Source of the DNA: Patescibacteria group bacterium
GTDB taxonomy: Bacteria; Patescibacteriota; Saccharimonadia; UBA4664; SCTI01
NCBI GenBank assembly: GCA_004297735.1
Contig: SCTI01000002.1
Coordinates: 192,160-256,159 of the forward strand
DNA: 64,000 bases
Direction of reading: 5' to 3'
Both the position numbers and the translations under genes were made by a program. The notes beneath the pieces are model-generated. The model saw only the letters and a program-made list of their open reading frames with translations. It was not told the DNA's origin and made no database searches. This document shows, piece after piece, positions 1 to 64,000 of this stretch. Within the stretch, counting starts at the first letter, position 1. The number at the start of each line of letters is the position of its first letter.

Positions 1-477
1 TCAACCGGCACGCTGTACGGCATTTTAAAGGGTGAAATAAAGCAGCCCATCACCATTGGAGTTGGCAACTACCATCCTGGGATCGAGGGCTTGCGCCAAA
101 GTTATGATGAGGCGCTATCGGCCATCGAGTTGGGCTCTCAAAACTGGGATGACAACCGAGTATACCACATTGATGACTTTGGAGTGGTCGCGCCACTGCT
201 TTCGGGAGTGGATGAGTCAAACAGCTACTTTAGCCGCGAGCTACTCGACAAGCTCAGCACCCACGAGCATGTGAACGAGACTTTAGAAAGCTTTTTTAGT
301 AACAACATGGCCCTTACTCAAACCGCCAACGAGCTTGGTATTCACCGTAACACCCTGGTCTACCGTCTCGAACGCATTACCGAGGCACTCGACTTGGATC
401 CGCGGGTGTTCGAAGACGCCGTTCAGATTAAGCTGGCCATGTTGTTTGCTAGATTTGTGGAGCAGAATCAAAAATGA
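1..477 (+). CDS. CdaR/PucR-family transcriptional regulator, C-terminal part (5-prime end outside window)
   Basis: Frame 1 is open from position 1. The C-terminal motif LGIHRNTLVYRLERITEALDLDPRVFEDAVQIKLAMLF matches the PucR/CdaR C-terminal HTH. The stop overlaps the next gene start (ATGA). Confidence 0.6.
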   Translation, partial: STGTLYGILKGEIKQPITIGVGNYHPGIEGLRQSYDEALSAIELGSQNWDDNRVYHIDDFGVVAPLLSGVDESNSYFSRELLDKLSTHEHVNETLESFFSNNMALTQTANELGIHRNTLVYRLERITEALDLDPRVFEDAVQIKLAMLFARFVEQNQK

Positions 478-1676
478 AGCTAACTCCCAAAATCAGCAAC
501 GAGATTGTGAGCCGGGCCCAGTTGGTTTTGGGTCGACGGATTTTGGTTACCGACCAGCAGGGCCGCTTAATGGCGGGAAACACCGCCGGTTTGCCAGTTA
601 AGGGCGCCATTCTTGATGGACTAAGGGCCTGTCAGGAGGGCAAGGTGATCCGCGGCAGCGTTGGCGAAACCAGCGTGTCTTGGTGCCCTTTTGTGTACGA
701 GCAGCAGACCATCGGTGCCTTTGGCGTGATCGAAGAGGACGTGCAGGTTACCCCGGAGGCACTTAGCTTACTGCAGGGACTCACCGAGGTGGTAACCCAT
801 CAGCACTTTTTGTTAGAAAGAGTGCAGCCGTCTGGCGGCGTGCAGGCCAAGTTCTTGCGCGAGCTGCTCACTTCAACCCAAATCGACACCAATGAGCGCT
901 ATCGTCAAGCCGATATCCTGCAGCTTAATATTCGCGCTCCTCAAGCTGTAATGCTGGTGCGAGTTGGGGGCCTTGAGCCTACTAGTAAAAATGGCGACTC
1001 AAATCAAACCGACGAGCTAACCCCTAACGGCCAGATTGCCGAGATTATCACCACCATCCAGGCTCTGTTTGACGATGAGCCAGATAATGTAGTGGCCTAT
1101 TTGGGCGATGAGGTTTTTGTGGTGCTAAAGGGTATTGGCGGCAGTGGCCTCAACACCCGCAACACCACCCGCTTTTTAAAGGATAAGGGCGCCTACCTGC
1201 ATCGTAGCCTGGCGCAAAAGTTACCCAGCAATCGCGTTACCATTGGGGTTGGTCAGTACTACCCCGACCTAGGAGGACTGCGCAAAAGCTATCAGGAGTC
1301 AAAGTTGGCTCTAAGCGTAGGATCGCGAGTTTGGGGCGAAGGCCAGCTGTATCACATCCGCCAGGTTGGCATGTTTGTCACCTTGGCTAATACCGCCTAC
1401 GAGCACAAGGCTGAGTTGGCGCATCAAATCCTCCACCCACTCTTACGCGACGAGCAGCTTTATAAAACGGTGCGGTTGTTTTTAGAAAACGGTTTGAACC
1501 TCACCAACGCGGCCCAAAAGCTGCATGTTCACCGCAATACTTTAATCTACCGACTCGATAAAGTAAGCCGCTTAATTGGCCTTGACCCGCGCAAGTTTGA
1601 GGATGCCCTGCAAATCAAACTTGGCTTAATGTTCTATCAAGATTCAGAGCTACCAGCCACCAATAGCTCTAATTAA
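474..1676 (+). CDS. CdaR (sugar diacid regulator)/PucR-family transcriptional regulator
   Basis: 400 aa. C-terminal LHVHRNTLIYRLDKVSRLIGLDPRKFEDALQIKLGLMFY PucR-type HTH. Paralogous to the upstream partial ORF, sharing GVGQYYPDLGGLRKSYQESKLAL versus GVGNYHPGIEGLRQSYDEALSAI. Confidence 0.7.
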   Translation: MKLTPKISNEIVSRAQLVLGRRILVTDQQGRLMAGNTAGLPVKGAILDGLRACQEGKVIRGSVGETSVSWCPFVYEQQTIGAFGVIEEDVQVTPEALSLLQGLTEVVTHQHFLLERVQPSGGVQAKFLRELLTSTQIDTNERYRQADILQLNIRAPQAVMLVRVGGLEPTSKNGDSNQTDELTPNGQIAEIITTIQALFDDEPDNVVAYLGDEVFVVLKGIGGSGLNTRNTTRFLKDKGAYLHRSLAQKLPSNRVTIGVGQYYPDLGGLRKSYQESKLALSVGSRVWGEGQLYHIRQVGMFVTLANTAYEHKAELAHQILHPLLRDEQLYKTVRLFLENGLNLTNAAQKLHVHRNTLIYRLDKVSRLIGLDPRKFEDALQIKLGLMFYQDSELPATNSSN

Positions 1677-1853
1677 AGACCCGGGTACTGCCTTCTTACA
1701 AAAACCAACTGCCATACTTGCAATTTTTTGTAAAAGTTGTAATTTGACATTTTTGTTAATAAAAACTATCCTTATAGGCAGTTTGGGCGGTCTCACAAAG
1801 TGGATCGCTAAATTTATTGGGCTTTAACCCATATTAATGAGGAGAGTTTAAAT

Positions 1854-2066
1854 ATGAGTCGCTACTCCAACCTTGACTCTTACGCCTTGTTTTACGAAAA
1901 AATTGAGGGCGGTAACCCCCATACCGTTTCGAACACCAACACCGGCAACCGAGCCACGTCCGGCGTCCCTACCCTACCAAAAGAGCAGCTAGCTGAACTC
2001 AGCCGCGACATAAATCAACCAATTGTTGAGACCCCCGACACCAACCCACACACCTCGCAGCAATAG
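1854..2066 (+). CDS. hypothetical small protein (70 aa)
   Basis: RBS gaggag 8 nt upstream. Followed by an intrinsic terminator at 2067-2088. Confidence 0.4.
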   Translation: MSRYSNLDSYALFYEKIEGGNPHTVSNTNTGNRATSGVPTLPKEQLAELSRDINQPIVETPDTNPHTSQQ

Positions 2067-2088
2067 CCGGCTGACTTAGCCGGTTTTA
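2067..2088 (+). terminator. intrinsic terminator (ccggct-gactt-agccgg + TTTT)
   Basis: Perfect 6-bp stem followed by a T-run directly after the stop codon of ORF 1854-2066. Confidence 0.5.
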
Positions 2089-2159
2089 TTGTGGCTTGCT
2101 TGTTCGCCTTTTGTTCGGTATAATAGATGTGGGGATACTTCTAAGCAGGAGGAGTTGTT

Positions 2160-2585
2160 ATGAAGCAGCAGCTTACAACATCAAGGCATAAGTTAAGAGT
2201 TTATCAGCTAAGTCGACAGCTAGAGGACGATATTCATGAGTTGATCAAACAACTCCCCGCTTCGGAGTTCTATGGCCTCGGAGATGAGCTGAGGCGTGGT
2301 AGCGCTACGGTCGCCCATTACATCAGCGAGGCCGATCAGCGCTACAGCTACAGCCTTAAAGTCGAAACCCTCAATCTAGCTCGAACCGCCATTCGCCAGG
2401 TCAGAGAGCTGCTAAGCCAGTACCAAAAAGAGTCCTTTGGGAGCACTGCCGAGATACGCAAGCAGTACCAGGCTCTTAGCCAGCAGCTATGGGCCCTGAT
2501 AGCCCACTACCGCCGCCGGCAGCAGGAGCGACAGAGCCGGGCTCGAATTAAGGCGGCCGACGCACTAGCTTTTGCCCGCAGCTAA
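2160..2585 (+). CDS. four-helix-bundle protein (23S rRNA intervening-sequence protein family, TIGR02436-like)
   Basis: Motif LPASEFYGLGDELRRGSATVAHYISEA resembles the FP+SE+YGL.SQ+RRAA.SI..NIAEG signature of this family. Strong RBS aggagg. A TTGCTT-17-TATAAT promoter lies at 2096-2124. The stop overlaps dinB. Confidence 0.5.
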   Translation: MKQQLTTSRHKLRVYQLSRQLEDDIHELIKQLPASEFYGLGDELRRGSATVAHYISEADQRYSYSLKVETLNLARTAIRQVRELLSQYQKESFGSTAEIRKQYQALSQQLWALIAHYRRRQQERQSRARIKAADALAFARS

Positions 2586-2589
2586 AGCC

Positions 2590-3840
2590 ATGGGGATTGA
2601 GCGACTGCTATCCCAGCAGCCGGTGCACGGAAGGATTATCTATATCGACATGGACTCCTTTTTTGCCTCGGTTGAACAGCAAGTAAACCCGGATTTGCGG
2701 GGTAAGCCGGTCGCGATCTGCCCCTTTCTACATAATGCCACCTCGGTTATAGCCGCTTCGATCGAAGCTAAGCGACTTGGCGTCCGCACCGGTACACCGG
2801 TTCGAATGGCTAAGCAGCTATGCCCCGGTCTAGTCTTGCTCGCCGACACCCCCACTAGCTACCGCCAATTCCATAGCGCCATCATGGCCGAGCTAGCCGA
2901 AACCCGCTGCCAGGTAGAGGTGCGAAGCATCGATGAGGCCGCTCTAACCGTGCCGTATGACTTGGTACCAACTGCTCCTAAGGTTGCCCATGAGGTGCAA
3001 GAGCGCATATTTAAGGTTGGCAGCCAGCTAAGCTGCTCCGTCGGAATAGCCAGCAACCGCTTTTTAGCTAAAATGGCCACCAAGCTACACAAACCCGGAG
3101 GCATTGCCGAGCTAAGACCGGAAGACCTGCCAGTCTACTATGAGCTGCTAGAGCTAACCGATCTATACGGCATCTCCTGGCGGATGGAGCGACGGCTTAA
3201 CCGACTAGGGATTACCACCCCGCAAGGCTTCTACCAAGCCTCCCACCAGCTGCTAGAGCAGGCTTTCGGTATTGAGGGAACTCGCTGGTATCTACGACTG
3301 CGCGGCTATGAGGTTGATGGGCGCCAAACCAAGCGCGGTATGATTGGCCACCAAACCACCATAACCCCTGAACCGGCCACCGAATATGACCAGATAGCGC
3401 TAGTGGCCAGTCAGCTTTGCCATCGGGCCTCCTATCGCCTACGGCTAGCCGGACTAGCGGCGCGCTGTCTGTCGGTTGGTTTGCGCTATAGCGACCGTAG
3501 CAAGCAATATCGTCGCTACTACACCCACTATCCGTTCTGGGATGCAGACAGCTGCGTCAGGCACGCCAGCAAGCTCCTTAAAGACATACCCCTAGATCAA
3601 CCGGTGCGCCTGGTAGACGTAAGCTTATCCCGGCTCTCGCCTCAAGCCGATCTAACTCTGTCTCTATTCCCCGAAAAAACCCCGTTTAAGCAGATAAGCT
3701 CGGTGGTTGATCAAATCAATGGGCGCTGGGGGCGAGGCACCATTAAGCCGGCCCTGCATCTGGGTAGCCAGCAGGCTCGAGACCGAATTGGCTTTGGTAA
3801 CGCCCACCAGATGGCCTCAGAAAAGACCCTACAGACTTAA
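2590..3840 (+). CDS. dinB: DNA polymerase IV (Y-family, DinB)
   Basis: IIYIDMDSFFASVEQ...GKPVAI catalytic signature of Y-family polymerases; about 416 aa. The ATG at 2590 is preferred over the TTG at 2572 given by the ORF track. Confidence 0.85.
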   Translation: MGIERLLSQQPVHGRIIYIDMDSFFASVEQQVNPDLRGKPVAICPFLHNATSVIAASIEAKRLGVRTGTPVRMAKQLCPGLVLLADTPTSYRQFHSAIMAELAETRCQVEVRSIDEAALTVPYDLVPTAPKVAHEVQERIFKVGSQLSCSVGIASNRFLAKMATKLHKPGGIAELRPEDLPVYYELLELTDLYGISWRMERRLNRLGITTPQGFYQASHQLLEQAFGIEGTRWYLRLRGYEVDGRQTKRGMIGHQTTITPEPATEYDQIALVASQLCHRASYRLRLAGLAARCLSVGLRYSDRSKQYRRYYTHYPFWDADSCVRHASKLLKDIPLDQPVRLVDVSLSRLSPQADLTLSLFPEKTPFKQISSVVDQINGRWGRGTIKPALHLGSQQARDRIGFGNAHQMASEKTLQT

Positions 3841-3882
3841 GGGCCGAGTCCGTAATGGACCCGACCCCTTAATAGCTCACGC

Positions 3883-4656
3883 TTACTGGTATTGCTTGAG
3901 CAAGCGTGAGCTTTCGGCCAGGAATTCGAAACAGCGCGCAATCGACAGGGTGTCTTGCTCATCACCAGAGCGTAGCCTCGACTGGGCGTCCCAGCATAGC
4001 TGCGGGTAGATATCGAGTAGCTCTTGAAGCCGATAGACCCGATCAGCATCCAGGCCACCAGTCACACCCCAGCCAAAATCGAGGCCCGAATCAACCTCGG
4101 CTTCAAGTACCGACACCGCTTCGACTAGGTCAAAAGAAATGCCCTCGCCCCCGCTCGGATCAAACAGCACGTAGTCAACAAGCCCCTCGTAAGGCTTAAG
4201 CCGTTGGATTAGGCGCGCAGGAGAGCCTCCTGCTTCACGATAAGCAAAGCGGCTTACCTGAAGAATCAGATTGGGTTGGGGGTAAACCTGCCTAAACTCA
4301 GTCAGCTGACCAGGCTCAGGCCAGCTAATGTTGAGCTGAATACCCTGAGCTCGAGGAATGAACTGCATTATCTGATTCAGCTGCTGGCAAAGCCGAGGAT
4401 CTCGGCTATTAAAGTGAACCACGTTGAAGAACCGATCGTCACTCACCATTAGATCTGCGACCTGGCTGATCTGGGGGTATTGGGCCGGATTGCTTGGTGG
4501 CTCACCTACAAGTGTCTTCCGACTAACCAGAGGTCCATTCATGAACCAAACCGATTCTGGCCACCTCACTAGGCGCAAAATCTCTTGCAGCTTATAAATT
4601 TCTTCAATGCTGGTTGTAGCTGCGATTCCAACGTACTGGTGTCTAGGCTCTGTCAT
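3883..4656 (-). CDS. hypothetical TIM-barrel-like protein, possibly phosphoribosylanthranilate-isomerase (TrpF)-like
   Basis: 257 aa; RBS ggagg. YVLFDPSGGEGISFD and GGLDADRV resemble the TrpF motifs YVLD.GQGGSG..FDW and LAGGLGADN (from memory). Function uncertain. Confidence 0.3.
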   Translation of the reverse strand: MTEPRHQYVGIAATTSIEEIYKLQEILRLVRWPESVWFMNGPLVSRKTLVGEPPSNPAQYPQISQVADLMVSDDRFFNVVHFNSRDPRLCQQLNQIMQFIPRAQGIQLNISWPEPGQLTEFRQVYPQPNLILQVSRFAYREAGGSPARLIQRLKPYEGLVDYVLFDPSGGEGISFDLVEAVSVLEAEVDSGLDFGWGVTGGLDADRVYRLQELLDIYPQLCWDAQSRLRSGDEQDTLSIARCFEFLAESSRLLKQYQ

Positions 4657-4895
4657 GGTTCCTCCGGGTGTGATAACCGGACATATTCATGGTAACGAGT
4701 TGCGACAACAGATGATAGCCACAGATGTGGTCATGCCGCTCCCGCACCCAACAGGAGTGACGAGTACTTTTCCCCATGCTAAAAGAGTTTTCCACTTGTG
4801 ATTTTAATAGTCACATGACAACATATTGTCATGGATTTGAAAAAAGTCTTTACAGCCTTAGCCCCCTCGCCTACAATACTTCTTGTGGTAAGGAA

Positions 4896-4945
4896 GCTCT
4901 CGGTTGAACTTAAGTTTAAGTTCGTACAGCCGAGAGCACTTTTTA
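4896..4945 (+). promoter_or_regulatory. leader hairpin with T-run (terminator-like) in nrdR 5-prime UTR
   Basis: gctctcgg...ccgagagc 8-bp stem enclosing the nested palindrome gaacttaa/ttaagttc, followed by cactttttattt. A TTACAG-16-TACAAT promoter lies upstream at about 4850-4877. Confidence 0.4.
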
Positions 4946-4985
4946 TTTGGTTTAACCTAATTAAAACCAAGATGGAGGCCTGAGA

Positions 4986-5429
4986 ATGAAGTGCCCCTAC
5001 TGTCGTGCCGAGACTACCGATGTTTATAACAGTCGCCCGACCAAATTTGGTACTCAGATTTGGCGACGTAGGCGATGCTTGAGCTGTCATGAGTCATTTA
5101 CTACTTATGAAGCAGCTGATTTAGGATTTATGAAGGTAATGAAAAAAAGTGGAAAGCGCGAGCGCTACTCTCGCGCCAAGCTGTTTAGTGGTATTTATGG
5201 GGCGTTTTTAGAGATTAGTGGTAAGCAAAATGTGGTTGATGCGGTAACCGATACGGTTGAGTCTCGCATTCTAGACACCAAGAAAGAAGAGATCCACACC
5301 GATCAAATTGCCCAGATAGTGCTTGCTACCCTAAAGCACTACAATATGGCCGCGTTTATGCGTTACCTGGCCAACCAGGCGGATGTGGTAAATGAAGCGC
5401 AGTTACGGCGGGAATTAAAGAAGTACTAA
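4986..5429 (+). CDS. nrdR: transcriptional repressor NrdR (zinc ribbon + ATP-cone)
   Basis: MKCPYCRAETTDVYNSRP...RRRRCLSCHESFTTYE is the canonical NrdR N-terminus; 147 aa; RBS ggagg. Confidence 0.85.
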   Translation: MKCPYCRAETTDVYNSRPTKFGTQIWRRRRCLSCHESFTTYEAADLGFMKVMKKSGKRERYSRAKLFSGIYGAFLEISGKQNVVDAVTDTVESRILDTKKEEIHTDQIAQIVLATLKHYNMAAFMRYLANQADVVNEAQLRRELKKY

Positions 5430-5568
5430 TAATATCTACCCACCGGGTTTTGGGAGTGGGTAAAATCAATTTTTAACCTGAGCTTACGTGTGGGTTAGTT
5501 TTTTGAATTTGGTAAATTTTGCAAAATGTTAGCAAATTTTCCAATTATGCAAATTTCAAATATGTACC

Positions 5569-5599
5569 CAAAAAGTAAGACCGCTTTGGGGGCGGTCTT
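5569..5599 (-). terminator. intrinsic terminator of rplY (minus strand)
   Basis: aagaccgc-tttgggg-gcggtctt stem; on the minus strand it is followed by UUUUU (the aaaaag run on the plus strand). Confidence 0.5.
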
Positions 5600-5628
5600 A
5601 CAGATAGATCAACGACATCTAAAACAAA

Positions 5629-6387
5629 TTAGCTGTTTTTAGCGCCCTCTCCTGGGGGTGTGCTTTCGGCGCCGCCAGCCTTACCTTCTGGCTCCTTGCG
5701 AGTTGGCTCGTCATCTTCGGTAACAACCTCTTCCTCGCCCTCTTCGACCGCGCCCTCAGGCATTTCGGCCTGCTCGTCAATCTCAGCATCCAGCTCCTCA
5801 AGCTCCTCGTCGCTACGAGGTGGCTCAACCTTAGCAACCAGCTCTTCGGGGGCGGTTAAAACCTCTACCCCAGCTGGGATCTTAAGGTCGGCCACGGTAA
5901 TACTCTTATCAAAATCATCTAACACCGAGATGTCATACTCAATTGATTCGGGCAAGTCACCTGGCAATGCCTCGACCTCAATCGATTCCAGTGGGCGGAC
6001 CAAACTACCCTCCTGCTGGTAGACCGCGGTTGACTCGCCGATCATATGCAGCGGAATCTCGGTCTTAATCTTTTCATCCATCTTAACTAGGTAAAAATCG
6101 GCGTGTAAGATTCGGCCGCTAGGGGCATCAATCTGTACATCATGGAACAAAGCGTTTTTTTGGCGAGCATCATCAATCTTAACTCCAATAATTTGGTTAC
6201 CACCGGCCCGAGCGTAGGCCCGTGACAGATCGCGAGTGTTAATGGTGATACTTTGAGTGTCGCTACCGTGGCCATAAATAACGGCTGGAGTTTGACCCTG
6301 TTGGCGCAACTGGTTAACAGATTTGCCGCGCTGCTCCCGGGTGGTAGCAGTTAGCACAATCTTATCGGTTGTAGCGGTCGAAGACAT
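5629..6387 (-). CDS. rplY: 50S ribosomal protein L25 / general stress protein Ctc (bL25) with acidic C-terminal tail
   Basis: 252 aa. The N-terminal 190 aa match the L25/Ctc fold pattern (TREQRGKSVNQLRQQGQTPAVIYGHG..., HADF...). The C-terminus is an E/D-rich low-complexity tail. Confidence 0.8.
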   Translation of the reverse strand: MSSTATTDKIVLTATTREQRGKSVNQLRQQGQTPAVIYGHGSDTQSITINTRDLSRAYARAGGNQIIGVKIDDARQKNALFHDVQIDAPSGRILHADFYLVKMDEKIKTEIPLHMIGESTAVYQQEGSLVRPLESIEVEALPGDLPESIEYDISVLDDFDKSITVADLKIPAGVEVLTAPEELVAKVEPPRSDEELEELDAEIDEQAEMPEGAVEEGEEEVVTEDDEPTRKEPEGKAGGAESTPPGEGAKNS

Positions 6388-6410
6388 AGAAAATTCCTAT
6401 TTAATAGTAA

Positions 6411-6740
6411 TTAAACCTGGGTGGAGCGAAAGCCGCCGCGACGCTTAGAGATTAGCCGATGAAACTCGGCGATTTCTTCAGCTCTAATCTCACCCATGGT
6501 GGCAAACTTGGCCTCCTCGGCTTGACGCAGATCGGTTTTAGACCGACCCCCGGCCTGACCAATTGGCACCGCCGTCAAAACCGGTAGTGAGCATTCGTGA
6601 CAGTTAAGCTGAACAAAACCGTAACGATTTAAATCTCCCAGGTAGTTAATGTCGTCCAAGTGGTAGCTGGTATCACAGGAGGGGCACTTGTAGAACTCTT
6701 GCAGGTACTTAATGACATCTTGTAAATGTTTACGACTCAT
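6411..6740 (-). CDS. hypothetical protein with C4 zinc-ribbon (CPSC...CHEC)
   Basis: 109 aa; RBS gaggggg; two CxxC pairs. Confidence 0.45.
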   Translation of the reverse strand: MSRKHLQDVIKYLQEFYKCPSCDTSYHLDDINYLGDLNRYGFVQLNCHECSLPVLTAVPIGQAGGRSKTDLRQAEEAKFATMGEIRAEEIAEFHRLISKRRGGFRSTQV

Positions 6741-6797
6741 GGGTAGACCCCCTCTTACACCCCCTATTATACCGCAATCAGGACGAACCTGACCATT

Positions 6798-7847
6798 TTA
6801 TTGCAACGGCTGGCGATGTCGTCCAATTCTAATCAGGCTAGCAATTAACACCACCACAACCACCAACAGCACCAGCAGAGCCACTAGTTTATGAAACCGT
6901 TCTGACATTAAGGCAATTACGCCAAATAGACCGGCCAACAGATACAGGGCGATAACCGCCAGGCGCTGCGACAACCCGGCTTGCAGCAGCAGGTGGTGCA
7001 GGTGCTCACGGTCGGCTGTAAAGGGATGGACCCCCTTACGAATTCGCCGAATAGCCGCCCACAGCGCATCAATAATGGTAAAACCAAGCACCAGCAAAAT
7101 GGTGGCTAGCTTGCCGCCGGAGTAAATGGCCAGCATGGCCAGCATCAACCCCAGAAAATAAGACCCTGAGTCCCCCATAAAAATTTTGGCGGGATAAAAG
7201 TTGAATGGCAGAAAGCCCAGCGTTGAACCGGCCAGCAAAAAGGCCAGTAGAGCGACCAGCGGCTGATCAACCTGTGGGGTCAGCGATAGAGCGGCAATCA
7301 CCAGGGCGGCGATACCGGACACTCCACTAGCCAAGCCATCGAGACCATCTAAGAAGTTGATGACGTTGACCATACCGACCATCCACAAAATACTCAACAG
7401 GTTGGCAACCGGTGTAATGTGAAACTGGAAGCCGATCAACTCAACCGCAAACCGACCGTAGGTTAGATCAATGGTTCCTCCGAGCGGGTTAGAGATGGCG
7501 GTAATACCAATGCCGCCGGCCAAGGCGATACAGGCTGCCAGCGTTTGCCAGCCCAATCTGGCCCAGGGGCTAAGACCCTTAACGTCATCGATCGCCCCCA
7601 CCACTGCTAAAACGGTGGCGGCTAATAAAAGCGCGCCAAGCTGTCGTCCAAAAGGCAAAAACAAGGTGGCCGTAATTAAAAAGGAGCCAAATATGGCCAA
7701 TCCACCCAGATACGGGATCGGCTTAACATGAATTTTACGATCACCCGGATAGGCCAGAATGCCGCGCTGCAGCGCAAACTGACGCACCAGCGGCGTAAGT
7801 GCCAGCGACAACAAAAAACTAGCAACAAAGGCTAAGAAGTAAATCAT
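6798..7847 (-). CDS. UDP-HexNAc:undecaprenyl-phosphate HexNAc-1-phosphate transferase (WecA/TagO/MraY superfamily, GT4 polyprenyl-P transferase)
   Basis: DRKIHVKPIPYLGG, AIDDVKGL, NFLDGLDGLASG and FMGDSGSYFLG motifs of the MraY/WecA family. Polytopic membrane protein of 349 aa. Confidence 0.8.
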   Translation of the reverse strand: MIYFLAFVASFLLSLALTPLVRQFALQRGILAYPGDRKIHVKPIPYLGGLAIFGSFLITATLFLPFGRQLGALLLAATVLAVVGAIDDVKGLSPWARLGWQTLAACIALAGGIGITAISNPLGGTIDLTYGRFAVELIGFQFHITPVANLLSILWMVGMVNVINFLDGLDGLASGVSGIAALVIAALSLTPQVDQPLVALLAFLLAGSTLGFLPFNFYPAKIFMGDSGSYFLGLMLAMLAIYSGGKLATILLVLGFTIIDALWAAIRRIRKGVHPFTADREHLHHLLLQAGLSQRLAVIALYLLAGLFGVIALMSERFHKLVALLVLLVVVVVLIASLIRIGRHRQPLQ

Positions 7848-9574
7848 TTCCGCCGACTCTTAGGGGTTACTTGGAAGGCCAGGTATTTGCCGAGCATCAA
7901 TCGGGTTTGAGCATCAATCGCGGCGGTGGCGCTAAAAGCAATCGAAACCACCGGCACCAGCACCCATTGCAGTAACAAAAACAAGCGACGGCTGCTGCGG
8001 TAGCGGGCCGGACGTGGCGGTAGCGAGATCATGCTAATGGCCACCATGATAATCAACCCAACTAGAGCTATGTTCTGCAAGTTGCTGGCAATCACCGGTA
8101 GCTGATGAGCCAGCTCTTGGCGGCTGAACCGCTCATTTAAAAACAGCGGCAACCAAGCGCCAAAGGTCACAATTAACGCGGTGGTCGACCAGGCAATGTG
8201 CCCTTCGAGTAAGCGAAAAACGTGGACCGACTTGTTCCAAAAACCAATCCGACTGTTAATTAAGCAGTGGCGTACCACATAAGGAAAGTCGGAGATGCCA
8301 TAGGCCCAGCGGCGCAGCTGCTTGTACTGCGCCACAAAGGTCTTGGGATAGGTCTCGGCCAGTACCGCGTCCTGAAACACCGGAGTGTACATTGGTACCA
8401 CCTGATGGTCGCCGTCAAAGGCCAGCCAGCTGCGCCAGTACTGATGGCCGTCTTCAACCGGAGTCGAAACGCTCCAAAAATCGGTATCCAACAGCGCTCG
8501 CAAACCCTGGGCATGGGCCGAAAAGTTACGCAAACGGTGCGGGCGCATGGTCTCAATTAGGTGCCAAAAAGAGTTGTTGGTGGCAATAATTCGCATCGGA
8601 GCCGGGGCGTCCCAAATGTTGTTGTAGAACATTGGAACCGGTTGAAAGCTTTTGCGGCTGCGGTTTGGATCAATGCAGTAAAGATAGGTTAAGACCGAGA
8701 AGTACTGACGACTGGCGCGGTGGTCGGAATCAAAGGTGGTTACCACCACTCGCTCCGGGTCTAGCCCCTGGCCTTGGAGCTGCTCGGCTAGTTGACGACC
8801 GGCGTTGGTAATGTTGCCGCCCTTGCCGATCACCTCACCGGCAATACCGTCGGGATGCTCAATCGCCACGCACAGCCCAAAACGGTCGGCGTAGCGATCG
8901 GCTAGCTCCCGCGCTACCTGCTTGGTCTCCTCTGGCCCCCGCTCCTCGTATGCAATCGCTAGCATAATCTTCTTAGCGGGATAATCAACATCAAATAAAG
9001 CCTTAACCGATGGCTCAATAATATCGCGCGCCTCATTATAAACAGCCATAATAACCACGTGGTAAATTGAATCGGGATCAAGCGTAGCCGTTTGGCGCCC
9101 CTGAATATCGCGCAAGGTTTGAATCTGATTATGCAGCTCCAAATAGCGCTGGCGGTACTGGCTGTTACTGCCAAAACTTTGCCATCGGCTGGCGGCGCTA
9201 GGGTGAGTTCGCAATAAATCGCGCATCCGGCGCTCTGCCTTTGCCAGATATTCGTCGGGGTGGCGCAACCAGTCCACTCGTTCCGACCAGTCGGTTCGCT
9301 CAACCTTGCCCATAGTGCGGTAACCCAAGATCAAATATGAGCTGTAACGAAAAGCCCGTAGTAGCCAGAACAGGTAAAAAGCAATAATGCCATAAACCAC
9401 CACCATTGGCGCAAAAATACTTAGAACAACCGGTAAAACCAGTAGCAACCAGGTGGTTACGCCAGGCAGAATCTCAAGCGCACGGATAAACCAGCGCCGG
9501 TCAACCAGCGGCTGATACCGAACGCTCGGTTTGGTTGATTTTTTAAAGCTTGAATCGGTCGCCGAGCTACTCAT
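7844..9574 (-). CDS. processive family-2 glycosyltransferase (cellulose/chitin/PNAG-synthase-like) with flanking TM segments
   Basis: N-terminal TM helices, then VVIMAVYNEARDI (GT2 DxD region) and a QLRRWAYG motif (Q-x-x-RW), then C-terminal TM helices. 4-bp overlaps with both neighbours indicate an operon. Confidence 0.7.
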   Translation of the reverse strand: MSSSATDSSFKKSTKPSVRYQPLVDRRWFIRALEILPGVTTWLLLVLPVVLSIFAPMVVVYGIIAFYLFWLLRAFRYSSYLILGYRTMGKVERTDWSERVDWLRHPDEYLAKAERRMRDLLRTHPSAASRWQSFGSNSQYRQRYLELHNQIQTLRDIQGRQTATLDPDSIYHVVIMAVYNEARDIIEPSVKALFDVDYPAKKIMLAIAYEERGPEETKQVARELADRYADRFGLCVAIEHPDGIAGEVIGKGGNITNAGRQLAEQLQGQGLDPERVVVTTFDSDHRASRQYFSVLTYLYCIDPNRSRKSFQPVPMFYNNIWDAPAPMRIIATNNSFWHLIETMRPHRLRNFSAHAQGLRALLDTDFWSVSTPVEDGHQYWRSWLAFDGDHQVVPMYTPVFQDAVLAETYPKTFVAQYKQLRRWAYGISDFPYVVRHCLINSRIGFWNKSVHVFRLLEGHIAWSTTALIVTFGAWLPLFLNERFSRQELAHQLPVIASNLQNIALVGLIIMVAISMISLPPRPARYRSSRRLFLLLQWVLVPVVSIAFSATAAIDAQTRLMLGKYLAFQVTPKSRRK

Positions 9575-9957
9575 ACTACCGCAATAAAGGCCGAGCTAAT
9601 TACCAAACACAGCACCGCAACCGCCGCCGCGCCAATCAACAAAAAGAAGCTGGCTAGCCGGTTGCGCCCAAAGGCTTTGGCCGCTAGAGCGGTGTTTAAG
9701 ATTGTTACCGCCACCGCAAACAAGCCCAGACGGTAGTTCTGGTACCACGGCCCCATCTGGTCAAAGCCGACAAAACTGAGATAATGAACCGGCACCGGAT
9801 AGTCCACCTGGCGTAGCTTGGCCGCCACCAAAACCAGGTTGGCGATGTTGACTCCCGCCGCAACCAGCAGGGCGGTTAGCGACACTGGATCGGCCAGAAT
9901 TGGATGTTGGCGAAGATGGTTGGGGTGTAACCGTGATAAAAAGGATGTTACAGGCAT
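9571..9957 (-). CDS. small polytopic membrane protein (hypothetical), first gene of the GT2-WecA operon
   Basis: 128 aa with 3-4 predicted hydrophobic helices; stop overlaps the GT2 start. Confidence 0.45.
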   Translation of the reverse strand: MPVTSFLSRLHPNHLRQHPILADPVSLTALLVAAGVNIANLVLVAAKLRQVDYPVPVHYLSFVGFDQMGPWYQNYRLGLFAVAVTILNTALAAKAFGRNRLASFFLLIGAAAVAVLCLVISSAFIAVV

Positions 9958-10027
9958 GCTTGCATTATACTAGAAAAACCACCACTTTTTTGGTTAAATA
10001 CCAAGGTGTTGCCCGCCGACACCATCG

Positions 10028-10103
10028 GCCGATGTAGCTCAGTTGGTAGAGCAATGCTTTCGTAAAGCAGAGGTCAGCGGTTCAAATCCGCTCATCGGCT
10101 CCA
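10028..10103 (+). tRNA. tRNA-Thr (anticodon CGT)
   Basis: Hand-folded cloverleaf. Acceptor gccgatg/catcggc; anticodon loop ttCGTaa; GGTTCAAATCC T-arm; 3-prime CCA encoded. Confidence 0.85.
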
Positions 10104-10117
10104 TTTAATAAGGTCAT

Positions 10118-10191
10118 GCGGGTATAGTTCATCGGTAGAACGCGACCTTCCCAAGGTTGAGAGAGGGGTTCGACTCCCCTTACCCGCTCCA
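10118..10191 (+). tRNA. tRNA-Gly (anticodon CCC)
   Basis: Acceptor gcgggta/tacccgc; anticodon loop ttCCCaa; GGTTCGACTCC T-arm; discriminator U; CCA encoded. Confidence 0.85.
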
Positions 10192-10195
10192 GTAA

Positions 10196-10762
10196 TTATT
10201 TAATAAAGCGGAACGAATTTATAAAGCCTTCTGTATCGATAGGTTCTGATTGAGAGCCGATTGAATTTATTACATACCGCTTCCCATTATAAATCGCGAT
10301 GACTGCCGTGCCTGTCCCTTGTTCTTGGTGGTTAATATCAACGCGCTTAGCCGGCTGACCATCTAGCTTAACATCAGAGACCGAACCCACGGTTAACCCA
10401 GCGAGGGTCAGCCCTTCAATGGCTGAGGCATATTGTTGCTCCTGGGTCAGTGTGGCATCGAGATTGCCATCGACCATCACCCCGGTGCTATACAGCGGCC
10501 CATTATTAACTCCATATTTAGCCTGCTGATACATCTCACTACTCTGGACTGATGGTTTACCCGGAAACTTGGCACAAAAACTATCTTGCTTATAGCAGTG
10601 TTCTTTCCAAGACAACGAAGGCTTTTCTCCTATCATTGGATTTGCTAAGCCGGTAGCTGGCAGGAATATATTAATGACACTCAACTTCATAAAGACGTAG
10701 GCAAGCCACAGTCCAAAAATAATTCCGAGCATCACCTTTGGTTTATTATCTGCAATGGTCAT
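10196..10762 (-). CDS. hypothetical membrane-anchored protein (signal-anchor + extracytoplasmic domain)
   Basis: 188 aa with a single N-terminal TM (MLGIIFGLWLAYVFM). No recognisable motif. Confidence 0.45.
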   Translation of the reverse strand: MTIADNKPKVMLGIIFGLWLAYVFMKLSVINIFLPATGLANPMIGEKPSLSWKEHCYKQDSFCAKFPGKPSVQSSEMYQQAKYGVNNGPLYSTGVMVDGNLDATLTQEQQYASAIEGLTLAGLTVGSVSDVKLDGQPAKRVDINHQEQGTGTAVIAIYNGKRYVINSIGSQSEPIDTEGFINSFRFIK

Positions 10763-10842
10763 GCCGCAAATAATAACACTTTTTTTGTATTTTACAATAT
10801 TAAAAGCGGCTTAAGCCCACTTATCAGCTCCAGGAATTATAC

Positions 10843-11229
10843 CTACACCAATGCCTTTGCTCGCCCAGAACTCTGATTAACCAGCTTTTTATCAAATGTC
10901 CAAACCGGCAGGGCGCCCTGCAGCTCAGCGTAATTCATAAGGCAGCAATCCAAGAATGATAAGGCGGGATGGTCTAAATACTCGGTGATTGCTCGGCGGA
11001 ACATGATGCGGTTACAGTTAAAAACCGGCTCATCAACTACCTTATTGAGATTATCAGCCACCGTCTCTCGTGGAAGCTCATAAAACTTCTCCAGCGCGAA
11101 GGCAAGCTCCACAATAATTGCATCTGGAATCTGCAGCTCCGGCGAACGCACCAACAGCGCGTCGATTTTAGCGGTTCGATCTACGTCACGGTCAAGCAAC
11201 CAGTCTAGGAGCACATTCGTATCTAACAC
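10843..11229 (-). CDS. vapC: type II toxin VapC (PIN-domain ribonuclease)
   Basis: MLDTNVLLDWL PIN N-terminal motif with conserved Asp; 128 aa; directly downstream of the antitoxin. Confidence 0.8.
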   Translation of the reverse strand: MLDTNVLLDWLLDRDVDRTAKIDALLVRSPELQIPDAIIVELAFALEKFYELPRETVADNLNKVVDEPVFNCNRIMFRRAITEYLDHPALSFLDCCLMNYAELQGALPVWTFDKKLVNQSSGRAKALV

Positions 11230-11230
11230 C

Positions 11231-11485
11231 TTAAACCGACCCTTTTACCTGTGCAGTATACCCCGCCCCGCTAACATACTCCTTGTGAGCAGTCTTGGCT
11301 TTTGCGAGAGCCTGCTTGTTGGCGGCCCGCAGCTCTTGAATGGTCTGCTCGCGGCCAACTACATACTCTCCGTATCGATTTCGAGTAAACGAAACCAACA
11401 TACCTGGTTTAATACCAAGATGATCGCGAATATCCTTCGGAATAGTGGTCGTACCCTTGTCGGTGAGTATGGTTTTATATGTCAT
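11231..11485 (-). CDS. vapB: type II antitoxin VapB (AbrB/MazE/SpoVT swapped-hairpin fold)
   Basis: TIPKDIRDHLGIKPGMLV SpoVT/AbrB-type DNA-binding motif; 84 aa; 1-nt gap to vapC. Confidence 0.75.
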   Translation of the reverse strand: MTYKTILTDKGTTTIPKDIRDHLGIKPGMLVSFTRNRYGEYVVGREQTIQELRAANKQALAKAKTAHKEYVSGAGYTAQVKGSV

Positions 11486-11513
11486 GGTATGAATTATACA
11501 TTTAATTCATACC
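11486..11513 (-). promoter_or_regulatory. vapBC operator: perfect 11-bp inverted repeat ggtatgaatta-N6-taattcatacc abutting the vapB start codon
   Basis: Seen directly in the sequence; perfect dyad symmetry. TA antitoxins classically autoregulate at such palindromes. Confidence 0.55.
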
Positions 11514-11528
11514 AAATGTCAAGGGCTG

Positions 11529-11723
11529 TTACGCTGGTCTAGCCTTCTTCATCTTGCGCCGCTCGTGGCGCTCAGCCAGCATATCAAACTCAAACTGACT
11601 GGCAATTAGATCCTTGGCCTCCTCCAGTGTCATATAAAATAGCTGCGGATCCTCATACGGATTAGCCCTTAAATCTTTGATTTTCTTACCACGAGATCTA
11701 CTCATACTCTCTTCCCCATCCAT
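11529..11723 (-). CDS. hypothetical small protein (64 aa)
   Basis: ORF only; charged and helical in character. Confidence 0.3.
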   Translation of the reverse strand: MDGEESMSRSRGKKIKDLRANPYEDPQLFYMTLEEAKDLIASQFEFDMLAERHERRKMKKARPA

Positions 11724-11827
11724 TAGTTACTGACCTCAGTATTGCAAGATAGGGCTCAATGCAACATGGCGGTTGTTACAAACCTCGCCATGTTAGTTAT
11801 GTTAGTTTTAGCAGTTTGCGCTAATGC

Positions 11828-12277
11828 CTATTGCGCCTGCAAATAATCTTTATAAATGTAGCCGTTTTTACCCTGGTAAGTGATGCCTTGCCAGGTTGAG
11901 TTGGCGTCGTCACGGAGCTGCACCACGGTACCGGCCTCCAGGTTGGTAACGATTGCCGTAGTCGTACTCTTACCCGCCCGCACATTAACATAAGACACCG
12001 TAATAGCGGTCTTGGCGGCCGGCGCCACAGCTGGTGCCGGAGCGGCTTTAGGCGCCGCTGCCACTGGCTGAGGCTCAACCTTGGTCGGCTGAGTGGCGGT
12101 GGGCGTTGGGTCGGGGTCTGGGGCGGGAGTCGATGGCTGGCCCTGGAGCCAGCTTCGGACCGGATCAATAATTACGCTGGGTGCCAACTGCATCCAAGTA
12201 ACGCCGGCGGCGCACAGCAAGGTAATGGCGCTTACGGTGATCCACTGCTTAACGGCGTTGGGTTGAGTTTGATGCAT
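11828..12277 (-). CDS. membrane-anchored SH3b (bacterial SH3 type 3) domain protein with Pro/Ala/Thr-rich linker
   Basis: N-terminal TM; PAPDPDPTPTATQPTK linker; C-terminal VNVRAGKSTTTAIVTNLEAGTVV...WQGITYQGKNGYIYKDYL matches the SH3_3 pattern. Confidence 0.6.
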   Translation of the reverse strand: MHQTQPNAVKQWITVSAITLLCAAGVTWMQLAPSVIIDPVRSWLQGQPSTPAPDPDPTPTATQPTKVEPQPVAAAPKAAPAPAVAPAAKTAITVSYVNVRAGKSTTTAIVTNLEAGTVVQLRDDANSTWQGITYQGKNGYIYKDYLQAQ

Positions 12278-12281
12278 GGCT

Positions 12282-12746
12282 CTACTTTTGGTACATGGTC
12301 AAATAGAGGTACACTCCCCCAAAGACCAGACCCCCTAAGATGATCAAAAGCAAAATAAACCGAATAAAAGCACCCCAAAAACGCTTGCGACTGCTCTGCA
12401 CCTTAACCACATCAACCGCTTCGCCGGCAACCAAGTCATCTGGTTGAGGCGCAATTGGCTGTACCGGTGGCGCCTCAGGTGGCTTAACCGGAGCTGGCTC
12501 CTCTTTGCGCGGCTTCACCTCGGGTTGAGGTTTTTTAACGGCAGCTGGTGCCGGGGTTGGCTCGGTTGGCGCCGCAATAGCCGACTTGCCGTGTTGGCGC
12601 AGGTCGATCACATGAGCGCTCGAAGCCGGTGTGGCATCCAGCCCCTTACGAGTACCGCTCTTTACCGTGGCCGCTCGCTTCTTGCCTCTAACTGGTTTAT
12701 CTGGCTCCATTAGCTCCATTTTATACCCTGCCCCCACACTATTCAA
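12282..12746 (-). CDS. hypothetical proline-rich protein with C-terminal TM anchor
   Basis: 154 aa, PEVKPRKEEPAPVKPPEAPPVQP low-complexity region, C-terminal hydrophobic helix. Adjacent to the SH3b gene. Confidence 0.45.
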   Translation of the reverse strand: MNSVGAGYKMELMEPDKPVRGKKRAATVKSGTRKGLDATPASSAHVIDLRQHGKSAIAAPTEPTPAPAAVKKPQPEVKPRKEEPAPVKPPEAPPVQPIAPQPDDLVAGEAVDVVKVQSSRKRFWGAFIRFILLLIILGGLVFGGVYLYLTMYQK

Positions 12747-12845
12747 CTTATGGTTAATGTTTTGGGTAGTTTTTGTGTTCAGCCCACCTGATAGTCATTG
12801 CCAAAGTAGTCCAAAACTGCTACTATAAGCCAGTTCTTTTGGCGT

Positions 12846-12922
12846 GGGCTCGTGGTGTAGAGGCCTAACATGCCTCCCTGTCACGGAGGAGATCGCCGGT
12901 TCGAATCCGGTCGGGCCCGCCA
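12846..12922 (+). tRNA. tRNA-Asp (anticodon GTC)
   Basis: Acceptor gggctcg/cgggccc (one G-U); anticodon loop ctGTCac; GGTTCGAATCC T-arm; CCA encoded. A TTGCCA-17-TACTAT promoter lies at about 12800-12830. Confidence 0.85.
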
Positions 12923-12951
12923 TTGCAATTATAAGTGTTTTGTGGTATAGT
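12918..12951 (+). promoter_or_regulatory. sigma70-type promoter P1 (cattgcaattat ... TTGCAA-17-TATAGT), starts in the tRNA-Asp 3-prime end
   Basis: -35 TTGCAA at 12923-12928, 17-bp spacer, -10 TATAGT at 12946-12951. One of three near-identical promoters. Confidence 0.5.
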
Positions 12952-12994
12952 AATTAATCCTAATTCTGTAAAGACTCTACAGGAAGAACCTACC

Positions 12995-13501
12995 ATGTCA
13001 GGAATCACCCCGGCACACACCAAGCGTTGGCTCGAAGAGCGGGCTTGGTGGAGCGCCAACTGGCGTAGCTGCCTTGCCACTCTCGACTCCGAGCGAGCCC
13101 TCACGTTCGTAAAGATGCATTACGGCCTAGATGACAATGGTCAGCCGAGTGCTGATCGCCAGGGATCTACGCTCAAATACCTTGGGGTCTCGTACAACTG
13201 TTCGCCCGAGAGAGTGAAGATGCAGATCAATGAGACAAAAAACCTCCTTCAGTCGCCGCTCGAGCCACAAAGCTACGTGGTAATGCGAATGCCTCGCCGC
13301 TTCAACCCACCGGTAAAGAACTTGCCGCTTTCTCAACGGCTACTCAACAGACTGGCAGAAAGGATTGGCACCCTCAATGAGCTGCTGGCTCTTACGGAGG
13401 AAGATATCCTCAAGATCCCCAGCGTGGGTGATCACCTGCTAAAGGAGCTGACTGAGTACCTCGAGGCTCGCGGCCTCAAGCTGGCTCAGCCAGTCTCGTG
13501 A
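12995..13501 (+). CDS. chimeric sigma-70 region-4-like HTH + RNA polymerase alpha-subunit C-terminal-domain-like (HhH) protein
   Basis: N-terminal half LDSERALTFVKMHYGLDDNGQ...TLKYLGVSYNCSPERVKMQINETKNLL aligns by eye to sigma-70 region 4.2 ([48 protein letters not shown]). C-terminal [54 protein letters not shown] aligns to alpha-CTD ([53 protein letters not shown]). Start at MSGITPAH (12995) chosen for its RBS aggaag. Confidence 0.5.
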   Translation: MSGITPAHTKRWLEERAWWSANWRSCLATLDSERALTFVKMHYGLDDNGQPSADRQGSTLKYLGVSYNCSPERVKMQINETKNLLQSPLEPQSYVVMRMPRRFNPPVKNLPLSQRLLNRLAERIGTLNELLALTEEDILKIPSVGDHLLKELTEYLEARGLKLAQPVS

Positions 13502-13619
13502 CTCCCAGCGCCTCGTGCGCAGCAAAAGCTCTACGGAGAGATTCCGTACCAGCCCGCTGCGTGCGGGGCGCTTTTGCTATTCTGGTGCGGAAAAGTTCTA
13601 ACCTCATCCGATACGACCC

Positions 13620-13652
13620 ATCATTGCAATTATTTAATATTTATGTTATAAT
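13620..13652 (+). promoter_or_regulatory. sigma70-type promoter P2 (tcattgcaattat ... TTGCAA-17-TATAAT)
   Basis: -35 at 13624-13629, 17-bp spacer, -10 TATAAT at 13647-13652. Confidence 0.5.
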
Positions 13653-13707
13653 ATAACAATCTTTTCAAGTGTACCTGGTGCGTAAGCACTCAACTAAAGG
13701 AGCAGCC

Positions 13708-14061
13708 ATGCCCAGCCCATTCATGGCAGATATGGGAACCGGTCCGGTGTACGGTGCGGATGAGGACAACGCGGCCACCAACATCAAGACCCTCATCGCC
13801 GACTGCGGGCTAGAGGGTGCCTCATGCGTACGTGATGCCTCGGGTGACTGCGACGGTCGCTTCACCTTCGTGATCTATCGGCCCGACGCTGGTCTCTGCG
13901 CGGTCGTGGACATGCCGGGACTCCAGCTCGAGAAGGTTCGGCGCATGGGAGACGACAACGTGGTCGGCTTCCCACGGCTCTACGTCAATGGCGGGAGCTG
14001 GATCTGGATGTACGCGGTCGACATCATCAAGATGTCGCTCGAACCGACTGAAGACGACTAG
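13708..14061 (+). CDS. hypothetical protein (117 aa), high-GC
   Basis: RBS aaaggag. GC content markedly above flanks. Confidence 0.45.
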   Translation: MPSPFMADMGTGPVYGADEDNAATNIKTLIADCGLEGASCVRDASGDCDGRFTFVIYRPDAGLCAVVDMPGLQLEKVRRMGDDNVVGFPRLYVNGGSWIWMYAVDIIKMSLEPTEDD

Positions 14062-14070
14062 GAGCAGATC

Positions 14071-14275
14071 GATGAACACCCTCGTGCATATCGTGTTGGG
14101 CGTCTTCCTACTGGCGACAGGCGGAGGGCTTCTCTGGCTTGCCAGGTGGGGCTACCGCAGCTACCTCAAGGAAGCGCCGCGTGGCTACTACCACATGCTG
14201 AACCAGATGACGGTTCTCATCGTCGGAGCCTGCTTCAGTTTTACGGCGGCGATCATCTTGTTCGCCACCATCTAA
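14071..14275 (+). CDS. hypothetical small two-TM membrane protein (68 aa)
   Basis: RBS taggag; two hydrophobic helices. The ORF track gives a longer out-of-context start at 13988. Confidence 0.4.
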
Positions 14276-14449
14276 CCCCCATGGGTTTTCATGAAGTTTT
14301 ATGAAGGCCCCTCTGGGGGTTTCTTCGTAGTATGTATGCAGAGAGACCGGCGGAGGCTTTTCATTTGTATTTATAAGAGTTTTATGCTATAAGTATGTAC
14401 TTGTGGCCTCTATAAGAGGAGGCTTGTTCGACCAGGAGGTCAAAACAAC

Positions 14450-14851
14450 ATGCCAAGCACCATTTCGCTGGGGCTGACGCCATCGCTCGTACGCATGGCT
14501 CAGAAGGTTCTGGAGGCCTATAAGGCCGACTACCTCGATAGGGAGGGTCATGAGGATGCCTACTTCGAAACCGCCGAACACACGGTGAAGCATCTGATCC
14601 CCAACCTGCACGCAGCCATCCGCTTCGTCAACGAGCTGTGCGAAGCCGGCTACGGCCTGATCGTGCCGGATAGGGAGGACCAAGAGGCGCTACTCCCCAC
14701 GCTCGCTGCTTGGCACCAGGAAGGTAGCTCATTCAAGCCGCTCGATCTGCTCGAGTTCATCCGTGGCGTCGCCCGGGCGCACATCTGGGATCAGCTACGC
14801 AACGAGGCCAATGCGATCCGAGTTCAGCGCGGTGAGTGCCCGGCCGGCTAG
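14450..14851 (+). CDS. hypothetical protein (133 aa)
   Basis: RBS accaggagg; followed by a conserved terminator. Confidence 0.5.
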   Translation: MPSTISLGLTPSLVRMAQKVLEAYKADYLDREGHEDAYFETAEHTVKHLIPNLHAAIRFVNELCEAGYGLIVPDREDQEALLPTLAAWHQEGSSFKPLDLLEFIRGVARAHIWDQLRNEANAIRVQRGECPAG

Positions 14852-14862
14852 CCCCAAGCAGC

Positions 14863-14899
14863 AAGGAAATCCCTGCCGTTTGGGGCTCTTTCCTTTTTT
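14863..14899 (+). terminator. intrinsic terminator, conserved family member (aaggaaatCCCTGCcGTttGGGGctctttcc + T6)
   Basis: Nested stem plus T-run. Shares about 25 nt with the hairpins at 15943 and 19285. Confidence 0.55.
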
Positions 14900-14940
14900 A
14901 TGCATTTGACCTTATCCCCTCACCCTCTCATTATCTAGAC

Positions 14941-15444
14941 ATGGAGAATAAAGAGCTACGGACCGAACTGCTAGCGATGCGTAAAGCCGATCAATCTTTG
15001 CGCCTGCAGTGGCCAGACAAGCACAATGACCCTAAGTGGGTTGAGCGGGTCAAAGAGCTTGATCACCTACACACAACGCGAATGAAGCAGATTGTCGAGC
15101 AAAATGGCTGGCCGACAGTCTCTATGGTCGACAAGGATGGCTCTGAGGCGGCTTGGTTGTTGGTTCAGCATGCCGATCATGACCTGGAGTTTCAGCTTAC
15201 TTGCCTGGATTTGATGGGAAAAAAGGCCAATGATGTTGACCCGATTAACATCGCTTACCTCACCGATCGCACCTTAGTAAGCCGAGGCAAGCCCCAAATC
15301 TATGGCACCCAGTTTTACCGACCAAGCGGCAAGGGCAAGCATATCCCGCAACCGATTCAAGATCCTGAGCTTGTTGATGAGCGCCGTGCTGAGCTTGGTC
15401 TGCATACGCTTAAGGAGTATTCGCAAGTTATCAACCGAGAATAA
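14941..15444 (+). CDS. hypothetical protein (167 aa)
   Basis: Start moved to MENKELRTEL because the ORF-track start at 14836 would read through the terminator. No strong RBS. Confidence 0.4.
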   Translation: MENKELRTELLAMRKADQSLRLQWPDKHNDPKWVERVKELDHLHTTRMKQIVEQNGWPTVSMVDKDGSEAAWLLVQHADHDLEFQLTCLDLMGKKANDVDPINIAYLTDRTLVSRGKPQIYGTQFYRPSGKGKHIPQPIQDPELVDERRAELGLHTLKEYSQVINRE

Positions 15445-15454
15445 GCCGTCTCTG

Positions 15455-15487
15455 GCTATTGCAATTATTTCATTTTTATTATATAAT
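15455..15487 (+). promoter_or_regulatory. sigma70-type promoter P3 (ctattgcaattat ... TTGCAA-17-TATAAT)
   Basis: -35 at 15459-15464, 17-bp spacer, -10 TATAAT at 15482-15487. Confidence 0.5.
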
Positions 15488-15522
15488 AAATAATCTTTCG
15501 TCCTACAATAGGGAGTAAAGCA

Positions 15523-15900
15523 ATGACTACCTTCAGTAAGGTCAAAGACGTACTAGAGCAGGCCAACACCGACTGCGAGCGGCTCCGCCTGGAGGCAGAT
15601 GCCCGCCTTCAGGGAGCGCAAGATGCTGAGGGCTATAGAGCAAAGCTGGTTGAACGCGCACAGATAGTCGCCGCTCTCGGCAAAAAGGTTGAACCGCTCC
15701 TCGGAAACTCTCCTGCGGAGCTGGACCTCTACCACCGCATACTCACGTTGGCGGGCACAGCAGAACATGCCCTCAAGGAGTATGAACAAGATCAGAGCGG
15801 GACTTTGGGGTTGGGCGTAATCCTCCACTATCGGGACGATACCACGAACGACCCAAATCGCCTGGAGCGTCTAGTAGAGCTCGCGGGCAAGTTGTCCTAA
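15523..15900 (+). CDS. hypothetical protein (125 aa)
   Basis: RBS gggag 7 nt upstream; coiled-coil-like. Confidence 0.5.
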   Translation: MTTFSKVKDVLEQANTDCERLRLEADARLQGAQDAEGYRAKLVERAQIVAALGKKVEPLLGNSPAELDLYHRILTLAGTAEHALKEYEQDQSGTLGLGVILHYRDDTTNDPNRLERLVELAGKLS

Positions 15901-15942
15901 TCACCGCCACCATACGGACCCCCATCTAGTCCTCATGCAGTA

Positions 15943-15980
15943 CGGAAAATCCCTGCTGTATGGGGGCTTTTTCGTATTTT
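15943..15980 (+). terminator. intrinsic terminator, conserved family member (cggaaaatCCCTGCtGTatGGGGGcttttcg + tatttt)
   Basis: Same conserved core as the hairpin at 14863. Confidence 0.5.
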
Positions 15981-15994
15981 GTTATACTGCATTT

Positions 15995-16687
15995 ATGTCA
16001 AACCGGTTAGAAAAATACTTTTATAAAAATAAGGGGCGCCAAATATATAAATGGGTTCATTATTTTGATATCTACGATCGGTATTTTAAGCAGTTTCGTA
16101 AACGACCAGTTACGGTTGTGGAGTTTGGGGTGCTTCATGGTGGCTCACTGCAAATGTGGAAAAAATATTTTGGGCGCAAGGCACGCATAATTGGAGTAGA
16201 TATAAACCCCGGATGCAAGCAGTTTGAAGAAAAGCAGATTGAAATTTTTACCGGCGACCAGGCAAGTCGCAGCTTTTTACGAAAGCTTCGCAAAGAAATT
16301 GGACCAATTGACGTAATCATTGATGACGGCGGTCACACAATGAAGCAGCAGATTACAACCTTTGAAGAAATGTGGCCAGCTATGAGCGATGGCGGTGTTT
16401 ACTTAATAGAGGATCTCCACACCAGCTACTGGAAGCTATATGGGGGTGGCTACCACAAGCGCGGTACTTTTATTGAATTTGCCAAAGATCTTATCGATCA
16501 ATTAAACGCTTGGCATAGCCGAGACAAAAAACGGTTTAAAGTAAATAAGTATACCAAGAGCATAAAGGCGATTCATACGTATTCAAGCGTAATGGTTTTT
16601 GAAAAAGCCAACATTACTCGACCTTACGATGAGCAAAGAGGCCATGAAAGCGATATTGAGTTTTCTTACCTCGGCTTTAGCAAATAG
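15995..16687 (+). CDS. class I SAM-dependent methyltransferase, CmcI (cephalosporin hydroxylase)/rhamnosyl-O-methyltransferase family
   Basis: KWVHYFDIYDRYF, VVEFGVLHGGSL, IIDDGGH and YLIEDLH are signatures of the PF04989-type MTase (from memory). Low GC (about 38%). Start at MSNRLEKYF chosen to avoid the terminator. Confidence 0.6.
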   Translation: MSNRLEKYFYKNKGRQIYKWVHYFDIYDRYFKQFRKRPVTVVEFGVLHGGSLQMWKKYFGRKARIIGVDINPGCKQFEEKQIEIFTGDQASRSFLRKLRKEIGPIDVIIDDGGHTMKQQITTFEEMWPAMSDGGVYLIEDLHTSYWKLYGGGYHKRGTFIEFAKDLIDQLNAWHSRDKKRFKVNKYTKSIKAIHTYSSVMVFEKANITRPYDEQRGHESDIEFSYLGFSK

Positions 16688-16737
16688 CCACCTACTGCAC
16701 CGGGTCTTTCTACCCGTTGAACATATTGACAATAAAC

Positions 16738-16763
16738 ATACAATTATTGTATATTTATTGTAT
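16738..16763 (+). promoter_or_regulatory. RHH/RelE operator: atacaat-t-attgtat 7-1-7 inverted repeat plus third half-site attgtat overlapping the start codon
   Basis: Seen directly; palindrome sits between a TTGACA -35 (16725-16730) and the ATG. Confidence 0.5.
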
Positions 16764-16989
16764 GAAGAAACTATCAAATACTCGGACTATTAATATATCC
16801 CTGCCAGTAAAACTGGTAGACGAGATGGATAAGGCCGCCCAAGGTGAGTACTCCACCCGTAGCGATTTTATTCGTGACTCTATTTTGCGAAAACTGAGCT
16901 CAACTCAGGATCGCTGGGAGTTAGCGGCAGATTTTACCGCTGTTAAAAGGGGTGGCGTAGATATTGACGAACTTCTAAAGCGACTGTAG
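16762..16989 (+). CDS. ribbon-helix-helix antitoxin (CopG/ParD family)
   Basis: TINISLPVKLVDEMDKAAQGEYSTRSDFIRDSILRKL is the classic RHH beta-strand/helix motif. 75 aa from MKKLSN. Confidence 0.7.
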   Translation: MKKLSNTRTINISLPVKLVDEMDKAAQGEYSTRSDFIRDSILRKLSSTQDRWELAADFTAVKRGGVDIDELLKRL

Positions 16990-16998
16990 CACCCGCTG

Positions 16999-17244
16999 AT
17001 GACCGATAAGCTTACGAAGCAGCTGGCCAAGCTCAGTACTAAAGAGAGAGCGATCGTGAAAACGATGTTATTACAGCTCAAAACGGGTGATATTCTTGGT
17101 TTACAGATTAGCCGACTTAAGGGTCACGAGGATATTTTTCGCCTCCGCAAAGGTAGGTTGCGTATTATTTACCGACAAGTGGATGATTCTATCCATATCC
17201 TGGCGATTGAGAGAAGGTCCGAGAAAACTTATCGCGACTTTTAA
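16999..17244 (+). CDS. type II toxin, RelE/ParE family
   Basis: 81 aa. RIIYRQVDDSIHILAIERRSEKTYRDF C-terminus is typical of the RelE/ParE fold. Located 10 nt after the antitoxin stop. Confidence 0.75.
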   Translation: MTDKLTKQLAKLSTKERAIVKTMLLQLKTGDILGLQISRLKGHEDIFRLRKGRLRIIYRQVDDSIHILAIERRSEKTYRDF

Positions 17245-17396
17245 TGAATTGTTAATGTTTAATATTAGACATTTTTTAGTAATTATGTTATGCTTTATCT
17301 CAACTACAGGTACTGCCACTTTATAACCAGGCAGTAGTGATGAATGTTAGACTTCTGGTCTCGACTGTTCGTCAGCCGAGTAGCAGAAAGGTATTC

Positions 17397-18611
17397 ATGC
17401 AACGTAAATCAAGTTTTAAGTCCCCCTCTACCCGAGGCGGGAAGGTATTTCGTAATAATAAGTTTGGCGGAGGTAATCGCCGACGTAATGGTGGTGGCCA
17501 GCACGGTAAGTACATTGACCCGTCACGATTCGTAAACACCGCCGTAGAGCGGGCCGAAGAGGCACCATTTGTGCCTGAACATAGCTTTAACGACTTTGGC
17601 TTACTGCCTCAGCTAGAAAAAGCGCTGGCGGCCAAGGGCTACTCTACCCCTACTCCAATTCAGGACGGTGCAATCAAGCCGGCAATGGAAGGTCGCGATG
17701 TGATTGGTCTCGCCAATACCGGTACCGGTAAAACGGCGGCCTTTACCCTACCGATCATTCACCGCTTGGTAAATCAGCCACAACTAGGAATCGCTTTGAT
17801 TATGGCCCCGACTCGCGAGCTAGCGGTCCAGATCGATGATGAGTTTAAAGAGTTCGCCAAGCATACCCACCTAAAATCGGCGCTGTGCCTGGGCGGTGTA
17901 AGCATTCACCGTCAGATTGCTCAGTTAAGGCGACGCCCACAGGTAATCATTGGAACTCCTGGGCGACTTAAGGATTTGTTTAACAATAATCACTTGCCAC
18001 TAAACAAGGTTGGCGTAGTGGTACTGGACGAAGCCGACCACATGTTGGATATGGGCTTCATTCAGGACATTCGCTTTTTACTCGGTCAGCTGCCGGATAA
18101 GCGCCAGTCGCTATGCTTTAGCGCTACTCTCACACCTGAGATTAAACAGCTGATTCACGGGATTATGACCGATCCGGTTACCGTTTCGGTTCGCACCGGC
18201 GACACCAGTAGCCAGGTCGAGCAAAACGTCATTCGCGGTGGCTCGAAGGAAGATAAGTTCCGTATTCTGGAAGAGATGCTGCGCCAGCCCGACTTCGAGA
18301 AGGTTCTGATTTTTGGACAGACCAAGTTCGGCGTACAACGACTGGCCGATAACCTAACTCGGATTGGCATTGCTGCCGAGGCGATTCATGGTAACAAAAC
18401 CCAGCCAAAGCGTCAGAAGTCACTGCGGGCCTTTAAGAGCGGCCAGGTTTCAGTATTAGTGGCAACCGATGTTGCCGCCCGTGGCCTGGACATTCCAAAG
18501 GTAAGCCACGTGATTAACTTTGATCAGCCGGCGACCTACGAAGACTACATTCACCGCATTGGCCGTACCGGCCGCGCCGGACGCACCGGCCAAGCTCTGA
18601 CTTTTATTTAA
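17397..18611 (+). CDS. DEAD-box ATP-dependent RNA helicase with N-terminal RGG/RNG-rich extension
   Basis: Q-motif, ANTGTGKTAAF (motif I), VLDEADHMLDMGF (DEAD), SAT and HRIGRTGRAGRTG (motif VI). N-terminus RGGKVFRNNKFGGGNRRRNGGGQHGK. Start at 17397 (RBS gaaagg) preferred over 17337. Confidence 0.85.
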   Translation: MQRKSSFKSPSTRGGKVFRNNKFGGGNRRRNGGGQHGKYIDPSRFVNTAVERAEEAPFVPEHSFNDFGLLPQLEKALAAKGYSTPTPIQDGAIKPAMEGRDVIGLANTGTGKTAAFTLPIIHRLVNQPQLGIALIMAPTRELAVQIDDEFKEFAKHTHLKSALCLGGVSIHRQIAQLRRRPQVIIGTPGRLKDLFNNNHLPLNKVGVVVLDEADHMLDMGFIQDIRFLLGQLPDKRQSLCFSATLTPEIKQLIHGIMTDPVTVSVRTGDTSSQVEQNVIRGGSKEDKFRILEEMLRQPDFEKVLIFGQTKFGVQRLADNLTRIGIAAEAIHGNKTQPKRQKSLRAFKSGQVSVLVATDVAARGLDIPKVSHVINFDQPATYEDYIHRIGRTGRAGRTGQALTFI

Positions 18612-18701
18612 TAAAGGTTGAACTAATTAAATAATTATTATATTATCGGATATTCTGTTGTCCGATAATCAGAGGTACCAAACCCCCAACCAGGAGCGAT
18701 C

Positions 18702-18929
18702 ATGGAAGCCTCAATTGAGCTGGATCCGCCCCGCTGTACATACCTAGGTGAGGTCGGTATGGCTGGAGCAGGCATCTGCGATGAAGCTGCAGTCAGCCTG
18801 GTCGAAGCAAACGGTACCAAGCATCCACGCTGCCTGGTACATGCCGGCAAAATCAAGCCCGGTACAGAAGGTACGATCACCTGGCTGGAAAACTCTCCGC
18901 ACCTGATCCCAACCCGACCGAAAGGATAG
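18702..18929 (+). CDS. hypothetical small Cys-containing protein (75 aa)
   Basis: RBS accaggag; C..C...C spacing. Confidence 0.4.
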   Translation: MEASIELDPPRCTYLGEVGMAGAGICDEAAVSLVEANGTKHPRCLVHAGKIKPGTEGTITWLENSPHLIPTRPKG

Positions 18930-18930
18930 A

Positions 18931-19272
18931 ATGCAAGACTCCTGGATGTCGCGGATGTGGCTCCCGAAATGGCGAGTAGACATCCGCAAGCTGAACGGTG
19001 GCGACATGATTCTGCTGAGGTCCAAGCGACGGTTGATCAAGCTCGAGGTCACCAACCCCGAAGCTGGATACGTGGTCGTCCTCAGTCATGACATCGTTGG
19101 GCCAACGCTGTGGGATAGGACTCCTTACCGCCTAACCGGGCGGCGGCCACAGCCTCAAAAAGGAACCTTCATCGAAACACTCGGGCCAATATGGTGGTAC
19201 GGCCTGAGTATGACTTGGTCGCTTCCTCGAGAACGCTACGCCGTTTATACCAGGAAACGGCCCAGCCATTAA
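18931..19272 (+). CDS. hypothetical protein (113 aa), Trp/Arg-rich
   Basis: RBS aaaggat. Tightly coupled to the upstream ORF and followed by a conserved terminator. Confidence 0.4.
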   Translation: MQDSWMSRMWLPKWRVDIRKLNGGDMILLRSKRRLIKLEVTNPEAGYVVVLSHDIVGPTLWDRTPYRLTGRRPQPQKGTFIETLGPIWWYGLSMTWSLPRERYAVYTRKRPSH

Positions 19273-19284
19273 CCCCCTTACCGC

Positions 19285-19320
19285 AAGGAAAGACCCTGCT
19301 GTAAGGGGGTCTTTTTGTTT
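19285..19320 (+). terminator. intrinsic terminator, conserved family member (caaggaaagaCCCTGCtGTaaGGGGGtcttttt)
   Basis: Stem aaagaccc/gggtcttt plus T-run; same core as 14863 and 15943. Confidence 0.55.
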
Positions 19321-19356
19321 ACACTTAGCTGATACATTTACGCTATAATAGATCGC

Positions 19357-19974
19357 ATGGAACAAGCAATTTTAGATTTAACCGCCTCATTTGGTTACGG
19401 CGGCATTGTTATTTTAATGATCATTGAGGTGGTCTTCCCGCTAGTCCCCTCTGAGATTGTGCTACCGCTAGCCGGTTTTGCAGCTGCCAACGGCAAGCTC
19501 TGGCTGCCTCTAGTGATTTTAATTGCTTCGATCGGGGCGACGCTTGGCTCAACCGTTATTTACGCGATTGCCCACCTAGTTCCCGATCCGGTTATCTATC
19601 GCCTGGTTGAACGTTACGGCAAGTGGTTTGGAATTGGCAAAAAGGATGTCGAACGAGCCGATGCCTGGTTTGATCGTAACGCGATTATGGCGGTGTTTAT
19701 CTGCCGGATGATACCTGGCCTCCGCACCGTCATCTCGCTGCCGGCTGGATTGAGCAAGATGCACCCGGTGCCGTTCATGGTGGCGACCTTTTTGGGCACC
19801 CTGGTTTGGACTACCTTGCTGGTGGTAGCCGGCTACATGCTCGGGGACCAGTACCAAAAGATCGCCCACGCGGTTGGACTGCTAAGCTATGCGGTGGTAG
19901 CGGTTATAACGGTGGCAGTTATTTACTTTATTTGGCACCGCCGACACGTAATTAAAAAGGCGCTCGGTCGTTAA
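19357..19974 (+). CDS. DedA/TVP38 (SNARE-associated) family membrane protein
   Basis: 205 aa polytopic. GGIVILMIIEVVFPLVPSEIVLPLAGF matches the conserved DedA N-terminal region. Promoter TTACAC...TATAAT upstream. Confidence 0.75.
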   Translation: MEQAILDLTASFGYGGIVILMIIEVVFPLVPSEIVLPLAGFAAANGKLWLPLVILIASIGATLGSTVIYAIAHLVPDPVIYRLVERYGKWFGIGKKDVERADAWFDRNAIMAVFICRMIPGLRTVISLPAGLSKMHPVPFMVATFLGTLVWTTLLVVAGYMLGDQYQKIAHAVGLLSYAVVAVITVAVIYFIWHRRHVIKKALGR

Positions 19975-19983
19975 CTAGCGGTT

Positions 19984-20841
19984 CTATTGCGTAGCCGGAG
20001 CGACCTGCTCTCTACCCAACAATGCACTAGCATAACGGTTGTACTGATCAACCTTGGCGTTATAGGTGCTAATTTTAGCGTTAATGGCTGGCACCTGAGC
20101 GTTGTAGGCAATCACCTGGCCGCGGGCGAGCTGAACGTTCATTTTAGCCCTGGTCGCCTCAATCTCTTGGTTGAGCGCATCGATTTCGGCGCGCAGACCA
20201 TCAAAGGTGCGGTTAAAGCGGTCGTTGGCGGCTACGACGACGGTGCGGTCATTAAAGTAACGGGAGTAATAGCGTTCTAGCTGCGGCGATAACACCGCGC
20301 GCTCGGTACCCAAAATAGAGTGCAGCTCATTAAGCTGGTCGCCGGCATCCAGCTTGGCATAAACCGCCAAGCGCTCCTTGAGCTTGGGGTCGACAATGGT
20401 TGAATAAAACCGGCGCAACTCGGTATTGAGTTGGTCGCGCTCCTGACGGCTCAGCCGGTCGTAGGCAGCATGTAGCATCTCATGAGCGGCGGTAACCGGC
20501 ATCTCATCGGCTAGGTCCGCCTGCTGCACATCAAGCAGGTAGATCTTGTTGGTCGACAGGTAGCAGCCCAGCTCAATGGTGTTGGCGTCTTGGATCCGAC
20601 AGCGTTCGGCTAACTGATTGCGATCGGCGGTAATTTCGGGGTTAGCCCGGTAAAACAGTCGCCTCCCCTGCTCATTCATTGAAGCCTGATCAGCCAGCTG
20701 CGAGATATTAGCTGGCGGCTGATAGCTACGCAGAACCCACCAGTCTTGAATCTCATCACTATAGCTGTACAGGCCGTAGGCCAGCCCGGCTAGCAGCCCA
20801 ACCACGACTAGATTAATAAGAACTTTAAGTAACTTTGGCAT
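19984..20841 (-). CDS. hypothetical membrane-anchored protein with HExxH motif (putative zinc metallopeptidase-like)
   Basis: N-terminal TM; VTAAHEMLHAAYD contains H-E-x-x-H; C-terminal coiled-coil (NAQ/NAK repeats). Metalloprotease assignment is speculative. Confidence 0.4.
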   Translation of the reverse strand: MPKLLKVLINLVVVGLLAGLAYGLYSYSDEIQDWWVLRSYQPPANISQLADQASMNEQGRRLFYRANPEITADRNQLAERCRIQDANTIELGCYLSTNKIYLLDVQQADLADEMPVTAAHEMLHAAYDRLSRQERDQLNTELRRFYSTIVDPKLKERLAVYAKLDAGDQLNELHSILGTERAVLSPQLERYYSRYFNDRTVVVAANDRFNRTFDGLRAEIDALNQEIEATRAKMNVQLARGQVIAYNAQVPAINAKISTYNAKVDQYNRYASALLGREQVAPATQ

Positions 20842-20867
20842 GATCTGATTGTACTATATCTGTACAC

Positions 20868-20895
20868 TAAAAAGCGCCCAGATGGGCGCTTTTTA
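20868..20895. terminator. intrinsic terminator (aaaaagcgccca-gat-gggcgcttttt), bidirectionally U-flanked
   Basis: Perfect stem flanked by A5 and T5; lies 3-prime of the parvulin gene. Confidence 0.55.
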
Positions 20896-20917
20896 GGTTC
20901 AATCTTAACTAAATTAG

Positions 20918-22033
20918 CTAGGGCTTAATGTACTGATTAACCTTAGCCTGCTTGAGCTGATCCTCAACGTACTGGTCGAAATCAACACCCTTAATCAAGA
21001 TGTGGGAGGCACGAACTTGGTCGTCCTTCTTTTCGGTCACCTTAATAATGTGATAACCGTACTTGGTCTTAACGAGGCCGGAAATCTGACCCGGCTGCAA
21101 CTCAAAGGCCGCTTTTTCGAACTCTGGCACCATCTGGCCTTTGCTAAAGAACCCGAGGTCTCCGCCATTGGCCGCACTGCTATCTTGCGAGTACTTCTTA
21201 GCTAGCTCGGCGAAATCACCGCCACCCTGCACCTGCTTAAGTGCCTCTTCGGCCTTAGCCTTGGCCTGAGCGTTCATGCTTGGGTCGTCCTGTAGCTTTT
21301 CGCTGGTCTTCTGCTTGAGCAACTGGAAGCGAATCTTCTTTTGCAAATCACCCTTATCCCAACCGTAGTACTTCTTTAAGACTTCCTTAACCTTATCTTC
21401 GCCACCGGCCGACTTGGTGATTTGATCAACCTGCTCTTTAACCTCTTTTTCGGTTACGGTCACCTTTTGCTGCTTAGCAATCTGGCGCACCACCGCCTCT
21501 TGTTGCAACTGCGTAAGAACCTGCTCTTCGAGCTGCTTTAAGCGCTTCTTGCCGTCCTCGCTGGTAAAGTCAATCTGCTGACCGCCGCTCTCACTGCTTT
21601 GACTCTGGTAGTAGTGCTTGATGGAGTTAACCTCAAACAAGTAGGTGCCGTAGGTGACCCAGGTATTATTAACCTTCTCAGCCGGATAAGGCACGATGTT
21701 TGCGACCACCTGTACAACTCGATTGTCGCTCTTATACTTGTAGATCAAAACACCAAACACTAACAGGAAGACAGCGATGATGCCTACAATGGTGCCACCA
21801 ATAATCAACCAGTTACGCTTGCTAGAAGAGCTAGATTTTTTAGAGTTTGAATCGGTTGGCGGCATTACGGTAGCGCTTGAAGCAATCCCTGAACCAACTT
21901 CGGGTGATGCGACAACCGGCTGAGCGGCCTTTGACTCATTAGTTTTTGTTGCTTTATGTGATGATGACTTTTTAGGAGCCGCCTTACGCGCAACTGCCCT
22001 CTTAGCCGGTTTCTTGCTGTCGTCCAAAACCAA
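20918..22033 (-). CDS. membrane-anchored peptidyl-prolyl cis-trans isomerase, parvulin (PpiC/PrsA-like)
   Basis: Lys-rich N-terminus with TM. Parvulin domain FAELAKKYSQDSSAANGGDLGFFSKGQMVPEFEKAAFEL...GYHIIKV. Confidence 0.75.
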   Translation of the reverse strand: MVLDDSKKPAKRAVARKAAPKKSSSHKATKTNESKAAQPVVASPEVGSGIASSATVMPPTDSNSKKSSSSSKRNWLIIGGTIVGIIAVFLLVFGVLIYKYKSDNRVVQVVANIVPYPAEKVNNTWVTYGTYLFEVNSIKHYYQSQSSESGGQQIDFTSEDGKKRLKQLEEQVLTQLQQEAVVRQIAKQQKVTVTEKEVKEQVDQITKSAGGEDKVKEVLKKYYGWDKGDLQKKIRFQLLKQKTSEKLQDDPSMNAQAKAKAEEALKQVQGGGDFAELAKKYSQDSSAANGGDLGFFSKGQMVPEFEKAAFELQPGQISGLVKTKYGYHIIKVTEKKDDQVRASHILIKGVDFDQYVEDQLKQAKVNQYIKP

Positions 22034-22061
22034 AACTCCTTATGCTACTAGTTATCCTACC

Positions 22062-22586
22062 TTAATTCGTTGGGGGTGTCGAGGTGATGTGATGAGCCAC
22101 CTCCATCATCTGGGAGTGGACCTCTTCGGGGTGCATCACGCTACGCAAAACCCACTCTCCGGTATAGGTTTGAACGTTAATATCGCCAAACTTAAGCAGG
22201 GCCGCCTGCAAACCCTTAATGTGGTAGTTAATTGACTGTACTTTTTCGAAGCCAACCTCACTAACCTTGCGGTTGAACAGGCCGTGCTGAGTAATGTCGA
22301 TAAGTCGGCGATTGGTCACAATATAAACGCTGTAATACCAGCCAATCCAGTAATAAAACCAGTAGGCCAAAACCAGGAACGGTGTGCCGATCATGATGTA
22401 CAACGCGATATCGGAGAGTGGCCAGATTAGCAGTGGCCCAATCCCAACAAGTATCGCCAGCATGCCATAAATTAACTGTCGGCGAAGCACCACCGGATGC
22501 TGCCGAAACACCAATACCACCTCCTCTCCGGGATGCTGCCCGGGAAACTCTTTTGGTTGGCTGTTTTTAGTGTCTTTAGCGCTCAT
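22062..22586 (-). CDS. membrane protein with bacterial PH (bPH_2/YdbS-like) domain
   Basis: Two TM helices followed by TNRRLIDITQHGLFNRKVSEVGFEKVQSINYHIKGLQAALLKFGDI, typical of the YdbS/DUF304 architecture. Confidence 0.55.
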   Translation of the reverse strand: MSAKDTKNSQPKEFPGQHPGEEVVLVFRQHPVVLRRQLIYGMLAILVGIGPLLIWPLSDIALYIMIGTPFLVLAYWFYYWIGWYYSVYIVTNRRLIDITQHGLFNRKVSEVGFEKVQSINYHIKGLQAALLKFGDINVQTYTGEWVLRSVMHPEEVHSQMMEVAHHITSTPPTN

Positions 22587-22755
22587 GTTTATATTGTAGC
22601 AGGGTTAAAAAATATTGAGTTGACAGCGTTCGGTTTTTGTATGGTACACTTTCGGCAGGAGATGACCATGTTACATAATAAACGTCACACAACTTGGTCG
22701 AGTTTTAGCGGGACAAACCATCCGTCGTAGGTTGGTGTGCTTGTTTGCTGTCGCG

Positions 22756-22778
22756 AGCTGCCAACCGGCAGCTTTTTT
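22756..22778 (+). promoter_or_regulatory. leader intrinsic terminator (agctgcc-aacc-ggcagct + T6) immediately upstream of the RBS of gene 22802-23407; attenuator/riboswitch candidate
   Basis: No upstream plus-strand gene exists for it to terminate. A possible TTGACA promoter lies at about 22620. A 20-codon leader ORF with RBS aggag (MLHNKRHTTWSSFSGTNHPS) sits between the two. Confidence 0.45.
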
Positions 22779-22801
22779 GTACCCTACAACCAGGAGTCAG
22801 C

Positions 22802-23407
22802 ATGTTTGAGATCTTTGATCGCAACTTCATCAGCCTGATCGACCAGCTGGTGATCGAGGCGGCGCGTCACGGCGCCAGCTACTACCCGCAAGCGCTCAAG
22901 CCGTCGGTGTGGCAGGGGCTGGCAGACGAGGTGGCAAACGACCAATTCACCACGCTGACGCCGGATCCGTCAAAAACGGTGGTTGAGGACATGGAGATCC
23001 TCAAGATTCCGCTTGGAGACGACAACCACCCCCTGATCAACATTGTTGGGGGCCGGCTGCGGGATTTGGTTCAGCCGGCCGTCAAGCGGTTGTGCCTCAC
23101 GCAATGGAAGCCCAACGAAGCAGCCGCTCACCGCTACCACGCTGGGTCGCAAGCACTGGGTGCGCACCGCGACTTTTCGACCGACAAGGTCCTGATTGCA
23201 GTGTTCACCACCGGTGGCAGCGGCGACTTTGAGCTGCTCAATGACGACGGCAGCCTGCACACCCGGTGGGAGTCGAACCCGGGTGGCCTGTGCTTGATGC
23301 GAGCCCCCGGCCTGAACGTCGACGCGGTTGATGACCGACCGCTCCACCGCGCTCTTCCGCCCAAGAGCGGCACCCGCCAGGCGGTTATCTACCGCCAGGT
23401 TCAGTAG
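22802..23407 (+). CDS. hypothetical high-GC protein, possibly 2OG-Fe(II) oxygenase superfamily
   Basis: 201 aa; RBS caggag. AHRDF and later His/Arg (RPLHRA, RQAVIYR) are compatible with an HxD...H...R facial triad, but the assignment is weak. GC about 60% versus about 40% for the adjacent folE. Confidence 0.4.
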   Translation: MFEIFDRNFISLIDQLVIEAARHGASYYPQALKPSVWQGLADEVANDQFTTLTPDPSKTVVEDMEILKIPLGDDNHPLINIVGGRLRDLVQPAVKRLCLTQWKPNEAAAHRYHAGSQALGAHRDFSTDKVLIAVFTTGGSGDFELLNDDGSLHTRWESNPGGLCLMRAPGLNVDAVDDRPLHRALPPKSGTRQAVIYRQVQ

Positions 23408-23471
23408 CCATAACGGTACCGGGGTCGTAAAGACTCCGGTACCTCAACCTAATAATGCAAGGACTACCCTA

Positions 23472-24005
23472 ATGAAAGATGAAAATATTATTAAAAAGCT
23501 TTTACAAAATATTGGTGAAGATCCTGAGCGTGAAGGCCTGGTTAAAACACCGGTTCGCTATCTTGATTTTATTCGTCAAGCAACTAGCCCGAAACCAATC
23601 GATTTTACTACCTTTGACGCCGAAAACTATGACGAGATGATCGTCCAAAAACAGATCCGGTTTTACAGCTTATGCGAGCACCACCTTCTCCCCTTTTTTG
23701 GCACCGGTGTAATTGCCTATGTGCCCAACAAACGAATCGTGGGGCTGTCTAAGCTGGCTCGCACCCTGGATCACCACAGTAAGCGACTGCAAAACCAGGA
23801 GCGCATCACCACACAGGTGGCCGATGAACTCGAAGCGGTGCTCAAACCTAAGGGAGTGGCGGTGATTTTGTCGGCCCGCCATATGTGCATGGAGATGCGC
23901 GGGGTTTGCCAGCCCGAAGCGGTTACAACCACCTCGCGATTAACTGGAGTGTTTAAGTCGCGGCCCGAAACTCGAACCGAACTGTTGAGGTTGGCTTCCA
24001 TATAA
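23472..24005 (+). CDS. folE: GTP cyclohydrolase I (FolE type 1)
   Basis: SLCEHHLLPFFGTGVIAYVPNKRIVGLSKLAR...RLQNQERIT active-site region; 177 aa. Confidence 0.85.
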   Translation: MKDENIIKKLLQNIGEDPEREGLVKTPVRYLDFIRQATSPKPIDFTTFDAENYDEMIVQKQIRFYSLCEHHLLPFFGTGVIAYVPNKRIVGLSKLARTLDHHSKRLQNQERITTQVADELEAVLKPKGVAVILSARHMCMEMRGVCQPEAVTTTSRLTGVFKSRPETRTELLRLASI

Positions 24006-24065
24006 TTACTTCGCCCCTAGGGGCTAATCTGCAAGCCAGATGGTATAATCTGGACGTACTTGCCT

Positions 24066-24141
24066 GCCCCGATAGCTCAGTGGATAGAGCGCCTCCGTCC
24101 TAAGGAGGGCGTCGGGAGTTCGAATCTCTCTCGGGGCGCCA
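24066..24141 (+). tRNA. tRNA-Arg (anticodon CCT)
   Basis: Acceptor gccccga/tcggggc; anticodon loop gtCCTaa; GGGAGTTCGAATC T-arm; CCA encoded. Confidence 0.8.
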
Positions 24142-24224
24142 GGAATTATAAATGCGAAACCCCGCCCCAGAGTTAGACTCCAGAGCGGGGCGAAAGGTTC
24201 GAGCCGATCCACGTTGTCAGCGAA

Positions 24225-24446
24225 CTACCGAGAGGCTGCTCTTGCCTTAATGGCTTGGTACAGGCTCTCGAGCTCGTCAACAAGCGATTCATCGTGAGGC
24301 ACTTCGCACTCATGGTGGTTCCTAGCCAAGTCGCATACCAACATTGGTACGGTCACCACCAAGACGACAACAGCACCTATGACAAGCCCCAGCATCACGG
24401 GAAGCGGGCGGAAGCCTGATTGACCGCTGACTTGGCGTCGTTCCAC
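24225..24446 (-). CDS. hypothetical small membrane protein (start uncertain)
   Basis: High-GC; one TM (LGLVIGAVVVLVVTVPMLV). Overlaps the upstream gene unless an internal start is used. Confidence 0.3.
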   Translation of the reverse strand: MERRQVSGQSGFRPLPVMLGLVIGAVVVLVVTVPMLVCDLARNHHECEVPHDESLVDELESLYQAIKARAASR

Positions 24447-24949
24447 GCCCTGATGTCGAGTCCCCTCATCACATCGATACCAGGTGAGCTATTCAGAGAG
24501 CGCGCCATGGCGTCCCCGGCGGCAGTCAGCTTCCGATACAGCTCCTCATCGATGAGGAGCTTCCTGGTGGGCGGCGTTTCCGGATCTGAGGATTGAACTG
24601 GGATGTCGCCTGGCTCGTCTTCGTGCTTGAAGCCGGCGACTCGGAGTGCAGCAGAGATCGCCGCCGCCATGCGAACATCACGAGGACACATGTCCGGAGG
24701 GTCATCGAACACCGCTAGCGCTTCGGCGATGGCCTTTTCGTTGTTGGATAGCTGCGCGACATCAGATGCGTTGATGATTTTGACTCCAGCCCCAAGCAGA
24801 AGCCATTGCTTGGACATCTCGATCAGGTTGAGAATCTTCCCTGGATCGATCTCCATCGACTGACCTTCATTCCACAACATGTTCGCGATCCTGCTCAACT
24901 CATCAAGGTCGAGGGGTCTGCGAACGGGAGTTTCAGCTTCGTCACTCAT
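24395..24949 (-). CDS. hypothetical protein (184 aa), high-GC
   Basis: Start at MSDEAETP with RBS aggtgg; the ORF-track start at 24997 lacks an RBS. Confidence 0.4.
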   Translation of the reverse strand: MSDEAETPVRRPLDLDELSRIANMLWNEGQSMEIDPGKILNLIEMSKQWLLLGAGVKIINASDVAQLSNNEKAIAEALAVFDDPPDMCPRDVRMAAAISAALRVAGFKHEDEPGDIPVQSSDPETPPTRKLLIDEELYRKLTAAGDAMARSLNSSPGIDVMRGLDIRAWNDAKSAVNQASARFP

Positions 24950-25122
24950 TCTGCCACCTAATTGGTCGACATTTACATTTCTTGCCGCCAGTAACAACTA
25001 GCGCGCATGGCAGTAATAGTAAAATGCCACCAACCAACTAGCAAGCTTAAGGGTTACTGCAGCCCACATCGTCATCTTGCTCTGATAGATTTTCAATATT
25101 TGACTTTTTGTTTAAAAATAGA

Positions 25123-25132
25123 TACAATTGTA
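25123..25132 (+). promoter_or_regulatory. 10-bp perfect palindrome tacaattgta overlapping the -10 region upstream of vapB2; candidate operator
   Basis: Seen directly; TTGACT -35 at 25100-25105. Confidence 0.4.
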
Positions 25133-25138
25133 ACTACT

Positions 25139-25402
25139 ATGAGTATTTACGATGTCACAGTAATAAAAACCGGTAATTCCTATGCGCTTCGGGTTCCTAA
25201 GCGCTATATTGAAGATGCTCAGCTGGAGCTTGGCCAAAAGACCGCCATTCAACTGCCATCTCCTCAGGTCAAGCAAGACCGAAAACGGGTTCAAAGCTTG
25301 CTTGGACAGCTTCAACACATCGGCGCCTATAGCACTATTTCCGACCCGGTTGCATGGCAAAAAGCTGCTCGGGCTGATCGCAAACTTCCCGGCAGAAAGT
25401 AG
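25139..25402 (+). CDS. vapB: type II antitoxin, AbrB/MazE/SpoVT family (VapB-like)
   Basis: VIKTGNSYALRVPKRYIEDAQLELGQ swapped-hairpin motif; 87 aa from MSIYD. Confidence 0.7.
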   Translation: MSIYDVTVIKTGNSYALRVPKRYIEDAQLELGQKTAIQLPSPQVKQDRKRVQSLLGQLQHIGAYSTISDPVAWQKAARADRKLPGRK

Positions 25403-25407
25403 GACGC

Positions 25408-25773
25408 ATGATCCTGCTTGATACCAACGTATTTATCTACCTTGCCAATGGAACGCTTGACCCTAAGCTGATTGCTAAAACAGATATTGCCCACTCGAGC
25501 ATTACCGAAATTGAGGCGTTGGGATATGGCGCCATCCCAGCAAACGAGCTGCTCCTGCTCCAGTCGCTTTTTGATGAATCATACGGAATCGAGCTATCTC
25601 AGCCGGTAGTTGAGACGGCTATTCGCTTACGACAGGCTAAGCCAATGAGCCTTGGCGATGCCATAGTAGCGGCATCAGCCCAGGTGAATAATCTGCCGCT
25701 GTGGACCGCAAACACCGATGATTTTCGCCATATCGAGGGACTACAGCTCGTAAATCCGCTTAAACTTTCTTAA
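25408..25773 (+). CDS. vapC: type II toxin VapC (PIN domain)
   Basis: MILLDTNVFIYL PIN N-terminus; 121 aa; 5 nt after the antitoxin stop. Confidence 0.8.
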   Translation: MILLDTNVFIYLANGTLDPKLIAKTDIAHSSITEIEALGYGAIPANELLLLQSLFDESYGIELSQPVVETAIRLRQAKPMSLGDAIVAASAQVNNLPLWTANTDDFRHIEGLQLVNPLKLS

Positions 25774-25777
25774 GAAG

Positions 25778-26296
25778 TTAATTCTGAGTGTGCTTCTTGC
25801 GGCGTTGGGTAAAGGCCTCGTGCGGGGCCTCATACTCAAACAGCTCAGCCTCGCTAAACCAATGGGCAATCTCTTCCTTAGCCTCTTTAGGGTCGCCTGA
25901 AGCATGCAGGATGTTAACGATCCCAATCCCCTCGCCATCACCGTGACCGTAACTCATGTGAGCATAGTCGCCGCGGATAGTACCTGGTGCAGCCCCCTTT
26001 GGCTCGGTACTACCAACCATCTTGCGGACCAGTTCCACCGACTCAATACCTTCGAGCACCGCCGCGATAACCGGACCGGCCTGCATCATATCAACGGTGT
26101 TATCAAATATTTCCTGACCATGTCGGCTAACCATGGTGCCAATGGTTTCGTAGTGATGATGATAATGCTCACGATCGGGGTTGAGCATCTTCATGCCGAC
26201 AATCTTGAGGCCGGCGCGCTCAAACCGAGTTAAAACCTCGCCGACAATGCCGCGCTGAACCGCATCCGGCTTAAAAATAATTAAGGTTCGTTCCAT
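25778..26296 (-). CDS. ndk: nucleoside diphosphate kinase
   Basis: LIIFKPDAVQRGIVGEV, NILHASGD (the NxxHGSD active-site His region), YETIGTM; 172 aa. Confidence 0.75.
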   Translation of the reverse strand: MERTLIIFKPDAVQRGIVGEVLTRFERAGLKIVGMKMLNPDREHYHHHYETIGTMVSRHGQEIFDNTVDMMQAGPVIAAVLEGIESVELVRKMVGSTEPKGAAPGTIRGDYAHMSYGHGDGEGIGIVNILHASGDPKEAKEEIAHWFSEAELFEYEAPHEAFTQRRKKHTQN

Positions 26297-26325
26297 AATG
26301 TTTCTCCTGTCAGGTTATCTAATTT

Positions 26326-27609
26326 CTATGATCTGGTACCGGTAGCGGCGCGAAAGGCCTTAACCGCGGGAGCTGGATCAGGCGAGATAATGCCCAGTCG
26401 CAAACGATCTGGTGCCAGCATCTCAGCCGCCACTCGCTGAATTTCGGCGGCGGTAACCGCATCTAGCTCGGCCAGGGTCTCTTCGACACTACGAATACTC
26501 CCCAGTAATGTCAGCTGGGTTGATAGCCGATCAACCACGGCGCTGTTGTTTTCCATGGCCATTTGCAGTCCACCACGAATCTGGTTCTTGGCCTTATTCA
26601 GCTCCCCCTCTGGTACCGGCTGAGCAATAATCGTCCGCAGCTCTTCGCAAATAGCGGCGATGGCTTCGGGCACCTTGTCGTGACCAACGCCGGCGTACAC
26701 CTCAAAGGCGGCGGTGTCGGTAAAGGTCTCTAAGCCGGCGTTCACTCGGTAGGCCAAGCCCTTGCGCTCACGCACATTTAAAAACAGGCGTGAACTTAAG
26801 CCGCGACCGAGAATGGCCGCCATTAAACGGCTAGCCGCCTCCTTGGGGTGACGATACGGATAGCCGACCGTGCTTATAGCCAAATGGGTTTGAGCGGTAT
26901 CTTGGGCCAGGGTTTTGGTACGGTTACCGGTTAAAATCTGCTCAACCTTGGGCGAGACTGGAGCCGGCTGGTCGGTCATATCGCCGTACAGCTGCTCGGC
27001 CATGGCCACCAGCTTATCGTGATCAACCCGGCCGGCCGCGGCCACCACCATGTTGCCCGGTCGATAAAAAGTATCGCGGTGAGCAATGATTTCATCACGC
27101 TTAACCCGCTTGATCACCTTTTCGCTACCAATTATCTCCTCGGCTAATGGATGCCCCGGCCATAACAGATGTGGCGTTAAGCTGTGCACGTGGCTGGCTG
27201 GATCGTCGCGGTAAACATTCATCTCCTCGAGTACCACCCCTCGCTCACGATCGATTTCGCTGGCATCAAACAGCGAGTTGCGCATCATGTCGGCCAAAAT
27301 ATCCATGGCTAACTGCACCTGCTGGTACGGCACCTTAATGTAAAAGTTGGTTAGCTCATTGCTAGTGTAGGCGTTGGCGTAACCACCCACCGCATCAACT
27401 TGCTCGCTAATAATCTTGGTACTGGGTCGCTTTTTGGTGCCCTTAAAAAAGAGATGCTCTAAAAAGTGCGACACCCCACCGTTGGTCTTGAACTGCTCGT
27501 AGCGACTACCGACCCCGGTCGTCACCGACACGGTTGCACTATAAGCCTGAGGCATGGTTACACTAACCACTCTCAAGCCGTTTTTTAATGTCGTAATTTG
27601 ATGGTTCAT
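26326..27609 (-). CDS. M16-family zinc peptidase (insulinase/pitrilysin-like)
   Basis: HFLEHLFFKGT inverted zincin HxxEH motif; 427 aa covering both M16 halves. Confidence 0.8.
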   Translation of the reverse strand: MNHQITTLKNGLRVVSVTMPQAYSATVSVTTGVGSRYEQFKTNGGVSHFLEHLFFKGTKKRPSTKIISEQVDAVGGYANAYTSNELTNFYIKVPYQQVQLAMDILADMMRNSLFDASEIDRERGVVLEEMNVYRDDPASHVHSLTPHLLWPGHPLAEEIIGSEKVIKRVKRDEIIAHRDTFYRPGNMVVAAAGRVDHDKLVAMAEQLYGDMTDQPAPVSPKVEQILTGNRTKTLAQDTAQTHLAISTVGYPYRHPKEAASRLMAAILGRGLSSRLFLNVRERKGLAYRVNAGLETFTDTAAFEVYAGVGHDKVPEAIAAICEELRTIIAQPVPEGELNKAKNQIRGGLQMAMENNSAVVDRLSTQLTLLGSIRSVEETLAELDAVTAAEIQRVAAEMLAPDRLRLGIISPDPAPAVKAFRAATGTRS

Positions 27610-27618
27610 GGGGTGAGT

Positions 27619-28413
27619 TTACTGAATTCCGAGCATTAATAGCAATACGCCCACCGCGATGCGGTAGTAAGCAAACAGCGCTAGACCATGCTTGGCCAGA
27701 TAGCGCAGCATAAACCGAATGGCAAAGTAGCCACTAATAAAAGCTCCTAAAATGCCGGCAGCATAAATCACCGGCTCAGATAAAAGCTGATGCATATTCT
27801 CTGGCTTGAGCATAACCTTGGCGGTGGCGCCAAAGATAACCGGAGCCGATAGTAAAAACGAAAAACGGGTGGCGGCGGGGCCGGTCAATCCGGCAAACAA
27901 CCCGGCGCTGATGGTGATGCCGGAGCGAGAAACGCCTGGAATTAAAGCGATCGCCTGTGCGCACCCAATTGAGATAGCCCGCCCAAAACTCATGTCGGTT
28001 AGCTCTAGCTTACGCTTAGCAAAGCGGTCGGCGGCCAACATCACAAAGGCCACCAAAATTAAGTTAGCGGCCACAATCTGGGTTGAGCGCAGGGTGGTTT
28101 CGACGATTGGCTGCAGCAGCACACCGGCCAACACCGCCGGTACAGTTGCTGCCGCCATCATCCACGACAAACGGGTATGGTCGGTTTTTTTAACCAGCCC
28201 AATCAGCAGCTCCTTAATGTCATGGCGGAAAAAGATCAGCAGGGCAGCTAGCGTACCAATGTCTAAGGCGATATCAAAACCTAAACTACTGTACGGAAAG
28301 TTGAGTAAGTGACCAACAATTATCAAATGTCCGGAGCTGGACACCGGTATAAACTCGGTCAGGCCCTGTACACAGCCTAAAATGAATGCCTGAATCACGT
28401 TCCATAGTTGCAT
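27619..28413 (-). CDS. uppP: undecaprenyl-diphosphate phosphatase (UppP/BacA)
   Basis: GLTEFIPVSSSGHL N-terminal signature; 264 aa polytopic. Confidence 0.85.
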   Translation of the reverse strand: MQLWNVIQAFILGCVQGLTEFIPVSSSGHLIIVGHLLNFPYSSLGFDIALDIGTLAALLIFFRHDIKELLIGLVKKTDHTRLSWMMAAATVPAVLAGVLLQPIVETTLRSTQIVAANLILVAFVMLAADRFAKRKLELTDMSFGRAISIGCAQAIALIPGVSRSGITISAGLFAGLTGPAATRFSFLLSAPVIFGATAKVMLKPENMHQLLSEPVIYAAGILGAFISGYFAIRFMLRYLAKHGLALFAYYRIAVGVLLLMLGIQ

Positions 28414-28428
28414 AGCGACTATTATACC

Positions 28429-30318
28429 TTATGACGACGGTAGTTGTGACTGAGTTTGTTGTTGGATCTGATCCTTGAACATACGCAACTGCTCAACCGC
28501 CGGTTTCAGGCGAGTATCGGCGCTGCGATTGGCAATTACCTGATCGGTAAAGATGGTAAGGGCGGTATCGACGGTTTGTCGCGCGCCGTCCAGGTCGCCC
28601 TGCGATAGCTGCAACGCCACCAGATCAGCATAGTACTCGGCGTGGTTGTAGCGGTCGAGCTGCAAAGTGCGCTCAAAGGCCTGCTTAGCGGCCTGCGGGT
28701 TGCCGGCCAGTCGCTCAACTCGACCTAGCAAAAAGTAGTGTTGGGCATCAAGTGGATCACGCTGTATTGCTTGATTAGCCAGATCGCGCGCCTTGGCTAG
28801 ATTGGCCTGACGGTCGTTGTTGATTGAGGCCAACACAAAATAGTCGATTCCTTCGGCGTTCCACGAATCGGGGTCGTGAATAACAATTTGATGCGACTGC
28901 TGGTTGGCTTGAGCGGCCAAATCGAAGTCGCCATTATCGTTGTGAATCTCGGCATTTTGGCGGGCATGAACGCTTAAATAGTTAGCGCTGACAAGACCAA
29001 GCGTTAGGGCTAACAGCAGCATTATGGTTGGCCGAGCATGCCGCGGCGCGTCACTGCGAATCAAAGGTTGATAAACCAGGGCCAACAGAACTGCAACCAG
29101 TACCAACAGCGCCGGATAGCGCCCGTTAATATCGAGGCCAAAGTGAATCAACAGGGCGCCAGCGGCCAAAGCCAGAGGCGCGCACTGTGGGTGGCGACTA
29201 ACGCCGTTGATCACCCCGGCAATTATAAGCAAGAGCACCCAAGCCAGCAAACAGGCCCCCACAATCCCCTGCTCGGCCAAAGCTTGAACATAAATATTAT
29301 GCGGATCGGTACTGGCATTAGTAGCGCTGGTTTGATACTGCGGGTGAACCGTAGCAAAGGTACCGGCGCCGGTACCGGCGAGCGGATGATCCCACCAAAT
29401 TGCCAGACTATCCGACAGGTAGCTCAGTCGGTCTTTGCCACTGGTAGATTCACCCTGCGCCGCCTCGACATAACGTGAGCCCGGCTGAACCGCCTGATGG
29501 TTGCTTTTTAGTAGCGTTACGCCCCAGGCAGCCGCAAAACTCAGCACCGCCACCAGCAGTATGCCCTTCCACCGCTGACGCACCCTTTGACTGGCTGCAA
29601 AGCTCAGGCCTGCCACGAGCGCCAAGGTTAAGGTAGCGCCCCGTGAGTCGGTTAACCAAAAGCCGGTAGCGGTAATTAGCGCGACCACCATCATCCACCA
29701 CCAGCGGTAGCGCACGCCCCACCAGGTTGCTAGCAGCACCGCCGGCAGCAAATAGGCGGCCGCTGGGTTGGCCCAGTAAAAGGTGCTGGTAAAGCGGTCG
29801 TAGTCGCCGGTTAAGTACATATACAGGCCCGCCAAAACCATGATGGTCGCCATAATTAGGTAACCCCCAATTAGCCACTGGCGATTTAATCGGGGCTGAA
29901 CCACCGTAATTATGGCTGCCAGCGCCGCTAGCAGCATCATCATCAACCACAACTGGCTCTGGTACCGGTTTACCGACCACAGCTGCGACAGCGCTCCCCA
30001 ACTCAACCACACCCCGATTGAAATCGCTAAAACCGGACTCGATACCCCGTTTAAGCTGTAGCGGCGTAGGGCTAGCATCCCAGCCACCGCCAATCCGGCG
30101 GCGCTAATTAGCATTGCCAGGGCGTCACGACCCCCGGCCATCCAGGGGACAAAAGCCAGCAACAGGCCAAACACGATCAGCAAATCAGGAGCGCTGAGCT
30201 TTTGAGGCGTTAGCGCCTGAGGTGTAATTCGCTTAAAATCCGTCTGCCAAAATCTATTGGCGCTTTGACCGCTCAACCTACTCTCCTCCACATTGACTCT
30301 TCTTACCGATCCTACCAA
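28429..30318 (-). CDS. O-antigen ligase/polymerase-like (Wzy_C) polytopic membrane protein with C-terminal TPR repeats
   Basis: About 11 TM helices; WWDHPLAGTGAGTFATVHPQYQ Wzy_C loop; C-terminal region with three TPR-like repeats (HYFLLGRVERLAGNPQAAKQAFERTLQLD). Confidence 0.7.
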   Translation of the reverse strand: MVGSVRRVNVEESRLSGQSANRFWQTDFKRITPQALTPQKLSAPDLLIVFGLLLAFVPWMAGGRDALAMLISAAGLAVAGMLALRRYSLNGVSSPVLAISIGVWLSWGALSQLWSVNRYQSQLWLMMMLLAALAAIITVVQPRLNRQWLIGGYLIMATIMVLAGLYMYLTGDYDRFTSTFYWANPAAAYLLPAVLLATWWGVRYRWWWMMVVALITATGFWLTDSRGATLTLALVAGLSFAASQRVRQRWKGILLVAVLSFAAAWGVTLLKSNHQAVQPGSRYVEAAQGESTSGKDRLSYLSDSLAIWWDHPLAGTGAGTFATVHPQYQTSATNASTDPHNIYVQALAEQGIVGACLLAWVLLLIIAGVINGVSRHPQCAPLALAAGALLIHFGLDINGRYPALLVLVAVLLALVYQPLIRSDAPRHARPTIMLLLALTLGLVSANYLSVHARQNAEIHNDNGDFDLAAQANQQSHQIVIHDPDSWNAEGIDYFVLASINNDRQANLAKARDLANQAIQRDPLDAQHYFLLGRVERLAGNPQAAKQAFERTLQLDRYNHAEYYADLVALQLSQGDLDGARQTVDTALTIFTDQVIANRSADTRLKPAVEQLRMFKDQIQQQTQSQLPSS

Positions 30319-30368
30319 AGCGTAACCATAAACACCAGTAATCCAGTTCTGGCTGGTACAATAAAGAC

Positions 30369-31280
30369 ATGGGCTTACGCGACCTCATTACCGACTTTTT
30401 AGAGCATATGGAGATTGAGCAAAACCGCTCTCAAAAAACGGTGGCCAACTACGACCGCTACCTACAGCGATTGGTTGAGTTTGCCGGTGATATTTCAATC
30501 GATAAACTTGATGCCGAGCTGGTGCGCAAGTGGCGGCTGTGGCTCAATCGCCTAACCGATAATGGTGGCGAGTCAATTAGTAAAACCACCCAGAATTATC
30601 ACTTGATAGCCTTACGTAGTTTTTTAAAGTACCTGGCTAAGCGCGACATTCCGGCCTTAACCAGCGACAAGATTGAGCTGGCCACCGTTCAACGGCCGCA
30701 GGTAACCTTTTTAGATACCGACGAGCTCGAGCGCCTAGTGGGCGCCATCGATGTTTCGACCCCGGTCGGCCTGCGTGACCGCGCCATTATTGAGCTGCTG
30801 TTTAGTGGCGGATTACGCGTAAGTGAACTGGTGTCGCTCAACCGCGACCACATTAATTTAAAGCGACTGGAGTTTAGCATTCGCGGTAAGGGCCAAAAGG
30901 ATCGGTTGATCTTTATCTCCCCCACCGCCGCCGAGTGGCTCGATCAGTACCTCCACAGTCGTAAAGACAACTTTAAGCCCCTGTTTATTCATTACTCCGG
31001 CAGCAAAGACGGGCTGGACGACGGCGCCTATACCCGGCTGACCGCTCGCAGCGTGCAGCGGCTGGTTGGCCGATACGCGCGGCTGGCCGGCATCACCAAA
31101 CACGTTACGCCTCACACCCTGCGGCACTCCTTTGCCACCGATCTGTTGAGCAACGGAGCCGATCTGCGTAGTGTTCAAGGGTTACTGGGCCACGCCAACG
31201 TCTCAACCACCCAAATCTACACTCACCTCACCGACCCCCAGCTCAAAAAGGTTCACGAAAAGTTCCACCGAAAGCGCTAG
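30369..31280 (+). CDS. site-specific tyrosine recombinase XerC/XerD
   Basis: R...HxxR...Y active-site region LRHSFATDLLSNGADLRSVQGLLGHANVSTTQIYTHL; 303 aa. Confidence 0.85.
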   Translation: MGLRDLITDFLEHMEIEQNRSQKTVANYDRYLQRLVEFAGDISIDKLDAELVRKWRLWLNRLTDNGGESISKTTQNYHLIALRSFLKYLAKRDIPALTSDKIELATVQRPQVTFLDTDELERLVGAIDVSTPVGLRDRAIIELLFSGGLRVSELVSLNRDHINLKRLEFSIRGKGQKDRLIFISPTAAEWLDQYLHSRKDNFKPLFIHYSGSKDGLDDGAYTRLTARSVQRLVGRYARLAGITKHVTPHTLRHSFATDLLSNGADLRSVQGLLGHANVSTTQIYTHLTDPQLKKVHEKFHRKR

Positions 31281-31330
31281 TTTGATGGGCGGGATTAGCT
31301 TGCCGGGATTAGTTTAGCTTGCGGACGAGG

Positions 31331-32440
31331 CTAGTTGATCGGGCAAATATTTTCAAAGGCCTGCTCAAAGGTCCCTGGAATAGACAATACCTCTTGATCT
31401 TTGCAGATCGGGCCATCAGAGTACAGTACATTGGCAGAATCTAAGGGGCTAGATTTAACCGGCACTCTGACCTCCACCCGGCGGAGTGACGATCCAACTC
31501 TAGCAGTAATATCGGCTACTGCATCTGGCATTGGAATGGCATTTAGTTCAGTGGAGCCATTAAACACTCTTACGAATACTCTTGCGTCTTTTTCGCGAGC
31601 AGTCAGCCTCAAAACAGAGTTGTATGGTTGAGCTAAGCCTATATCCGATGCGCTAATGTGAGCAATTTTGGTCGCATTAGGCAGATTGAAAGAAGCCTTG
31701 TTTTCGCCCCCTAAGCGCTGGACACCAAAGGTTAATGCGTCGGTGTCGGGCTCCGGCAGACTTGAATCAAGCGGGTACAACGTATAGAACATGGCTCGAG
31801 CCACACACGGATCTTCCGCCCTAGCCGCACAATTAATGCTGGGGTCTAATATCGCCCCGCCTATACCGGTCGTAGTTGGGTTATCTGCATTAATATTGAA
31901 ATTAGTTAATGTCGCTTCCAGCTTTGGATCTTCGGAACGAGGCGTGTTGGTGGGATCGTTGCTAGTGGTTTTCAAACCCCAGTAAACATCAATGTGGCTA
32001 TAGTTTAAACCAGTAAGATCTAGCTCGAGCGTCTGGTTCTTCTTAAGATCAGTCGGGCTGTTAAAATTAACAGATCGGACACTTAGGCAGGTTACATCGC
32101 TTAGACCAAAAGCCGAAGCACTTAGGAAAGGGTCGCTTCCAGTTAAGTCCGAACTCTCTCCGCTGCCTGGCTGACAACCCTGGTTTAAGCCGGTAAGCTT
32201 AATATTTGGGTTAGGATCGCGCATATAATTTTTAATGTAGAGGGTAGCTAGGTCTGCACCACTTTCGGCAGCGTAATAGCTCTTTATACCACTCTCCAGG
32301 TCACTTGAATGTCTAAGCTCGCCCGTCATTAAACGAGCCAGTGAAACTATTAAAAGAGCCATGATCGTGCCGGTAATCGCAACCGCCACTAGAGAAGCTC
32401 CTCCTCGCTGACTTTTTAGAGCATCATTAAGTAAAATCAC
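31331..32440 (-). CDS. PilX-N-like type IV pilus assembly/minor component protein
   Basis: N-terminus QRGGASLVAVAITGTIMALLIVSLARLMTGELRHS resembles the PilX_N family; 369 aa secreted domain. Last gene of the pilus operon. Confidence 0.5.
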   Translation of the reverse strand: MILLNDALKSQRGGASLVAVAITGTIMALLIVSLARLMTGELRHSSDLESGIKSYYAAESGADLATLYIKNYMRDPNPNIKLTGLNQGCQPGSGESSDLTGSDPFLSASAFGLSDVTCLSVRSVNFNSPTDLKKNQTLELDLTGLNYSHIDVYWGLKTTSNDPTNTPRSEDPKLEATLTNFNINADNPTTTGIGGAILDPSINCAARAEDPCVARAMFYTLYPLDSSLPEPDTDALTFGVQRLGGENKASFNLPNATKIAHISASDIGLAQPYNSVLRLTAREKDARVFVRVFNGSTELNAIPMPDAVADITARVGSSLRRVEVRVPVKSSPLDSANVLYSDGPICKDQEVLSIPGTFEQAFENICPIN

Positions 32441-33114
32441 CGATTTACCCCCCTCAACGCTATACTCGTAGACACATTAGTAATCGAGCACCATTGTGCC
32501 GCAAACACTCCTCTACAGATAACATTATTTGGGTCAACCGTGGAGGGGTCTAGGTCGGCGGGCTGCAGGGCGTTTGTTGAAGCAACTGTCATCCTAAAGG
32601 TAACCAAATCCGAACCGGTTGCTACCACTTGAAAACGAAGAAACGATACGTTATCAGCGTTGGCAATTCGCTCACCCGAGCTAGAAGCTGGACGTTGACA
32701 TGAATCATTTTTACCCAAGCTCTGCTTCCATATCTCCTGTTGATTCTGACCTGTACTCAAGGTGTAAAACATCACCCCTTGCTCCCTATCGTCAGAAGTG
32801 TAAAAACAAACAACATCATGCTGTGTACTAACCGTGCCGCTAGATGCCGTTGTCTGCCCATAGCCAGCGGGTCCATTAACAACCGTTAATGCAGCTGCAC
32901 CCCTGCTCTCCCGAGCCAACTCCTCAACCACCAAGCGGGCAGTCTGCTGAGTATTACGAATACCGACTGTAGCCTGGTAAATTTTATATAGCTGCAAGAT
33001 TGTGCCAGAAATAATTACCAATACAAAGCTAAAAAGCGCCATCGCTATAATTAGCTCGATAAAAGTAAATCCACCTTGTTTTTTTAGCTGGGCTTTAATA
33101 ACTCTCATGATCAA
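32437..33114 (-). CDS. type IV minor pilin/pseudopilin (prepilin-type N-terminal cleavage/methylation domain)
   Basis: KQGGFTFIELIIAMALFSFVLVII class III signal (G|FTxxE); 225 aa. Confidence 0.65.
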   Translation of the reverse strand: MIMRVIKAQLKKQGGFTFIELIIAMALFSFVLVIISGTILQLYKIYQATVGIRNTQQTARLVVEELARESRGAAALTVVNGPAGYGQTTASSGTVSTQHDVVCFYTSDDREQGVMFYTLSTGQNQQEIWKQSLGKNDSCQRPASSSGERIANADNVSFLRFQVVATGSDLVTFRMTVASTNALQPADLDPSTVDPNNVICRGVFAAQWCSITNVSTSIALRGVNR

Positions 33115-34259
33115 TTATCACTCGTAAATACATAGCCAAGTCGATACGGGAATAGGGCGGGACTAATGCCCCCATTCACGTAGCCGCGGAAGCTTGCCCG
33201 CGCGCCATCAAGTTCGGCGGTAAAGCGAGAGTAGAAATGGTCAGGATAGGCTGAAGAGTACATGCGGTAAAACGGTACACTACCGGCAACATTGGTCGTC
33301 GGTATGTATCCTAGAACACCCTCTCGGGTGTACCCATAACTATCTCTTAAAGTATTGGCTTCACTATCGCCAACAACATATGCGTGATCGTTGCGCGCAC
33401 CTGAATACATCTGAATCAAAGGTGATGTACCGGGTTCGGGGTACAAGTAGACATACCCAGCGATTCCTTCGGCATTATACCCAGTCTGTAAGACATACCC
33501 TGCCGAAGATATTGCAACATCCCGATTTGAGGTACTGGTGGTATAGTAGTGGTCTGAAGTAACATTGTTCCACAGCTGGTATAACGGTATCCGCTCAGCC
33601 ACATAAGGCTCAGGCTCGGGAAGCTCAGCCGCAACATAAGCACAGCGCTTATTCTCCGGGTCGTAAGCCCCTCTCTTAGCAGTACAGTCGGCCAGAGTGT
33701 TACCGCGACGATCGGCCAACTCAACCGGAAAGCTTATGGTATCGTTGATCGAAGCCCCCGCCCCATCAGAAACAATGCTTTGCCAGTTAGCACGCACCGA
33801 CGCACGTAAACGCACATCTGGATTGTTTAAACTAGCCACCACATATGGGCTGCGGGCGACGGTTGAACTAATTGAAACATTATAATTCCCACAATCTGCG
33901 GGAGGGCAGGTGCCGCTACGCAAGTTAAGATTCTGATCAACATAGTAGGCTGCACCCGTCCTTACATTAACCAAACCACTAAATACAGAGGCTGGATCAT
34001 TAAATAGGCTTTGATTTGTGGCGTAAGGATCAGTATCCCTTAGTCTAGACATCTCTCTATCACGCAAAGCGGTTAGCCGCTCAGCCTGAAGTTGAGCAGC
34101 TTGAACCGCTTCGGTACGCTCCCTCGCCTCCACCCCAATCCTGAAAGTTAAGTTAGCCACATTAAGCGCACTAAATATTAATGTCCCCAAAATTGTAATA
34201 GATAGAACAACCTCAATTAAGGTGTCTCCGCGTTGGTGAGAGAGTTTTGGCCAGCGCAT
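33111..34259 (-). CDS. type IV minor pilin with large C-terminal repeat domain (DUF5648-like repeats)
   Basis: QRGDTLIEVVLSITILGTLIF prepilin N-terminus. C-terminal repeats PLYQLWNNVTSDHYYTTSTSNRD...GYVLQTGYNAEGIAGYVY and VPFYRMYSSAYPDHFYSRFTAE. Confidence 0.65.
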   Translation of the reverse strand: MRWPKLSHQRGDTLIEVVLSITILGTLIFSALNVANLTFRIGVEARERTEAVQAAQLQAERLTALRDREMSRLRDTDPYATNQSLFNDPASVFSGLVNVRTGAAYYVDQNLNLRSGTCPPADCGNYNVSISSTVARSPYVVASLNNPDVRLRASVRANWQSIVSDGAGASINDTISFPVELADRRGNTLADCTAKRGAYDPENKRCAYVAAELPEPEPYVAERIPLYQLWNNVTSDHYYTTSTSNRDVAISSAGYVLQTGYNAEGIAGYVYLYPEPGTSPLIQMYSGARNDHAYVVGDSEANTLRDSYGYTREGVLGYIPTTNVAGSVPFYRMYSSAYPDHFYSRFTAELDGARASFRGYVNGGISPALFPYRLGYVFTSDN

Positions 34260-35581
34260 CAGAACGTAATACTCCTAGTAAGCTGGTTATTTTGTGGATT
34301 AACCTGTATCCTTCCAGTTCTTCCCCCGGTATCACCAGTGAACTGCAGGTCGATCTGAATTTGCGCGTTAAAATTTGGATTCTCGACAGTGTAGTTAGCT
34401 GGATTAAGAATATCGTTGGTGAAAGTAGCTGCATATACCTGACCTACCCCCAGCCATGCCAACACCCGGCCAACCCAGGATGGACCAGGCCTAACAACCT
34501 GACTGCTGGCAGGAAGTGTTTTGGGTTTAGGTGTGTTGTAGGTAGTACCGGTAGGGTGACTCAATAAGTACCCAACGGTTTGAATGTCGGAATACTGGCG
34601 AAAAGATGCAAGGGCGCTCAAAATAGCGTTGTAATCTTGTGAGTAAAAATAGTCCGGATAGGTAGAAGAATAAACCTGGTATAGAGGGATTGTGCCCGAA
34701 TAAACCTCCGGCATGATGTAGCCAATGATCCCCTGCGACTGCCATCCTTCAAACGCCAAATCAAAGACCTCAACAATATCCTTAGTGAGGTAGGTTGCCG
34801 TTTTTTGCGGATTATACAACCTGTACAGCGGCACCGAACCTTCGACCGATGTTGTGTATAGATATCCAATTGGATTGCCGCCGTTTTGCAACACATATCC
34901 GGCGGCAATCTTACTATCACGATCGGCCGTATCAACGGTGTAGTAGTGGTGAGAAACGACATTATCCCACAACTGCCATAGGGGCACACGTGTTCCGGCA
35001 GGCGGCGTCGGAGTTGTTGTTGGCGGAGGAGCGCCCTCGGCGGGAGGCCCGGGTGGAGTAGGAGGAGGCGGGGGGCCACTTTGGCCGGTTTCGAGGGCGG
35101 AATTGGTGTAGGCTGTTTGAGGGCAGGTTGATGAGGTGTCAGGATAATTGCCCTGTACAGTAAATATTCTATCTGGCTGGCGTGTAAAAATAATGGCCTG
35201 GCGCTGGGTACCGGAATACTGCATCCCCTGGCTAATGCTCAATGGCGCCTCTTCGCATCTAGACAGCTGCGCTGTTGGGTCGTTATCGGCAGCAATGAGA
35301 GCCGACACTCTAATTTGATTTGGTGTGGCGGGATCAAACTCAAGAATCTTGCCAAATACGGTACTAGTAGATTGGCCGGTTCCTGTCGAGGTTACGCTGC
35401 TAATTGCCTCTGCGCGAACACCTTCTATTTTATTTTTTAGCTGATCCACCTCCGCCATAGAAGCATTTCCATCACGAACACTGCCAATACCGGCAATTAC
35501 AGCCGCAATGAGTAAAGCCGAAATCGCCATAACAATGGTGACTTCAATTAAGGTAAACCCTCTCCTGCCCTGTCCCGTCAT
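34259..35581 (-). CDS. type IV minor pilin with Pro-rich linker and C-terminal DUF5648-like repeats
   Basis: RRGFTLIEVTIVMAISALL prepilin N-terminus; GPPPPPTPPGPPAEGAPPPTTTPTPP linker; repeats VPLWQLWDNVVSHHYYTVDTADRD, VPLYRLYNPQKT, IPLYQVYSSTYPDYFYS. Confidence 0.65.
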   Translation of the reverse strand: MTGQGRRGFTLIEVTIVMAISALLIAAVIAGIGSVRDGNASMAEVDQLKNKIEGVRAEAISSVTSTGTGQSTSTVFGKILEFDPATPNQIRVSALIAADNDPTAQLSRCEEAPLSISQGMQYSGTQRQAIIFTRQPDRIFTVQGNYPDTSSTCPQTAYTNSALETGQSGPPPPPTPPGPPAEGAPPPTTTPTPPAGTRVPLWQLWDNVVSHHYYTVDTADRDSKIAAGYVLQNGGNPIGYLYTTSVEGSVPLYRLYNPQKTATYLTKDIVEVFDLAFEGWQSQGIIGYIMPEVYSGTIPLYQVYSSTYPDYFYSQDYNAILSALASFRQYSDIQTVGYLLSHPTGTTYNTPKPKTLPASSQVVRPGPSWVGRVLAWLGVGQVYAATFTNDILNPANYTVENPNFNAQIQIDLQFTGDTGGRTGRIQVNPQNNQLTRSITF

Positions 35582-35602
35582 AGCTTGATTGTAGCATAAC
35601 CG

Positions 35603-36406
35603 TTATGTTACCAACAGGTATAATCCTGCTGAATTTACATACCAGTGGATAATGTCGCCGCCCCACAAATAAGCCACCGTGGTCCCAGCCATCAAAAAAG
35701 GTCCAAAAGGTATATGGTCAGCCCTTTTTTTGCGTTTTACTAAAATTAGAAACACTCCCACTATGGCAGCAGCATTAAAGGCTACTAGCATGGCAAGAGC
35801 TGTTTTCTGCAAGCCTAATATCAATCCCATTATGAATGCTAGCTTAATATCGCCACCTCCCATCCACCTACCTCTGGATACCGCGGCTAAACTATAAAAA
35901 AAGCCTCCAAATATTAAGCCCGCGAGCAAAGGACCTATTAATACCTGCCAGGAGCCAGCTAAGTACGCATGGATGGCAGCCAATACTAATGCTGGTACGA
36001 TTAACGGCAAAAGTACGCTATCCGGCAACAGATACCACTTAAGGTCGTAGATGGACAGGATAATAAAGCTTGAAAGTATATATAGCCAAATTGCAAAAAG
36101 GGCCAACTCAAGTAAACCGGAAGGATGAAGCGCTAAATAAGATATGGCAAACAATATAGCTGTTGTTAACTCCGACAATGGATATTGGGGTGAAATTGGC
36201 TTTTTACATCCCCTGCACCTTCCCGATTGGGCAAGCCAACTGAATAGCGGTATTAATTCCATAGCGCCAAGCTTTTTATGGCAGTACGGACACTGTGAGC
36301 GCCCCCTTACAAAGTCTTTTCCTGCGTGAAGTCGCTCTACTACTACATTTAGGAAACTCCCAACAAAGAGTCCGCACGCGAACCATATTATCGTTATTAA
36401 AAGCAT
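35603..36406 (-). CDS. pilD: prepilin peptidase (A24 family, PilD)
   Basis: N-terminal CPYCHKKL...CRGCKK zinc-binding tetracysteine; polytopic; 267 aa. Confidence 0.85.
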   Translation of the reverse strand: MLLITIIWFACGLFVGSFLNVVVERLHAGKDFVRGRSQCPYCHKKLGAMELIPLFSWLAQSGRCRGCKKPISPQYPLSELTTAILFAISYLALHPSGLLELALFAIWLYILSSFIILSIYDLKWYLLPDSVLLPLIVPALVLAAIHAYLAGSWQVLIGPLLAGLIFGGFFYSLAAVSRGRWMGGGDIKLAFIMGLILGLQKTALAMLVAFNAAAIVGVFLILVKRKKRADHIPFGPFLMAGTTVAYLWGGDIIHWYVNSAGLYLLVT

Positions 36407-36469
36407 AACAATATTGTATACTAAAAACCGCCCGAAGGCGGTTTTTAGAAAAAATACGTAAGTTGTTTA

Positions 36470-36910
36470 CTACTGGTTGTCTTGGCAGTAGTTCACACCA
36501 CTTTCGAGGCGAGTTACAACAGCGTATCGTCGGTTCTGGCCAGCGGCAGCCTGAGCGGCAGTACCAGCTGCGTTACAAACGTTAGCGGTTAGATATTGAA
36601 TCTGACCGGTAGCGGTTGGTACAGCGACTTGACCCGTATAGGCTGCACCGGTGGTTGGATCAACATCAGTAAATCCGTTTGGAATACTACCGTTTGCTGG
36701 ATAGTTACCGTTAGCATTTGCGGCAGACTGCTCAAGCTGAGATACAAATCGGCCAACTGCGGCGCGCCGTTCTTCGTCGCGGCGTGATTGCTGTGCACCA
36801 CCAACCGCAATCAGAATACCTGCCAGCACTAAGGCCGCAATCGCCAGTACGATGACGATTTCGATCAATGTGAAACCTTGTTTATTTGCTTTTACCATTA
36901 TTTTATTCAC
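36470..36910 (-). CDS. pilA: type IV major pilin (PilA-like)
   Basis: KQGFTLIEIVIVLAIAALVLAGIL class III signal; 146 aa; C-terminal Cys pair (CNAAG...YCQDN) for the disulfide-bonded D-region. Confidence 0.75.
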   Translation of the reverse strand: MNKIMVKANKQGFTLIEIVIVLAIAALVLAGILIAVGGAQQSRRDEERRAAVGRFVSQLEQSAANANGNYPANGSIPNGFTDVDPTTGAAYTGQVAVPTATGQIQYLTANVCNAAGTAAQAAAGQNRRYAVVTRLESGVNYCQDNQ

Positions 36911-36997
36911 CTCCTTAGTGATAGCAAAATTACTACTAATTACTCTTATGTTATCAATACGGTTATGCTTGTCAAGCTTTTTGTTGGTTTGGCTTGA

Positions 36998-38242
36998 CTA
37001 GTTGCCGCCTGGAGCAGGGGTACTGCTGCCAATGTCTCCGGCGCCGACCAGGCTATAAACCGGCCCCAGAACCGCCACCAACACCAAAGCAACTATTACA
37101 CCCAGAACCACCATCATAACCGGCTCAAGTGTGGTGGATAGGTTTTTAACGGCCTCATCAACATCATCCTCGAAATAGCGGGCGCAGCGATCGAGCATAT
37201 CGTCAATAGCCCCTGACTCCTCTCCTACACCAGCCATCTGGGCCACCAAGGGATGGAAGTGCGGCCTACGCTGTAGCGCCTTTGACAGCTCCTTACCGCC
37301 CCTAACATCCTTAATCGATTCGCCTATTTCGGAAGCTATTACTCGGTTTGACACTGCACGTTGAGTCGTCTCCATAGCTTGCAGCATTGGTATTCCGCTT
37401 GCAAGCAAGGTGTTCATTGTTCGACTAAAGCGTGCCATGTAAACCTTTTGAAACAACACTCCAAAAACCGGTATTTTTAACCTCATCCTATCAAGCTCCA
37501 ACCTAACCCTTTCTGTAGCCAAAACCTTTGACCCAAGATAGCCTAAAATGCCGAGCGCAATAAGGGCCGCCCACCAATACCCTAATAGAAAGTCTTTACC
37601 CCAAACCAGAAGCTGCGTATAAATAGGCAGGTCTTTATGCAGGTCTTTGTAAAGTTTTTGTACTTGAGGCACAACCGTAACCAACATAAACCCTACCACC
37701 AAACCAATTACCACCAATACGATAACCGGATAGACTAGGGCGCTACGAATCTTTGAAATGATTGCAGCATCTTTTTCCTGCTGATTAGCCAAACGTAGTA
37801 GAGCCTTATCGAGGGTACCAGATGTTTCGCCGGCAGCTACTAGGGCAATATAAATTTCATTAAAGACTTTTGGGTGTTTTGAAAAAGCATCGGATAGTGT
37901 GGATCCCCCTTCTACCGAAGCTATAACCTCAGCTATAACGCTTTTAAACTTTTTATTTGACAGCTGCTCTTCGGCTGAACGTAAGGCGCGAGTTAGCGGT
38001 AGCCCAGCATTAATCAGGGTTGAGAGCTGGCGCGTAAAAATGACTCTGTCTTTAAGAGTTATCCTCCCACCGAAACCTAAGCGCGATAATATGTTGCTTT
38101 TATCCTCAGGTACAATACTGACCGCAAACAATCCCCTTTCCGCCAATAGCTTAGCGGCAGCCTGGGTACTTTCGGCTTTAACATTCGCCTTAACAACCTC
38201 TCCCGTTTGGCGATTTTTTGCGGTATAAACGTAGGTAATCAC
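36998..38242 (-). CDS. pilC: type IV pilus platform protein PilC (GspF family)
   Basis: 414 aa; two T2SSF repeats (SGTLDKALLRLA..., LLASGIPMLQAMETT...); three TM helices. Confidence 0.85.
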   Translation of the reverse strand: MITYVYTAKNRQTGEVVKANVKAESTQAAAKLLAERGLFAVSIVPEDKSNILSRLGFGGRITLKDRVIFTRQLSTLINAGLPLTRALRSAEEQLSNKKFKSVIAEVIASVEGGSTLSDAFSKHPKVFNEIYIALVAAGETSGTLDKALLRLANQQEKDAAIISKIRSALVYPVIVLVVIGLVVGFMLVTVVPQVQKLYKDLHKDLPIYTQLLVWGKDFLLGYWWAALIALGILGYLGSKVLATERVRLELDRMRLKIPVFGVLFQKVYMARFSRTMNTLLASGIPMLQAMETTQRAVSNRVIASEIGESIKDVRGGKELSKALQRRPHFHPLVAQMAGVGEESGAIDDMLDRCARYFEDDVDEAVKNLSTTLEPVMMVVLGVIVALVLVAVLGPVYSLVGAGDIGSSTPAPGGN

Positions 38243-38245
38243 GTC

Positions 38246-39316
38246 TTAAGCCTTCATTAGGCGGTCAAGCTCTTGCATATCAACAGCAAAGTTCTTGGCC
38301 TCATCATAGGTGATCTTGCCTTCGTGAATCAGCTTGACCAAGGTGGCATCCATAGCCTGCATCCCCTCTTTGCCGCCGGTTTGAATCACCGATTCCAGCT
38401 GATGGGTCTTGCCTTCACGAATAATGTTGCGAGCGGCCGGGGTAACCACAAAGATTTCGGAGGCAGCAATACGACCCCCGCCAATGGTCGGGACCAGGCG
38501 CTGTGAGCAAATCGCCTGCAGCATGCCGGCAACCTGAACTCGAATCTGCTGCTGCTGATGAGGTGGAAACACATCGATCATACGGTCAACCGACTGGGCG
38601 GCGCTGTTGGTATGCAGGGTCGCCAGCACCAAGTGACCGGTCTCAGCTAGGGTAATAGCCGCGCTGATGGTCTCGAGGTCGCGCATCTCACCAACCAGTA
38701 CCACATCGGGGTCTTGGCGCAGGCTTGAGCGCAGGGCGGCGCCAAACGAGTAGGTATCGTAGTGAATCTCACGCTGGACCACAATCGACTTCTTGGAATG
38801 ATGAGCATACTCGATTGGATCCTCAATGGTAATAATGTGCTTTGAGGTGTTGCTGTTAATCTGGTCAACAATTGCCGCCAGCGTGGTCGACTTACCCGAA
38901 CCGGTCGGACCAGTTACCAACACCAAACCTCGGGGATAGTTGGCGAAGGTGCTAACCACCTTTGGCATACCCAGCTCCTCGAGAGTACGAATCTTGGTTG
39001 GAATTAAGCGCATCGCCGCCGCGACATTCCCCTTTTCGTGGAAAGCGTTGACGCGAAAACGACCATAGTCGCCAAAACTAAAGCTAAAGTCGACCTCTTT
39101 GTCTTTTTCAAAAATCTGCTTTTGATCATCATCCATGATCGAATCAACAATCTTGGCGGTGTCGTTGTCATCAAGTACCGGCGTATCATCAACCGGTTTA
39201 AGCGCCCCATCGATGCGCAGCATTGGCGCTAGACCGACTTGAATGTGCAGGTCGGAGGCGTCATGCTTGACCACCTCTTCGAGTAACAGTTCGATTTTGG
39301 GAGTTCGTTTTTCCAT
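38246..39316 (-). CDS. pilT: twitching-motility retraction ATPase PilT
   Basis: 356 aa; Walker A GPTGSGKSTT; Asp box; His box ATLHTNSAAQSVDR; lacks the N-terminal GSPII_E_N domain. Confidence 0.85.
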   Translation of the reverse strand: MEKRTPKIELLLEEVVKHDASDLHIQVGLAPMLRIDGALKPVDDTPVLDDNDTAKIVDSIMDDDQKQIFEKDKEVDFSFSFGDYGRFRVNAFHEKGNVAAAMRLIPTKIRTLEELGMPKVVSTFANYPRGLVLVTGPTGSGKSTTLAAIVDQINSNTSKHIITIEDPIEYAHHSKKSIVVQREIHYDTYSFGAALRSSLRQDPDVVLVGEMRDLETISAAITLAETGHLVLATLHTNSAAQSVDRMIDVFPPHQQQQIRVQVAGMLQAICSQRLVPTIGGGRIAASEIFVVTPAARNIIREGKTHQLESVIQTGGKEGMQAMDATLVKLIHEGKITYDEAKNFAVDMQELDRLMKA

Positions 39317-39326
39317 ATGATTCCTT

Positions 39327-41099
39327 TTAGAAGTCCGATGCCACCCGCGCTACCTCGCTCAGCGTGGTAACACCGTTGAGCACCTTAAGGTAGCCATCTT
39401 GCTTCATTGTGACCATGCCCTGCTCCTGAGCCAGGTTCTGCACCTGAGTGGTAGTTGCCTGGCTGGTAAGCAGCTTCTCCATCTCTGGCGTCATGGCAAA
39501 GACCTCGTAGATACCGACTCGACCTTTGTAGCCGTCTTTACAGTCCTTGCATCCTTGGCCCTCAAATAAAGTATAAGCGTTTTGACCGGGAGAGGGCAAG
39601 ACATCATAGCCAATATCTTTTTTGGCTTGATCGGGATCCTTCTTTACCCGCTCGATAATAGCCGACAAGGTCTTGTTGATCGACTCGGCTTCGGCCTGGG
39701 TGGCTTTGCGCTCTTTCTTGCAGGTCGGGCACACCCGCCGCACCAAACGCTGGCCAATCACGGTGTTAACGGTTGAACCCACCAGGAATGGCTCCACCTT
39801 CATGTCGAGCAGACGCGGCAGCACTCCGGCGGCGCTGTTGGTGTGAATGGTCGACAGCACGATGTGGCCGGTCAAAGCCGCCTGAACCGCCAAGTTGGCG
39901 GTCTCGCCGTCGCGAATCTCCCCCACCATCACCACGTTAGGGTCCTGGCGCAGGATTGAACGCAGTCCGCTGGCAAAGGTCAGCCCTACATCGGAATTAA
40001 CCTGAATCTGGTTGATTCCATCCATTTTGTATTCAACCGGGTCTTCAAGAGTGACAATATTAACCTTAACGTCCTTAATTTCCATGATTGAGGCATACAG
40101 TGTGGTCGACTTACCGGAACCGGTCGGTCCGGTGGCTAAGACCATGCCGTGTGGCTTGTGAATACCCTCCTTGATTCGCTGATAAGCAATTCCAGAAAAA
40201 CCAAGGTTTTCCAAGGTCAACAGTGTGTTGTCCTTATCGAGCAGTCGGATAACCACCTGCTCGCCAAAGGTGATTGGGGCAATAGCAATACGCAAGTCAA
40301 CAAACTTTTTGCCAGCATGAACCTGAAAACTACCGTCTTGCGGAATGCGATGTTCATCGATTTTGAGATTAGACAGAATCTTAATGCGCGAAATTAGGGC
40401 CGGCTCAATGCTCTTGGGTAGCTTCATTGTCTCTTGCAGTACGCCATCGATGCGAAAGCGAATACGCAGATCTTTTTCGCGTGGCTCAATGTGAATATCG
40501 GAGGCCCGGCTGTTAACGGCGTATTCCAAAATAGTACTAAGCGCGCGACTGATTGGCGCATCTTGTACCAAGGTTTGAATCGAAGTTGTTCCCTCTCTCT
40601 TAGCGTCAGCCAGGTTTTCAGCATCAACGGTTTGAATCGCCTTTTTGATGTCACCCGAGATTTCGGCACTGTACTGCAGCAACACCGCATCAATGCTGGC
40701 TTGCGAGGCCATAAAGGTCACAATCTGCTCGCCAACCTTGCGGCTAAGGAAGTCGACTGCCTGGATGTTGGTCGGGTCCAGCATAGCCACCGCTAAGCGA
40801 CCCTGCACGCGCCCAAACGGCACGCTGTGGTAGCCCTCTGCTACTTCGCGATTAAGCCGATTGAGGACATCAGCGGAAACTACAACTCCAGCCAGGTTAA
40901 CGTACTGCAAGCCGTTCGCCATGGCCTGGTATCGAACCATGGTCTCCTCGTCAATGATGCCGGCTTTCTGAATAACAGCCAAGAGGGGCTCATTATCTTG
41001 AATTGCCTGAAGTTTAAAATCATCGAGCTGCTTCGAAGTTAGCACGTTGCGTTCAAGCAGCAGCTCTTCTAAGTTTTGCTGGGTTTTAGCCGAAAGCAT
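39327..41099 (-). CDS. pilB: type IV pilus assembly (extension) ATPase PilB/GspE
   Basis: 590 aa; N-terminal GspE_N-like region; Walker A GPTGSGKSTTLYA; tetracysteine CPTCK...CKDCK; His box STIHTNSAAG. Confidence 0.85.
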   Translation of the reverse strand: MLSAKTQQNLEELLLERNVLTSKQLDDFKLQAIQDNEPLLAVIQKAGIIDEETMVRYQAMANGLQYVNLAGVVVSADVLNRLNREVAEGYHSVPFGRVQGRLAVAMLDPTNIQAVDFLSRKVGEQIVTFMASQASIDAVLLQYSAEISGDIKKAIQTVDAENLADAKREGTTSIQTLVQDAPISRALSTILEYAVNSRASDIHIEPREKDLRIRFRIDGVLQETMKLPKSIEPALISRIKILSNLKIDEHRIPQDGSFQVHAGKKFVDLRIAIAPITFGEQVVIRLLDKDNTLLTLENLGFSGIAYQRIKEGIHKPHGMVLATGPTGSGKSTTLYASIMEIKDVKVNIVTLEDPVEYKMDGINQIQVNSDVGLTFASGLRSILRQDPNVVMVGEIRDGETANLAVQAALTGHIVLSTIHTNSAAGVLPRLLDMKVEPFLVGSTVNTVIGQRLVRRVCPTCKKERKATQAEAESINKTLSAIIERVKKDPDQAKKDIGYDVLPSPGQNAYTLFEGQGCKDCKDGYKGRVGIYEVFAMTPEMEKLLTSQATTTQVQNLAQEQGMVTMKQDGYLKVLNGVTTLSEVARVASDF

Positions 41100-41113
41100 T
41101 TCCGCCCCCGATA

Positions 41114-41377
41114 CTACAGTCCGCCAAATGGCGACCGGTTACCAACGCCATTCTTCAGATCTGGCTTGGCATAAAAGTTCTTAGCCTCATTAGCATCTTT
41201 TAACTTACTCATTGCACTACTGCTGTAGTCCGACTCAATCATGGTAATAACCTCGTAAGTCATCCCCTTGTTTGCTGCGGCTCCCTTTTTAGGTGTAAGT
41301 TGAGTGAAAATAAGCAGGCCGGCCACAAACAGTATGGCAATCGCAACAAAGAGCTGAATAATTTGTTTGGTCTTCAT
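41114..41377 (-). CDS. hypothetical small membrane-anchored protein within pil operon
   Basis: 87 aa with an N-terminal TM; position equivalent to a PilP-like component but no motif support. Confidence 0.35.
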   Translation of the reverse strand: MKTKQIIQLFVAIAILFVAGLLIFTQLTPKKGAAANKGMTYEVITMIESDYSSSAMSKLKDANEAKNFYAKPDLKNGVGNRSPFGGL

Positions 41378-42069
41378 TATTGCACCACCTTCTCTTTATC
41401 ACTGTAGTCGGCCTCGCCCTGATAGAAAGTCTCGAGCGTGATATCTCCCTTGAGGGAACCGCTGTTGCCTTTTAGGTTGAACGACTGGACCCTGATCGGG
41501 CGCACCGACAGCTCAAGATTGCGGAAGTACTGAGTAAATTGTGAGTAGTTACCCTCAATTACGGCTGCCGCCTTAACCGACTGGGGAGCATTATTTGCCG
41601 ACTGCTGACCACTACTATCCTGAGTCGTTGCTACTGCCGGCTGAGCTGAAGCGGCTGCACTTGAACCGGTTGTACTCGCATCGGTTAAGATGTTGGTTAT
41701 TGATTTCATCCTGGTACCCGCGCTAGTGTTAGCGGTCTCCATTAAGCTCATTAGCTGAGTGAAGTCAGGACTGTCGGGAAGCGCAGCCTCGATTAAATCT
41801 TTGTCTTGGCTGCTCATTCTGCCGTAGTTATCAACTAGGGAATGAGCATTTTCTAACTTTTTACCAATTTCTGACTGAGCCTTCAATTTACCCACTAAAA
41901 CCTGCCCGTTACGAATATTCTCCTTAACCATAACGTAGCCAAAGTAGCCACCAGCAAAAATCACCAATATAGTAATAGCTGCCATCGCCATTATGTAATT
42001 AGTCACTGAAAGCTCTTTCCTGGATTCAATATGCTTAGCGGTTTTAGCTTGCGCTTGCTTAGTTGCCAT
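41377..42069 (-). CDS. pilO: type IV pilus assembly protein PilO-like
   Basis: 230 aa, single N-terminal TM plus coiled-coil and a periplasmic-type domain. Position after pilN, with overlapping stops and starts. Confidence 0.55.
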   Translation of the reverse strand: MATKQAQAKTAKHIESRKELSVTNYIMAMAAITILVIFAGGYFGYVMVKENIRNGQVLVGKLKAQSEIGKKLENAHSLVDNYGRMSSQDKDLIEAALPDSPDFTQLMSLMETANTSAGTRMKSITNILTDASTTGSSAAASAQPAVATTQDSSGQQSANNAPQSVKAAAVIEGNYSQFTQYFRNLELSVRPIRVQSFNLKGNSGSLKGDITLETFYQGEADYSDKEKVVQ

Positions 42070-42643
42070 TGGTCACCTCTTCCGCTAACTGAGCAGTTAG
42101 CTCAAAGCTAATTTTGCCGTCTTCCTCTGAGGCAGAATTTACAGTTACCTGAGTGAATAGTGGGTTGTTTGTGCTTGAAGCATTCGGCCCAATTTCAATA
42201 TTTGCCGCCTCAAAAGCCTTAACCATCTTATCAACCAAGGCATAATTCCTTGATTCGCCGTTAATTTTTAGCAGGGTTGTGCCAGAAAGTTCAATCTGCG
42301 CAATGCGAATTCCCTGTGGTTGAAACTCCTCTAATATGGCAAAGAAGCGGCTAATGCGAACCTTCTTGCTAACCAATTCCTCCCAGCTGTTAAGGTGATA
42401 CTGAGCGGTAACCGCTTTCTTAAGATCGGGAATATTGTTAATTTCATTTTGCTTAGACTTAATGTCATTCGAGGCTAGTGCAATAGCCCCCTTTTGGGCG
42501 CCAAGGATTAGCAGCATGACTAAAACGAAACCGCCAACAGCGATACTGGTTATGGTTGCAACCGAAGCTGCAATTCGCTTGTTGCGCTTGTCGCTTTGGT
42601 GTTTTTGATAAACCTCTGGAGCAAGGTTAATTCGAGCGCTCAT
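42059..42643 (-). CDS. pilN: type IV pilus assembly protein PilN
   Basis: MSARINLAPEVYQK (INLLP-like start), single TM, 194 aa; 4-bp overlap with pilM. Confidence 0.65.
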   Translation of the reverse strand: MSARINLAPEVYQKHQSDKRNKRIAASVATITSIAVGGFVLVMLLILGAQKGAIALASNDIKSKQNEINNIPDLKKAVTAQYHLNSWEELVSKKVRISRFFAILEEFQPQGIRIAQIELSGTTLLKINGESRNYALVDKMVKAFEAANIEIGPNASSTNNPLFTQVTVNSASEEDGKISFELTAQLAEEVTNGN

Positions 42644-43680
42644 CCCAACATGTCCCTTTCTGCTAAGCCCGCCGCCACGCCGTACTGCGTAGAAATACCC
42701 ATAAGCGTATCCTGCAACTGAGCTTGATACCCAATCTTAATCCAAGCGTTGCCGATCTCAACACTCAACCCGGTAGCAGTCGACAAATAGGTCGGTAGTT
42801 CCGGTAGGGCGGTTGCACCTCCGCTAAGAACGATTTTCTCTAATTTTACATCTGGATACTGACCAAGAAAGAACTTAATTGACTTATCAATTTCGGAGAC
42901 AAGCTGGTCAAGACTGGGCTTAATCGACTTATAAACCTGGCCCTCTAGTTTGGTTTGCGTCAGCCCAAACTTCTTAGTAAACTGGTCGGCCTGAGCTTCA
43001 TCCAAGCCTAAATTTTGCCCAACCGACTTGATAAAGGTTGTGCCTCCTACGTTTACTGAGCGAAGTAGTTTGGGTAGATTTGAGTGGACTATCGTAATAT
43101 CCGTTGCGATACTACCAATATCCAGTACTAGCACCGCCAGATCACTTGGCTGCACCACAGCCCTAGCCAGGGCAACAGCGTTGGGCTCTAGGGCCATTAA
43201 CTCAAGTCCAGCTTGTTGAAAAATACTAACGTATTTTTCAGTCACCGTATTTGGAGCAGCTACTAGTAAAACCTCTTGCTCTTGCTCGCTCTTACCAGGG
43301 CCGATAACCACCCAATCGATCTTAATATCCTTATAGTCCATTGGGATGTACTGATCAGCCTGCAACTGGATCGCCTTAGCTAGCTCAGAGTGATTAAGCT
43401 TTGGTGTAGTAATAACACTAGAAAAAACTTTCGAGGATGGAACTCCAGCTATTACATACTTAGTGCTAACTTGAGCGTCTTTGACCAACTGTTTAACCGC
43501 GGCGGCAACCTCTGCAATATCCGAAGGCGAATCGCTTGTGGTCAAACCTGTGCGCAGCTCGATATGACCATAAGTTACAAGTGCGGGTTTTTGGCCAGCC
43601 TTCTTAAGCTGGACCAGTCGTATACCGCCCGAACCAATATCAATACCGAAATATTCAACTTCTTGTTTGAATAGCCCCAT
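42640..43680 (-). CDS. pilM: type IV pilus assembly ATPase-fold protein PilM (actin-like)
   Basis: YFGIDIGSGGIRLVQL phosphate-1 motif of actin/FtsA-like PilM; 346 aa. Confidence 0.8.
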   Translation of the reverse strand: MGLFKQEVEYFGIDIGSGGIRLVQLKKAGQKPALVTYGHIELRTGLTTSDSPSDIAEVAAAVKQLVKDAQVSTKYVIAGVPSSKVFSSVITTPKLNHSELAKAIQLQADQYIPMDYKDIKIDWVVIGPGKSEQEQEVLLVAAPNTVTEKYVSIFQQAGLELMALEPNAVALARAVVQPSDLAVLVLDIGSIATDITIVHSNLPKLLRSVNVGGTTFIKSVGQNLGLDEAQADQFTKKFGLTQTKLEGQVYKSIKPSLDQLVSEIDKSIKFFLGQYPDVKLEKIVLSGGATALPELPTYLSTATGLSVEIGNAWIKIGYQAQLQDTLMGISTQYGVAAGLAERDMLG

Positions 43681-43738
43681 TTGACTTCAGTATAGCAATA
43701 GCGCTTACGCTTGCAAAGGCTTTTATACTACTTCCCTT

Positions 43739-46700
43739 CTAGAACCGAGGCTGTCGTTCGCCCTGATAGTTAGTGCGCACATATTGGGCCGCGAGATCGC
43801 TAAATGCGGGTGGCGTTGCTAGAATTAAGCGATTTGAGAAAACAATTTCCTCTGACTTAATTGATGGTTGATCGGGAGCGCTCTTAGGCACTCGGTTGAA
43901 GCGGAAAGACCGCCCAAACATGATGCCGTTAACTCTCAGGTTGTTACTGCATTGAGTAACACTATACCCAGCTGTAGGCGGGATCTGTAAATCTGCAACC
44001 CCATCCACCTTGTAGCCACGACTCAATGTTTTAATGTTGGTTCCAGCGGTGACTGGTGGGGTTACCTGGGCGGAGCAGGTATTAATAGTCCCACCCGTCA
44101 AGGTTCGTCCCTGTGCATAATAATAGCCGTCCAAGCGCGTAACCGCAGGATCAACGTAGATATTTCCTGTAACTACCACCCCAAATGAAGGGCTCACTCC
44201 AAATTTATTGCCATCTGCATCCTGGTACCTGACATTACCGGCGATATAGAGGTCTCCATCAACATAAAGTGTCCAGCGCTTGTTAATCACTGTGTCGCTA
44301 CTACTACCCACCGAACCATTGGTAAGACCAGATCCATTTAGGGCGGTGTTGCTTCCCAACACAAACCTGGAACCTGGTGACGGAGAGTTAAAGGTCATGA
44401 TTTTGTTATTGATATCCGGCAGGCTTGTATCTGATCCACTAAAGCTACTGCGTGCTGGCCCCCTATAGGCGCCGCCAGGCCTTACTAGCAAAGACTCAGA
44501 CCGCTGGGCCAAATCAGGGCGGCACTGGGCGGCAGTTGGGCCACTCGCGGTTATTCCCGATAATGAATCGAGGTTAATTGGGCCATCCGGATCCACCGTG
44601 GATACCATAAACCAGCCGTTGCCCCTGCCTCCACTTGGGTTATTTTTAAGCGTGTAATCACCAATTGAGTCAAGCGTACAGGGACCTGCTGTATTAGCGC
44701 TTACTCCCCCACCAGCTTGAATTCCACCTAAAGCTGTATCGTAAAATGGCTGGTCAATTTTTACTCGCCGAAAATCAACCGTATTAGAAGTAGCGCATGA
44801 CTCTGGATACCCGGATGGCACTGGCGAAAGCCAGTACTCCTTCCAGCAGACTCTGGCATTGTTGCTAATTACTGAGCCGTATGGCAGATTGTTGCTATTG
44901 TTAAATGCGACCCTAAAACGATACTCGGGTGTGTCAAAGCTTTCCAGCGGCGTTGCGGCGGCGGCGCAGTTATTTTCCGGCCAGCGCTGCAAACAAGTTA
45001 TACCCCATCTCAATAGTCCACCAGGATTATCGTCACCGGCGCTGTAGTTATAGTTTCTGTCTGGCTGATAGCCGCCTGCCATAGCCGACATATTAGTACT
45101 TAGTCCGCTAGTCGCCTGATCGCGCACATAGTACTCGATTGGTCCAGCGGTTAGGTCTGGAAATGCCCTAATCTTCATAATTGCCTGGCTATAACTTGGC
45201 AAGTCGGTTCGCTCAGACCATATGTAGCTTTGATACGGGATGCCGCATGCGCTACCCGCACTGGTTCCATTAGGGTCAAACTCCGCCAATGCCGATTTAG
45301 ATACACAGCTAACAGCGCCTGGTATGGGGTGGTACGTATTATTAGATAGGGATGAAGATGGCGGATCGCTGGCTAAACTAGAAATTGCTGAATTATTGTT
45401 CATCTGTACGGCAGCCCAGTTGGTTACCCCCTGCAAGCCTACCGATTTGTTTTCGCACCCGGCATAGACTCCCGGCTGACTAAAATCGGCTCCGTACTCG
45501 GGGTGATCCACGCCAAGCCACCAGGCGCCCTGGTAAAAACGAGTGGTAGTACAGTAGTTACCGGTCGAAGTAGACATATACACCCCTACGTCTTTAGCCT
45601 GTTTGACAAAGCCATGCCAGCGAATCGTCAATGTGCTATAAGCCGGCATTTTGCTTAGTTGAAAAGCTATACGAGGTGGACTATTCACTCCACCCACCGA
45701 GGTGGCGCAGCTAGCGCTAGCAAGGTGAGTTGGTGAGCCATCACCATAGACTAAAGGAGTACCCAGTGACGGGCAAACACCGAGCCCAGTACCGTATGGA
45801 TTAGCACTCCACCCTCCGGGCCTCTCAGTGCCAGTAGGACCGTTATTGGTCGCTAAATCTATACCATCAATAGCTATATTTTGGCGCATATTGAGCGGAA
45901 CCCAATCGTCAAAACGGACGTTCGGTAGGTTAGCATCAAGGTTATTGGTTAGCGTTACGGTGTAATCAATTCTATCGCCCGGCTTTACGCTTGTGCCGGT
46001 GCCAGGTGAGGCGGTTTTCGTAATACCAGGATTTTGTGCTATTGGCTCATAGACAAAATTGAAGCCACCGCAAGGGTTTATGATACATGCATTGACCGAA
46101 TTCCCTAGATAAGAGGAGGGGCTTGGTGAATTATAGTTTGTACCCCCCGATGAGGTACTACCCGGTGGTGATAAACAGGTATTTTGGCCAACTGTGGTAT
46201 CAAACTGATAAACTCCGGCCGAATTAGTTGTGGCTGTTTGATTATGTGCCGGATCAAGATCACAATTCCTATTGTAGGTAATGGGTATTCCACCTAGGCC
46301 TTTACCGGTAGCATTAGTGGTAGAAGATGTGGCCTGGCCCTGGACCGTACGCCTCACAACTTTATAGCATTGTCGCTTCGATTTCTTAGCAATCTGGGCA
46401 AGTGAGGTTGTGTAATCATATCCGTCATATTGGACGCTTATATTTGTACGTAAACAAAATAAACCATCCACTCCGCCCGGTATTTTATTAGATAATTTCA
46501 TCCTAAAATGAAAGCGTGGATTTTTTTGATTAAAATTAGCAGGCAGGTTGTTAAGCTTCCATACCATCATTTTACCCTCGGCGCCACAGTTGACCTGGGC
46601 TTCGTCCGAAGCAAGCGTTGAGTACGGACTGGCATTTTGTGATCCAGTAGCAATACCGTCATAAGGCAAAAGCGGATTTATTATACGAGTTGAACTGTAT

Positions 46701-47257
46701 ACTGCACCGGGGGTATTGGTATATTGTCCACTAATTGGAGTGCCAACTGGGAACGCCGACCCAGAACCAGGACAGGCATCGTATTTTCTTTCTACTATAT
46801 TACCCCCACCATCATTATCTTGTGATGGTAAGAACTGTAGGCTTTCAATCATGTCATTATCAATGTCAATTGTAGTGAATACATAAACATTCTTACTCGA
46901 CATGCTTCCTTCGCTTGAGCGCCCAAACGCATTTGTGGTAAACCCAGTCATAATATCCATATTTGAATCACCAGGTACAACTGTGTAATCAGCGCCCGTT
47001 AGCGTTTCTGTTTCATTTCCATTTGGTGTTCCATTCGCTCCCTGCAAATATACATGTGTATAATCATCACCCTGACCACCGCATATGAAGCGAAATGGAA
47101 AATATTCCTGATCATTTGGCGCAGGTGAAGACCCATCCGTGCAGTTACCGCCGCCACCACGAGCAGCATAGACGTTCGCACCCTTAATAGCCACCACAGA
47201 ACCCACCACAAGAACTGTGGCGGCAAGAAAAATAATACTTAGCCTTTTCACACCCAT
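43739..47257 (-). CDS. large secreted/surface protein (1172 aa) with DUF11-like conserved repeat domain; first gene of the pilus operon
   Basis: Signal peptide/anchor MGVKRLSIIFLAATVLVVGSVVA. TKTASPGTGTSVKPGDRIDYTVTLTNN matches the DUF11 repeat pattern. Thr/Ser/Gly/Asn-rich, many Cys. No LPXTG motif seen. Confidence 0.6.
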   Translation of the reverse strand: MGVKRLSIIFLAATVLVVGSVVAIKGANVYAARGGGGNCTDGSSPAPNDQEYFPFRFICGGQGDDYTHVYLQGANGTPNGNETETLTGADYTVVPGDSNMDIMTGFTTNAFGRSSEGSMSSKNVYVFTTIDIDNDMIESLQFLPSQDNDGGGNIVERKYDACPGSGSAFPVGTPISGQYTNTPGAVYSSTRIINPLLPYDGIATGSQNASPYSTLASDEAQVNCGAEGKMMVWKLNNLPANFNQKNPRFHFRMKLSNKIPGGVDGLFCLRTNISVQYDGYDYTTSLAQIAKKSKRQCYKVVRRTVQGQATSSTTNATGKGLGGIPITYNRNCDLDPAHNQTATTNSAGVYQFDTTVGQNTCLSPPGSTSSGGTNYNSPSPSSYLGNSVNACIINPCGGFNFVYEPIAQNPGITKTASPGTGTSVKPGDRIDYTVTLTNNLDANLPNVRFDDWVPLNMRQNIAIDGIDLATNNGPTGTERPGGWSANPYGTGLGVCPSLGTPLVYGDGSPTHLASASCATSVGGVNSPPRIAFQLSKMPAYSTLTIRWHGFVKQAKDVGVYMSTSTGNYCTTTRFYQGAWWLGVDHPEYGADFSQPGVYAGCENKSVGLQGVTNWAAVQMNNNSAISSLASDPPSSSLSNNTYHPIPGAVSCVSKSALAEFDPNGTSAGSACGIPYQSYIWSERTDLPSYSQAIMKIRAFPDLTAGPIEYYVRDQATSGLSTNMSAMAGGYQPDRNYNYSAGDDNPGGLLRWGITCLQRWPENNCAAAATPLESFDTPEYRFRVAFNNSNNLPYGSVISNNARVCWKEYWLSPVPSGYPESCATSNTVDFRRVKIDQPFYDTALGGIQAGGGVSANTAGPCTLDSIGDYTLKNNPSGGRGNGWFMVSTVDPDGPINLDSLSGITASGPTAAQCRPDLAQRSESLLVRPGGAYRGPARSSFSGSDTSLPDINNKIMTFNSPSPGSRFVLGSNTALNGSGLTNGSVGSSSDTVINKRWTLYVDGDLYIAGNVRYQDADGNKFGVSPSFGVVVTGNIYVDPAVTRLDGYYYAQGRTLTGGTINTCSAQVTPPVTAGTNIKTLSRGYKVDGVADLQIPPTAGYSVTQCSNNLRVNGIMFGRSFRFNRVPKSAPDQPSIKSEEIVFSNRLILATPPAFSDLAAQYVRTNYQGERQPRF

Positions 47258-47347
47258 ATAGTGCTTATGCTATATGAATTGGGTGATTGTTGCAATTTTA
47301 TAAATCCGCTCATAGCCCAACCTGACGGTCAGGCTACAAGTTCACAG

Positions 47348-48103
47348 CTACGGGCGGCGGGCCCAAACTACGAGCTGGTTGAACCTTACCGGCCCGTTAA
47401 GAACGTAGTCGTAGTAACCCCCAGAGGAATCGACGTAGGTGGCCTGGACTGAATTCATGCCATCAACGTAAATCCTGTACTTACAGAGGACGTTTCCGTT
47501 AAGTAGCGCCCAGCTGAAGCGAACATTGGAGGGTGTATCCCGCTGTTCCAGGCTCAGGCGAATCTGTGAAAGATTGCCATACCTGTCATCTGTTCCAGTA
47601 AACGACGCCTTGTAGGGATTGTCGCAGGAAGAGCCCACGCCACCAGACTGAGAGCCTGAGTTTGCCGAGCTTTTTGCTGCCTTGCGACTCCATACCCTCA
47701 CTTCTCGGTATGGGAACCGGCTCCCCTTCTTGGCGCGGAAGGAAATGGTTCCACCGGACGTCTTGATGCGCACCAACCTGTACACGCCGCGACGAGTGCG
47801 GACCCGCACCTTGGTGACGGCGCAACCCGGCTTGGGCGTGACGTCAACGCGGAACTTGCCGCTGAGCGACGGCAGAGGCGGTGCCTTAATCGACACCACA
47901 CCCTTATCGCCCCTTGATGAGACCTTCTTGGTCGCTGGATCGCCGACCTTGCGGTCTTTGGCGTAGACGGTCCAGGACTGATAGGTCTTGCCGGCAACAG
48001 AACAGCTGGAGGCAACCGCCTGGCTGGCCAAGCAGCTGCCAGTCAAACCCAGCAGCGCGGCCAGGATCGAGATGAGGCCAAAGCGCTTGAACACGCTCCT
48101 CAC
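47348..48103 (-). CDS. hypothetical secreted protein, high-GC (GTG start)
   Basis: Signal peptide FGLISILAALLGLTGSCLASQA; Arg/Lys-rich; GC about 58-60%; RBS aaaggaagg. Confidence 0.45.
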   Translation of the reverse strand: MRSVFKRFGLISILAALLGLTGSCLASQAVASSCSVAGKTYQSWTVYAKDRKVGDPATKKVSSRGDKGVVSIKAPPLPSLSGKFRVDVTPKPGCAVTKVRVRTRRGVYRLVRIKTSGGTISFRAKKGSRFPYREVRVWSRKAAKSSANSGSQSGGVGSSCDNPYKASFTGTDDRYGNLSQIRLSLEQRDTPSNVRFSWALLNGNVLCKYRIYVDGMNSVQATYVDSSGGYYDYVLNGPVRFNQLVVWARRP

Positions 48104-48326
48104 CCTTCCTTTCTCTTCCGGGCGCGCCCGGGTAGTGTGATGGTACTTTCGATTATTGTCACCATTATTGATGGCAACGAACGCTATTATTATACACTAT
48201 AATAATGCTTTTGTCTACTTATAGTGCTGGTGGAAAATAAAAAACCGCCGTAAAGCGGTTTTGCAATAATTTCGTGATGGTGTGGGGCGGTCCGAAGACC
48301 GCCCCACACGCTGACCCTCCGCCTCA

Positions 48327-48635
48327 TCAATGGCTGTAGATGATGAGCCGAAGCCGAGAACCGCGAAGGCGGTTGAGCGGCTGACCCGGCGGGGCGGGCA
48401 GGTCGCTGGGCTGCAGCGAGGAGACCGTGACACCGGTCTTCTCGATCCGCAGCTCGCCCTTCTTGGGCGGCGACGTGCGCTGGGCGGGGGTCCGGGTGGA
48501 GAGCTGTCCGGGAACCACGATGGCCGTGGCGCCGGTCTTCTCCACCCAGGTGTTGCTCTTGGCCTCGGCCGCAGATGCGGCGAACATCGCGCAGGCGATG
48601 GCCAGGAGCAGAACGAGCAAGCGCGGCGAACGCAT
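48327..48635 (-). CDS. hypothetical small secreted protein, high-GC
   Basis: Signal peptide MRSPRLLVLLLAIACAMFAASAAEA. Several alternative ORFs overlap here because of high GC; this one is chosen for its signal peptide. Strong hairpins follow its stop at 48283-48312 (13-bp stem) and 48243-48268. Confidence 0.3.
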   Translation of the reverse strand: MRSPRLLVLLLAIACAMFAASAAEAKSNTWVEKTGATAIVVPGQLSTRTPAQRTSPPKKGELRIEKTGVTVSSLQPSDLPAPPGQPLNRLRGSRLRLIIYSH

Positions 48636-48846
48636 GATCGCTTCTCCTTTCCGGCCGAGGCCGGGTTTGAGGGGACTGATTCTGAGGGTTTGTATTTGGT
48701 ACTTCTATTGTAGCCACAGTTTCCTGCAACCACAATAATGTTATACACTATTTTTTTGTTTTTGTAAAGGCTTTTGTTTAAAATTGGTGGGTAGAACGTG
48801 CTGTGCTCTATCCCCTTTATCAGGTAAATGGTATAATTTTCCAGAT

Positions 48847-49926
48847 ATGAAGATCGGAATCGTGGGTCTGCCCAACGTAGGCAAATCGACCCTATTTAAT
48901 ACTTTAACTAAAAACAATGTACTGGCAGCCAACTACCCCTTTGCCACCATTGAGCCTAATGTAGGCATGGTGCCGGTGCCGGATCCGAGGTTAGCTAAGC
49001 TAGCTGAGCTTTATGGTGCCAAAAAGACGATTCCAGCCACGGTTAGTTTTGTCGATATTGCCGGTATTGTCCGTGGGGCTAGCGAGGGCGAAGGCTTGGG
49101 TAACAAATTTTTGGCCAACATTCGCGAATGTAATGCGATCGTTCAGGTGGTGCGAGCCTTTGATGATAGCGACGTGACGCACGTTGATGGGTCGGCCGAT
49201 CCCGCCCGCGACATCGAAACCATTAACACTGAATTAATTCTGGCCGACCTACAGAGCTTAGAAAAACGCCAACAACGCCTCGCTGGCGAGATGAAATCAA
49301 ACCCTAAGGTGGTCGGCCCGATTAAGGCTACCGTGGACATGGTGGCAAAAGCGCTCGATGAAGGCAAACTGGCTTCGCAGCTTGGCTTGAGCGATGACCA
49401 GCTGGAGCACATTCGCGATTTACAGCTTTTAACCGCTAAACCATTTATTTTTGTTTTTAACGTCAATGAAAGCGATTTAAGTAATGACGCCAAGCACCAA
49501 GAGTTGGCGGCGTTGGTGCCAGGGCTACCGGTAATCTTGGTTTGCGCCAAGGTTGAGGCCGAGCTAATGGAGCTTCCCGAAGATGAGGCCGCCGAGTTAC
49601 TGGCTGAACTAGGTCAGAAGCAATCTGGGCTAGAACAGTTAATCGGTGAAGGCTACAAGGTGCTTGGGCTACAAAGCTACCTCACGGCGGGCCCCAAAGA
49701 GGTGCGAGCCTGGACAATCACAGCAGGCGCTACCGCTCCCCAGGCAGCCGGGGTAATCCACACCGATTTTGAAAAAGGCTTTATTCGAGCCGAGGTGGTC
49801 GGCTATCAAGATCTGGTTGCCGCCGGCTCATTGGCCGCCGCCCGCGCCGCCGGCAAGGCTCGACTGGAGGGCAAAGACTACATTATGCGCCCGGATGATG
49901 TGGTTGAGTTTCGTTTTAACGTTTAG
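48847..49926 (+). CDS. ychF: ribosome-binding ATPase YchF (Obg-family)
   Basis: [22 protein letters not shown]1 motif; C-terminal TGS domain; 359 aa. TATAAT only 10 nt upstream, so the mRNA is possibly near-leaderless. Confidence 0.85.
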
Positions 49927-49947
49927 GCGGGGCGGTATGCTCAGACC

Positions 49948-50685
49948 TTACAAAGAGGTGGCCGTCATCGCATAAAAACGTTCGCGGTTGCCCTTAGCCC
50001 CAGCAACTCCCGAGTCGGCCGAAGCAATGATATTAAAGCTGCCGGTTAAGGCCTTTTCGAAGGCGGCCAAGATCTCTTGGCGCTCATTCTCGTCATCAAT
50101 AATGCCCCGAAATCGGTCGGCGGTTTCTTTGTCGGTTTCAAACTGTGGCTTCATCATAGCCACAATCAAACCGTTGGGTTTTACCAGTGCGGCCACCGAG
50201 GGTAAAATCTTTGATAAAGAAATAAATGACACGTCGGCCACCGCCATATCTGGCAGCGGATTAAGGTGATATGGCATAACGTCGCGAATATCGGTGCGCT
50301 CCATGCTAACAACTCGATTATCCTGGCGGAGCTTGTAGGCCAGCTGAGCGTTACCGACATCAACCGCGTAGACCTTTCGGGCGCCGTTCTGCAGAGCAAA
50401 ATCGGTGAATCCTCCGGTTGAAGAACCGGCATCAAGTACGACCTTATTCTTAAAATCAAGGTTGAGCGACTGTGCTACTGACGCCAGCTTCTCCCCCGCT
50501 CGAGAAACATAGCGAGACTTTTGAGTCACTTCTAGCGGAATATCTTCATCAAAACTTTGGCCCGGCTTAAGCAAGACCATGTCGTTGCTACGCACCTCGC
50601 CCGCCATTATCATTGATTGAGCTTGAGTGCGCGAATCGGCTAAGCCGCGCTGTAGCACCAGTTGATCTAGTCGGACTTTAGCCAC
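49948..50685 (-). CDS. tlyA: TlyA-family rRNA 2-prime-O-methyltransferase (S4 + FtsJ domains)
   Basis: N-terminal S4 RLDQLVLQRGLADSRTQAQSMIMAGEV; SAM motif VVLDAGSSTGGFTDFALQNGARKVYAVDVG. Confidence 0.8.
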   Translation of the reverse strand: MAKVRLDQLVLQRGLADSRTQAQSMIMAGEVRSNDMVLLKPGQSFDEDIPLEVTQKSRYVSRAGEKLASVAQSLNLDFKNKVVLDAGSSTGGFTDFALQNGARKVYAVDVGNAQLAYKLRQDNRVVSMERTDIRDVMPYHLNPLPDMAVADVSFISLSKILPSVAALVKPNGLIVAMMKPQFETDKETADRFRGIIDDENERQEILAAFEKALTGSFNIIASADSGVAGAKGNRERFYAMTATSL

Positions 50686-50696
50686 GACCGGACGGC

Positions 50697-51260
50697 CTAC
50701 TTGTGTCGTTCGAGGTAACGACCATCACGCGTATCAACCTTAATAGCGTCACCCTCATTAATAAACAGCGGCACCATAACTTCGAGGCCGGTTTCGGTAA
50801 TAGCCGGCTTTAGCGCCGTAGTAGCGGTATCGCCCTTAACGCCCGGCTCGGTTTGAGTAATGGTCAGAACAACGTTGTTACCAATATCGATACCAATCGG
50901 CTGGTCGTTAAAGTGTAGAATTATCACCTTTGCCTCGCCGACCAAGTACCGAGCAGCGTCACCAACCACATCATGGTTTAGGCCAACCTGCTCAAAGCTG
51001 TTTTGGTCCATAAAGTAGTGAGCGTCGTCGTCGCTGTAAAGATACTGCATGTTCACGCGCGACATGTCGGCGCTTTCAATCTTGTCGGACGCCCGGAAAG
51101 AGCGGTCAAAAATGGCGCCGTTAACCAGGTTTTTAAGCTTGGTTCGCATAACCGCGCCGCCTCGACCCATTGCAATATGAGACGACTCTAAAACCAAGTG
51201 TGGCGCTCCATCAATCTGAATCGCAACACCTTTCTTAAGATCGGTATGACCGTACATCAT
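50697..51260 (-). CDS. efp: elongation factor P
   Basis: 187 aa; LKKGVAIQIDGAPHLVLESSHIAMGRGGAVMRTKLKNL KOW-like domain I pattern. Confidence 0.85.
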   Translation of the reverse strand: MMYGHTDLKKGVAIQIDGAPHLVLESSHIAMGRGGAVMRTKLKNLVNGAIFDRSFRASDKIESADMSRVNMQYLYSDDDAHYFMDQNSFEQVGLNHDVVGDAARYLVGEAKVIILHFNDQPIGIDIGNNVVLTITQTEPGVKGDTATTALKPAITETGLEVMVPLFINEGDAIKVDTRDGRYLERHK

Positions 51261-51281
51261 CGCTATTAGCCTTTGCCTAAA

Positions 51282-51500
51282 TTAACGAACCACAAACGGC
51301 AGCAAGGCTAAATGACGTGAGCGCTTGAGCGCAACCGCCACGCGACGCTGGTGCTTCATGCAGGTACCGGTTCGCTTCCGGGTTTCGATTTTACCGTAGC
51401 CATTTAGGTAGCGCTGCAGTAGCTTAACATCTTTGTAGTCAACCTCATCCACCTTTTCGGCGCAAAAGCGGCAGACCTTTTTACTGTAAAAATTTGCCAT
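51282..51500 (-). CDS. rpsR: 30S ribosomal protein S18
   Basis: [23 protein letters not shown]...[29 protein letters not shown]. Confidence 0.85.
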
Positions 51501-51521
51501 AATCTTCCTTCGTTTCTCTAA

Positions 51522-51986
51522 TTAAAATGGGATCTCATCTAGGTTGACTGGCTCGTCATCCTTAAGATCTTCAATTACCACATCCTTCTTCTTGGCCGGT
51601 GCTGCGGGAGCTGATGCAGCCGGTTCGGCTGGAGTATAATCGCCGCCACCTTCGCCCGGACGATCCAAGAAGTTGATGTCGCTAGCCACGATCTCGGTAC
51701 GCTGTCGCTTTACACCATCCTTTTCCCAACTCTGGGTCTGCAGACGTCCAACCACCATAACCTTGCGGCCCTTGCCTAAGTATTGATTGGCCAGCTCACC
51801 GAGCTTACCCCAGGCGACGATTTCGTGATATTCAACCGCCTCCTTACGCTCCCCGCTACCATCTACCCAGTTTCGGTTGGTGGCGACCGCAAAAGAAGCT
51901 ACCGCTTGACCACTTGGGGTGGTCCGCAGCTCCGGATCGCGTGTTAAGTTACCCATTACAATTGCTTGGTTAAAGCTTTTTGCCAT
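51522..51986 (-). CDS. ssb: single-stranded DNA-binding protein
   Basis: OB-fold NLTRDPELRTTPSGQAVASFAVA; acidic C-terminal tail ending DEIPF. Confidence 0.85.
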   Translation of the reverse strand: MAKSFNQAIVMGNLTRDPELRTTPSGQAVASFAVATNRNWVDGSGERKEAVEYHEIVAWGKLGELANQYLGKGRKVMVVGRLQTQSWEKDGVKRQRTEIVASDINFLDRPGEGGGDYTPAEPAASAPAAPAKKKDVVIEDLKDDEPVNLDEIPF

Positions 51987-51987
51987 A

Positions 51988-52356
51988 CTACTTTCCCTCT
52001 TCTGCAGCTGGCTCTGCCGCTGCGGTTACCTCTTTCTGCTTTGGTGTATCAAGTGGCTTACGATGCTCAACAACTCGGTTCACGATTAGGAATCGCATTA
52101 CCTCTTCGGTGATACGAAGCGCCGCCTCAAGCGGGCGAATTTGTTGTGGATCAAGCTCTACCTCAAAGTAAATATAGATACCAAACTGTTGTTTGCGTAC
52201 TGGGTAAGCTAGTCGCTTTTTACCCCAGTTGTCACGCTTTGAGATTGTACCTCCGACGCCTTTAATCAGCTTTTCGACAGCTGCAATTGGCGTATCAACG
52301 TCAATCTCTAGATCAGGGTGCAATAGCACCACTAGTTCATACGGTTTCACACACAC
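51988..52356 (-). CDS. rpsF: 30S ribosomal protein S6
   Basis: YELVVLLHPDL...WGKKRLAYPV motif; rpsF-ssb-rpsR operon order. Confidence 0.8.
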   Translation of the reverse strand: MCVKPYELVVLLHPDLEIDVDTPIAAVEKLIKGVGGTISKRDNWGKKRLAYPVRKQQFGIYIYFEVELDPQQIRPLEAALRITEEVMRFLIVNRVVEHRKPLDTPKQKEVTAAAEPAAEEGK

Positions 52357-52558
52357 TCCTTTCTGTGGTACCTGCCGTAAACAGGTGCCGCTTGCTTAAG
52401 GCAAGGGGCAAAAAGGTTGTTAATCTTCCGTACGAGAATACCAGTTTATACCTGATACGTCAAGGTGTGCCGCCATGACACACTCCTATGCTAACAACTA
52501 AATATTAAATAATTCTAAACCGATTGGCCCAAAAGCTATTTTTAAAGATAATAGAGGT

Positions 52559-53101
52559 ATGTATATTCTGCAAAGTCAACTGCGCAACCTGCCAATCATG
52601 AGCCTGCAAACCGGTAAAAGTGTGGGTATAATGCGCGAACCAATTATTAATATGGCGACGCTTGAGGTAATGGCGGTAAGCTGTCAACCGGCCGATAACA
52701 AGCGCCAATTACAGATTTTGCTTATGCGCGACATTCGGCAAATGTCGCCAGATGGCGCCATTATTGACTCTTTTGAAGACTTTTCTGATCCGCAGGATAT
52801 TGTTCGGCTTCAGCCAATTCTGCAACAGCACTACAACCCGCTGGGGGCTCGCGTGATCGACCAGCACAGTCACCGTCTCGGCAAGGTTGAGGACTACACC
52901 ATCAGCCTAAAGACGAATCAGGTTCAAAAGCTGTATGTCCACCAGTCATTAATCCGGAGTATGGTTTTTAACAACGCCATTATTGATCGATCGCAAATTA
53001 TTGATGTAAAGCCAAAACAATTTGTGGTCAGCGATACCGCAACACCGCGGTTGTCTCCGGCTGTGAAAACCGTGCCCAAACCCGCCAGCAGTCGCCCATA
53101 A
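52559..53101 (+). CDS. hypothetical protein with two PRC-barrel-like repeats
   Basis: Two repeats, L.NLPIMSLQTGKSVGIMREPII and G.RVIDQHSHRLGKVEDYTISLKT; 180 aa. Confidence 0.4.
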   Translation: MYILQSQLRNLPIMSLQTGKSVGIMREPIINMATLEVMAVSCQPADNKRQLQILLMRDIRQMSPDGAIIDSFEDFSDPQDIVRLQPILQQHYNPLGARVIDQHSHRLGKVEDYTISLKTNQVQKLYVHQSLIRSMVFNNAIIDRSQIIDVKPKQFVVSDTATPRLSPAVKTVPKPASSRP

Positions 53102-53233
53102 AACCATTGCCGCTTTGTGGCATAAGCGTTAACATAAAATCAGTAAGTAGGTGGAACGAGTTGCTAACAACAGCTTTATGGATTTTGGCATTTGGTATTG
53201 CCTATCGAGTGCTCGCAACCAACGTGCGCTAAG

Positions 53234-53683
53234 CTATTTTTGCGCAATCGCTTGTTTAATGGCAGTGTAGCCAAACCCTTTGCGGCGCAAATAACCAATT
53301 AAATCCTGATCATCCGGGTACCGTTGTCGCAAACCGTACAGGTCAACGCACCGCTTAACAACCTCAATCTCCTCCTGGTCGGTATACTCGGCCAACGCCG
53401 CCGCAATAATATCGCGAGCAATACCCTTGCGCTGAAGTTCGACTTGAATCTGCAAGCGACTACGCTTGGCCGAGCGGATCCGATCTTGCACCCACAGCCG
53501 CGCGAACCGGTCATCGTTGATTAAATCGTGCTCTTGCAGCTGCTCAAGGGCCTGCCTCACAACCTGGTTACTAAAACCCTTACGAGCAAGTGCCTGCTCA
53601 AGCTCATACCGACTGCGCGGCCGGTATGAGAGTAAGTTAGAAGCCGCCACCACCGCTTGCTGCAGGCGCTCTGAATCAGCCAA
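53234..53683 (-). CDS. recX: recombination regulator RecX
   Basis: Immediately 3-prime of recA. Three-helix repeat pattern (YELEQALARKGFSNQVVRQALEQLQEHDLINDDRFA); 149 aa. Confidence 0.75.
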   Translation of the reverse strand: MADSERLQQAVVAASNLLSYRPRSRYELEQALARKGFSNQVVRQALEQLQEHDLINDDRFARLWVQDRIRSAKRSRLQIQVELQRKGIARDIIAAALAEYTDQEEIEVVKRCVDLYGLRQRYPDDQDLIGYLRRKGFGYTAIKQAIAQK

Positions 53684-53692
53684 GGCCTTGCC

Positions 53693-54739
53693 CTAAGCGG
53701 CTACCTTACGTACCGCCGCGTCCAACTCCTTTAGGGCTTTGCCGTTTTCCTCTAAAAAGGCTTTGGCGGCCTCTCGCCCCTGACCCATCTTTTCACCCTT
53801 GTACTCATACCAGGAGCCACTCTTTTTAACCAGGTCGTACTTAACGGCTAAATCAAGTAGCTCGCCGGCAACCGAGATCCCGCGATTGTACATAATGTCG
53901 AACTCGGCCACACGGAACGGCGGAGCGATTTTATTCTTTACTACCTTGGTACGAACTCGGTTTCCAACAACCCGATCTCCCTCTTTAAGCTGCTCGATTC
54001 GACGGATGTCGACACGAACCGAGGAGTAGTACTTAAGCGCATTGCCGCCAGCGGTAACCTCAGGGTTTCCAAACATAACGCCAATCTTCATCCTTAGTTG
54101 GTTGATGAATACAACGGTGGTGTTTGACTTGTTTATAACGCCGGTAAGCTTACGTAAAGCCTGTGACATCAACCTAGCCTGCATGCCCATTTGAGCGTCG
54201 CCCATGCTGCCCTCGAGCTCAGCCCTAGGCACCAACGCCGCTACCGAGTCGACCACGACAATGTTTACTGCATTAGAACGAACCAGGGTTTCGGTGATCT
54301 CCAGCGCCTGCTCACCGGTATCCGGCTGCGAAACCAAGAGGTTATCGAGATTCACGCCAATTTTTTTAGCGTACTCAGGGTCAAGAGCATGCTCGGCGTC
54401 AACGTAGGCTGCCAAGCCACCGTTTTTTTGAACTTGCGCTACCGCATGTAGGGCTAAAGTGGTTTTACCGCTTGATTCTGGACCATAAATTTCAACTACT
54501 CGACCTTGAGGATATCCCCCTCCGAGAGCTAAATCCAAAGATAGGCTGCCGCTAGGGATGGTTTTAACGTCAATCTTATGGGTGTCGCCCAGCTTCATAA
54601 TTGAGCCGCTACCAAACTGTTTTTCGATTTGGCTGACCGCTAAGTCAACGGCTTTTAAACGAGCAGCTTTGTCATCCTTGCCAGCTGTTTCCACGATTCC
54701 GGATGCCTCCTTAGATGTTGTTGTGGTTGATGTTGTCAT
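53693..54739 (-). CDS. recA: recombinase RecA
   Basis: Walker [20 protein letters not shown]1/L2 loops. Start at MTTSTTTT (RBS gaaggga) rather than the ORF-track start at 54787. Confidence 0.9.
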
Positions 54740-54944
54740 TGTACCATGTCCCTTCTGTTGATTTGCTATGGGCCATACTATAATCAATCATTATTAAATT
54801 ATTCTTTACTTTATTAGGAAGACCGGATGGGATGCGCCCCAGCACCAACGACGCATCCCGGTTTTGGAAGCTCAATGTCTGTGTTTGCCCCGGTCTGTAT
54901 TAAGGTTAACCGAACAAAAAGCGAACGTCAAGCTATTTATGCTT

Positions 54945-55898
54945 TTAGCGAAACTCGGTATCGCGAGCAAACTCCAAATTGTTGCGTGACTGCCCGAGCT
55001 GCCCAATTGCCCCCAGGTTTACCGCGGCACTTAAAGTATTACTGACGCTTAACTGAGTGGCGCCGGCATTGCTGGTTGAAACAATAATTTTATTGGTGGC
55101 ACGAAAGTTTTGAACCGTACCCGGCAACATGGTGCCCTGAAAAACCTGCTTACCATCGGACCTGACGGTCACCGAGGTGGTAGCATCCTTAATCTTGATA
55201 CTAACCGCCACCCCGTCAAAAGTACCGGCCGGTAAATTAGTGGAGGCGTCTGCGGCCGGCACGCGTGCCAAAATGTTACGAGTAATCGTGCTGGTCTTAC
55301 CAAGCTGGTTTTTGGCGGTAACACGAATAACATTAACCCCCTCTTGCAGCGCAATCGGGCTCTCAAAGTTACCTTGAGCGTCACTTAAAATTGGCGTGTC
55401 ATTAATAAAAACATTGGCCCCGCCATCAACCTGGCCCTTAACTGTTAGCAAGCTGCCATATAAAACCTCATCCTTAACCGGCGAGGACAGCTGTAGCTTT
55501 GGTGGCGCGGTTAAAGCACTGAACTGCCAAAAAAAGTAGCCAACCACCATTAGGACTACCAGGGTAATAACGGCCAAGGTGATTTTGCGGGGCGAAATGG
55601 TTGAACCCAAACTAATGCTACCCATTGGATGCCCCAACTGGGGTTGGTGCTGGCCTAGTTCCTCTTGGTATCGTTCAACCAGCGGCTGGCTGTCAATTTC
55701 GAGTAGCTCGGCATAGCTCTGAATAAAGCCTTTGGTGTAGGCCAGATGCGGCAGGGTTTGGTAATCACCTTGTTCTAGCGCGGTCAGGTATTTGCCACGA
55801 ATACGAGTGGCTTGCTCAACCTCGGCTAGCGATAGGCCTTTATCGGTTCGGGCCTGGCGCAGGATCTCGCCGAGCGGCTTAGCCTTCCGACTCGTCAT
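54945..55898 (-). CDS. RodZ-like HTH (XRE) membrane protein
   Basis: LGEILRQARTDKGLSLAEVEQATRIRGKYLTALEQGDY HTH; single TM; C-terminal beta-rich domain. Start moved to 55898 (RBS gaagga). Confidence 0.55.
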   Translation of the reverse strand: MTSRKAKPLGEILRQARTDKGLSLAEVEQATRIRGKYLTALEQGDYQTLPHLAYTKGFIQSYAELLEIDSQPLVERYQEELGQHQPQLGHPMGSISLGSTISPRKITLAVITLVVLMVVGYFFWQFSALTAPPKLQLSSPVKDEVLYGSLLTVKGQVDGGANVFINDTPILSDAQGNFESPIALQEGVNVIRVTAKNQLGKTSTITRNILARVPAADASTNLPAGTFDGVAVSIKIKDATTSVTVRSDGKQVFQGTMLPGTVQNFRATNKIIVSTSNAGATQLSVSNTLSAAVNLGAIGQLGQSRNNLEFARDTEFR

Positions 55899-58002
55899 CG
55901 TCGGATCCTTCGGTCTCACTTAAGCTAGAGACTAGAACCTGTCGTGGGCGGGCGCCATCGGCGGGGCCAACTATCCCCCGCTCCTCCAACAGGTCAAGCA
56001 AACGGGCGGCGCGAGCGTAACCCACCCGCAAGCGGCGCTGTAGCAACGACGCCGACGCCTTGCCGGTGCGAATAACCGTCTCGGCGGCATCCTGGAATAG
56101 ATCGTCATCGGCATCGCCCAAGTCGCCGGCACCATGGTGGCCACCGCCAACGTTAACCGGCTGGGCCAGCACCTCTTCGTTATAAAGTGGCTGGCGAGCC
56201 TGGCGCAAGTAGTCGGTTACCGGCTTGGTCTCTTTTTCTTCGGTAAATATGCCTTGGATACGACGCGGCTTAGGCGTGTCGGCGCTACTAAACATCATAT
56301 CGCCCCGCCCGAGCAACTTTTCGGCTCCACCGGCATCAAGAATGGTGCGAGAATCAACATTTGAGGCCACACGGAAGGCAATTCGGGCCGGAATGTTGGC
56401 CTTGATCAAACCGGTAATTACGTTAACACTTGGTCGCTGAGTGGCCAGCACCAAATGAATTCCTGCAGCGCGAGCCAACTGGGCCAAACGTACGATTAAA
56501 GCCTCAACCTCGGCTCCAGCCAGCATCATCAGGTCGGCCATCTCATCAATCACGATAACGATATAAGGCATGCTCTCTTCTTGCTTAATCGAGTTGTACT
56601 CAGCGATGTTGCGCTTGCCAACCTCGGCAAAGGTTTTTAAGCGGCGCTCCATCTCGGCCACCGCCCACTTAAGCGCCGAGATAGTTTTTTCTGGCTCAAC
56701 AATAACCGGGGTGAGCAGATGTGGAATGTCATTGTATAGATTCAACTCCACTCGCTTTGGGTCGACCAAGATCAGTTTAAGCTGGGCCGGCGAGTTACGG
56801 TACAGCAAGGTGGTTAACAAGGTGTTAATCATGACCGACTTACCTGCTCCGGTGGCACCAGCGATCAAAAGGTGTGGCATGGTGGCTAAATCGGCCATAG
56901 CGGTGGCACCGGCGACATCCTGGCCCAGGATTATGTTTAGCGGTGAGGTGGTAGATTTATACTCTGGCGTGTCCATTAGCTGGCGCAGACGAACGGTGGC
57001 AATCGATGGGTTGGGCAGCTCAACACCAACCGCACCTTTACCCGGAATTGGTGCCTCAACTCGAATTGCAGGAGCGGCCAAGGCTAGTGCCAGGTTGTGT
57101 TCGAGGCCGGTAATTTTGGTTAGCTTAACACCGCTGGCCGGCTTCATGGTGTATTGAGTAACCGTAGGGCCAACGTTGACCTCGCCCATGGCCACATCCA
57201 CCCCAAAGCTAGCTAGAGTATTTTGAATGATGGCGGCGTTCTCTTTTACGTTACCGGCATCAGGATTAGAAGAGCTTTTGCTAAGCAAGTCGAGCGATGG
57301 TGGAACCCAATCGGGGTCATCAACGCTGGTGAGGGCGACCAATTCCTTAACCTTTTCTTTCTTGGATCCCTTTGAGCCACTACCAACGTTTAAGGCACCC
57401 TTAATCTCTAGGGTCGGGACTCCAGCCGGCTGGTTGATGGTAATTTCCTCTTGTGGCTCCGGACGCTTAAACAAGCTCATAATCTTAGCGATCAGGGCGC
57501 TCAAGCGAGTGTTGGTGGCGATTACTACCGCGATAATTAATAGCGCGGTTAAAACTATGGTTGAGGCGGGTACATTCAGAACCGTCAAAAAGGCCGATGA
57601 TACTCCGAGGCCAACCATGCCTCCCCCGTCACCATCGCTAGCAAAGGTGGGGGCTTGAGCCTGTGGGATGCCAATGTGGAACAAGCCACTTAAAATCACG
57701 ATAAAACCAATGAATCCAAGGTAGTTGTAAAAATGCAGCTCATATTTGGCGGGCTGGAACAGCATAAAGGCCAGCAGTAAAAGTACCGGCGCTAGTAAAA
57801 AGGCGCTGTAACCAATTAGCCACCGTAGACCTTCAAACAGACTGGTGGCAAGTACACCGCCAAAGTTAAAGGTAGCGAACAGTAAAATAATTGCTATCGC
57901 CACCAATAAAATGGCGATAATTTCGCGTGCTACCCCCTCGCTCAGCTGAGGCTTGAGACTGAGGCTTGGTACCGACTTTTTTTTGCTTTTACGTCGCGCC
58001 AT
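55879..58002 (-). CDS. ftsK: DNA translocase FtsK/SpoIIIE
   Basis: N-terminal TM helices; linker; Walker A ATGAGKSVMINTLL; C-terminal gamma (winged-helix KOPS) domain LLQRRLRVGYARAARLLDLLEERGIVGP. Start at MARRKSKKK (RBS caggagt). Confidence 0.85.
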   Translation of the reverse strand: MARRKSKKKSVPSLSLKPQLSEGVAREIIAILLVAIAIILLFATFNFGGVLATSLFEGLRWLIGYSAFLLAPVLLLLAFMLFQPAKYELHFYNYLGFIGFIVILSGLFHIGIPQAQAPTFASDGDGGGMVGLGVSSAFLTVLNVPASTIVLTALLIIAVVIATNTRLSALIAKIMSLFKRPEPQEEITINQPAGVPTLEIKGALNVGSGSKGSKKEKVKELVALTSVDDPDWVPPSLDLLSKSSSNPDAGNVKENAAIIQNTLASFGVDVAMGEVNVGPTVTQYTMKPASGVKLTKITGLEHNLALALAAPAIRVEAPIPGKGAVGVELPNPSIATVRLRQLMDTPEYKSTTSPLNIILGQDVAGATAMADLATMPHLLIAGATGAGKSVMINTLLTTLLYRNSPAQLKLILVDPKRVELNLYNDIPHLLTPVIVEPEKTISALKWAVAEMERRLKTFAEVGKRNIAEYNSIKQEESMPYIVIVIDEMADLMMLAGAEVEALIVRLAQLARAAGIHLVLATQRPSVNVITGLIKANIPARIAFRVASNVDSRTILDAGGAEKLLGRGDMMFSSADTPKPRRIQGIFTEEKETKPVTDYLRQARQPLYNEEVLAQPVNVGGGHHGAGDLGDADDDLFQDAAETVIRTGKASASLLQRRLRVGYARAARLLDLLEERGIVGPADGARPRQVLVSSLSETEGSDDDESEG

Positions 58003-58065
58003 ACTCCTGATAGTATAGCGCTTACTCCAAGAGTTGTATAGCAATCGCTTTCGTTTTAACCAGGC

Positions 58066-60018
58066 TTATTGCTGGGGTGCACCCGAAGGCTGATTTTTAG
58101 AAGAGCGTGAATCAACCTCGTGTACCACCGGCAGAACCATTGGGCTACGCTTGGTTTTAGCGTAAAGCAGATCGGACACCTCATCGCGCAGCTGGAGCTT
58201 AAAGCGCTGCCAGTCAGCTGGACGGCCCTTATCGCGGCGTTCAAACGACTTGCGAATTTCTTGGCGCATGCGGCCAATTAGCTCCTCGCTCTCCTTCATA
58301 TGAACAAAGCCGCGCGAAATGATATCGGGGCTGCCAAGTAAGCGGCCGCTGCGCTTATCGACCACCGCCACTACCACTACCATGCCGTCGGAACCCAGGG
58401 TCATGCGATCGCGCAAGACCAAGTTTTCGACATCGCCGACACCGGCACCGTCAACAAACACTACGCCCGATGGTACGCGCTCCTTGCACTCAGCCTTATC
58501 GGCGGTTAGTTCTAGTACGTCGCCAATATCAAGAACAAAAATGTTCTCTTTCTTAACGCCATTTTCAATCCCAACCTCGGCGTGGCGAGTTTGCATTGCA
58601 AAGGTACCGTGAATTGGCATCAAGAACTTGGGGCGGATAATCGAGATTAGCTCACCAATATCATCACGGAAGGCGTGACCCGATGTATGCAGCATACCCG
58701 AACCGTCAATCGCCTGCGTGCCAGCCTGGTAAACCTTGGCACCCTCACGCATCAGCTGATCAACCAAATCTCCAACCTGAACGATGTTTCCACCAATTGG
58801 GTTAGAGGTCAGAATCACGGTGTCATTGGACTTAATCTTAACGTGTGGATGGTCACCGGTGGCCATCCGGCTAAGCGCGGCGTTAACCTCACCTTGCGAG
58901 CCGGTACACAAAATAACCATTTTATCGCCTTCTTGCTTTACGCCATCCTGCACCCTGGTAATCATCCCTGGCGGAACCTTGATGTAGCCAAGTTTGACGC
59001 CCAGCTCAACGTTGGCCAGCATGCTTCGCCCAACAAAGGCCAGCTTGCGGCCAGCCTTTTCGGCGGCGTTAATGATTAGCTGAACGCGGTTTACCGAGCT
59101 AGCAAAGGTCGAGATGATAATGCGGCCGTTGGCGCGATCAAAAAGATCATCAAAGGTCGGAGCAATTAAGTGCTCTTCGGGAGTCTGGCCGGCACGAGCG
59201 GCGTTGGTACTATCACCAAGTAGCAGTAATACACCTTCGTCGCCAATCTCGCGCAAGCGATCAATATCCATTGGCGGCCCAATGATTGGATTGGGCTCAA
59301 AGCGCCAGTCTCCGGTATCGATAACCGTACCGACTGGGGTCCGAATTACCACTGCGGTGGCGTCAGGAATTGAGTGTCCGACCCGAACCAGCTCAATGTT
59401 AAAGGCGCCGATCTGGACTCGTTCGTGCTTATCGGGATCCATAATCGTAAAACGAGGCTGGACCTGGAGCTTAAACTCCTCAATCTGCTTTTCGAGCATA
59501 GCAATGGTGAACCGTGAGCCGTAAATTGGGGCCGGTAGCTTGGGTAGTAAATAGCCAGCACCACCGATGTGGTCCATGTGACCGTGGGTAATAATTACAC
59601 CCTTAATCTTGTGCTTATTCTTTTCTAAGTAAGTAATGTCAGGAATTAGGTGGTCAACGCCTGGCTGATTCTCATCGGCAAACTTGGAGCCAACGTCCAA
59701 TACGATGATGTCATCACCATACTCTAACGCGGTCATATTTTTACCGATTTCACCAAGACCACCGAGCGACATAACTCGCAAACGGGTCTGGCTATCAGCC
59801 TGGTTAGCCACACGGGACTTAACCTGGGTGCGCTGCTCGCCCGAAGCACCGTTAAACTGTGATTTGTTAACCGGTATTGCCGGCTGGTTCATCAAGCGGA
59901 CGGCCATGGGGTTGGCCTGCTGCTGTCGCCGACGATTTTTAGCCGAACCATTGCCATTTGGACGACGACGTTGATCGCCGGCCGTCTTGGGTTGCGGCTT
60001 AGATGTTTCTTTATCCAT
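58066..60018 (-). CDS. rnj: ribonuclease J (beta-CASP metallo-beta-lactamase) with about 85-aa basic N-terminal extension
   Basis: LRVMSLGGLGEIGKNM, HxHxDH (VIITHGHMDHIGG), beta-CASP and C-terminal domain; 650 aa. Confidence 0.85.
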   Translation of the reverse strand: MDKETSKPQPKTAGDQRRRPNGNGSAKNRRRQQQANPMAVRLMNQPAIPVNKSQFNGASGEQRTQVKSRVANQADSQTRLRVMSLGGLGEIGKNMTALEYGDDIIVLDVGSKFADENQPGVDHLIPDITYLEKNKHKIKGVIITHGHMDHIGGAGYLLPKLPAPIYGSRFTIAMLEKQIEEFKLQVQPRFTIMDPDKHERVQIGAFNIELVRVGHSIPDATAVVIRTPVGTVIDTGDWRFEPNPIIGPPMDIDRLREIGDEGVLLLLGDSTNAARAGQTPEEHLIAPTFDDLFDRANGRIIISTFASSVNRVQLIINAAEKAGRKLAFVGRSMLANVELGVKLGYIKVPPGMITRVQDGVKQEGDKMVILCTGSQGEVNAALSRMATGDHPHVKIKSNDTVILTSNPIGGNIVQVGDLVDQLMREGAKVYQAGTQAIDGSGMLHTSGHAFRDDIGELISIIRPKFLMPIHGTFAMQTRHAEVGIENGVKKENIFVLDIGDVLELTADKAECKERVPSGVVFVDGAGVGDVENLVLRDRMTLGSDGMVVVVAVVDKRSGRLLGSPDIISRGFVHMKESEELIGRMRQEIRKSFERRDKGRPADWQRFKLQLRDEVSDLLYAKTKRSPMVLPVVHEVDSRSSKNQPSGAPQQ

Positions 60019-60024
60019 ATTAAT

Positions 60025-60597
60025 TTAAACCTTTTTTAGTAGTTGTGGAATAACGCTAAAATCTTGCAATAACGTCTGTCTCATCCCGCCGTTATAGAGG
60101 GCGGCAGCTGGGTGATAAAGTGGCAGGTAAACCTTGCCATCTTTACGGAACGCTCGGCCGTGGGCCTGGCTTATCCTCAGCTCAGGTAGGAACACGTTCA
60201 TCGAGTGCCTACCTAAGAAGACGATCAATTTGGGCTGAATGATATCCAGTTGCTGCTTGAGATATGGCATAAAGGCCTGGATCTCTTGGGGCAACGGATC
60301 ACGGTTACCGGGAGGGCGGTATTTGACGATGTTGGTAATGTACACCTTACTGCGCTCAAGTTCAATGCTTGCCAACATCTCATCGAGGAACTTGCCGGCA
60401 GCGCCAACAAAGGGGCGACCCAGCTCATCCTCCTTGGCACCGGGTGCCTCGCCAATAAAGACCACCTCGGCATCTAAGCTGCCCTCCCCCATTACCAGCT
60501 GCTTGGCACCAGCCGCTAAATCAGGAGTAACTCCCGACGAAACTATCTCTTCCGCCATGGCGCCGAGTCGCTCAGCTTTGGTCTTAGTTTTGGGCAT
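60025..60597 (-). CDS. uracil-DNA glycosylase, family 4
   Basis: VVFIGEAPGAKEDELGRPFVGAAGKFL (GEAPG motif A) and HPAAALYN motif B region; 190 aa. Confidence 0.8.
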   Translation of the reverse strand: MPKTKTKAERLGAMAEEIVSSGVTPDLAAGAKQLVMGEGSLDAEVVFIGEAPGAKEDELGRPFVGAAGKFLDEMLASIELERSKVYITNIVKYRPPGNRDPLPQEIQAFMPYLKQQLDIIQPKLIVFLGRHSMNVFLPELRISQAHGRAFRKDGKVYLPLYHPAAALYNGGMRQTLLQDFSVIPQLLKKV

Positions 60598-62737
60598 GCT
60601 CCTTTACCGCTTTCATACTTAAGTTTAATCGGCCCTGGGTATCAATTTCCATCAATTTAACCTGAACCTCATCACCCTCCTTTAGCACGTCTGAAACCTT
60701 TTCGATGCGCTTATCGGCGATCTGAGAAATGTGAACCAGACCGTCTTTTCCAGGTAGAACTTCGACAAAGGCGCCAAATTCCATGATCTTAACCACCTTG
60801 CCGGTGTAGACCTTGCCAACCTCTGGCTTAGCGGTAATCTGCTCAATCCACTCGATAGCTTTTTTAGCAGCCTCGCCGTCGCTACTGGCAATCATGATTA
60901 AGCCGTCGTCATCAATATCAATCTCTACCCCAGTGGCATCAATAATCTTATTAATGGTTTCGCCGCCCTTACCAATAACCTCGCGGATCTGATCTGGCTC
61001 AATCTTGAGCTTAGAAATACGGGGGGCATGATCGGCTAATTCTGGTCGCGGCTTACTAATGATCTCCATCATCTTACCCATAATGTGAGCCCGCCCCTCT
61101 TTGGCCTGAGCCAAAGCTTGATCCATGATCTTGGCGGTAATACCCTTAACCTTAATGTCCATTTGCAGGGCGGTGATACCATCATCGGTACCGGCCACCT
61201 TAAAGTCCATATGCCCAGCAAAGTCTTCCGCGCCCTGAATGTCGCTTAAGATAACAAACTGATCGCCCTCGCCCTTAACCAGACCCATGGCAATACCGGC
61301 CACCGGCTTACTAATTGGCACTCCGGCATCCATTAGGCTGAGGGTTGAACCGCAAACGCTAGCCATCGAGGTAGAACCGTTCGAAGCCACTGCTTCCGAC
61401 ACGGTACGAATGGTGTACGGGAAGTCCTCAACCGGAGGTATAACCGGTAGCAGGGCGCGTTCAGCTAAGGCTCCATGACCAATCTCGCGGCGACCGGGGC
61501 TGCGCATTGGGCGAGTCTCACCGGTTGAATATGGAGGGAAGTTGTAATGATGCATGTAACGCTTGGTGGTATCTAGCTCCATGGTATCGAGGATCTGAGC
61601 ATAGCTAGTCGAAGCCAGTGTGGTGATGTTAAGAATCTGGGTGCTCCCACGAGTAAACAAGCCCGAACCGTGACTGCGCGGAATCAAGCCAACCTGACCA
61701 GAAATCGGCCGAATCTCGGTTGAAGTACGCCCATCAGGGCGCGCCCCTTCCTCTAAAATGGCGCGGCGAACCTCGTTGTCGATAACTTGCTCAAAAGCCT
61801 GCTCGAGCTCATCGCTATCGTGCTGGCTGTCCTCACCGGCATAGGTGTCCATTAGCTCACGGCGGAGATTCTTAATAGCATCATGTCGCTGGTACTGATC
61901 TTGGTGACGAATTGCGGCACCAAGACGATCTTTAAGGAAATCCTGCACCAAAACCACTACCTCATGGCTGGGCTTGACCAGCTCAAACTCTTTAGCGGTT
62001 ACACCAACCTCTTTAATTAGGCGCTCCTGCAACTCAATCACCGGCTGAATCGCCTGATGAGCCAGCTCAATCGCCTTAACCATGGTAGCTTCGTCAACCT
62101 CATTGGCGCCGGCCTCAACCATCATAATGGCCTCTTTGGTTCCAGCCACTACGAGGTCGAGCTGGCTGTCTTTCATCTGGTCGGCGGCTGGATAAGCTAC
62201 CAGCTCACCGTCAATCAAACCAACTCGTACGCCGGCAACTGGACCCTCAAACGGCGCTCCCGACAGCATTAAAGCGGTCGAAATGGCGGCCATAGCGATA
62301 ACATCGGGAGTGTGAACCAAATCGGCGCTTAAGACCGTGGCAATACCCTGGACATCATTACGGAAACCCTTGGGGAACAGCGGCCGAATTGGACGGTCAA
62401 TCAGACGAGCGGTTAAGGTAGCAGCTTCGCTGGCACGACCCTCTCGCTTAATAAATCGACTACCGGATATCTTACCGGAAGCGTACATGCGCTCTTCGTA
62501 ATCGATCATCAGCGGGAAGAAGTCGATACCAGGACGAGGGCTGTTTGATACCACCGCGGTACCAAGTACCATGGTGTCGCCATAGCGAACGGTCACAGCG
62601 CCATCGGCCAAAAAGGCCATGGTGCCGGTTTCAATACTTAATGTTTTGCCACAAAACTCGGTTTCGAGGCGAACGGTTTTACCACCAAACGGGTGAATAA
62701 TTTTGGTAACTGACATACTCTCCTTTACGGAAACCAT
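60584..62737 (-). CDS. pnp: polyribonucleotide nucleotidyltransferase (PNPase)
   Basis: Two RNase PH domains, KH (KIREVIGKGGETINKI) and S1 (VGKVYTGKVVKIMEFGAFVEV); 717 aa. Confidence 0.9.
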   Translation of the reverse strand: MVSVKESMSVTKIIHPFGGKTVRLETEFCGKTLSIETGTMAFLADGAVTVRYGDTMVLGTAVVSNSPRPGIDFFPLMIDYEERMYASGKISGSRFIKREGRASEAATLTARLIDRPIRPLFPKGFRNDVQGIATVLSADLVHTPDVIAMAAISTALMLSGAPFEGPVAGVRVGLIDGELVAYPAADQMKDSQLDLVVAGTKEAIMMVEAGANEVDEATMVKAIELAHQAIQPVIELQERLIKEVGVTAKEFELVKPSHEVVVLVQDFLKDRLGAAIRHQDQYQRHDAIKNLRRELMDTYAGEDSQHDSDELEQAFEQVIDNEVRRAILEEGARPDGRTSTEIRPISGQVGLIPRSHGSGLFTRGSTQILNITTLASTSYAQILDTMELDTTKRYMHHYNFPPYSTGETRPMRSPGRREIGHGALAERALLPVIPPVEDFPYTIRTVSEAVASNGSTSMASVCGSTLSLMDAGVPISKPVAGIAMGLVKGEGDQFVILSDIQGAEDFAGHMDFKVAGTDDGITALQMDIKVKGITAKIMDQALAQAKEGRAHIMGKMMEIISKPRPELADHAPRISKLKIEPDQIREVIGKGGETINKIIDATGVEIDIDDDGLIMIASSDGEAAKKAIEWIEQITAKPEVGKVYTGKVVKIMEFGAFVEVLPGKDGLVHISQIADKRIEKVSDVLKEGDEVQVKLMEIDTQGRLNLSMKAVKEHAQN

Positions 62738-62872
62738 ACGTGGTAGGGTTAAGATTCCAATGCCTGATTGGAGTCAAAGCTCTAACACGTAATGCCGTTG
62801 TTAGTTATAGCTGCGCGCTAGTGTGAGCGCAGTTAGGCGCTGCAGTTACTGAAGCACCCGGGTGCGATCAAA

Positions 62873-63139
62873 CTAACGACGAAGGTTGAGTTTTTGGCGC
62901 AGGGCTTCATAGCGCCCAGCGTCGGTACGATGAAGGTAATCAAGCAAACGACGTCGCTTACCTACCATCTTTAAAAGACCTCGGCGAGAGTGTTCATCTT
63001 TTTTATGCACCTGAAGGTGCTTGGTGAGCTCTTGGATTTTTTGAGTAAAAATACTGATCTGAACCTCCGGTGAGCCGGTGTCCTTTTTATGAGTCTGGCT
63101 AGAGCCAATAATCTTCTTTTTTGCTTCGGTCTTTAACAT
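62873..63139 (-). CDS. rpsO: 30S ribosomal protein S15
   Basis: [25 protein letters not shown] signature; 88 aa; upstream of pnp as in most bacteria. Confidence 0.85.
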
Positions 63140-63180
63140 AGTGCCTACACTCTAACAGATTAGAGTCGAAAATGCAATGC

Positions 63181-63486
63181 CTAAGCTCCAGATTGATTAT
63201 CTGATCGTTTATTCTCTAGTCGAGCCAAGCGAAAGCCGTGCTCGCTCACCATTTGTTTAACTACGTGTAGATCCTCACGCGTAACCGCAATGTCGGTAAA
63301 AACGGTGTGAAACTTACGATTGGTGGCTGCGGTCAAGTTGTCGACGTCAACCTTAAGCTGGCCAAAACGCTCCTCGATTCGCTGATTGGTCAGCTCGAGG
63401 CGCTTGTGAGTTTCGGCAAAACGAGGCTCGACCACATCTACGACGCTGGTCTTGATTTGTTGGATGTCATTTGCTGTTAGTGCCAT
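63181..63486 (-). CDS. hypothetical protein (101 aa) between truB and rpsO
   Basis: ORF with coiled-coil character. It occupies the position where ribF is usually found. Confidence 0.4.
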   Translation of the reverse strand: MALTANDIQQIKTSVVDVVEPRFAETHKRLELTNQRIEERFGQLKVDVDNLTAATNRKFHTVFTDIAVTREDLHVVKQMVSEHGFRLARLENKRSDNQSGA

Positions 63487-63603
63487 ACGTTGTCCTTGTG
63501 GTTAATTGTATCGTACTGCCCTCACTGTCGTCTATGCTACCGAACAAAAGGTGAACAAACAAGTCTGTTTCTTCTGTTGGAGGGGGTATATAATGAGGTG
63601 ATG

Positions 63604-64000
63604 TTAGGGCGATGGTTTCATTAAATGGGACGAAACAGCGGCCGGATTCACATCATCAAGCTTGATAGCCTGCTCGACGGTGTAATCGCCGATTGACAGC
63701 CGCCGGAGCGCGGTTAGGTATGCTCCTGTTCCTAGTTGTCGGCCAATATCTTCGGCCAGAGTTCGAATATAAGTTCCGCTTGAAACATTGGCACTTACCG
63801 CCAAGTTTGGGTAAGAAAAGTCCAGAATCTGCAAATCATGAATGGTAACCTGCCGTGACGGGATCTCAACCTTCTCGCCACGACGAGCCCTTTTATAAGC
63901 CGCTACGCCCTTGATCTTGATAGCGGAGTAGGCGGGCGGCGTCTGGGTGATCAAGCCGGTATGATGCGAGATTGCCTGGTCCAGCTCTGCAGGCGATGGC
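63604..64000 (-). CDS. truB: tRNA pseudouridine(55) synthase TruB, C-terminal part (5-prime end beyond window)
   Basis: PPAYSAIKIKGVAAYKRARRGEKVEIPSRQVTIHDLQI matches the TruB catalytic-domain C-terminal region plus PUA-like end. The frame remains open to the window edge. Confidence 0.8.
   Translation of the reverse strand, partial: PSPAELDQAISHHTGLITQTPPAYSAIKIKGVAAYKRARRGEKVEIPSRQVTIHDLQILDFSYPNLAVSANVSSGTYIRTLAEDIGRQLGTGAYLTALRRLSIGDYTVEQAIKLDDVNPAAVSSHLMKPSP

Follow-up and report, generated by a model that had tools for sequence, protein, structure and literature searches.

The DNA analysed here, a 64-kb stretch referred to below as the window, is part of a Saccharimonadales (Saccharibacteria, CPR) chromosome, and the homologs of its DEAD-box helicase are from Saccharimonadia. 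It contains a strain-variable island of approximately 4.3 kb, bounded by a tRNA-Asp gene and the DEAD-box helicase gene; the features of the island and both its boundaries are on the plus strand. The left anchor is an intact tRNA-Asp(GTC) at 12846-12922 (ARAGORN; Rfam 59.7 bits), the only match in an Rfam scan of the island, and a promoter scan places a promoter-like site of its own, TTGCCA-17-TACTAT, at 12798-12826. The right flank is the helicase gene (17340-18611), conserved in synteny. Both flanks are chromosomal (tRNAs, the helicase, SurA-like, NDK and others), and there are no phage genes among the 25 most frequent of the 81 Pfam families in the window.

Six cassette genes, g1 to g6, lie between the tRNA and the distal part of the island. 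The cargo of cassette 1 is g1 (12995-13501; 168 aa; Pfam RNA_pol_A_CTD, 1.9e-7), which is followed by terminator T1 at 13507-13572, a long GC-rich hairpin and then UUUUGCUAUU (-43.8 kcal/mol, z = -4.35). Genes g2 (13708-14061; 117 aa; GC3 0.78) and g3 (14072-14275; 67 aa; GC3 0.81) come next, with terminator T2 at 14274-14321 (-28.9 kcal/mol, z = -4.85), and then g4 (14450-14851; 133 aa; GC3 0.76) with terminator T3 at 14850-14887 (-24.1 kcal/mol, z = -4.37), which belongs to repeat family D4 and is homologous to T4. The promoter scan found a promoter of another type, TTGACC-17-CATTAT, at 14906-14934 ahead of g5 (14941-15444), a DUF6624 gene and the sole cassette gene in common with the relative L124. 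The last of the six, g6 (15523-15900; 125 aa), is followed by terminator T4 at 15928-15968 (-26.0 kcal/mol, z = -5.87), which overlaps the start of a mechanically called ORF (15935-16687); positions 15934-15975, covering T4, are 100% identical to L124 9224-9265 by blastn. No family match was obtained for g2, g3, g4 or g6; g3 is hydrophobic and, judged by eye, probably located in the membrane. The distal part of the island (15995-17244) holds a window-specific methyltransferase gene with a probable start at 15995 (GC3 0.32) and an RHH/ParE toxin-antitoxin pair (16759-16989 and 16999-17244) that L124 also has and L122 lacks.

Five of the six cassette genes have their own promoter-like site directly ahead, g3 following g2, and most units end in a terminator; the terminators behind g1, g3, g4 and g6 all have z below -4.3 and a U-tract. 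No terminator was found between tRNA-Asp and the first promoter-like site, P1. The core genes have a GC3 of 0.554 +/- 0.07, compared with 0.76-0.81 for g2 to g4 and 0.32 for the methyltransferase, which is a foreign base composition. Pfam, PADLOC and PHROG recognised no immunity domain in the cassette proteins, DUF6624 of g5 being the family match. PHROG gave no matches for g1 to g6 and matched the methyltransferase alone among the cassette proteins, which was also the only PADLOC match, a weak one to mad2.

Reiterated promoter-like modules

The 11-mer ATTGCAATTAT has three exact copies in the 64 kb, all on the plus strand and all inside 2.6 kb; dinucleotide-preserving shuffles contain 0.04 copies on average, and none of 100 attained three. 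Each copy opens a promoter-like module. P1 (12922-12951) consists of the 11-mer at 12922-12932 with the -35 hexamer TTGCAA at 12923-12928, followed by TGn and the -10 hexamer TATAGT at 12946-12951. P2 (13623-13652) has the 11-mer at 13623-13633, a 17-nt spacer, TGn and TATAAT at 13647-13652. P3 (15458-15487), which starts 13 nt past the g5 stop codon, has the 11-mer at 15458-15468, a 17-nt spacer and TATAAT at 15482-15487. Thus TATAGT or TATAAT stands 13 nt past each exact 11-mer, the hexamer spacing is 17 nt in all three modules, and the TGn of an extended -10 is present in P1 and P2. In each, TTGCAA agrees with the TTGACA consensus at 4/6 positions. P2 and P3 are 87% identical across 31 nt, and beyond 11-mer, spacer and -10 a short initial transcribed stretch is also common to the modules of the family. 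The only one-mismatch matches elsewhere in the window (1714 and 57887, both on the minus strand) are without a -10 and outside promoter positions. An independently made Logan assembly (L001) from the same run reproduces all three copies and their spacing.

The original prediction had put three promoters here, and their positions and quoted sequences were confirmed on the window sequence. The block that they share is real but 11 nt long, made up of a single base ahead of TTGCAA, the hexamer itself and four bases behind it, where five upstream had been predicted; the leading c of 'cattgcaattat' holds for P1 and P2, but P3 has t. All exact copies had been found, but a diverged fourth member of the family had been overlooked. 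This module, Px (14363-14393), was recognised by repeat search (families D1 and D2) and alignment. It is of P1 type and lies upstream of g4, and reads ATTTGTATTTAT-AAGAGTTTTATGC-TATAAG, with the -35 hexamer TTGTAT at 14365-14370, a 17-nt spacer, and TGn with TATAAG at 14388-14393. The GC content is 42% in the Px region and 31-32% in the other promoter regions.

The -10 hexamers of P1, P2 and P3 end 44, 56 and 36 nt ahead of start codons, and an AGGA/GGAG-type RBS is present; from each family copy it is 36-56 nt to an RBS and start codon downstream, and the internal copies come after a terminator or a stop codon. A -10-like hexamer is found at the fixed distance in 10 of 13 family copies, compared with an expected fraction of 0.072 (p ~1e-9), and in 6 of 9 independent spacer types by our own count (p ~1e-5 by hand estimate). 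In relatives the sequences downstream of the 11-mer are unrelated and yet keep a -10-like hexamer in the same slot, which strongly supports promoter function. The predicted promoter role is therefore upheld at the level of sequence, and the three near-identical elements are very probably working promoters.

Variation of the locus in relatives

In L124 the layout is that of the window, namely tRNA-Thr, tRNA-Gly, an SH3 gene, tRNA-Asp, the array, RHH/ParE and the helicase gene, but the cassette genes differ. In the more distant L141, what comes after tRNA-Asp is a terminator and then a convergent gene; there is neither 11-mer nor array, and this is the empty state of the locus. Seven distinct arrays have a pairwise identity of 0.99 in the tRNA (99-100%), 1.00 in the 11-mer, 0.37 in the next 13 nt, 0.53 in the -10 slot and 0.28 beyond it, in loci retrieved by a pattern that contains ATTGCAA, to which other post-tRNA sequences are invisible and which leaves only the TTAT (4 nt) of the 11-mer unbiased. 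This TTAT, outside the search pattern, is kept in 8 of the 9 retrieved loci, or 7 of 8 distinct junction sequences when the window is included.

The A of the tRNA-Asp CCA, as placed by ARAGORN and Rfam, is base 1 of the first 11-mer, and the variable DNA begins 10 nt past the tRNA, so that the 11-mer is the final conserved block; all blastn alignments between arrays stop at it. Seven different first cassettes were seen, and these unrelated cassettes start within ~2 nt of the end of the 11-mer. Upstream of the 11-mer, L132 and L136 show 100% identity over 1000 nt or more, but right after it they are unrelated, which indicates a recent cassette swap.

Promoter and terminator modules recur before and behind unrelated ORFs. 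Homologs of the P1-type spacer occur in L136 (after the tRNA) and in L124 (internally, at 5056) with different genes behind, so that a P1-type module stands ahead of three unrelated genes, namely g1 in the window and genes for proteins of 153 aa in L124 and 177 aa in L136. A TTGACA-type module is likewise 87% identical between L122 and L124 with different genes behind. Copies of the terminators, whether from one array or from different ones, are 98-100% identical, more so than the genes beside them. The suggestion of a modular duplication typical of mobile cassettes is thus borne out, as the region is a strain-variable cassette array in relatives.

Directly adjoining the second 11-mer, at 13594-13623, the T-arm and acceptor 3' end of tRNA-Asp recur in decayed form (AGTTCTAACCTCATCCGATACGACCCATCA). 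This copy matches the tRNA at 12/18 positions in register with the 11-mer (p ~4e-4), a score attained at only 47 of 128,000 positions in the window, although an unanchored local alignment of the window remnant alone is not significant. A homologous remnant in L137 matches at 14/18 and has a P2-type sequence behind it, and a further homolog lies at L124 5010-5055. Cassette 1 is hence followed by a far-end direct repeat in the window (13594-13633; 12/18 plus 11/11), in L137 (14/18) and in L124 (5010-5066). The three remnants share AAG(T/C)TC(T/C)AACYYCATCCG, and the internal copy of L124 retains CGCCA ahead of the 12-mer. No tRNA remnant is recognisable ahead of Px or P3. The remnants of the three arrays have derived indels in common although the first cassettes differ, and therefore fit poorly to three simple independent integrations. 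The original prediction had considered repeats of the tRNA 3' end and dropped them in favour of promoters; the in-register remnants ahead of P2 and in L137 do not support that choice. Promoter and att-type repeat are not alternatives, and both readings hold.

Discussion

We interpret the locus, with a probability of roughly 70%, as a tRNA-anchored additive island of moron-like cassettes in which the repeats are both promoter parts and recombination scars. Each repeat would be the leading end of a sigma-70-type module made up of the 11-mer with the -35, an AT-rich spacer of 17 nt, a -10 close to consensus and a shared initial transcribed stretch, and each module would head a small separate transcription unit of promoter, one or two ORFs and intrinsic terminator. 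The 11-mer would then have two roles, supplying the -35 element and forming the last conserved block of the tRNA-Asp flank, at which variable cassette DNA starts. P1 would be the junction copy and P2 a displaced junction copy with a decayed tRNA-Asp 3' end, that is, the att-type direct repeat that closes cassette 1; its tRNA-like part has decayed, whereas the 11-mer is intact, presumably because the latter is needed as a -35. P3 would have arisen by copying of the P2 module, and Px by copying of that of P1. Cassettes may enter by recombination at or next to the 11-mer, either through a recombinase acting in trans or, following natural transformation, through recombination at short homologies. 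In every genome seen, the array is without an integrase, whether inside it or adjoining. The sole recombinase of the window is a Xer-type protein (30369-31280), 15 kb away and syntenic in relatives, which scores 137 bits on an integron-integrase model, below the cut-off of 265. The junctions at which promoter modules have been recombined with respect to ORFs are not confined to the 11-mer either, and therefore a single precise crossover site cannot explain everything.

Additive islands at tRNA genes with partial tRNA repeats are known from Alteromonas (PMC4898812). The likeness extends to a tRNA-adjacent hotspot in which strains differ in the number and nature of cassettes, a partial tRNA repeat downstream of the inserted cassette, cargo of foreign base composition, and very close genomes that differ in their cassettes. 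Accordingly, the locus has an intact 5' tRNA, a far-end repeat (for cassette 1 only), polymorphic content and deviant GC, but neither the window nor the arrays of relatives have an integrase in or beside the island. It differs further in its tiny cassettes (0.6-1.1 kb, one or two ORFs), each with its own reiterated promoter and a terminator, in being without ICE or phage genes, in having a -35 element inside the conserved block next to the tRNA, and in its host, a reduced-genome CPR bacterium. Phage morons possess a promoter and a terminator of their own as well as deviant GC (PMC3594210). Like them, the units described here are independently transcribed by prediction, deviant in GC and mostly code for small proteins of unknown function; unlike them, they form a co-oriented tandem array anchored at a tRNA gene, with chromosomal flanks and no prophage around them. 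The rAID systems of Bacteroidales, defined by an adjacent tyrosine recombinase and low-GC orphan immunity genes (PMC12247911), also have co-oriented short genes with conserved intergenic motifs and a content that differs between strains. In contrast to them, our array has no adjacent recombinase and carries mostly high-GC cargo, in which Pfam, PADLOC and PHROG recognised no immunity domain. Phages with reiterated early promoters, for example T7 A1-A3, likewise have several strong sigma-70 promoters, nearly identical to one another, within a few kb. Two viral contigs (L094 and L104) have promoters containing ATTGCAATTAT, but by eye they show no homology past this short motif, and they lack the tRNA junction; we regard them as analogues, not relatives.

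A less probable course is that natural transformation followed by homologous recombination and gene conversion is all that drives cassette turnover. Portable homology would then be offered by the tRNA flank, which is conserved, and by the repeated promoter and terminator modules, and the 11-mer would be the start of a promoter module (the promoters being real here too) and not a recombinase site. Natural competence is known in Saccharibacteria (PMC10633639), genes for RecA and type IV pilus proteins lie in the window, and there is no nearby integrase. The arrays have modules in common that flank unrelated ORFs, the breakpoints falling within these modules or beside them, and the near-identity of terminator copies amid less similar genes suggests gene conversion. 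However, with a length of only ~30-60 nt and 65-90% identity, the modules are short for RecA-dependent exchange. The common start point of seven unrelated cassettes and the partial tRNA duplication that closes cassette 1 are expected marks of site-directed insertion, which homologous recombination alone does not predict.

A bolder and rather unlikely reading is that the tRNA-Asp 3' end and ATTGCAATTAT form a fixed attachment site, making the locus an integron-like gene-capture platform without a linked integrase in Saccharimonadales. Small cassettes would recombine at the 11-mer, the site giving the -35 and the incoming cassette the -10, for immediate expression from a reconstituted strong promoter; older cassettes would keep a copy of the site, and the hairpins may be recombination substrates as well as terminators. 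Integrons consist of attI, Pc and attC cassettes, which are typically promoterless. As in integrons, a co-oriented cassette array lies at one fixed site with a promoter element, the array includes a toxin-antitoxin pair, and cassette 1 beside the fixed site varies between arrays, as the newest insertion might. Unlike in integrons, no intI adjoins the array, a promoter of its own is predicted for every cassette, and the hairpins are by inspection without attC RYYYAAC/GTTRRRY cores and are followed by U-tracts, that is, terminator-like.

The original prediction also offered the 11-mer as a dedicated site for the protein of ORF 12995 (g1), an operator overlapping the -35 in a self-contained regulatory circuit of the cassette. 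This protein has a sigma-70 region-4-like HTH, the domain that reads -35 elements, and an RNA polymerase alpha-CTD-like domain, and its remote homologs carry Sigma70_r4 and RNA_pol_A_CTD; g1 is the first gene behind the first 11-mer copy, and ATTGCAAT is a perfect 8-bp palindrome. However, g1 is a singleton among 5.8 billion clusters, in which only itself was found, and its relatives, none above 41% identity, align chiefly over the alpha-CTD part. In at least six related arrays there are 11-mer promoters but no g1 homolog was seen in the readable array DNA (only 0.6-2 kb for four of them), so the 11-mer appears to be conserved independently of g1. Conservation also takes in the spacer and the first transcribed stretch, a pattern that duplicated modules would give but a short operator would not. 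We thus consider the operator very improbable. Still less credible is that the repeats resemble promoters by accident and are nothing more than recombination scars (att copies) or the product of a recent tandem duplication in place: the sequences are AT-rich, consensus-like sites are abundant by chance (23 in a simple promoter scan of 16 kb, with 12.9 expected) and a tRNA remnant precedes P2, but the -10-like hexamer recurs at the same distance behind unrelated spacers in other genomes, each copy is properly spaced from an RBS and start codon with the internal ones after a terminator or stop, and recent local duplication is excluded because several genomes carry the family.

With their very small genomes, Saccharibacteria lead a life attached to host bacteria, and the ways in which they acquire and express new genes are poorly understood. 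The tRNA-anchored island described here appears to be a dedicated slot in which otherwise identical strains carry different small proteins of unknown function, several of them of foreign base composition and all of them probably highly expressed. Such a locus is a candidate for shaping how individual strains interact with hosts, phages or competitors. Genetic systems are now available for Saccharibacteria (PMC10633639), to which the reiterated promoter and terminator modules might contribute native expression parts and the tRNA-Asp junction a neutral landing site. If cassettes do enter site-specifically without a linked integrase, this would be a new arrangement for gene capture.

Results

The exact 11-mer ATTGCAATTAT occurs on the + strand at 12922, 13623 and 15458, and all three copies reappear when the same run is assembled independently (Logan). 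In dinucleotide-preserving shuffles the mean number of exact copies is 0.04, and three are never reached. In each case the 11-mer is followed by 13 nt and then by TATAGT (P1) or TATAAT (P2, P3), which gives a TTGCAA-17 nt-TATAAT layout, with a TGn extended -10 in P1 and P2. The sites and sequences match the three reiterated elements of the original prediction, and a search for the repeated motif finds no further exact copy in the 64-kb window beyond these promoter positions. The common block is shorter than the approximately 12 nt with 5 upstream nucleotides that had been claimed: it is 11 nt, with 1 base upstream and 4 downstream of TTGCAA, and the leading c thought to be common to all three copies is missing from P3. 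The tRNA-Asp(GTC) spans 12846-12922 (ARAGORN and Rfam), its last base being the first base of P1. We also found a fourth, diverged, P1-type member of the family that was absent from the first list, Px (14363-14393, +; ATTTGTATTTAT-AAGAGTTTTATGC-TATAAG), which lies before the gene at 14450 (g4) and would drive it. Approximately 5-15 nt past the -10, the sequence AATnAATCYT is shared by P1 (12952-12966), P2 (13653-13668), P3 (15488-15500) and a P1-type copy (5086-5100) in the relative L124, so the promoter module reaches into the predicted initial transcribed region, either for functional reasons or by common descent alone.

From the tRNA-Asp to a DEAD-box helicase gene (17340), the island consists of small genes that all point the same way. 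Most of these genes are immediately preceded by a promoter-like site of their own, and a strong hairpin with a U-tract closes most units. In order, P1 precedes g1 (168 aa) and terminator T1, P2 precedes g2, g3 and T2, Px precedes g4 and T3, a TTGACC-type promoter precedes g5 (DUF6624), and P3 precedes g6 and T4; the distal part holds a methyltransferase and then an RHH/ParE pair. The mutually related hairpins T1-T4 (13507-13572, 14274-14321, 14850-14887 and 15928-15968) have folding energies of -24 to -44 kcal/mol and z-scores that are all below -4.3, and their core (CCCCAUGCAG...CUGUAUGGGG plus U-tract) recurs in L124 at approximately 7278-7320, 8676-8720 and 9222-9262. The DUF6624 start codon lies 6-7 nt past a -10-like hexamer both in the window (CATTAT, 14929-14943) and in L124 (TAAAAT, 7333-7352), which suggests that its mRNA may be leaderless. 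The mechanically called open reading frame at 15935-16687 has T4 as its first approximately 40 nt, and ATG 15995 is a more likely start than 15935 for the methyltransferase (Methyltransf_24/CmcI-like), a window-specific gene that is missing from L124.

The composition of the island cargo is foreign. GC3 is 0.76-0.81 in g2-g4 (13708-14851) and 0.32 in the methyltransferase, compared with 0.554 +/- 0.07 in 27 core genes, so that g2-g4 exceed the core genes by over 3 SD. The promoter regions have a GC content of 31-32% (P1, P2, P3) or 42% (Px), and the combination suggests that g2-g4 may be high-GC donor cargo behind resident-type promoters; the actinobacterial hosts of Saccharibacteria are one possible, speculative donor. 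No PHROG or PADLOC match was obtained for g1-g6, Pfam matches among them are limited to g1 (alpha-CTD) and g5 (DUF6624), and an Rfam scan of the island at a permissive threshold matched the tRNA only.

Helicase relatives are Saccharimonadia, and the Pfam content of the window is that of ordinary chromosomal DNA and includes RecA, FtsK, type IV pilus proteins and a single Xer-type recombinase. In L124 (helicase 81% identical) the gene order around the tRNA-Asp is as in the window and the array genes are different, with only DUF6624 and the RHH/ParE pair in common. Relatives with 70% helicase identity (L127-L130) were not syntenic and were discarded as comparators. Nine further loci, from metagenomes and two Saccharimonadales MAGs, matched a query that joined ATTGCAA to the 3' end of tRNA-Asp. 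With ATTGCAA already in the query, the TTAT behind it is the sole unbiased measure, and relatives with another tRNA flank are invisible to such a query; TTAT is kept in 8 of the 9 retrieved loci, or 7 of 8 distinct junction sequences including the window. Among seven distinct arrays, pairwise identity is 0.99 in the tRNA and 1.00 in the 11-mer, then 0.37 in the next 13 nt, 0.53 in the -10 slot and 0.28 in the next 40 nt.

Between-array blastn alignments all stop within two bases of the last base of the 11-mer, except for pairs that share the P1-type spacer. L132 and L136 share at least 1000 nt of 100% identical sequence upstream, up to and including the 11-mer, and are unrelated immediately beyond it; they come from two assemblies (ERZ724522 and ERZ724505) whose accession numbers suggest one study, and their first cassettes differ at the strain level. 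The more distant L141 has neither the 11-mer nor an array: downstream of its tRNA-Asp lie a terminator and a convergent gene. Anchoring on the SH3 gene upstream yielded contigs (L142, L145, L146) that stop in or before the tRNA-Asp and gave no unbiased junctions. Short-read contigs break inside the tRNA-Asp or at array terminator repeats (the start of L001, equal to window 12894, the end of L142 and the starts of L123, L125 and L126), which is compatible with repeats or with co-existing array variants and strain heterogeneity, and is no proof of either.

Across these arrays a -10-like hexamer (4 or more of 6 positions as in TATAAT, the A at position 2 among them) lies exactly 13 nt past the 11-mer in 10 of 13 family copies, with spacers unrelated between arrays. 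The rate expected at this composition is 7% (binomial p ~1e-9); counted as independent spacer types, the hexamer is present in 6 of 9 by our own count (p ~1e-5 by hand estimate). Taken with the placement of the elements relative to ribosome-binding sites, start codons and upstream terminators, this conservation makes a good comparative case for the repeats as probable working promoters. The earlier argument from a correctly spaced -10 is thus well supported, given that the slot is kept across unrelated spacers.

Modules recur around unrelated genes. The P1-type module, which would span the 11-mer to approximately +15 of the transcript, occurs twice in the window (P1 and Px) and stands before three unrelated genes: g1 in the window, a 153-aa gene in L124 and a 177-aa gene in L136. 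L122 and L124 share a TTGACA-type module (87% identity) that has different genes downstream. Within L124 the terminator copies have 98% identity to one another, and the 42 nt of window 15934-15975 match L124 9224-9265 at 100%; this identity exceeds that of the neighbouring coding DNA, and the flanking genes differ. Promoters and terminators therefore behave as portable linkers around exchangeable open reading frames, for which a single crossover point at the 11-mer is insufficient; short-homology recombination or gene conversion must contribute. RecA, type IV pili and natural competence, the last demonstrated in Saccharibacteria (PMC10633639), make such a process plausible in this lineage.

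A second variable spot adjoins a tRNA, tRNA-Gly(CCC), whose downstream segment holds a 188-aa protein with a hydrophobic N-terminus and a PIN toxin/antitoxin pair in the window (10192-11800), a 58-aa ORF only in L124 (2555-2870), a 209-aa gene and a 604-aa helicase in L140 (5965-9406), and an EamA transporter in L136 (6114-7028). In L122, a reverse transcriptase (RVT_1, 347 aa; 6097-7140) lies between a 286-aa gene and a SurA-like gene; it is missing at the equivalent place in the window (approximately 20842-20917).

Discussion

The repeated elements are real, their reading as promoters is well supported and their reading as parts of mobile cassettes is supported. The modular duplication typical of mobile cassettes, offered as one option in the original prediction, is both upheld and extended, as array content differs among relatives and modules recur.

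Repeats of the tRNA 3' end as att sites had been considered and dropped, and a remnant at cassette 1, adjoining the tRNA-Asp, speaks for them. Aligned in register, the last 18 nt of the tRNA (ATCCGGTCGGGCCCGCCA) and the 18 nt that immediately precede the P2 11-mer agree at 12 of 18 positions, a level reached at just 47 of 128,000 window positions, and a homologous segment closing a different first cassette in L137 matches the tRNA at 14 of 18, a level reached at no other window position and at 2 of 2.1 million viral DNA positions. The copies in the window, L137 and L124 share AAG(T/C)TC(T/C)AACYYCATCCG, aligned to the T-arm, and the internal L124 copy retains CGCCA before its 12-mer. A partial tRNA repeat behind an inserted cassette is a hallmark of additive genomic islands at tRNA genes (PMC4898812). 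In the window the tRNA-like part has decayed and the 11-mer is intact, as would fit selection on the -35. The P1-type spacer stands directly after the tRNA in the window and L136 and at a displaced junction in L124, so L124 looks like such an array extended at the tRNA by one extra cassette (a 284-aa gene). The remnant is detectable at cassette 1 only, and the window copy is itself not significant without anchoring; unanchored local alignments of the tRNA 3' half with sequence upstream of P3, Px and the inner promoters of L124, L136 and L138 were not significant. The remnants of the three arrays share derived indels, although their first cassettes differ. Either an ancestral remnant stayed while cassette 1 was repeatedly replaced between the two copies of the 11-mer, or a family of mobile cassettes carries the remnant along.

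Integration of the Xer/dif type is speculative: an Xer-like recombinase is present, but no dif-like site was recognised at the junction. This sole recombinase of the window lies 15 kb from the array and is syntenic in relatives, and no integrase was seen in or beside any array.

At least 120 loci in viral contigs carry the 11-mer with TATAAT at the fixed distance, each with one full-pattern match, which is what chance could produce in AT-rich phage DNA. Two of the viral contigs have reiterated ATTGCAATTAT promoters or operator-like repeats of their own (L094 at 113-150 and 1411-1448; L104 at 819-829(-), 1240-1270 and 1734-1780); otherwise unrelated to the window, they are convergent analogues of its arrangement. 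The tRNA/11-mer junction had zero matches in viral contigs, and five matches to the remnant AAGTTCTAACYTCATCCG were judged by eye to be chance matches in coding DNA, so these scans gave no candidate for an attP-bearing phage. Against phage records, blastn of the island matched the tRNA only and tblastn of g1, g2 and g4 gave zero matches.

A dedicated site for the sigma4/alphaCTD protein of ORF 12995, also proposed originally, is not supported. That protein, g1 (12995-13501), is a small protein in which a sigma-70 region-4-like HTH is fused to an alpha-CTD-like helix-hairpin-helix domain, and its remote homologs P0135, P0056 and P0013 (Pfam Sigma70_r4 and RNA_pol_A_CTD) form a scattered family of the same architecture, beside which many proteins with tandem alpha-CTD repeats were found. 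Nevertheless, g1 is a singleton, which NCBI lists as hypothetical and assigns to a Patescibacteria MAG, and no homolog was seen in the readable array DNA (just 0.65-2 kb for L132, L135, L136 and L138) of the 11-mer-positive L124, L132, L135, L136, L137 and L138; hence the 11-mer cannot be a g1-dedicated site.

With integrons and Bacteroidales rAID arrays (PMC12247911) the locus shares the co-orientation of its arrayed cassettes and the conserved motifs between genes, but it falls outside both definitions, with no adjacent recombinase, no attC cores and cassettes that have their own promoters. In the literature on hypervariable cassettes, integrons and tRNA islands of Saccharibacteria and Patescibacteria, we found no account of such a locus. 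In its working it corresponds to the additive flexible genomic islands described at tRNA genes (PMC4898812), and its contents are units resembling phage morons (PMC3594210).

Follow-up and report, generated by a model that had tools for sequence, protein, structure and literature searches.

A tRNA-Asp-anchored flexible islet in a Saccharibacteria clade, probably made of moron-like cassettes shuffled at terminator-promoter modules

Phage morons are dispensable single genes that carry their own promoter and terminator and have a base composition unlike that of their neighbours. In T4-like phages, ORFans of the hyperplastic regions are shuffled by promoter-early stem-loop (PeSL) modules (Arbiol et al. 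2010, PMC2839356; Comeau et al. 2014, PMC4122927), and the islands and tycheposons of Prochlorococcus are marked by partial tRNAs and serial integration (Hackl et al., 10.1101/2020.12.28.424599).

An interval that shares features with each of these systems lies beside tRNA-Asp in the 64-kb stretch of DNA analysed here (the window, whose positions are prefixed w where needed). We consider it probable that w12933-17251, together with the smaller segment w18608-19336, is a tRNA-Asp-anchored flexible islet of moron-like cassettes in a Saccharibacteria clade, shuffled by recombination at terminator-promoter modules.

A variable interval between tRNA-Asp and a helicase gene

Between tRNA-Asp(GTC) (12846-12922; ARAGORN; Rfam tRNA 59.7 bits) and a DEAD-box helicase gene lie nine small + strand ORFs, A to I, confirming the block of small genes with a terminal RHH/RelE pair described in the initial annotation. 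The features, with modules as predicted, are:

12846-12922, +, tRNA-Asp(GTC), left anchor of the variable interval
12922-12962, +, P1 promoter module touching the tRNA 3' end: palindromic -35 ATTGCAAT, 17-nt spacer, -10 TGgTATAGT
12995-13501, +, gene A, 168 aa: RNA_pol_A_CTD 2.3e-7 (Pfam); PDB 1doq 6e-6
13505-13622, +, Tm module: long terminator hairpin (13507-13572), then degenerate copy of the tRNA-Asp 3' end
13623-13664, +, P2 promoter module: ATTGCAATTAT then TGTTATAAT; nhmmer 8.4e-11
13708-14275, +, GC-rich orphan genes B (117 aa, 13708-14061) and C (67 aa, 14072-14275, two hydrophobic stretches)
14300-14394, +, short terminator hairpin (~14300-14320), then degenerate P1-type promoter (14364-14394)
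14450-14851, +, gene D, 133 aa, GC-rich orphan, predicted all-helical
14842-14934, +, T terminator module (14842-14904), then E promoter (14906-14934)
14941-15444, +, gene E, 167 aa, DUF6624 (Pfam 1.4e-27)
15458-15499, +, P3 promoter module, P2-type: 87% identical to P2; nhmmer 3e-8
15523-15900, +, gene F, 125 aa, orphan
15920-15984, +, T terminator module after gene F: nhmmer 9e-20; -26 kcal/mol, z = -6.1
15979-16722, +, gene G block, methyltransferase CDS 15995-16687
16726-17244, +, gene pair with its own promoter: RHH antitoxin H (16762-16989; Pfam RHH_1 1.9e-5, 24.9 bits) and RelE/ParE-like toxin I (16999-17244; PHROG RelE-like 3.2e-9)
17252-18611, +, right anchor: helicase promoter and leader, DEAD-box helicase CDS 17340-18611 (Pfam DEAD 6e-49)
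18608-19336, +, second variable segment: d75, d113 and a third T-family terminator (19265-19320)

Homology to L082 and L162 stops 10 nt beyond tRNA-Asp (blastn; left breakpoint 12932/12933). At the right breakpoint, 17251/17252, homology sets in at 17252 for L163-L165, at 17236 for L162 and at 17268 for L167. The boundaries first proposed, 12923 and 17244, were thus near-exact. As had also been stated, the interval w12933-17251 contains no integrase or excisionase among its ORFs (Pfam, PHROG, PADLOC and NCBIfam).

Eight further versions of the locus, belonging to six related lineages (L082, L162-L167 and L009), were compared, most of them short metagenome contigs ending at repeats or tRNAs, with some arrays incomplete. 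The flanks are kept in these relatives and the content of w12933-17251 differs in all eight. The same gene order is therefore not found in all relatives, which upholds the view of an accessory segment. L082 (helicase 81% identical in amino acids) is collinear on both sides and has only E, the RHH-RelE pair and P and T modules in common inside. L162 (helicase 85%) reads tRNA-Asp, P2-B, Tm with a partial tRNA, a P1-alphaCTD gene, membrane-protein genes and helicase, so that the A-type and B cassettes stand in swapped order relative to the window. L163, L164 and L165 encode an identical helicase protein downstream of three different contents; from about 300 nt 5' of the helicase onward, L163 and L165 are 96.8% identical in DNA, and their cassettes are unlike. 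L167 (helicase 87%) and L009 (62%) have yet other contents. Among the cassette genes, B recurs in one relative, DUF6624 in two lineages and RHH-RelE in one (L082/L166); none of A, C, D, F and G was seen again in any locus examined.

The second segment, w18608-19336, does not align to L082 (blastn) and is missing from L167. Its terminator matches the T profile at 2.1e-7 (nhmmer), and genes of the d113 family are found 5' of the helicase in L082 and L167 and 3' of it in L163-L165. The source contig (from a MAG) and the Logan contigs break at tRNAs and repeats, and contigs L166 and L164 end at terminator repeats. An independent Logan contig is 100% identical across w12894-24115 (11.2 kb, including all of the cassette), so the assembly is sound here.

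The mosaic base composition reported earlier is real, but its extremes were overstated: 13.7-15.4 kb has 56.1% GC rather than about 60%, and 16.0-17.2 kb has 42.0% rather than about 38%, in a window whose GC content otherwise lies between 41% and 59%. About 61% GC is attained by genes B and D alone, with a GC3 of 0.76 that is the window maximum (z = +2.5; D, 61.7% GC and GC3 0.761; B, GC3 0.756). The gene G block has 41% GC. Since the low GC of RHH-RelE is common to its orthologues, it is no sign of recent import.

Predicted transcription modules and a partial tRNA copy

Most units are predicted to have a sigma-70-type promoter 5' and a strong hairpin terminator 3', drawn from the P1/P2, T, Tm and T2 families, the last being a further family seen only in the relatives. 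The P family is defined by its palindromic -35 and the T family by a hairpin of about 50 nt. According to nhmmer profiles (matches of 9e-20 to 2e-7 for T and 4e-15 to 3e-8 for P), both are confined to the variable intervals of the window, L082, L162, L165, L166 and L167, with no copy elsewhere in the 64-kb window. The element ATTGCAATTAT has exactly three copies in the 64 kb, all of them within the cassette, against an expectation, by our own arithmetic, of about 0.03 copies for any given 11-mer. The claim that the cassette has its own promoter and terminator families therefore holds. The strong hairpins have folding energies of -24.5 to -47.9 kcal/mol (z = -4.2 to -6.1), and the one at ~14300-14320 is weak (-14.5 kcal/mol, z = -2.2). 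Promoter and terminator are sometimes apart, or only one of the two is present.

The modules stand in front of changing genes. P1, on which the P profile (3.9e-15), the consensus scan and the exact 11-mer agree, is 84-85% identical to copies in L082 (5069-5113) and L162 (1567-1612) and stands before non-homologous genes in the window and in both relatives. The promoter at 14364-14394 belongs to repeat family D1/D2, with 63-65% identity to P1. The T module at 14842-14904 (nhmmer 4.9e-15; -24.5 kcal/mol, z = -4.2) is followed by the E promoter (promoter scan: TTGACC, 17 nt, CATTAT); since the ATG of E lies 7 nt past the -10, its transcript is probably leaderless. The T module after gene F is 96% identical to the copy directly 5' of the RHH promoter (TTGACA, 18 nt, TATATT) in L082 and L166 (blastn). 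Relative to both, gene G is a precise insertion between this T module and the RHH promoter, with w15978 corresponding to position 9286 of L082 and w16723 to 9291 (blastn), and likewise in L166. Judged by these predicted promoters and terminators, the block would be an array of autonomous one- or two-gene transcription units.

The islet contains a partial tRNA copy, contrary to the earlier statement that no direct repeat of the tRNA 3' end was present. After the Tm hairpin (-47.9 kcal/mol, z = -4.5), downstream of gene A and directly before P2, the tRNA-Asp 3' end recurs in degenerate form (~13590-13622); the final 18 nt of this copy (13606-13622) match at 12/18. The copy in L162 matches at 13/18, whereas other promoters score 3-7/18 and the other P modules carry no significant tRNA-like remnant. 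Within L162 the P2 counterpart directly abuts tRNA-Asp: w13606-14059 aligns to L162 1008-1461, where the equivalent positions are the real tRNA-Asp 3' end, while w13508-13631 is 89.5% identical to L162 1468-1591. The partial copy is single and bounds 0.7 kb rather than the whole segment.

P2 and its 5'UTR are 90.6% identical between the window and L162, against 70% for the helicase promoter and UTR. For the same pair, gene B has a pS of 0.40 (dN/dS 0.30) and the helicase one of 0.69. These values suggest that the cassettes are younger than the core, although codon bias (GC3 0.76) could be partly responsible for the low pS of B.

Genes of the islet and their predicted roles

The C-terminus of gene A also matches the NCBIfam rpoA C-terminus, and a sigma-region-4-like helix-turn-helix can be recognised by eye and in two-domain relatives; from this motif and the alpha-CTD-like helix-hairpin-helix, A is a predicted DNA binder. 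A phmmer search of 1.84e9 representatives returned relatives of the CTD domain alone, plus a few two-domain ones (P0179, P0258), and none of the N-terminal 100 aa. For gene B a single homologue (P0002, 74%) exists among 5.8e9 proteins, and gene D found only itself in the same set, with no match in Pfam, PHROG, PADLOC or NCBIfam. The AF2 models of both are unusable (pLDDT 37 for B and 57 for D). Gene C is predicted, by eye from its translation, to be a membrane protein. The gene E cassette is common to L082 (67% amino acid identity) and L165 (58%) by tblastn. Gene F matched nothing in Pfam, PHROG, PADLOC or NCBIfam, has no viral relative, and gave no tblastn match in 160 related loci or in L162-L167; its exact sequence occurs in one other contig only.

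Gene G matches Methyltransf_24 (1.6e-8) and CmcI (5.9e-5) in Pfam and a PHROG methyltransferase (2e-23), and its best solved relatives are the MycE/TylE sugar O-methyltransferases (PDB 3ssm, 6e-28). Its start is probably 15995, since the 250-aa ORF opens with the terminator of F. With 24.9 bits, H passes the Pfam cut-off for RHH_1 (20.5 bits), and I, with 18.4 bits, fails that for ParE (23 bits). Orthologues of the pair occur in L082 and L166 (RHH 87-88%, RelE 75-78% amino acid identity; dS saturated) and were not found in the L162-L167 lineages.

RBSs or leaderless starts are legible in the sequence of the cassette genes, and dN/dS is 0.30 for B and lies at 0.04-0.06 for E (0.05), H and I, suggesting that the genes are expressed and under selection. 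We infer that they are individually dispensable, strain-specific accessories rather than parts of one machine: A would bind DNA, G methylate sugars, H-I form a toxin-antitoxin pair and C sit in the membrane, with E a DUF6624 protein and B, C, D and F GC-rich orphans. Roles in surface, host or phage interactions are plausible.

Origin of the islet and its relation to known systems

The sequence data show hypervariability of this locus, the module families, breakpoints at the modules, independent assortment of the parts and the partial tRNA copy. As read from these end states, recombination would gain, lose, replace and reorder cassettes, using homology from the conserved outer flanks (tRNA-Asp and helicase) and from the dispersed composite terminator-promoter modules; transformation could be the route by which imported DNA arrives. 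At least one att-type event would have duplicated the tRNA-Asp 3' end with its adjacent promoter, leaving cassette A between the intact tRNA end and the decayed copy.

Alternatively, the whole array would have grown as elements integrated site-specifically, one after another, at the 3' end of tRNA-Asp, with serial integration catalysed in trans by a tyrosine recombinase, for example the product of the Xer-like gene (w30369-31280) or an integrase supplied by a transient element. Each circle would bring an att/P module, restore the tRNA end and displace the older cassettes inward, leaving integrase-less remnants like those of tycheposons or cis-mobilisable elements (CIMEs). The degenerate tRNA end directly before P2, the identical ATTGCAATTAT after both tRNA end and copy, and an L082 cassette with a 294-aa ORF between CGCCATTGCAATTAT and CGCCATTTGTAATTAT fit this scheme, as does the permutation of A-type and B cassettes around a constant Tm and partial-tRNA module between the window and L162, since excision and re-integration would yield such an order. 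Prochlorococcus islands offer a precedent (10.1101/2020.12.28.424599). A tyrosine recombinase also lies 13 kb away (Pfam 6.5e-42), in favour of the scheme. It is, however, a conserved core gene of XerC/D architecture unlinked to the islet, and none of the nine locus versions examined has an integrase or excisionase. Moreover, only one partial tRNA is statistically credible, the other P modules scoring 4-7/18, and many breakpoints fall at terminators or stop codons rather than at att-like sequence. We therefore regard serial integration as an unlikely account of the array.

The initial annotation had considered the 4.3-kb block a remnant of a single mobile or defence element, whose proteins cooperate and whose RHH-RelE pair stabilises it. 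Its position next to a tRNA, its mosaic GC, the toxin-antitoxin pair and a weak PADLOC match of G to the methyltransferase part of mad2 (3.5e-8) speak for this, but the comparative data already contradict it, and we find it very improbable. L162 has B but not D-I, L082 and L165 have E but not A-D, and L166 and L082 have RHH-RelE but not A-G; the components have separate predicted promoters and terminators, and G was inserted separately. RHH-RelE, inherited beside the helicase in L082/L166 and missing from L162-L167, is thus a separate, older cassette and not a stabiliser. PADLOC found no defence system, only the partial methyltransferase-domain match, and no phage or plasmid similarity of the block was found. 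That the interval is ordinary fast-evolving core DNA, or an assembly or binning artefact, is extremely improbable, even if its orphan genes and the breaks of the MAG and Logan contigs at tRNAs and repeats might suggest it. Strains with 97% identical flanks differ in the number, size and order of their genes, for which divergence cannot be the cause, and B is closer at synonymous sites than the core gene. The independent assembly identical over 11.2 kb across the cassette argues against an artefact, as does the collinearity of the window flanks with a relative's 281-kb contig.

Shuffling of cassettes at modules, the reading we prefer, can be set against several known systems. The H-I pair has the architecture, sizes and domains expected of type II RelE/ParE-RHH modules, with the antitoxin first and a 9-nt gap; it differs in that the putative toxin I scores under the Pfam ParE threshold and that the pair is one cassette among several rather than a stabiliser. 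Like integron arrays and CALINs (attC clusters without integrase), the islet is a tandem run of small genes, mostly orphans, with an imperfect inverted repeat behind each and with rapid turnover. However, it has no IntI gene, its cassettes have their own promoters, and T-runs come after its hairpins, in which the GTTRRRY / RYYYAAC cores are missing. The cassettes share with phage morons their single genes, own promoter and terminator, deviant composition and dispensability, but stand outside any prophage context and without similarity to phage DNA or proteins.

Prochlorococcus islands and tycheposons resemble the islet in their fixed slot beside a tRNA, strain-variable content with many orphans, internal partial tRNA 3' end, and small host genome poor in classical mobile elements. 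The islet is much smaller (2-6 kb) and has one partial tRNA only; the versions examined carry no integrase, integrase fragment or replication module, and its cassettes have common promoter and terminator modules. With respect to PeSL, the differences are that the latter belongs to phage genomes and the islet to a tRNA-anchored Saccharibacteria chromosome, that the module sequences are unrelated, that promoter and terminator are sometimes apart or single in the islet, and that mini-circles are known for PeSL while the islet is read from sequence. In both, however, repeated composites of a terminator hairpin and a sigma-70 promoter are restricted to hypervariable regions, flank small ORFans, with the same module before unrelated genes, and mark the breakpoints of insertions, deletions and replacements between close relatives. 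By this analogy, the cassettes of the islet are probably shuffled at their terminator-promoter modules in a PeSL-like manner.

Gene content and composition of the tRNA-Asp interval

The window originates from a Saccharibacteria (TM7, Saccharimonadales) metagenome-assembled genome and has a GC content of 50.9%; its NCBI proteins are named EPO04_027xx, "Patescibacteria group bacterium", and the contig measures 494,657 bp. All of the helicase relatives found among GTDB species representatives (80/80) belong to Saccharibacteria or other Patescibacteria. Genomes of Saccharibacteria and other CPR bacteria are about 1 Mb in size and contain few recognisable mobile elements; strains nonetheless vary in their host range and in how they interact with phages and hosts. 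Between tRNA-Asp and a DEAD-box helicase gene, the window carries nine genes, A to I:

Features of the tRNA-Asp/helicase region (window coordinates)
12846-12922, tRNA-Asp(GTC), left of the nine-gene run
12995-13501, + strand, A, 168 aa, alpha-CTD domain (Pfam 2.3e-7; PDB 1doq 6e-6)
13708-14061, + strand, B, 117 aa, no family match
14072-14275, + strand, C, 67 aa, membrane protein by eye (two hydrophobic stretches)
14450-14851, + strand, D, 133 aa, no family match
14941-15444, + strand, E, 167 aa, DUF6624 (1.4e-27)
15523-15900, + strand, F, 125 aa, no family match
15995-16687, + strand, G, 230 aa, methyltransferase
16762-16989, + strand, H, 75 aa, RHH_1 (1.9e-5)
16999-17244, + strand, I, 81 aa, RelE-like (PHROG 3.2e-9; Pfam ParE below threshold)
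17340-18611, DEAD-box helicase, next gene after I

The N-terminal stretch of gene A, LDSERALTFVKMHYGLDD...GVSYNCSPERVKMQINETKNLL, is also present in the two-domain relatives P0179 and P0258 and reads as a putative sigma region 4 helix-turn-helix. The homologue search returned relatives of gene A restricted to the C-terminal domain, and its sole match in the PHROG, PADLOC and NCBIfam libraries was alpha-CTD (NCBIfam). Gene G passes the Pfam cut-offs for Methyltransf_24 (35.8 bits, cut-off 26.3) and RMNT_CmcI (23.3 bits, cut-off 23.2) and matches MycE (3ssm, 6.3e-28), TylE (9e-24) and CmcI (2e-5) in the PDB; judging by these similarities, it is best described as a probable MycE/TylE/CmcI-type sugar O-methyltransferase. 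The initial 60 nt of the 250-aa ORF containing G are the terminator of F. H and I are a small neighbouring co-oriented pair with the antitoxin first, H passing the RHH_1 cut-off (24.9 bits, cut-off 20.5) and I matching a PHROG RelE-like toxin over 75 of its 81 residues, with a Pfam ParE_toxin score below the cut-off (18.4 bits, cut-off 23).

No match was found for B to F in PHROG, PADLOC or NCBIfam, nor for any of A to I among the recombinase, excisionase, phage and defence families of Pfam, PHROG, PADLOC and NCBIfam. The sole PADLOC match was a partial one between G and the methyltransferase portion of mad2 (3.5e-8), and no PADLOC partner protein for it was matched in the interval; Rfam yielded nothing beyond the tRNA. 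Among 5.8e9 proteins, D has no relatives and B has one, and exact-protein look-ups of F and D led to one other contig only. The AlphaFold2 models of D (pLDDT 57) and B (pLDDT 37) were too poor for a fold search.

The mosaic GC content described in the initial annotation was confirmed, in a milder form: mean GC is 56.1% rather than about 60% at 13.7-15.4 kb, and 42.0% rather than about 38% at 16.0-17.2 kb. B (60.6% GC) and D (61.7% GC) have the two highest GC3 values among the 76 window ORFs (0.756 and 0.761, z = +2.5), G and H have about 40-41% GC, and the cassette ORFs of all relatives are GC-rich (56-66%). Elsewhere in the window, long - strand gene runs at 31331-38242 and 42059-47257, with a 1172-aa ORF among their genes, have a GC3 as low as that of G and H (0.41-0.48, z = -1 to -1.8) and may be another compositionally distinct block.

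Variation at tRNA-Asp among related genomes

The closest loci were found by a metagenome scan and exact-protein look-ups of helicase homologues. The 80 loci of GTDB species representatives yielded one syntenic genome (L009), which retains tRNA-Asp, about 1.5 kb and then the helicase, and has 0/9 of A to I, the small ORFs in between being unrelated to them; with a helicase 62% identical, it is too distant to test for presence or absence. On a 281-kb JGI contig (L082, helicase 81% amino acid identity), we found collinearity with window positions 7633-31120 at 70-80% DNA identity, apart from discrete gaps at 10203-11526, 12933-17251, 18608-19336, 22604-24065 and 24153-25786. Its tRNA-Asp/helicase interval shares four things only with the window: E (67% amino acid identity), the RHH-RelE pair (87% and 78%), one copy of the promoter module P1, which precedes a different gene than in the window, and three terminator modules (T). 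G is missing, the spacing from T to the RHH promoter being 4 nt vs 744 bp in the window. The arrangement is the same in L166, which is 96% identical to L082.

In L162 (helicase 85% amino acid identity), tRNA-Asp is followed by P2-B (B 74% identical), the longer terminator Tm with a partial tRNA, P1 with a 132-aa alpha-CTD gene (Pfam 1e-20), two membrane-protein genes and the helicase; E, G and RHH-RelE are not in L162. The window has the order tRNA-Asp, P1-A, Tm with a partial tRNA, P2-B-C, so that the A-type and B cassettes are swapped around a constant Tm and partial-tRNA module. L167 (87%) contains a 157-aa secreted orphan, a T module and a gene of the family of d113, which in the window belongs to a smaller variable segment after the helicase; in L167, no variable segment follows the helicase.

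Three further loci (L163, L164 and L165) encode an identical helicase protein. The DNA of L163 and L165 is 96.8% identical from a point about 300 nt 5' of the helicase onward, and L164 is 96.0-96.3% identical to both over the helicase region. Upstream, L163 has two genes (342 and 116 aa), and in L165 three genes (151, 124 and 125 aa) are followed by E (167 aa) and a 43-aa gene. In L164, nothing but a terminator repeat precedes the helicase promoter; its contig starts there, the sequence farther upstream being unassembled. L163 also carries, between d285 and SurA-like genes, an RVT_1 reverse transcriptase gene (6097-7140, 347 aa) that occurs in this strain only, L164, L165 and the window being without it, and that could be a group II intron, a retron or a DGR-type element.

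The content at tRNA-Asp is hypervariable, with presence/absence polymorphism among the relatives and independent assortment of its parts, and the variable interval has its boundaries at 12932/12933 and 17251/17252. Breakpoints between close relatives fall at the promoter and terminator motifs, and copies of the same motif flank unrelated ORFs. Gene order at tRNA-Asp is not conserved in the relatives compared, in agreement with the accessory status proposed in the initial annotation. An independently assembled Logan contig matches the window at 100% identity over 12894-24115, which rules out a mis-join.

We found a dN/dS of 0.30 for B and of 0.04-0.06 for E, H and I. Between the window and L162, pS is 0.40 for B and 0.69 for the helicase, and P2 with its 5'UTR is 90.6% identical compared with 70% for the helicase leader; therefore, the common ancestor of the cassette is more recent than that of the core. 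The RHH-RelE pair, saturated against L082 (dS > 2) and low-GC in both genomes, was inherited vertically within the L082 lineage.

Two other tRNA neighbourhoods in the window also differ from L082. Immediately 3' of tRNA-Gly(CCC), which ends at 10191, a 1.3-kb block (10203-11526) missing from the collinear contig encodes a 188-aa orphan and a toxin-antitoxin pair, VapC (PIN, 1.2e-8) with VapB (MazE/AbrB-type, 1.3e-5). This is a second insertion beside a tRNA that has a toxin-antitoxin pair of its own, and it contains no promoter or terminator modules of the kind found at tRNA-Asp. Both flanks of tRNA-Arg(CCT) (24066-24141) differ as well, with 1.46 kb on the 5' side (22604-24065), including a GTP cyclohydrolase I/QueF-like gene (Pfam 1e-61), vs 60 bp in L082, and 1.6 kb vs 0.43 kb on the 3' side (24153-25786). 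Hence, the three tRNA loci of the window are all variable spots.

Promoter and terminator modules and the tRNA 3' end copy

The sequence ATTGCAATTAT occurs exactly three times in the 64 kb (12922, 13623 and 15458), each copy being the -35 region of a promoter of the type TTGCAA, 17 nt, TATAAT; ATTGCAAT is a perfect palindrome. T hairpins of about 50 nt lie 3' of D (14842-14904), F (15920-15984) and d113 (19265-19320) and fold at -24.5 to -26 kcal/mol (z = -4.2 to -6.1), and the longer Tm hairpin lies 3' of A (-47.9 kcal/mol). Matches to nhmmer profiles of both families were confined to the variable intervals of the window, L082, L162, L165, L166 and L167, with no copies elsewhere in the 64-kb window. 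Terminators and promoters often stand back to back, as Tm-P2, T-promoter of E and T-promoter of G, and as T-RHH promoter in L082. Every cassette gene is preceded by a ribosome-binding site or a leaderless start, as read from the sequence. E, G and H (starts at 14941, 15995 and 16762) lack a Shine-Dalgarno sequence and begin about 7 nt 3' of predicted -10 boxes (CATTAT, TGTTATACT and TATATT), which suggests leaderless mRNAs for these three cassettes.

A further terminator-like repeat family, T2, was observed 3' of unrelated genes in the relatives (L082 5617-5675, L162 2120-2178, L165 464-512 and L164 1-49; 90-96% identical among them) and is missing from the window. A dif-like reading of the promoter modules was rejected: TTATGTTATAAT resembles a XerD arm, no matching XerC arm was found by eye, and the motif would be better explained as an extended -10 box.

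The initial annotation had reported no direct repeat of the tRNA 3' end, and our att search with strict mismatch limits (regex) likewise found nothing. A degenerate copy nevertheless exists: the 18 nt preceding P2, ATCCGATACGACCCATCA (13605-13622), match the tRNA 3' end, ATCCGGTCGGGCCCGCCA, at 12/18 positions. It was revealed only by anchored local alignment and then by comparison with L162, where the orthologous copy matches at 13/18; other promoters match at 3-7/18. These are anchored ungapped counts, used because gapped alignment scores against random 30-mers were non-discriminating. In L162 the P2-B unit adjoins the real tRNA, and the decayed copy of the window aligns to that tRNA end, so that an intact att-like repeat and a decayed one enclose gene A, and gene A alone. 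Identical ATTGCAATTAT directly follows both the intact tRNA end and the decayed copy, and in L082 a cassette with a 294-aa ORF likewise lies between CGCCATTGCAATTAT and CGCCATTTGTAATTAT. No tRNA 3' end copy was found at the distal boundary, 17252.

On the Logan contig of L162 (1-1025), the 0.9 kb 5' of tRNA-Asp has 73% GC, and the 5' half of this tRNA is unlike the Saccharibacteria version, with an A3-C70 mismatch, its 3' 34 nt being identical. This part is probably a k-mer chimera of a high-GC (actinobacterium-like) organism and the Saccharibacterium, joined via a shared tRNA-Asp 3' half; if that is real, host and epibiont have a potential att sequence in common.

Origin of the interval and relation to known systems

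We regard the interval as probably a tRNA-anchored flexible islet of moron-like cassettes shuffled by recombination. The conserved flanks and the dispersed terminator-promoter modules would be the sites between which this recombination takes place, and at least one att-type duplication of the tRNA 3' end would also have occurred. In T4-like phages, PeSL modules bring about such module-based shuffling within the hyperplastic regions (PMC2839356, PMC4122927), and Prochlorococcus islands contain partial tRNAs that reflect tRNA 3' end duplications (10.1101/2020.12.28.424599). The main rival, serial site-specific integration by a trans-acting recombinase, appears unlikely to us. We found no tyrosine or serine integrase in A to I, among nine cassette proteins from the relatives or among the genes tabulated for L162 to L167, and the sole recombinase in reach of the hotspot is a conserved XerC/D-like tyrosine recombinase (30369-31280, + strand, 303 aa; Phage_int_SAM_1 and Phage_integrase, 6.5e-42), which is kept in L082 and L166 and is probably a chromosome-dimer resolvase.

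We give still less weight to an integron-like system at tRNA-Asp, run by a trans-acting recombinase, that would capture promoter-carrying cassettes with the P modules as both recombination sites and promoters, together with the T hairpins. Sequence derived from the tRNA 3' end would then form part of each P module, along with the ATTGCAAT palindrome and a -10 box; the host would be an ultra-small epibiotic bacterium, and the Xer-like enzyme, at a distance of 13 kb, would perhaps be the recombinase. The sigma4 + alpha-CTD proteins, which sit at P1 promoters in two lineages, might be site-specific DNA-binding accessory or regulatory factors. The single mobile or defence unit suggested by the initial annotation is very improbable, since the parts assort independently and form no catalogued PADLOC system. 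The least credible reading, an artefact or a fast-evolving core, conflicts with the replacement of genes at strain level and with the independent assembly.

Each ingredient is known on its own: tRNA-associated flexible islands, morons, toxin-antitoxin pairs and PeSL-type shuffling. In the literature searched we did not find a kilobase-scale, integrase-free CPR slot of orphan cassettes with common hotspot-specific promoters and terminators; the most relevant paper covers only IslandViewer-predicted islands in Patescibacteria. The locus is a concrete, sequence-defined case of strain-level renewal of a small orphan-gene set in a CPR genome, in which a fixed tRNA slot holds ready-to-express cassettes with common portable promoter and terminator modules. 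Should this architecture recur at other tRNAs and in other CPR lineages, it would account for some of their orphan genes, supply the new genetic tools in the phylum with natural neutral insertion sites and with functional promoters and terminators, and carry the PeSL idea, in which regulatory cassettes serve as anchors for recombination, over from phages to cellular genomes.

An integron reading was rejected, as attC cores are absent and the cassettes carry their own promoters; no IntI integrase was found in the interval. Integron/CALIN attC sites have RYYYAAC ... GTTRRRY cores after promoterless cassettes, whereas the T hairpins here lack GTTRRRY and end in T-runs. A phage origin was rejected as well, with no phage DNA match and no viral-contig relatives of B or F; the T module had no match in viral contigs, and G is only 27-31% identical to phage methyltransferases. 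Like PeSLs, the locus has repeated promoter and stem-loop terminator motifs restricted to a hypervariable region. PeSLs, however, reside in T4-type phage genomes and use phage early promoters, whereas this locus lies on a Saccharibacteria chromosome and has no phage similarity; it is therefore PeSL-like in its working rather than a member of the PeSL family.

Follow-up and report, generated by a model that had tools for sequence, protein, structure and literature searches.

The open reading frame at positions 12995-13501 (+ strand) of the 64,000-nucleotide stretch of DNA that we analysed (the window) encodes a protein, P0001, that joins two modules of RNA polymerase in a single chain. Residues 103-165 or so form a genuine alpha C-terminal domain of RNA polymerase (alpha-CTD), and residues from about 22 to 87 are a strongly diverged sigma-70 region 4 helix-turn-helix (HTH), a relationship that is real but that shows a weaker signal. 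P0001 belongs, as a very divergent member, to an uncharacterised class of sigma4-alpha-CTD fusions known from several phage and mobile-element contexts, and the proteins of this class are probably DNA-binding transcription regulators. P0001 itself counts neither among the sigma factors nor among the alpha subunits.

The gene and its product

The 507-nt frame starts with the ATG at 12995 and ends with the TGA at 13499-13501, and both the list of open reading frames and an exact database match ('hypothetical protein EPO04_02720 [Patescibacteria group bacterium]') delimit a product of 168 amino acids from a Saccharibacteria-like bacterium, where the original prediction had counted 169. A Shine-Dalgarno-like AGGAAG can be read from the sequence at 12981-12986 (+ strand), 8 nt 5' of the ATG. 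The in-frame extension 5' of the frame (from the GTG at 12935) falls within the promoter and has no sigma-like character. It had been anticipated that the frame might turn out to be an rpoD or rpoA pseudogene fragment, for example one with a continuous rpoD-like frame upstream; this alternative is excluded, as tRNA-Asp and a promoter lie directly 5' and no rpoD- or rpoA-like frame adjoins.

A homologue search by word index with the protein alone as query returned only the protein itself. Among 1.84 billion representatives there was no close homologue, the best matches being no closer than E 1e-19 and covering the alpha-CTD only. P0001 is hence a sequence orphan, which leaves neither covariation nor a conserved neighbourhood from which to infer its function.

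Evidence for an alpha-CTD

The alpha-CTD-type double helix-hairpin-helix (residues 103-165; 13301-13489, + strand) was delimited by Pfam, phmmer against PDB, Foldseek and a map of equivalent residues. Pfam RNA_pol_A_CTD (PF03118), a family against which the original prediction had suggested checking, matched residues 103-157 above its gathering score (31.2 bits versus a cut-off of 23.8; E 1.9e-7), and the top PDB sequence match was the Thermus thermophilus alpha-CTD (1doq; phmmer, E 6e-6). The structural superposition suggested at the same time agreed, with the AlphaFold model (pLDDT 84-87 in this domain) fitting the Bacillus subtilis alpha-CTD 3gfk_B with an rmsd of 1.0 Å over 62 columns and reaching a target-normalised TM of 0.84 against 1z3e_B (Foldseek). 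Models of rpoA aligned with P0001 only over their last 65-80 or so positions, with 33.7 bits versus a cut-off of 277, and the N-terminal dimerisation and assembly domain (RNA_pol_L / RNA_pol_A_bac) had no Pfam match in the protein. Because this assembly domain is absent, P0001 cannot be an RNA polymerase subunit.

Three key residues of the Escherichia coli alpha-CTD, R265, N268 and G296, are retained in P0001 as R115, N118 and G145, and three further DNA-contact positions are substituted (K298 by H147, S299 by L148 and N294 by S143). In the alpha-CTDs of the sigma4-bearing relatives (n = 38) R265 and G296 are conserved in 100% and N268 in 84%, an argument for DNA contact being what selection maintains in the class. 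The protein-contact determinants 261 and 287 show no conservation.

Evidence for a diverged sigma region 4

The N-terminal module (residues 22-87; 13058-13255, + strand) comprises the 4.1 helix and the 4.2 HTH of a divergent sigma-70 region 4, as hmmsearch, hhalign, PDB matches, Foldseek and the residue map indicate. The original prediction had aligned this domain by eye and placed it at residues 45-105. The homology that it proposed is real, although the signal is much weaker than the alignment suggested, and the limits found, in numbering from the ATG, are about 22-87. Pfam Sigma70_r4 and Sigma70_r4_2 (PF04545 and PF08281), through which the domain was expected to be recognised, had no match in P0001 even at E <= 10, and the NCBIfam SigB and SigA models reached only E 0.011 and 0.032. 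When the N-terminal 103 residues were compared with PDB, three matches were obtained at E <= 10, all of them region 4 of SigA or SigB, with actinobacterial proteins best. A profile built from 45 sigma4 domains of alpha-CTD-bearing proteins found the domain with 19.5 bits (hmmsearch, E 3.4e-8) and, in hhalign, with 92.9% probability over residues 22-87 (E 3.6e-7). The signal emerged solely with this profile, a smaller one of seven sequences giving 5.4 bits and 24% in hhalign. When the whole window was translated in six frames, the frame at 12995-13501 was the sole match to both the sigma4 profile (E 3.2e-5) and the alpha-CTD profile, and neither profile gave any other signal there.

Foldseek with the alignment-based AlphaFold model recovered sigma4 at probability 1.00 (6onu_H; target-normalised TM 0.69, rmsd 2.7 Å). 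The model had a pLDDT of 77-83 across most of the domain, from an input alignment that included clear sigma4 sequences; a single-sequence model of residues 1-100 had a pLDDT of 48 and was uninformative as an independent test of the fold. Both the HTH core (T59, L60, G64) and the hydrophobic core positions of regions 4.1 and 4.2 (L27, L30, F38, V39, Y43, L60) are retained, and the turn between 4.1 and 4.2 carries a 7-residue insertion (about residues 46-52, DDNGQPS). The residues of E. coli sigma that contact the -35 element, R584, E585, R586, R588 and Q589, correspond to P71, E72, R73, K75 and M76; three of these five are kept or conservative (E72, R73, K75) and two are replaced (R584 by P71 and Q589 by M76). 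Past the recognition helix, sigma70 residues of about 600-613 are replaced by the linker. There is no Sigma70_r2 match in P0001, which has merely 21 residues N-terminal of the region 4-like domain, and because regions 1-3 are absent the protein is not a sigma factor.

The two modules are connected by a flexible, basic, proline-rich linker (residues 88-102; 13256-13300, + strand), recognised from an AlphaFold pLDDT below 50 and from charge analysis, with pLDDT values of 74-87 within the domains of the alignment-based model. The charges follow those of the native domains, basic in the sigma4 half and mildly acidic in the alpha-CTD half. Profiles, Pfam and fold matches together uphold the two-domain reading first put forward, namely a sigma region 4 HTH and, C-terminal to it, an alpha-CTD helix-hairpin-helix.

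Relatives and the fusion class

The relatives were examined as a set of 128 alpha-CTD-bearing representatives of 50%-identity clusters related to P0001. Sigma70_r4 was present at E <= 1e-5 in 23 of these 128, true RpoA proteins accounted for only 4 of the 128 nearest representatives, and the alpha-CTD of P0001 groups with the non-RpoA alpha-CTDs. Both Sigma70_r4 and RNA_pol_A_CTD were found by Pfam in P0135, P0013, P0143 and P0036, and precomputed Pfam lists place them together in P0153, P0154, P0155 and P0257. The original prediction was aware of no described family with this architecture; in fact it recurs in public protein collections, and our literature searches found no paper that describes such a fusion. 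These relatives share with P0001 the order of HTH, linker and C-terminal alpha-CTD, some being of similar size (P0135, 181 aa; P0056, 136 aa), and differ from it in sequence, with 25-33% identity over the aligned parts only. Their sigma4 halves exceed the Pfam threshold or come close to it, which that of P0001 does not.

The three whose surroundings were examined lie in phage or mobile-element settings. P0154, on a phage contig, is encoded 5' of a block of genes that ends in a capsid gene; P0257, on a phage-like contig, follows a RecT/PcfJ/YopX block and precedes presumed packaging or late genes; and P0153 adjoins a Bro-N gene and a SNF2-type helicase. Relatives match phage families annotated in PHROGs as 'RNA polymerase sigma factor', and P0001 matches no PHROG.

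Promoters, terminator and genomic island

ARAGORN places a tRNA-Asp (GTC) at 12846-12922 (+ strand), in agreement with the neighbour originally assigned to the gene, and the 3' end of this tRNA directly adjoins the -35 of the promoter that serves the gene. This promoter, P1 (12922-12951, + strand), consists of a -35 TTGCAA (12923-12928), a 17-bp spacer and a TG-extended -10 TATAGT (12946-12951), and was identified by consensus scan, motif search, alignment and window-wide comparison. Two further promoters on the same strand were located by scan, motif search and alignment, both of the form ATTGCAATTAT ... TATAAT: P2 (13623-13652; TTGCAA-17-TATAAT at 13624-13652), 5' of hypothetical genes at 13708-14275, and P3 (15458-15487; TTGCAA-17-TATAAT at 15459-15487), 5' of a gene at 15523-15900 and a methyltransferase gene. 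The 11-bp block ATTGCAATTAT (12922-12932 in P1) is identical in the three promoters, and the palindrome ATTGCAAT lies within it. Elsewhere in the window, promoter-like sites have TTGACA or TTGACT in place of TTGCAA. In all three the DNA 5' of the -35 is G+C-rich and an A/T tract lies 3' of it. Duplication of a promoter within the island could, as a simple alternative, account for the shared block. A scan of IMG/VR viral contigs for ATTGCAATTAT-N13-TATAAT gave single, chance-like matches only, and the retrieved stretches contained no related protein.

Downstream of the frame, RNA folding revealed a likely intrinsic terminator (13507-13576, + strand), formed by a long GC-rich hairpin (13507-13572) and a U-run; the hairpin folds at -47.9 kcal/mol (z -3.84), and 0 of 200 shuffles fold as well. 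The gene is its own, monocistronic transcription unit and not the first gene of one operon. The original prediction had set it at the head of a cassette driven by three reiterated promoters: the three similar promoters are real, whereas 'head of a cassette' is loose wording for a monocistronic gene that ends in a terminator of its own (13507-13572).

The gene sits within a strain-specific island of 4.4 kb whose upstream edge is tRNA-Asp. A relative (L013) has the syntenic arrangement tRNA-Thr/Gly/Asp ... helicase ... tRNA-Arg, and the island region differs completely among relatives; in 80 related genomes, none of the island genes turned up 10 kb or less from the orthologous helicase. A second copy of the tRNA-Asp 3' end, which would be an integration scar, was not found in the window, and no recognisable phage genes were detected in the island. 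Comparison of the island genes with PADLOC, PHROGs and PDB gave nothing informative, and no Sigma70_r2-like protein was found among them (Pfam, PHROGs and PDB sequence searches) or elsewhere in the window (phmmer with RpoD).

Proposed function and alternatives

We propose, with confidence midway between doubt and acceptance, that P0001 is a stand-alone two-module DNA-binding regulator of the genes in this accessory island beside tRNA-Asp. The sigma-region-4-type HTH would read the major groove, in the way sigma reads the -35 hexamer, and the alpha-CTD-type helix-hairpin-helix would read the adjacent A/T-rich minor groove through R115, the equivalent of alpha R265. With some 15 residues of flexible linker between the two DNA-reading modules, a single chain carrying both would be expected to bind cooperatively to a composite site made of a -35-like hexamer plus an A/T tract. 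Candidate targets would be the three island promoters with ATTGCAATTAT over the -35, the gene's own promoter among them, and binding at P1-P3 would either occlude the site from RNA polymerase or aid its recruitment. Each of these elements is inferred, from the binding to DNA and the choice of sites to the direction of the regulation. The functions first suggested for the protein, which might occlude or bridge -35/UP DNA or act as a sigma/alpha decoy, are hypotheses in the same way. Since two -35-contact residues and three alpha-CTD contact residues are replaced, affinity may be low or specificity altered.

An unlikely though not negligible alternative is that P0001 acts by docking on RNA polymerase. 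Its sigma4-like domain would replace the resident sigma region 4 on the tip of the beta flap, as in T4 gp33 or sigma appropriation, and the tethered alpha-CTD would add or redirect an upstream DNA contact, so that the polymerase is re-programmed to island or phage promoters or the host sigma is blocked. The beta flap is the natural partner of sigma region 4, the hydrophobic core of regions 4.1 and 4.2 is retained, relatives match the sigma factor families of PHROGs, and gp33 and the phage 'minimal' single-HTH sigma factors have been described as acting on the flap (PMC7824862). Against this, P0001 has no region 2 or other core-binding element, the C-terminal part of region 4 (sigma70 ~600-613) has given way to the linker, and the neighbouring genes include no detectable sigma2-like partner.

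Quite unlikely, in our opinion, is that the gene is a decaying or functionless orphan, what is left of a mobile-element regulator, stranded in a variable region and, whether expressed or not, without a current role. The remoteness of its best homologues (no closer than E 1e-19, alpha-CTD only, among the 1.84 billion representatives), a surrounding region that is completely different between relatives, a sigma4 too diverged for Pfam and the several substituted DNA-contact residues would all be consistent with such decay. The 168-codon frame is nevertheless intact and has a good promoter, a Shine-Dalgarno sequence and a terminator, and both domains keep their core structural residues and fold with confidence in the alignment-based model (pLDDT 74-87 in the domains).

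It is improbable that a free alpha-CTD (or sigma4) serves as a decoy that titrates activators or anti-sigma-type proteins without binding DNA. Activators touch RNA polymerase mainly on alpha-CTD and sigma4, and the fold search returned examples of such contacts (Spx/alpha-CTD, WhiB1/sigma4 and CAP/alpha-CTD), but conservation throughout the class falls on the DNA-contact residues (R265 and G296, 100%) and the protein-contact determinants 261 and 287 vary. Small genomes of the Saccharibacteria type probably encode few classical activators. Split sigma factors have a precedent in SigO-RsoA of B. subtilis. That P0001 should likewise lend region 4, along with an UP-element reader, to a region-2 protein encoded by another gene is hardly credible, for although T4 gp55/gp33 is another two-subunit precedent (PMC7824862) and three identical non-consensus -35 elements could mark a private regulon, no Sigma70_r2-like protein was found in the island or the window by the searches described above and the -10 elements are the canonical TATAAT.

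Returning to P0001 as a DNA-binding regulator of its island, a broader scenario may be considered, to which we attach a low probability. Sigma4-alpha-CTD fusions may be widespread 'portable upstream-promoter readers', at least partly borne by phages and mobile elements, that act as a single-chain UP-element/-35 unit by occluding promoters or by retargeting host RNA polymerase from the beta flap, where they would take the place of host sigma region 4, P0001 being a domesticated or stranded member that controls the three-promoter island through ATTGCAATTAT. RNA polymerase reads the upstream half of bacterial promoters with sigma region 4 and the alpha-CTD, the two modules through which most activators work. 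A natural single-chain fusion that recurs in many unrelated clusters and in phage contexts would make a compact and easily testable model, could reveal how sigma4 and alpha-CTD cooperate on DNA away from the polymerase, and may represent an unrecognised route by which mobile elements repress host transcription or redirect it. The benefit for the window is modest, namely a plausible regulator of a strain-specific island in an uncultivated bacterium with a reduced genome. The transcription regulators of Patescibacteria are, to our knowledge, poorly characterised.

Comparison with known systems

T4 gp33 is not known to read DNA sequence itself. Like the phage 'minimal' sigma factors it is a phage-borne protein, a relative or analogue of sigma region 4, that acts on host RNA polymerase via the beta flap (Iyer et al. 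2021, PMC7824862); these proteins have a single HTH, as does the N-terminal half of P0001, but lack an alpha-CTD. The LtrA-family phage proteins, which contain Sigma70_r4 only, have been proposed to bind DNA, and control of the late terS promoter has been demonstrated for one member (Quiles-Puchalt et al. 2013, PMC3753634). P0001 resembles these mobile-element-encoded late activators of Gram-positive phages in being small and in having a sigma region 4-like HTH, and the phage relatives P0154 and P0257 occupy comparable genome positions, 5' of capsid or presumed late genes. It differs from them in carrying an alpha-CTD and in having neither a recognisable phage around it nor a terS neighbour, and the comparison is one of features, P0001 having no PHROG match. 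Because the island is without recognisable phage genes, it is the relatives that carry the analogy with phage late activators.

With the alpha-CTD of RpoA, P0001 shares the fold (rmsd 1.0-1.2 Å), the equivalents of R265, N268 and G296 and the tethering by a flexible linker; it differs in the missing alpha N-terminal assembly domain and in the replacement of K298, S299, N294 and the 261 determinant. With sigma-70 region 4 (PF04545) it shares the helix pattern, the HTH and the motif L-x-x-L-(D)SER...YGLDD...TL..LG...S.ER(V)K, and it departs from it in scoring below every curated threshold, in the 7-residue insertion and in the changes of R584 to P and Q589 to M. A likeness in arrangement is offered by PDB 3n97, itself among the fold-search matches, in which an isolated sigma4 and an isolated alpha-CTD lie side by side on UP/-35 DNA. 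There each domain belongs to a different RNA polymerase subunit, and the two make contact via alpha D259/E261, the equivalents of which in P0001 are N109 and P111, and the DNA differs from P1-P3, where the G+C-rich sequence stands 5' of the -35 and the A/T tract 3'. The structure shows that the geometry of sigma4 and alpha-CTD on one DNA is feasible, and the fusion, with the same two modules, would be its natural single-chain version.

The two halves of the protein

The product of the ORF at 12995-13501 had been read, in the original prediction, as a fusion of sigma-70 region 4 (sigma4) to the RNA polymerase alpha subunit's C-terminal domain (alpha-CTD), and this reading was confirmed by the Pfam alpha-CTD match, by a profile of 45 sigma4 domains and by Foldseek. 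The C-terminal half is solidly an alpha-CTD. Residues 103-157 pass the gathering cut-off of Pfam RNA_pol_A_CTD, 23.8 bits, with a score of 31.2 (E = 1.9e-7), the match to the NCBIfam rpoA models is confined to their last ~65-80 positions, and the top PDB sequence matches of the protein are alpha-CTD chains, with 1doq first (E = 6e-6). AlphaFold, given an alignment of six sequences, returned a model of mean pLDDT 74.9, in which this domain has pLDDT 84-87 and superposes on the B. subtilis alpha-CTD to 1.0 Å over 62 columns.

The N-terminal half is a real, very diverged sigma region 4. Pfam reported no Sigma70_r4 match for the protein, and the NCBIfam SigB and SigA models gave E values of 0.011 and 0.032, respectively. 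Comparison of the N-terminal 103 residues with the whole PDB yielded just three matches at E <= 10, all to region 4 of mycobacterial SigB/SigA, in alignments spanning 'RSCLATLDSER', 'YGLDD-GQP', 'TL..LG' and 'SPERVK'. A profile of seven Pfam-verified sigma4 domains scored only 5.4 bits (hhalign 24%), whereas that of 45 sigma4 domains, taken from alpha-CTD-bearing proteins retrieved with the window protein itself as query, scored 19.5 bits (E = 3.4e-8; hhalign 92.9%, E = 3.6e-7, residues 22-87). The low sigma4 scores are mainly due to the insertion of seven residues in the turn that joins regions 4.1 and 4.2. Among the six-frame ORFs of the whole window, this one was the sole match to both the sigma4 and alpha-CTD profiles. 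The alignment-based model has N-terminal helices at residues 23-29, 33-43, 60-66 and 71-86, and Foldseek related this domain to sigma factors at probability 1.00, for example to the isolated SigA region 4 of 6onu_H (target-normalised TM 0.69, rmsd 2.7 Å), the modelling alignment having contained clear sigma4 sequences. Structural modelling supported both domains in this way, but a single-sequence prediction of residues 1-100 (pLDDT 48) was uninformative on the fold. The linker (residues 88-102) is basic, proline-rich and modelled with low confidence.

Neither sigma region 2 nor the alpha N-terminal domain was present in the protein by Pfam and NCBIfam, no rpoA or rpoD lies in the 64-kb window and no sigma- or alpha-like sequence adjoins the ORF. 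That the ORF could be an rpoA or rpoD pseudogene fragment, a possibility raised with the prediction, is therefore ruled out.

Relatives and the fusion class

When 1.84 billion cluster representatives were searched exhaustively with phmmer, 165 proteins matched at E <= 1e-3, with the window protein alone below E 1e-30; judged from these comparisons, its sequence is an orphan and its architecture recurrent. The matches were mostly proteins other than RpoA that carry between one and ten alpha-CTD repeats, and a few database proteins (P0135, P0056 and P0032) aligned over both halves, with a visible sigma4-type HTH before the alpha-CTD. Sigma70_r4 and RNA_pol_A_CTD were both found by Pfam scan in P0135, P0013, P0143 and P0036, and in precomputed Pfam lists for P0153, P0154, P0155 and P0257, so that the architecture, contrary to what had been supposed, is not unprecedented. 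An alpha-CTD was present in 127 of the 128 scanned representatives, 23 of which also had Sigma70_r4 at E <= 1e-5, and four were true RpoA; the looser sigma4 profile detected sigma4 in about 45 of 150 relatives. We found no description of the sigma4 + alpha-CTD fusion in the literature. The window protein is a very divergent member of this catalogued, functionally unstudied class.

Proteins combining TPR repeats with alpha-CTD form a sizeable class of their own (21/128 representatives), and P0002, P0003 and P0006 are large proteins (890-1030 aa) with 9-10 tandem alpha-CTD repeats. Non-RpoA alpha-CTD proteins make up a large and apparently unstudied world.

P0257 is encoded on a phage-like contig, after RecT, PcfK/PcfJ and YopX genes; P0154 on a phage contig, where small unannotated genes precede it and a block ending in a capsid gene lies downstream; and P0153 on a bacterial chromosome, following a gene for Bro-N and one for an SNF2-type helicase. 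All three match families that PHROG names sigma factor or transcriptional regulator/activator, and the window protein matched no PHROG family. The contig of P0257 (L001) also holds, at 2883-3386, a second, separate sigma4-like ORF whose frame spans 168 aa from stop to stop (161 aa in the called gene, 2904-3389; sigma4-profile E 2.6e-6).

The gene and its island

The coding sequence runs on the forward strand from ATG 12995 to TGA 13499-13501, and its 168 residues are identical to the deposited 'hypothetical protein EPO04_02720 [Patescibacteria group bacterium]' of a 495-kb contig. A promoter-like site (12923-12951; TTGCAA, 17 bp, TG-TATAGT) directly follows the 3' end of tRNA-Asp at 12922, AGGAAG lies 8 nt 5' of the ATG, and a GC-rich hairpin followed by a U-run (13507-13576) stands directly after the ORF, the hairpin (13507-13572) having an outer stem of 17 bp and an inner branch (-47.9 kcal/mol, z -3.84). 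These signals make the gene a transcription unit of its own. The 66-nt hairpin is longer than intrinsic terminators usually are. The longer frame from GTG 12935, which starts within the promoter, is probably not used.

Downstream, the DEAD-box helicase (17337-18611) has its best relatives in Saccharibacteria/Saccharimonadales genomes (identity up to 66%), and a syntenic Saccharibacteria genome among them (L013) retains the order tRNA-Thr, tRNA-Gly, tRNA-Asp, helicase, tRNA-Arg. The interval between tRNA-Asp and this conserved helicase is a variable hotspot, measuring 4.4 kb, filled with orphan genes, in the window (12923-17336) against 1.5 kb with unrelated ORFs in the relative (1826-3395). 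In 80 related genomes, no homologue of the nine island proteins, nor of the genes between tRNA-Gly and tRNA-Asp, lies within 10 kb of the helicase. Besides the window protein, the island encodes hypothetical genes, a DUF6624 protein (14941-15444; Pfam E 7e-28), a CmcI/Methyltransf_24-type methyltransferase (15935-16687) with a weak match to PADLOC 'mad2', and an RHH and RelE/ParE-like pair (16762-17244, forward strand; weak precomputed Pfam RHH_1, RelE/ParE-like by eye). This pair and an AbrB/SpoVT-like and PIN-like pair (10843-11485, reverse strand; translations read by eye only) flank the island as toxin-antitoxin-like modules. Searches of the island with PHROGs and PADLOC gave no phage or defence-system signature, and the window holds no second copy of the tRNA-Asp 3' end. 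A separate assembly of the source run (L005; Logan contig SRR8426595_87643, position 1-102) starts ~100 bp upstream of the gene and so breaks at tRNA-Asp, which would fit a repeat or strain heterogeneity at the junction.

Three island promoters within 2.5 kb share an identical 11-bp block, ATTGCAATTAT (12922-12932, 13623-13633 and 15458-15468), which includes the palindrome ATTGCAAT lying over the -35 element. Its sole further copy in the 64 kb is within the EF-P gene, and the remaining promoter-like sites of the window have TTGACA or TTGACT. Either the promoter was duplicated or the block is a common operator.

Possible mode of action

Mapped on E. coli RpoA, the key minor-groove residue R265 corresponds to R115 of the window protein, N268 to N118 and G296 to G145, with K298, S299 and N294 replaced by H147, L148 and S143. 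Across 38 alpha-CTDs of relatives that carry sigma4, R265 and G296 are kept in 100% and N268 in 84%, and the 261 determinant, which contacts sigma in RNA polymerase, shows no conservation. On E. coli RpoD, the counterparts of E585, R586 and R588 are E72, R73 and K75, those of R584 and Q589 being P71 and M76. Sigma R584 reads promoter position -31, and TTGCAA differs from TTGACA at -32/-31; this is a lead, not evidence.

The best-supported reading, to which we give an even chance, is a stand-alone regulator whose two DNA readers, tethered to each other, bind a composite site. In this reading the sigma4 HTH would occupy the major groove and the alpha-CTD an adjacent A/T-rich minor groove, probably at the island's own promoters, and binding could lead to repression by occlusion or to activation. 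PDB 3n97, among the Foldseek matches, has isolated sigma4 and alpha-CTD side by side on UP/-35 DNA. Docking on the beta flap, where the diverged sigma4 would replace host sigma region 4, seems unlikely. Rather doubtful is an orphan remnant without function. A decoy for ligands of either domain is improbable, and one half of a split sigma factor, carrying region 4 and lacking region 2, is the least credible.

The class merits experiment, but the window copy is a lone orphan of an uncultivated organism. We rate the class as a variant of known sigma4-only regulators. Its closest experimentally characterised kind are the LtrA-type proteins, a Sigma70_r4-only family that controls the late terS promoter of Gram-positive phages and of which one member has been tested (PMC3753634).
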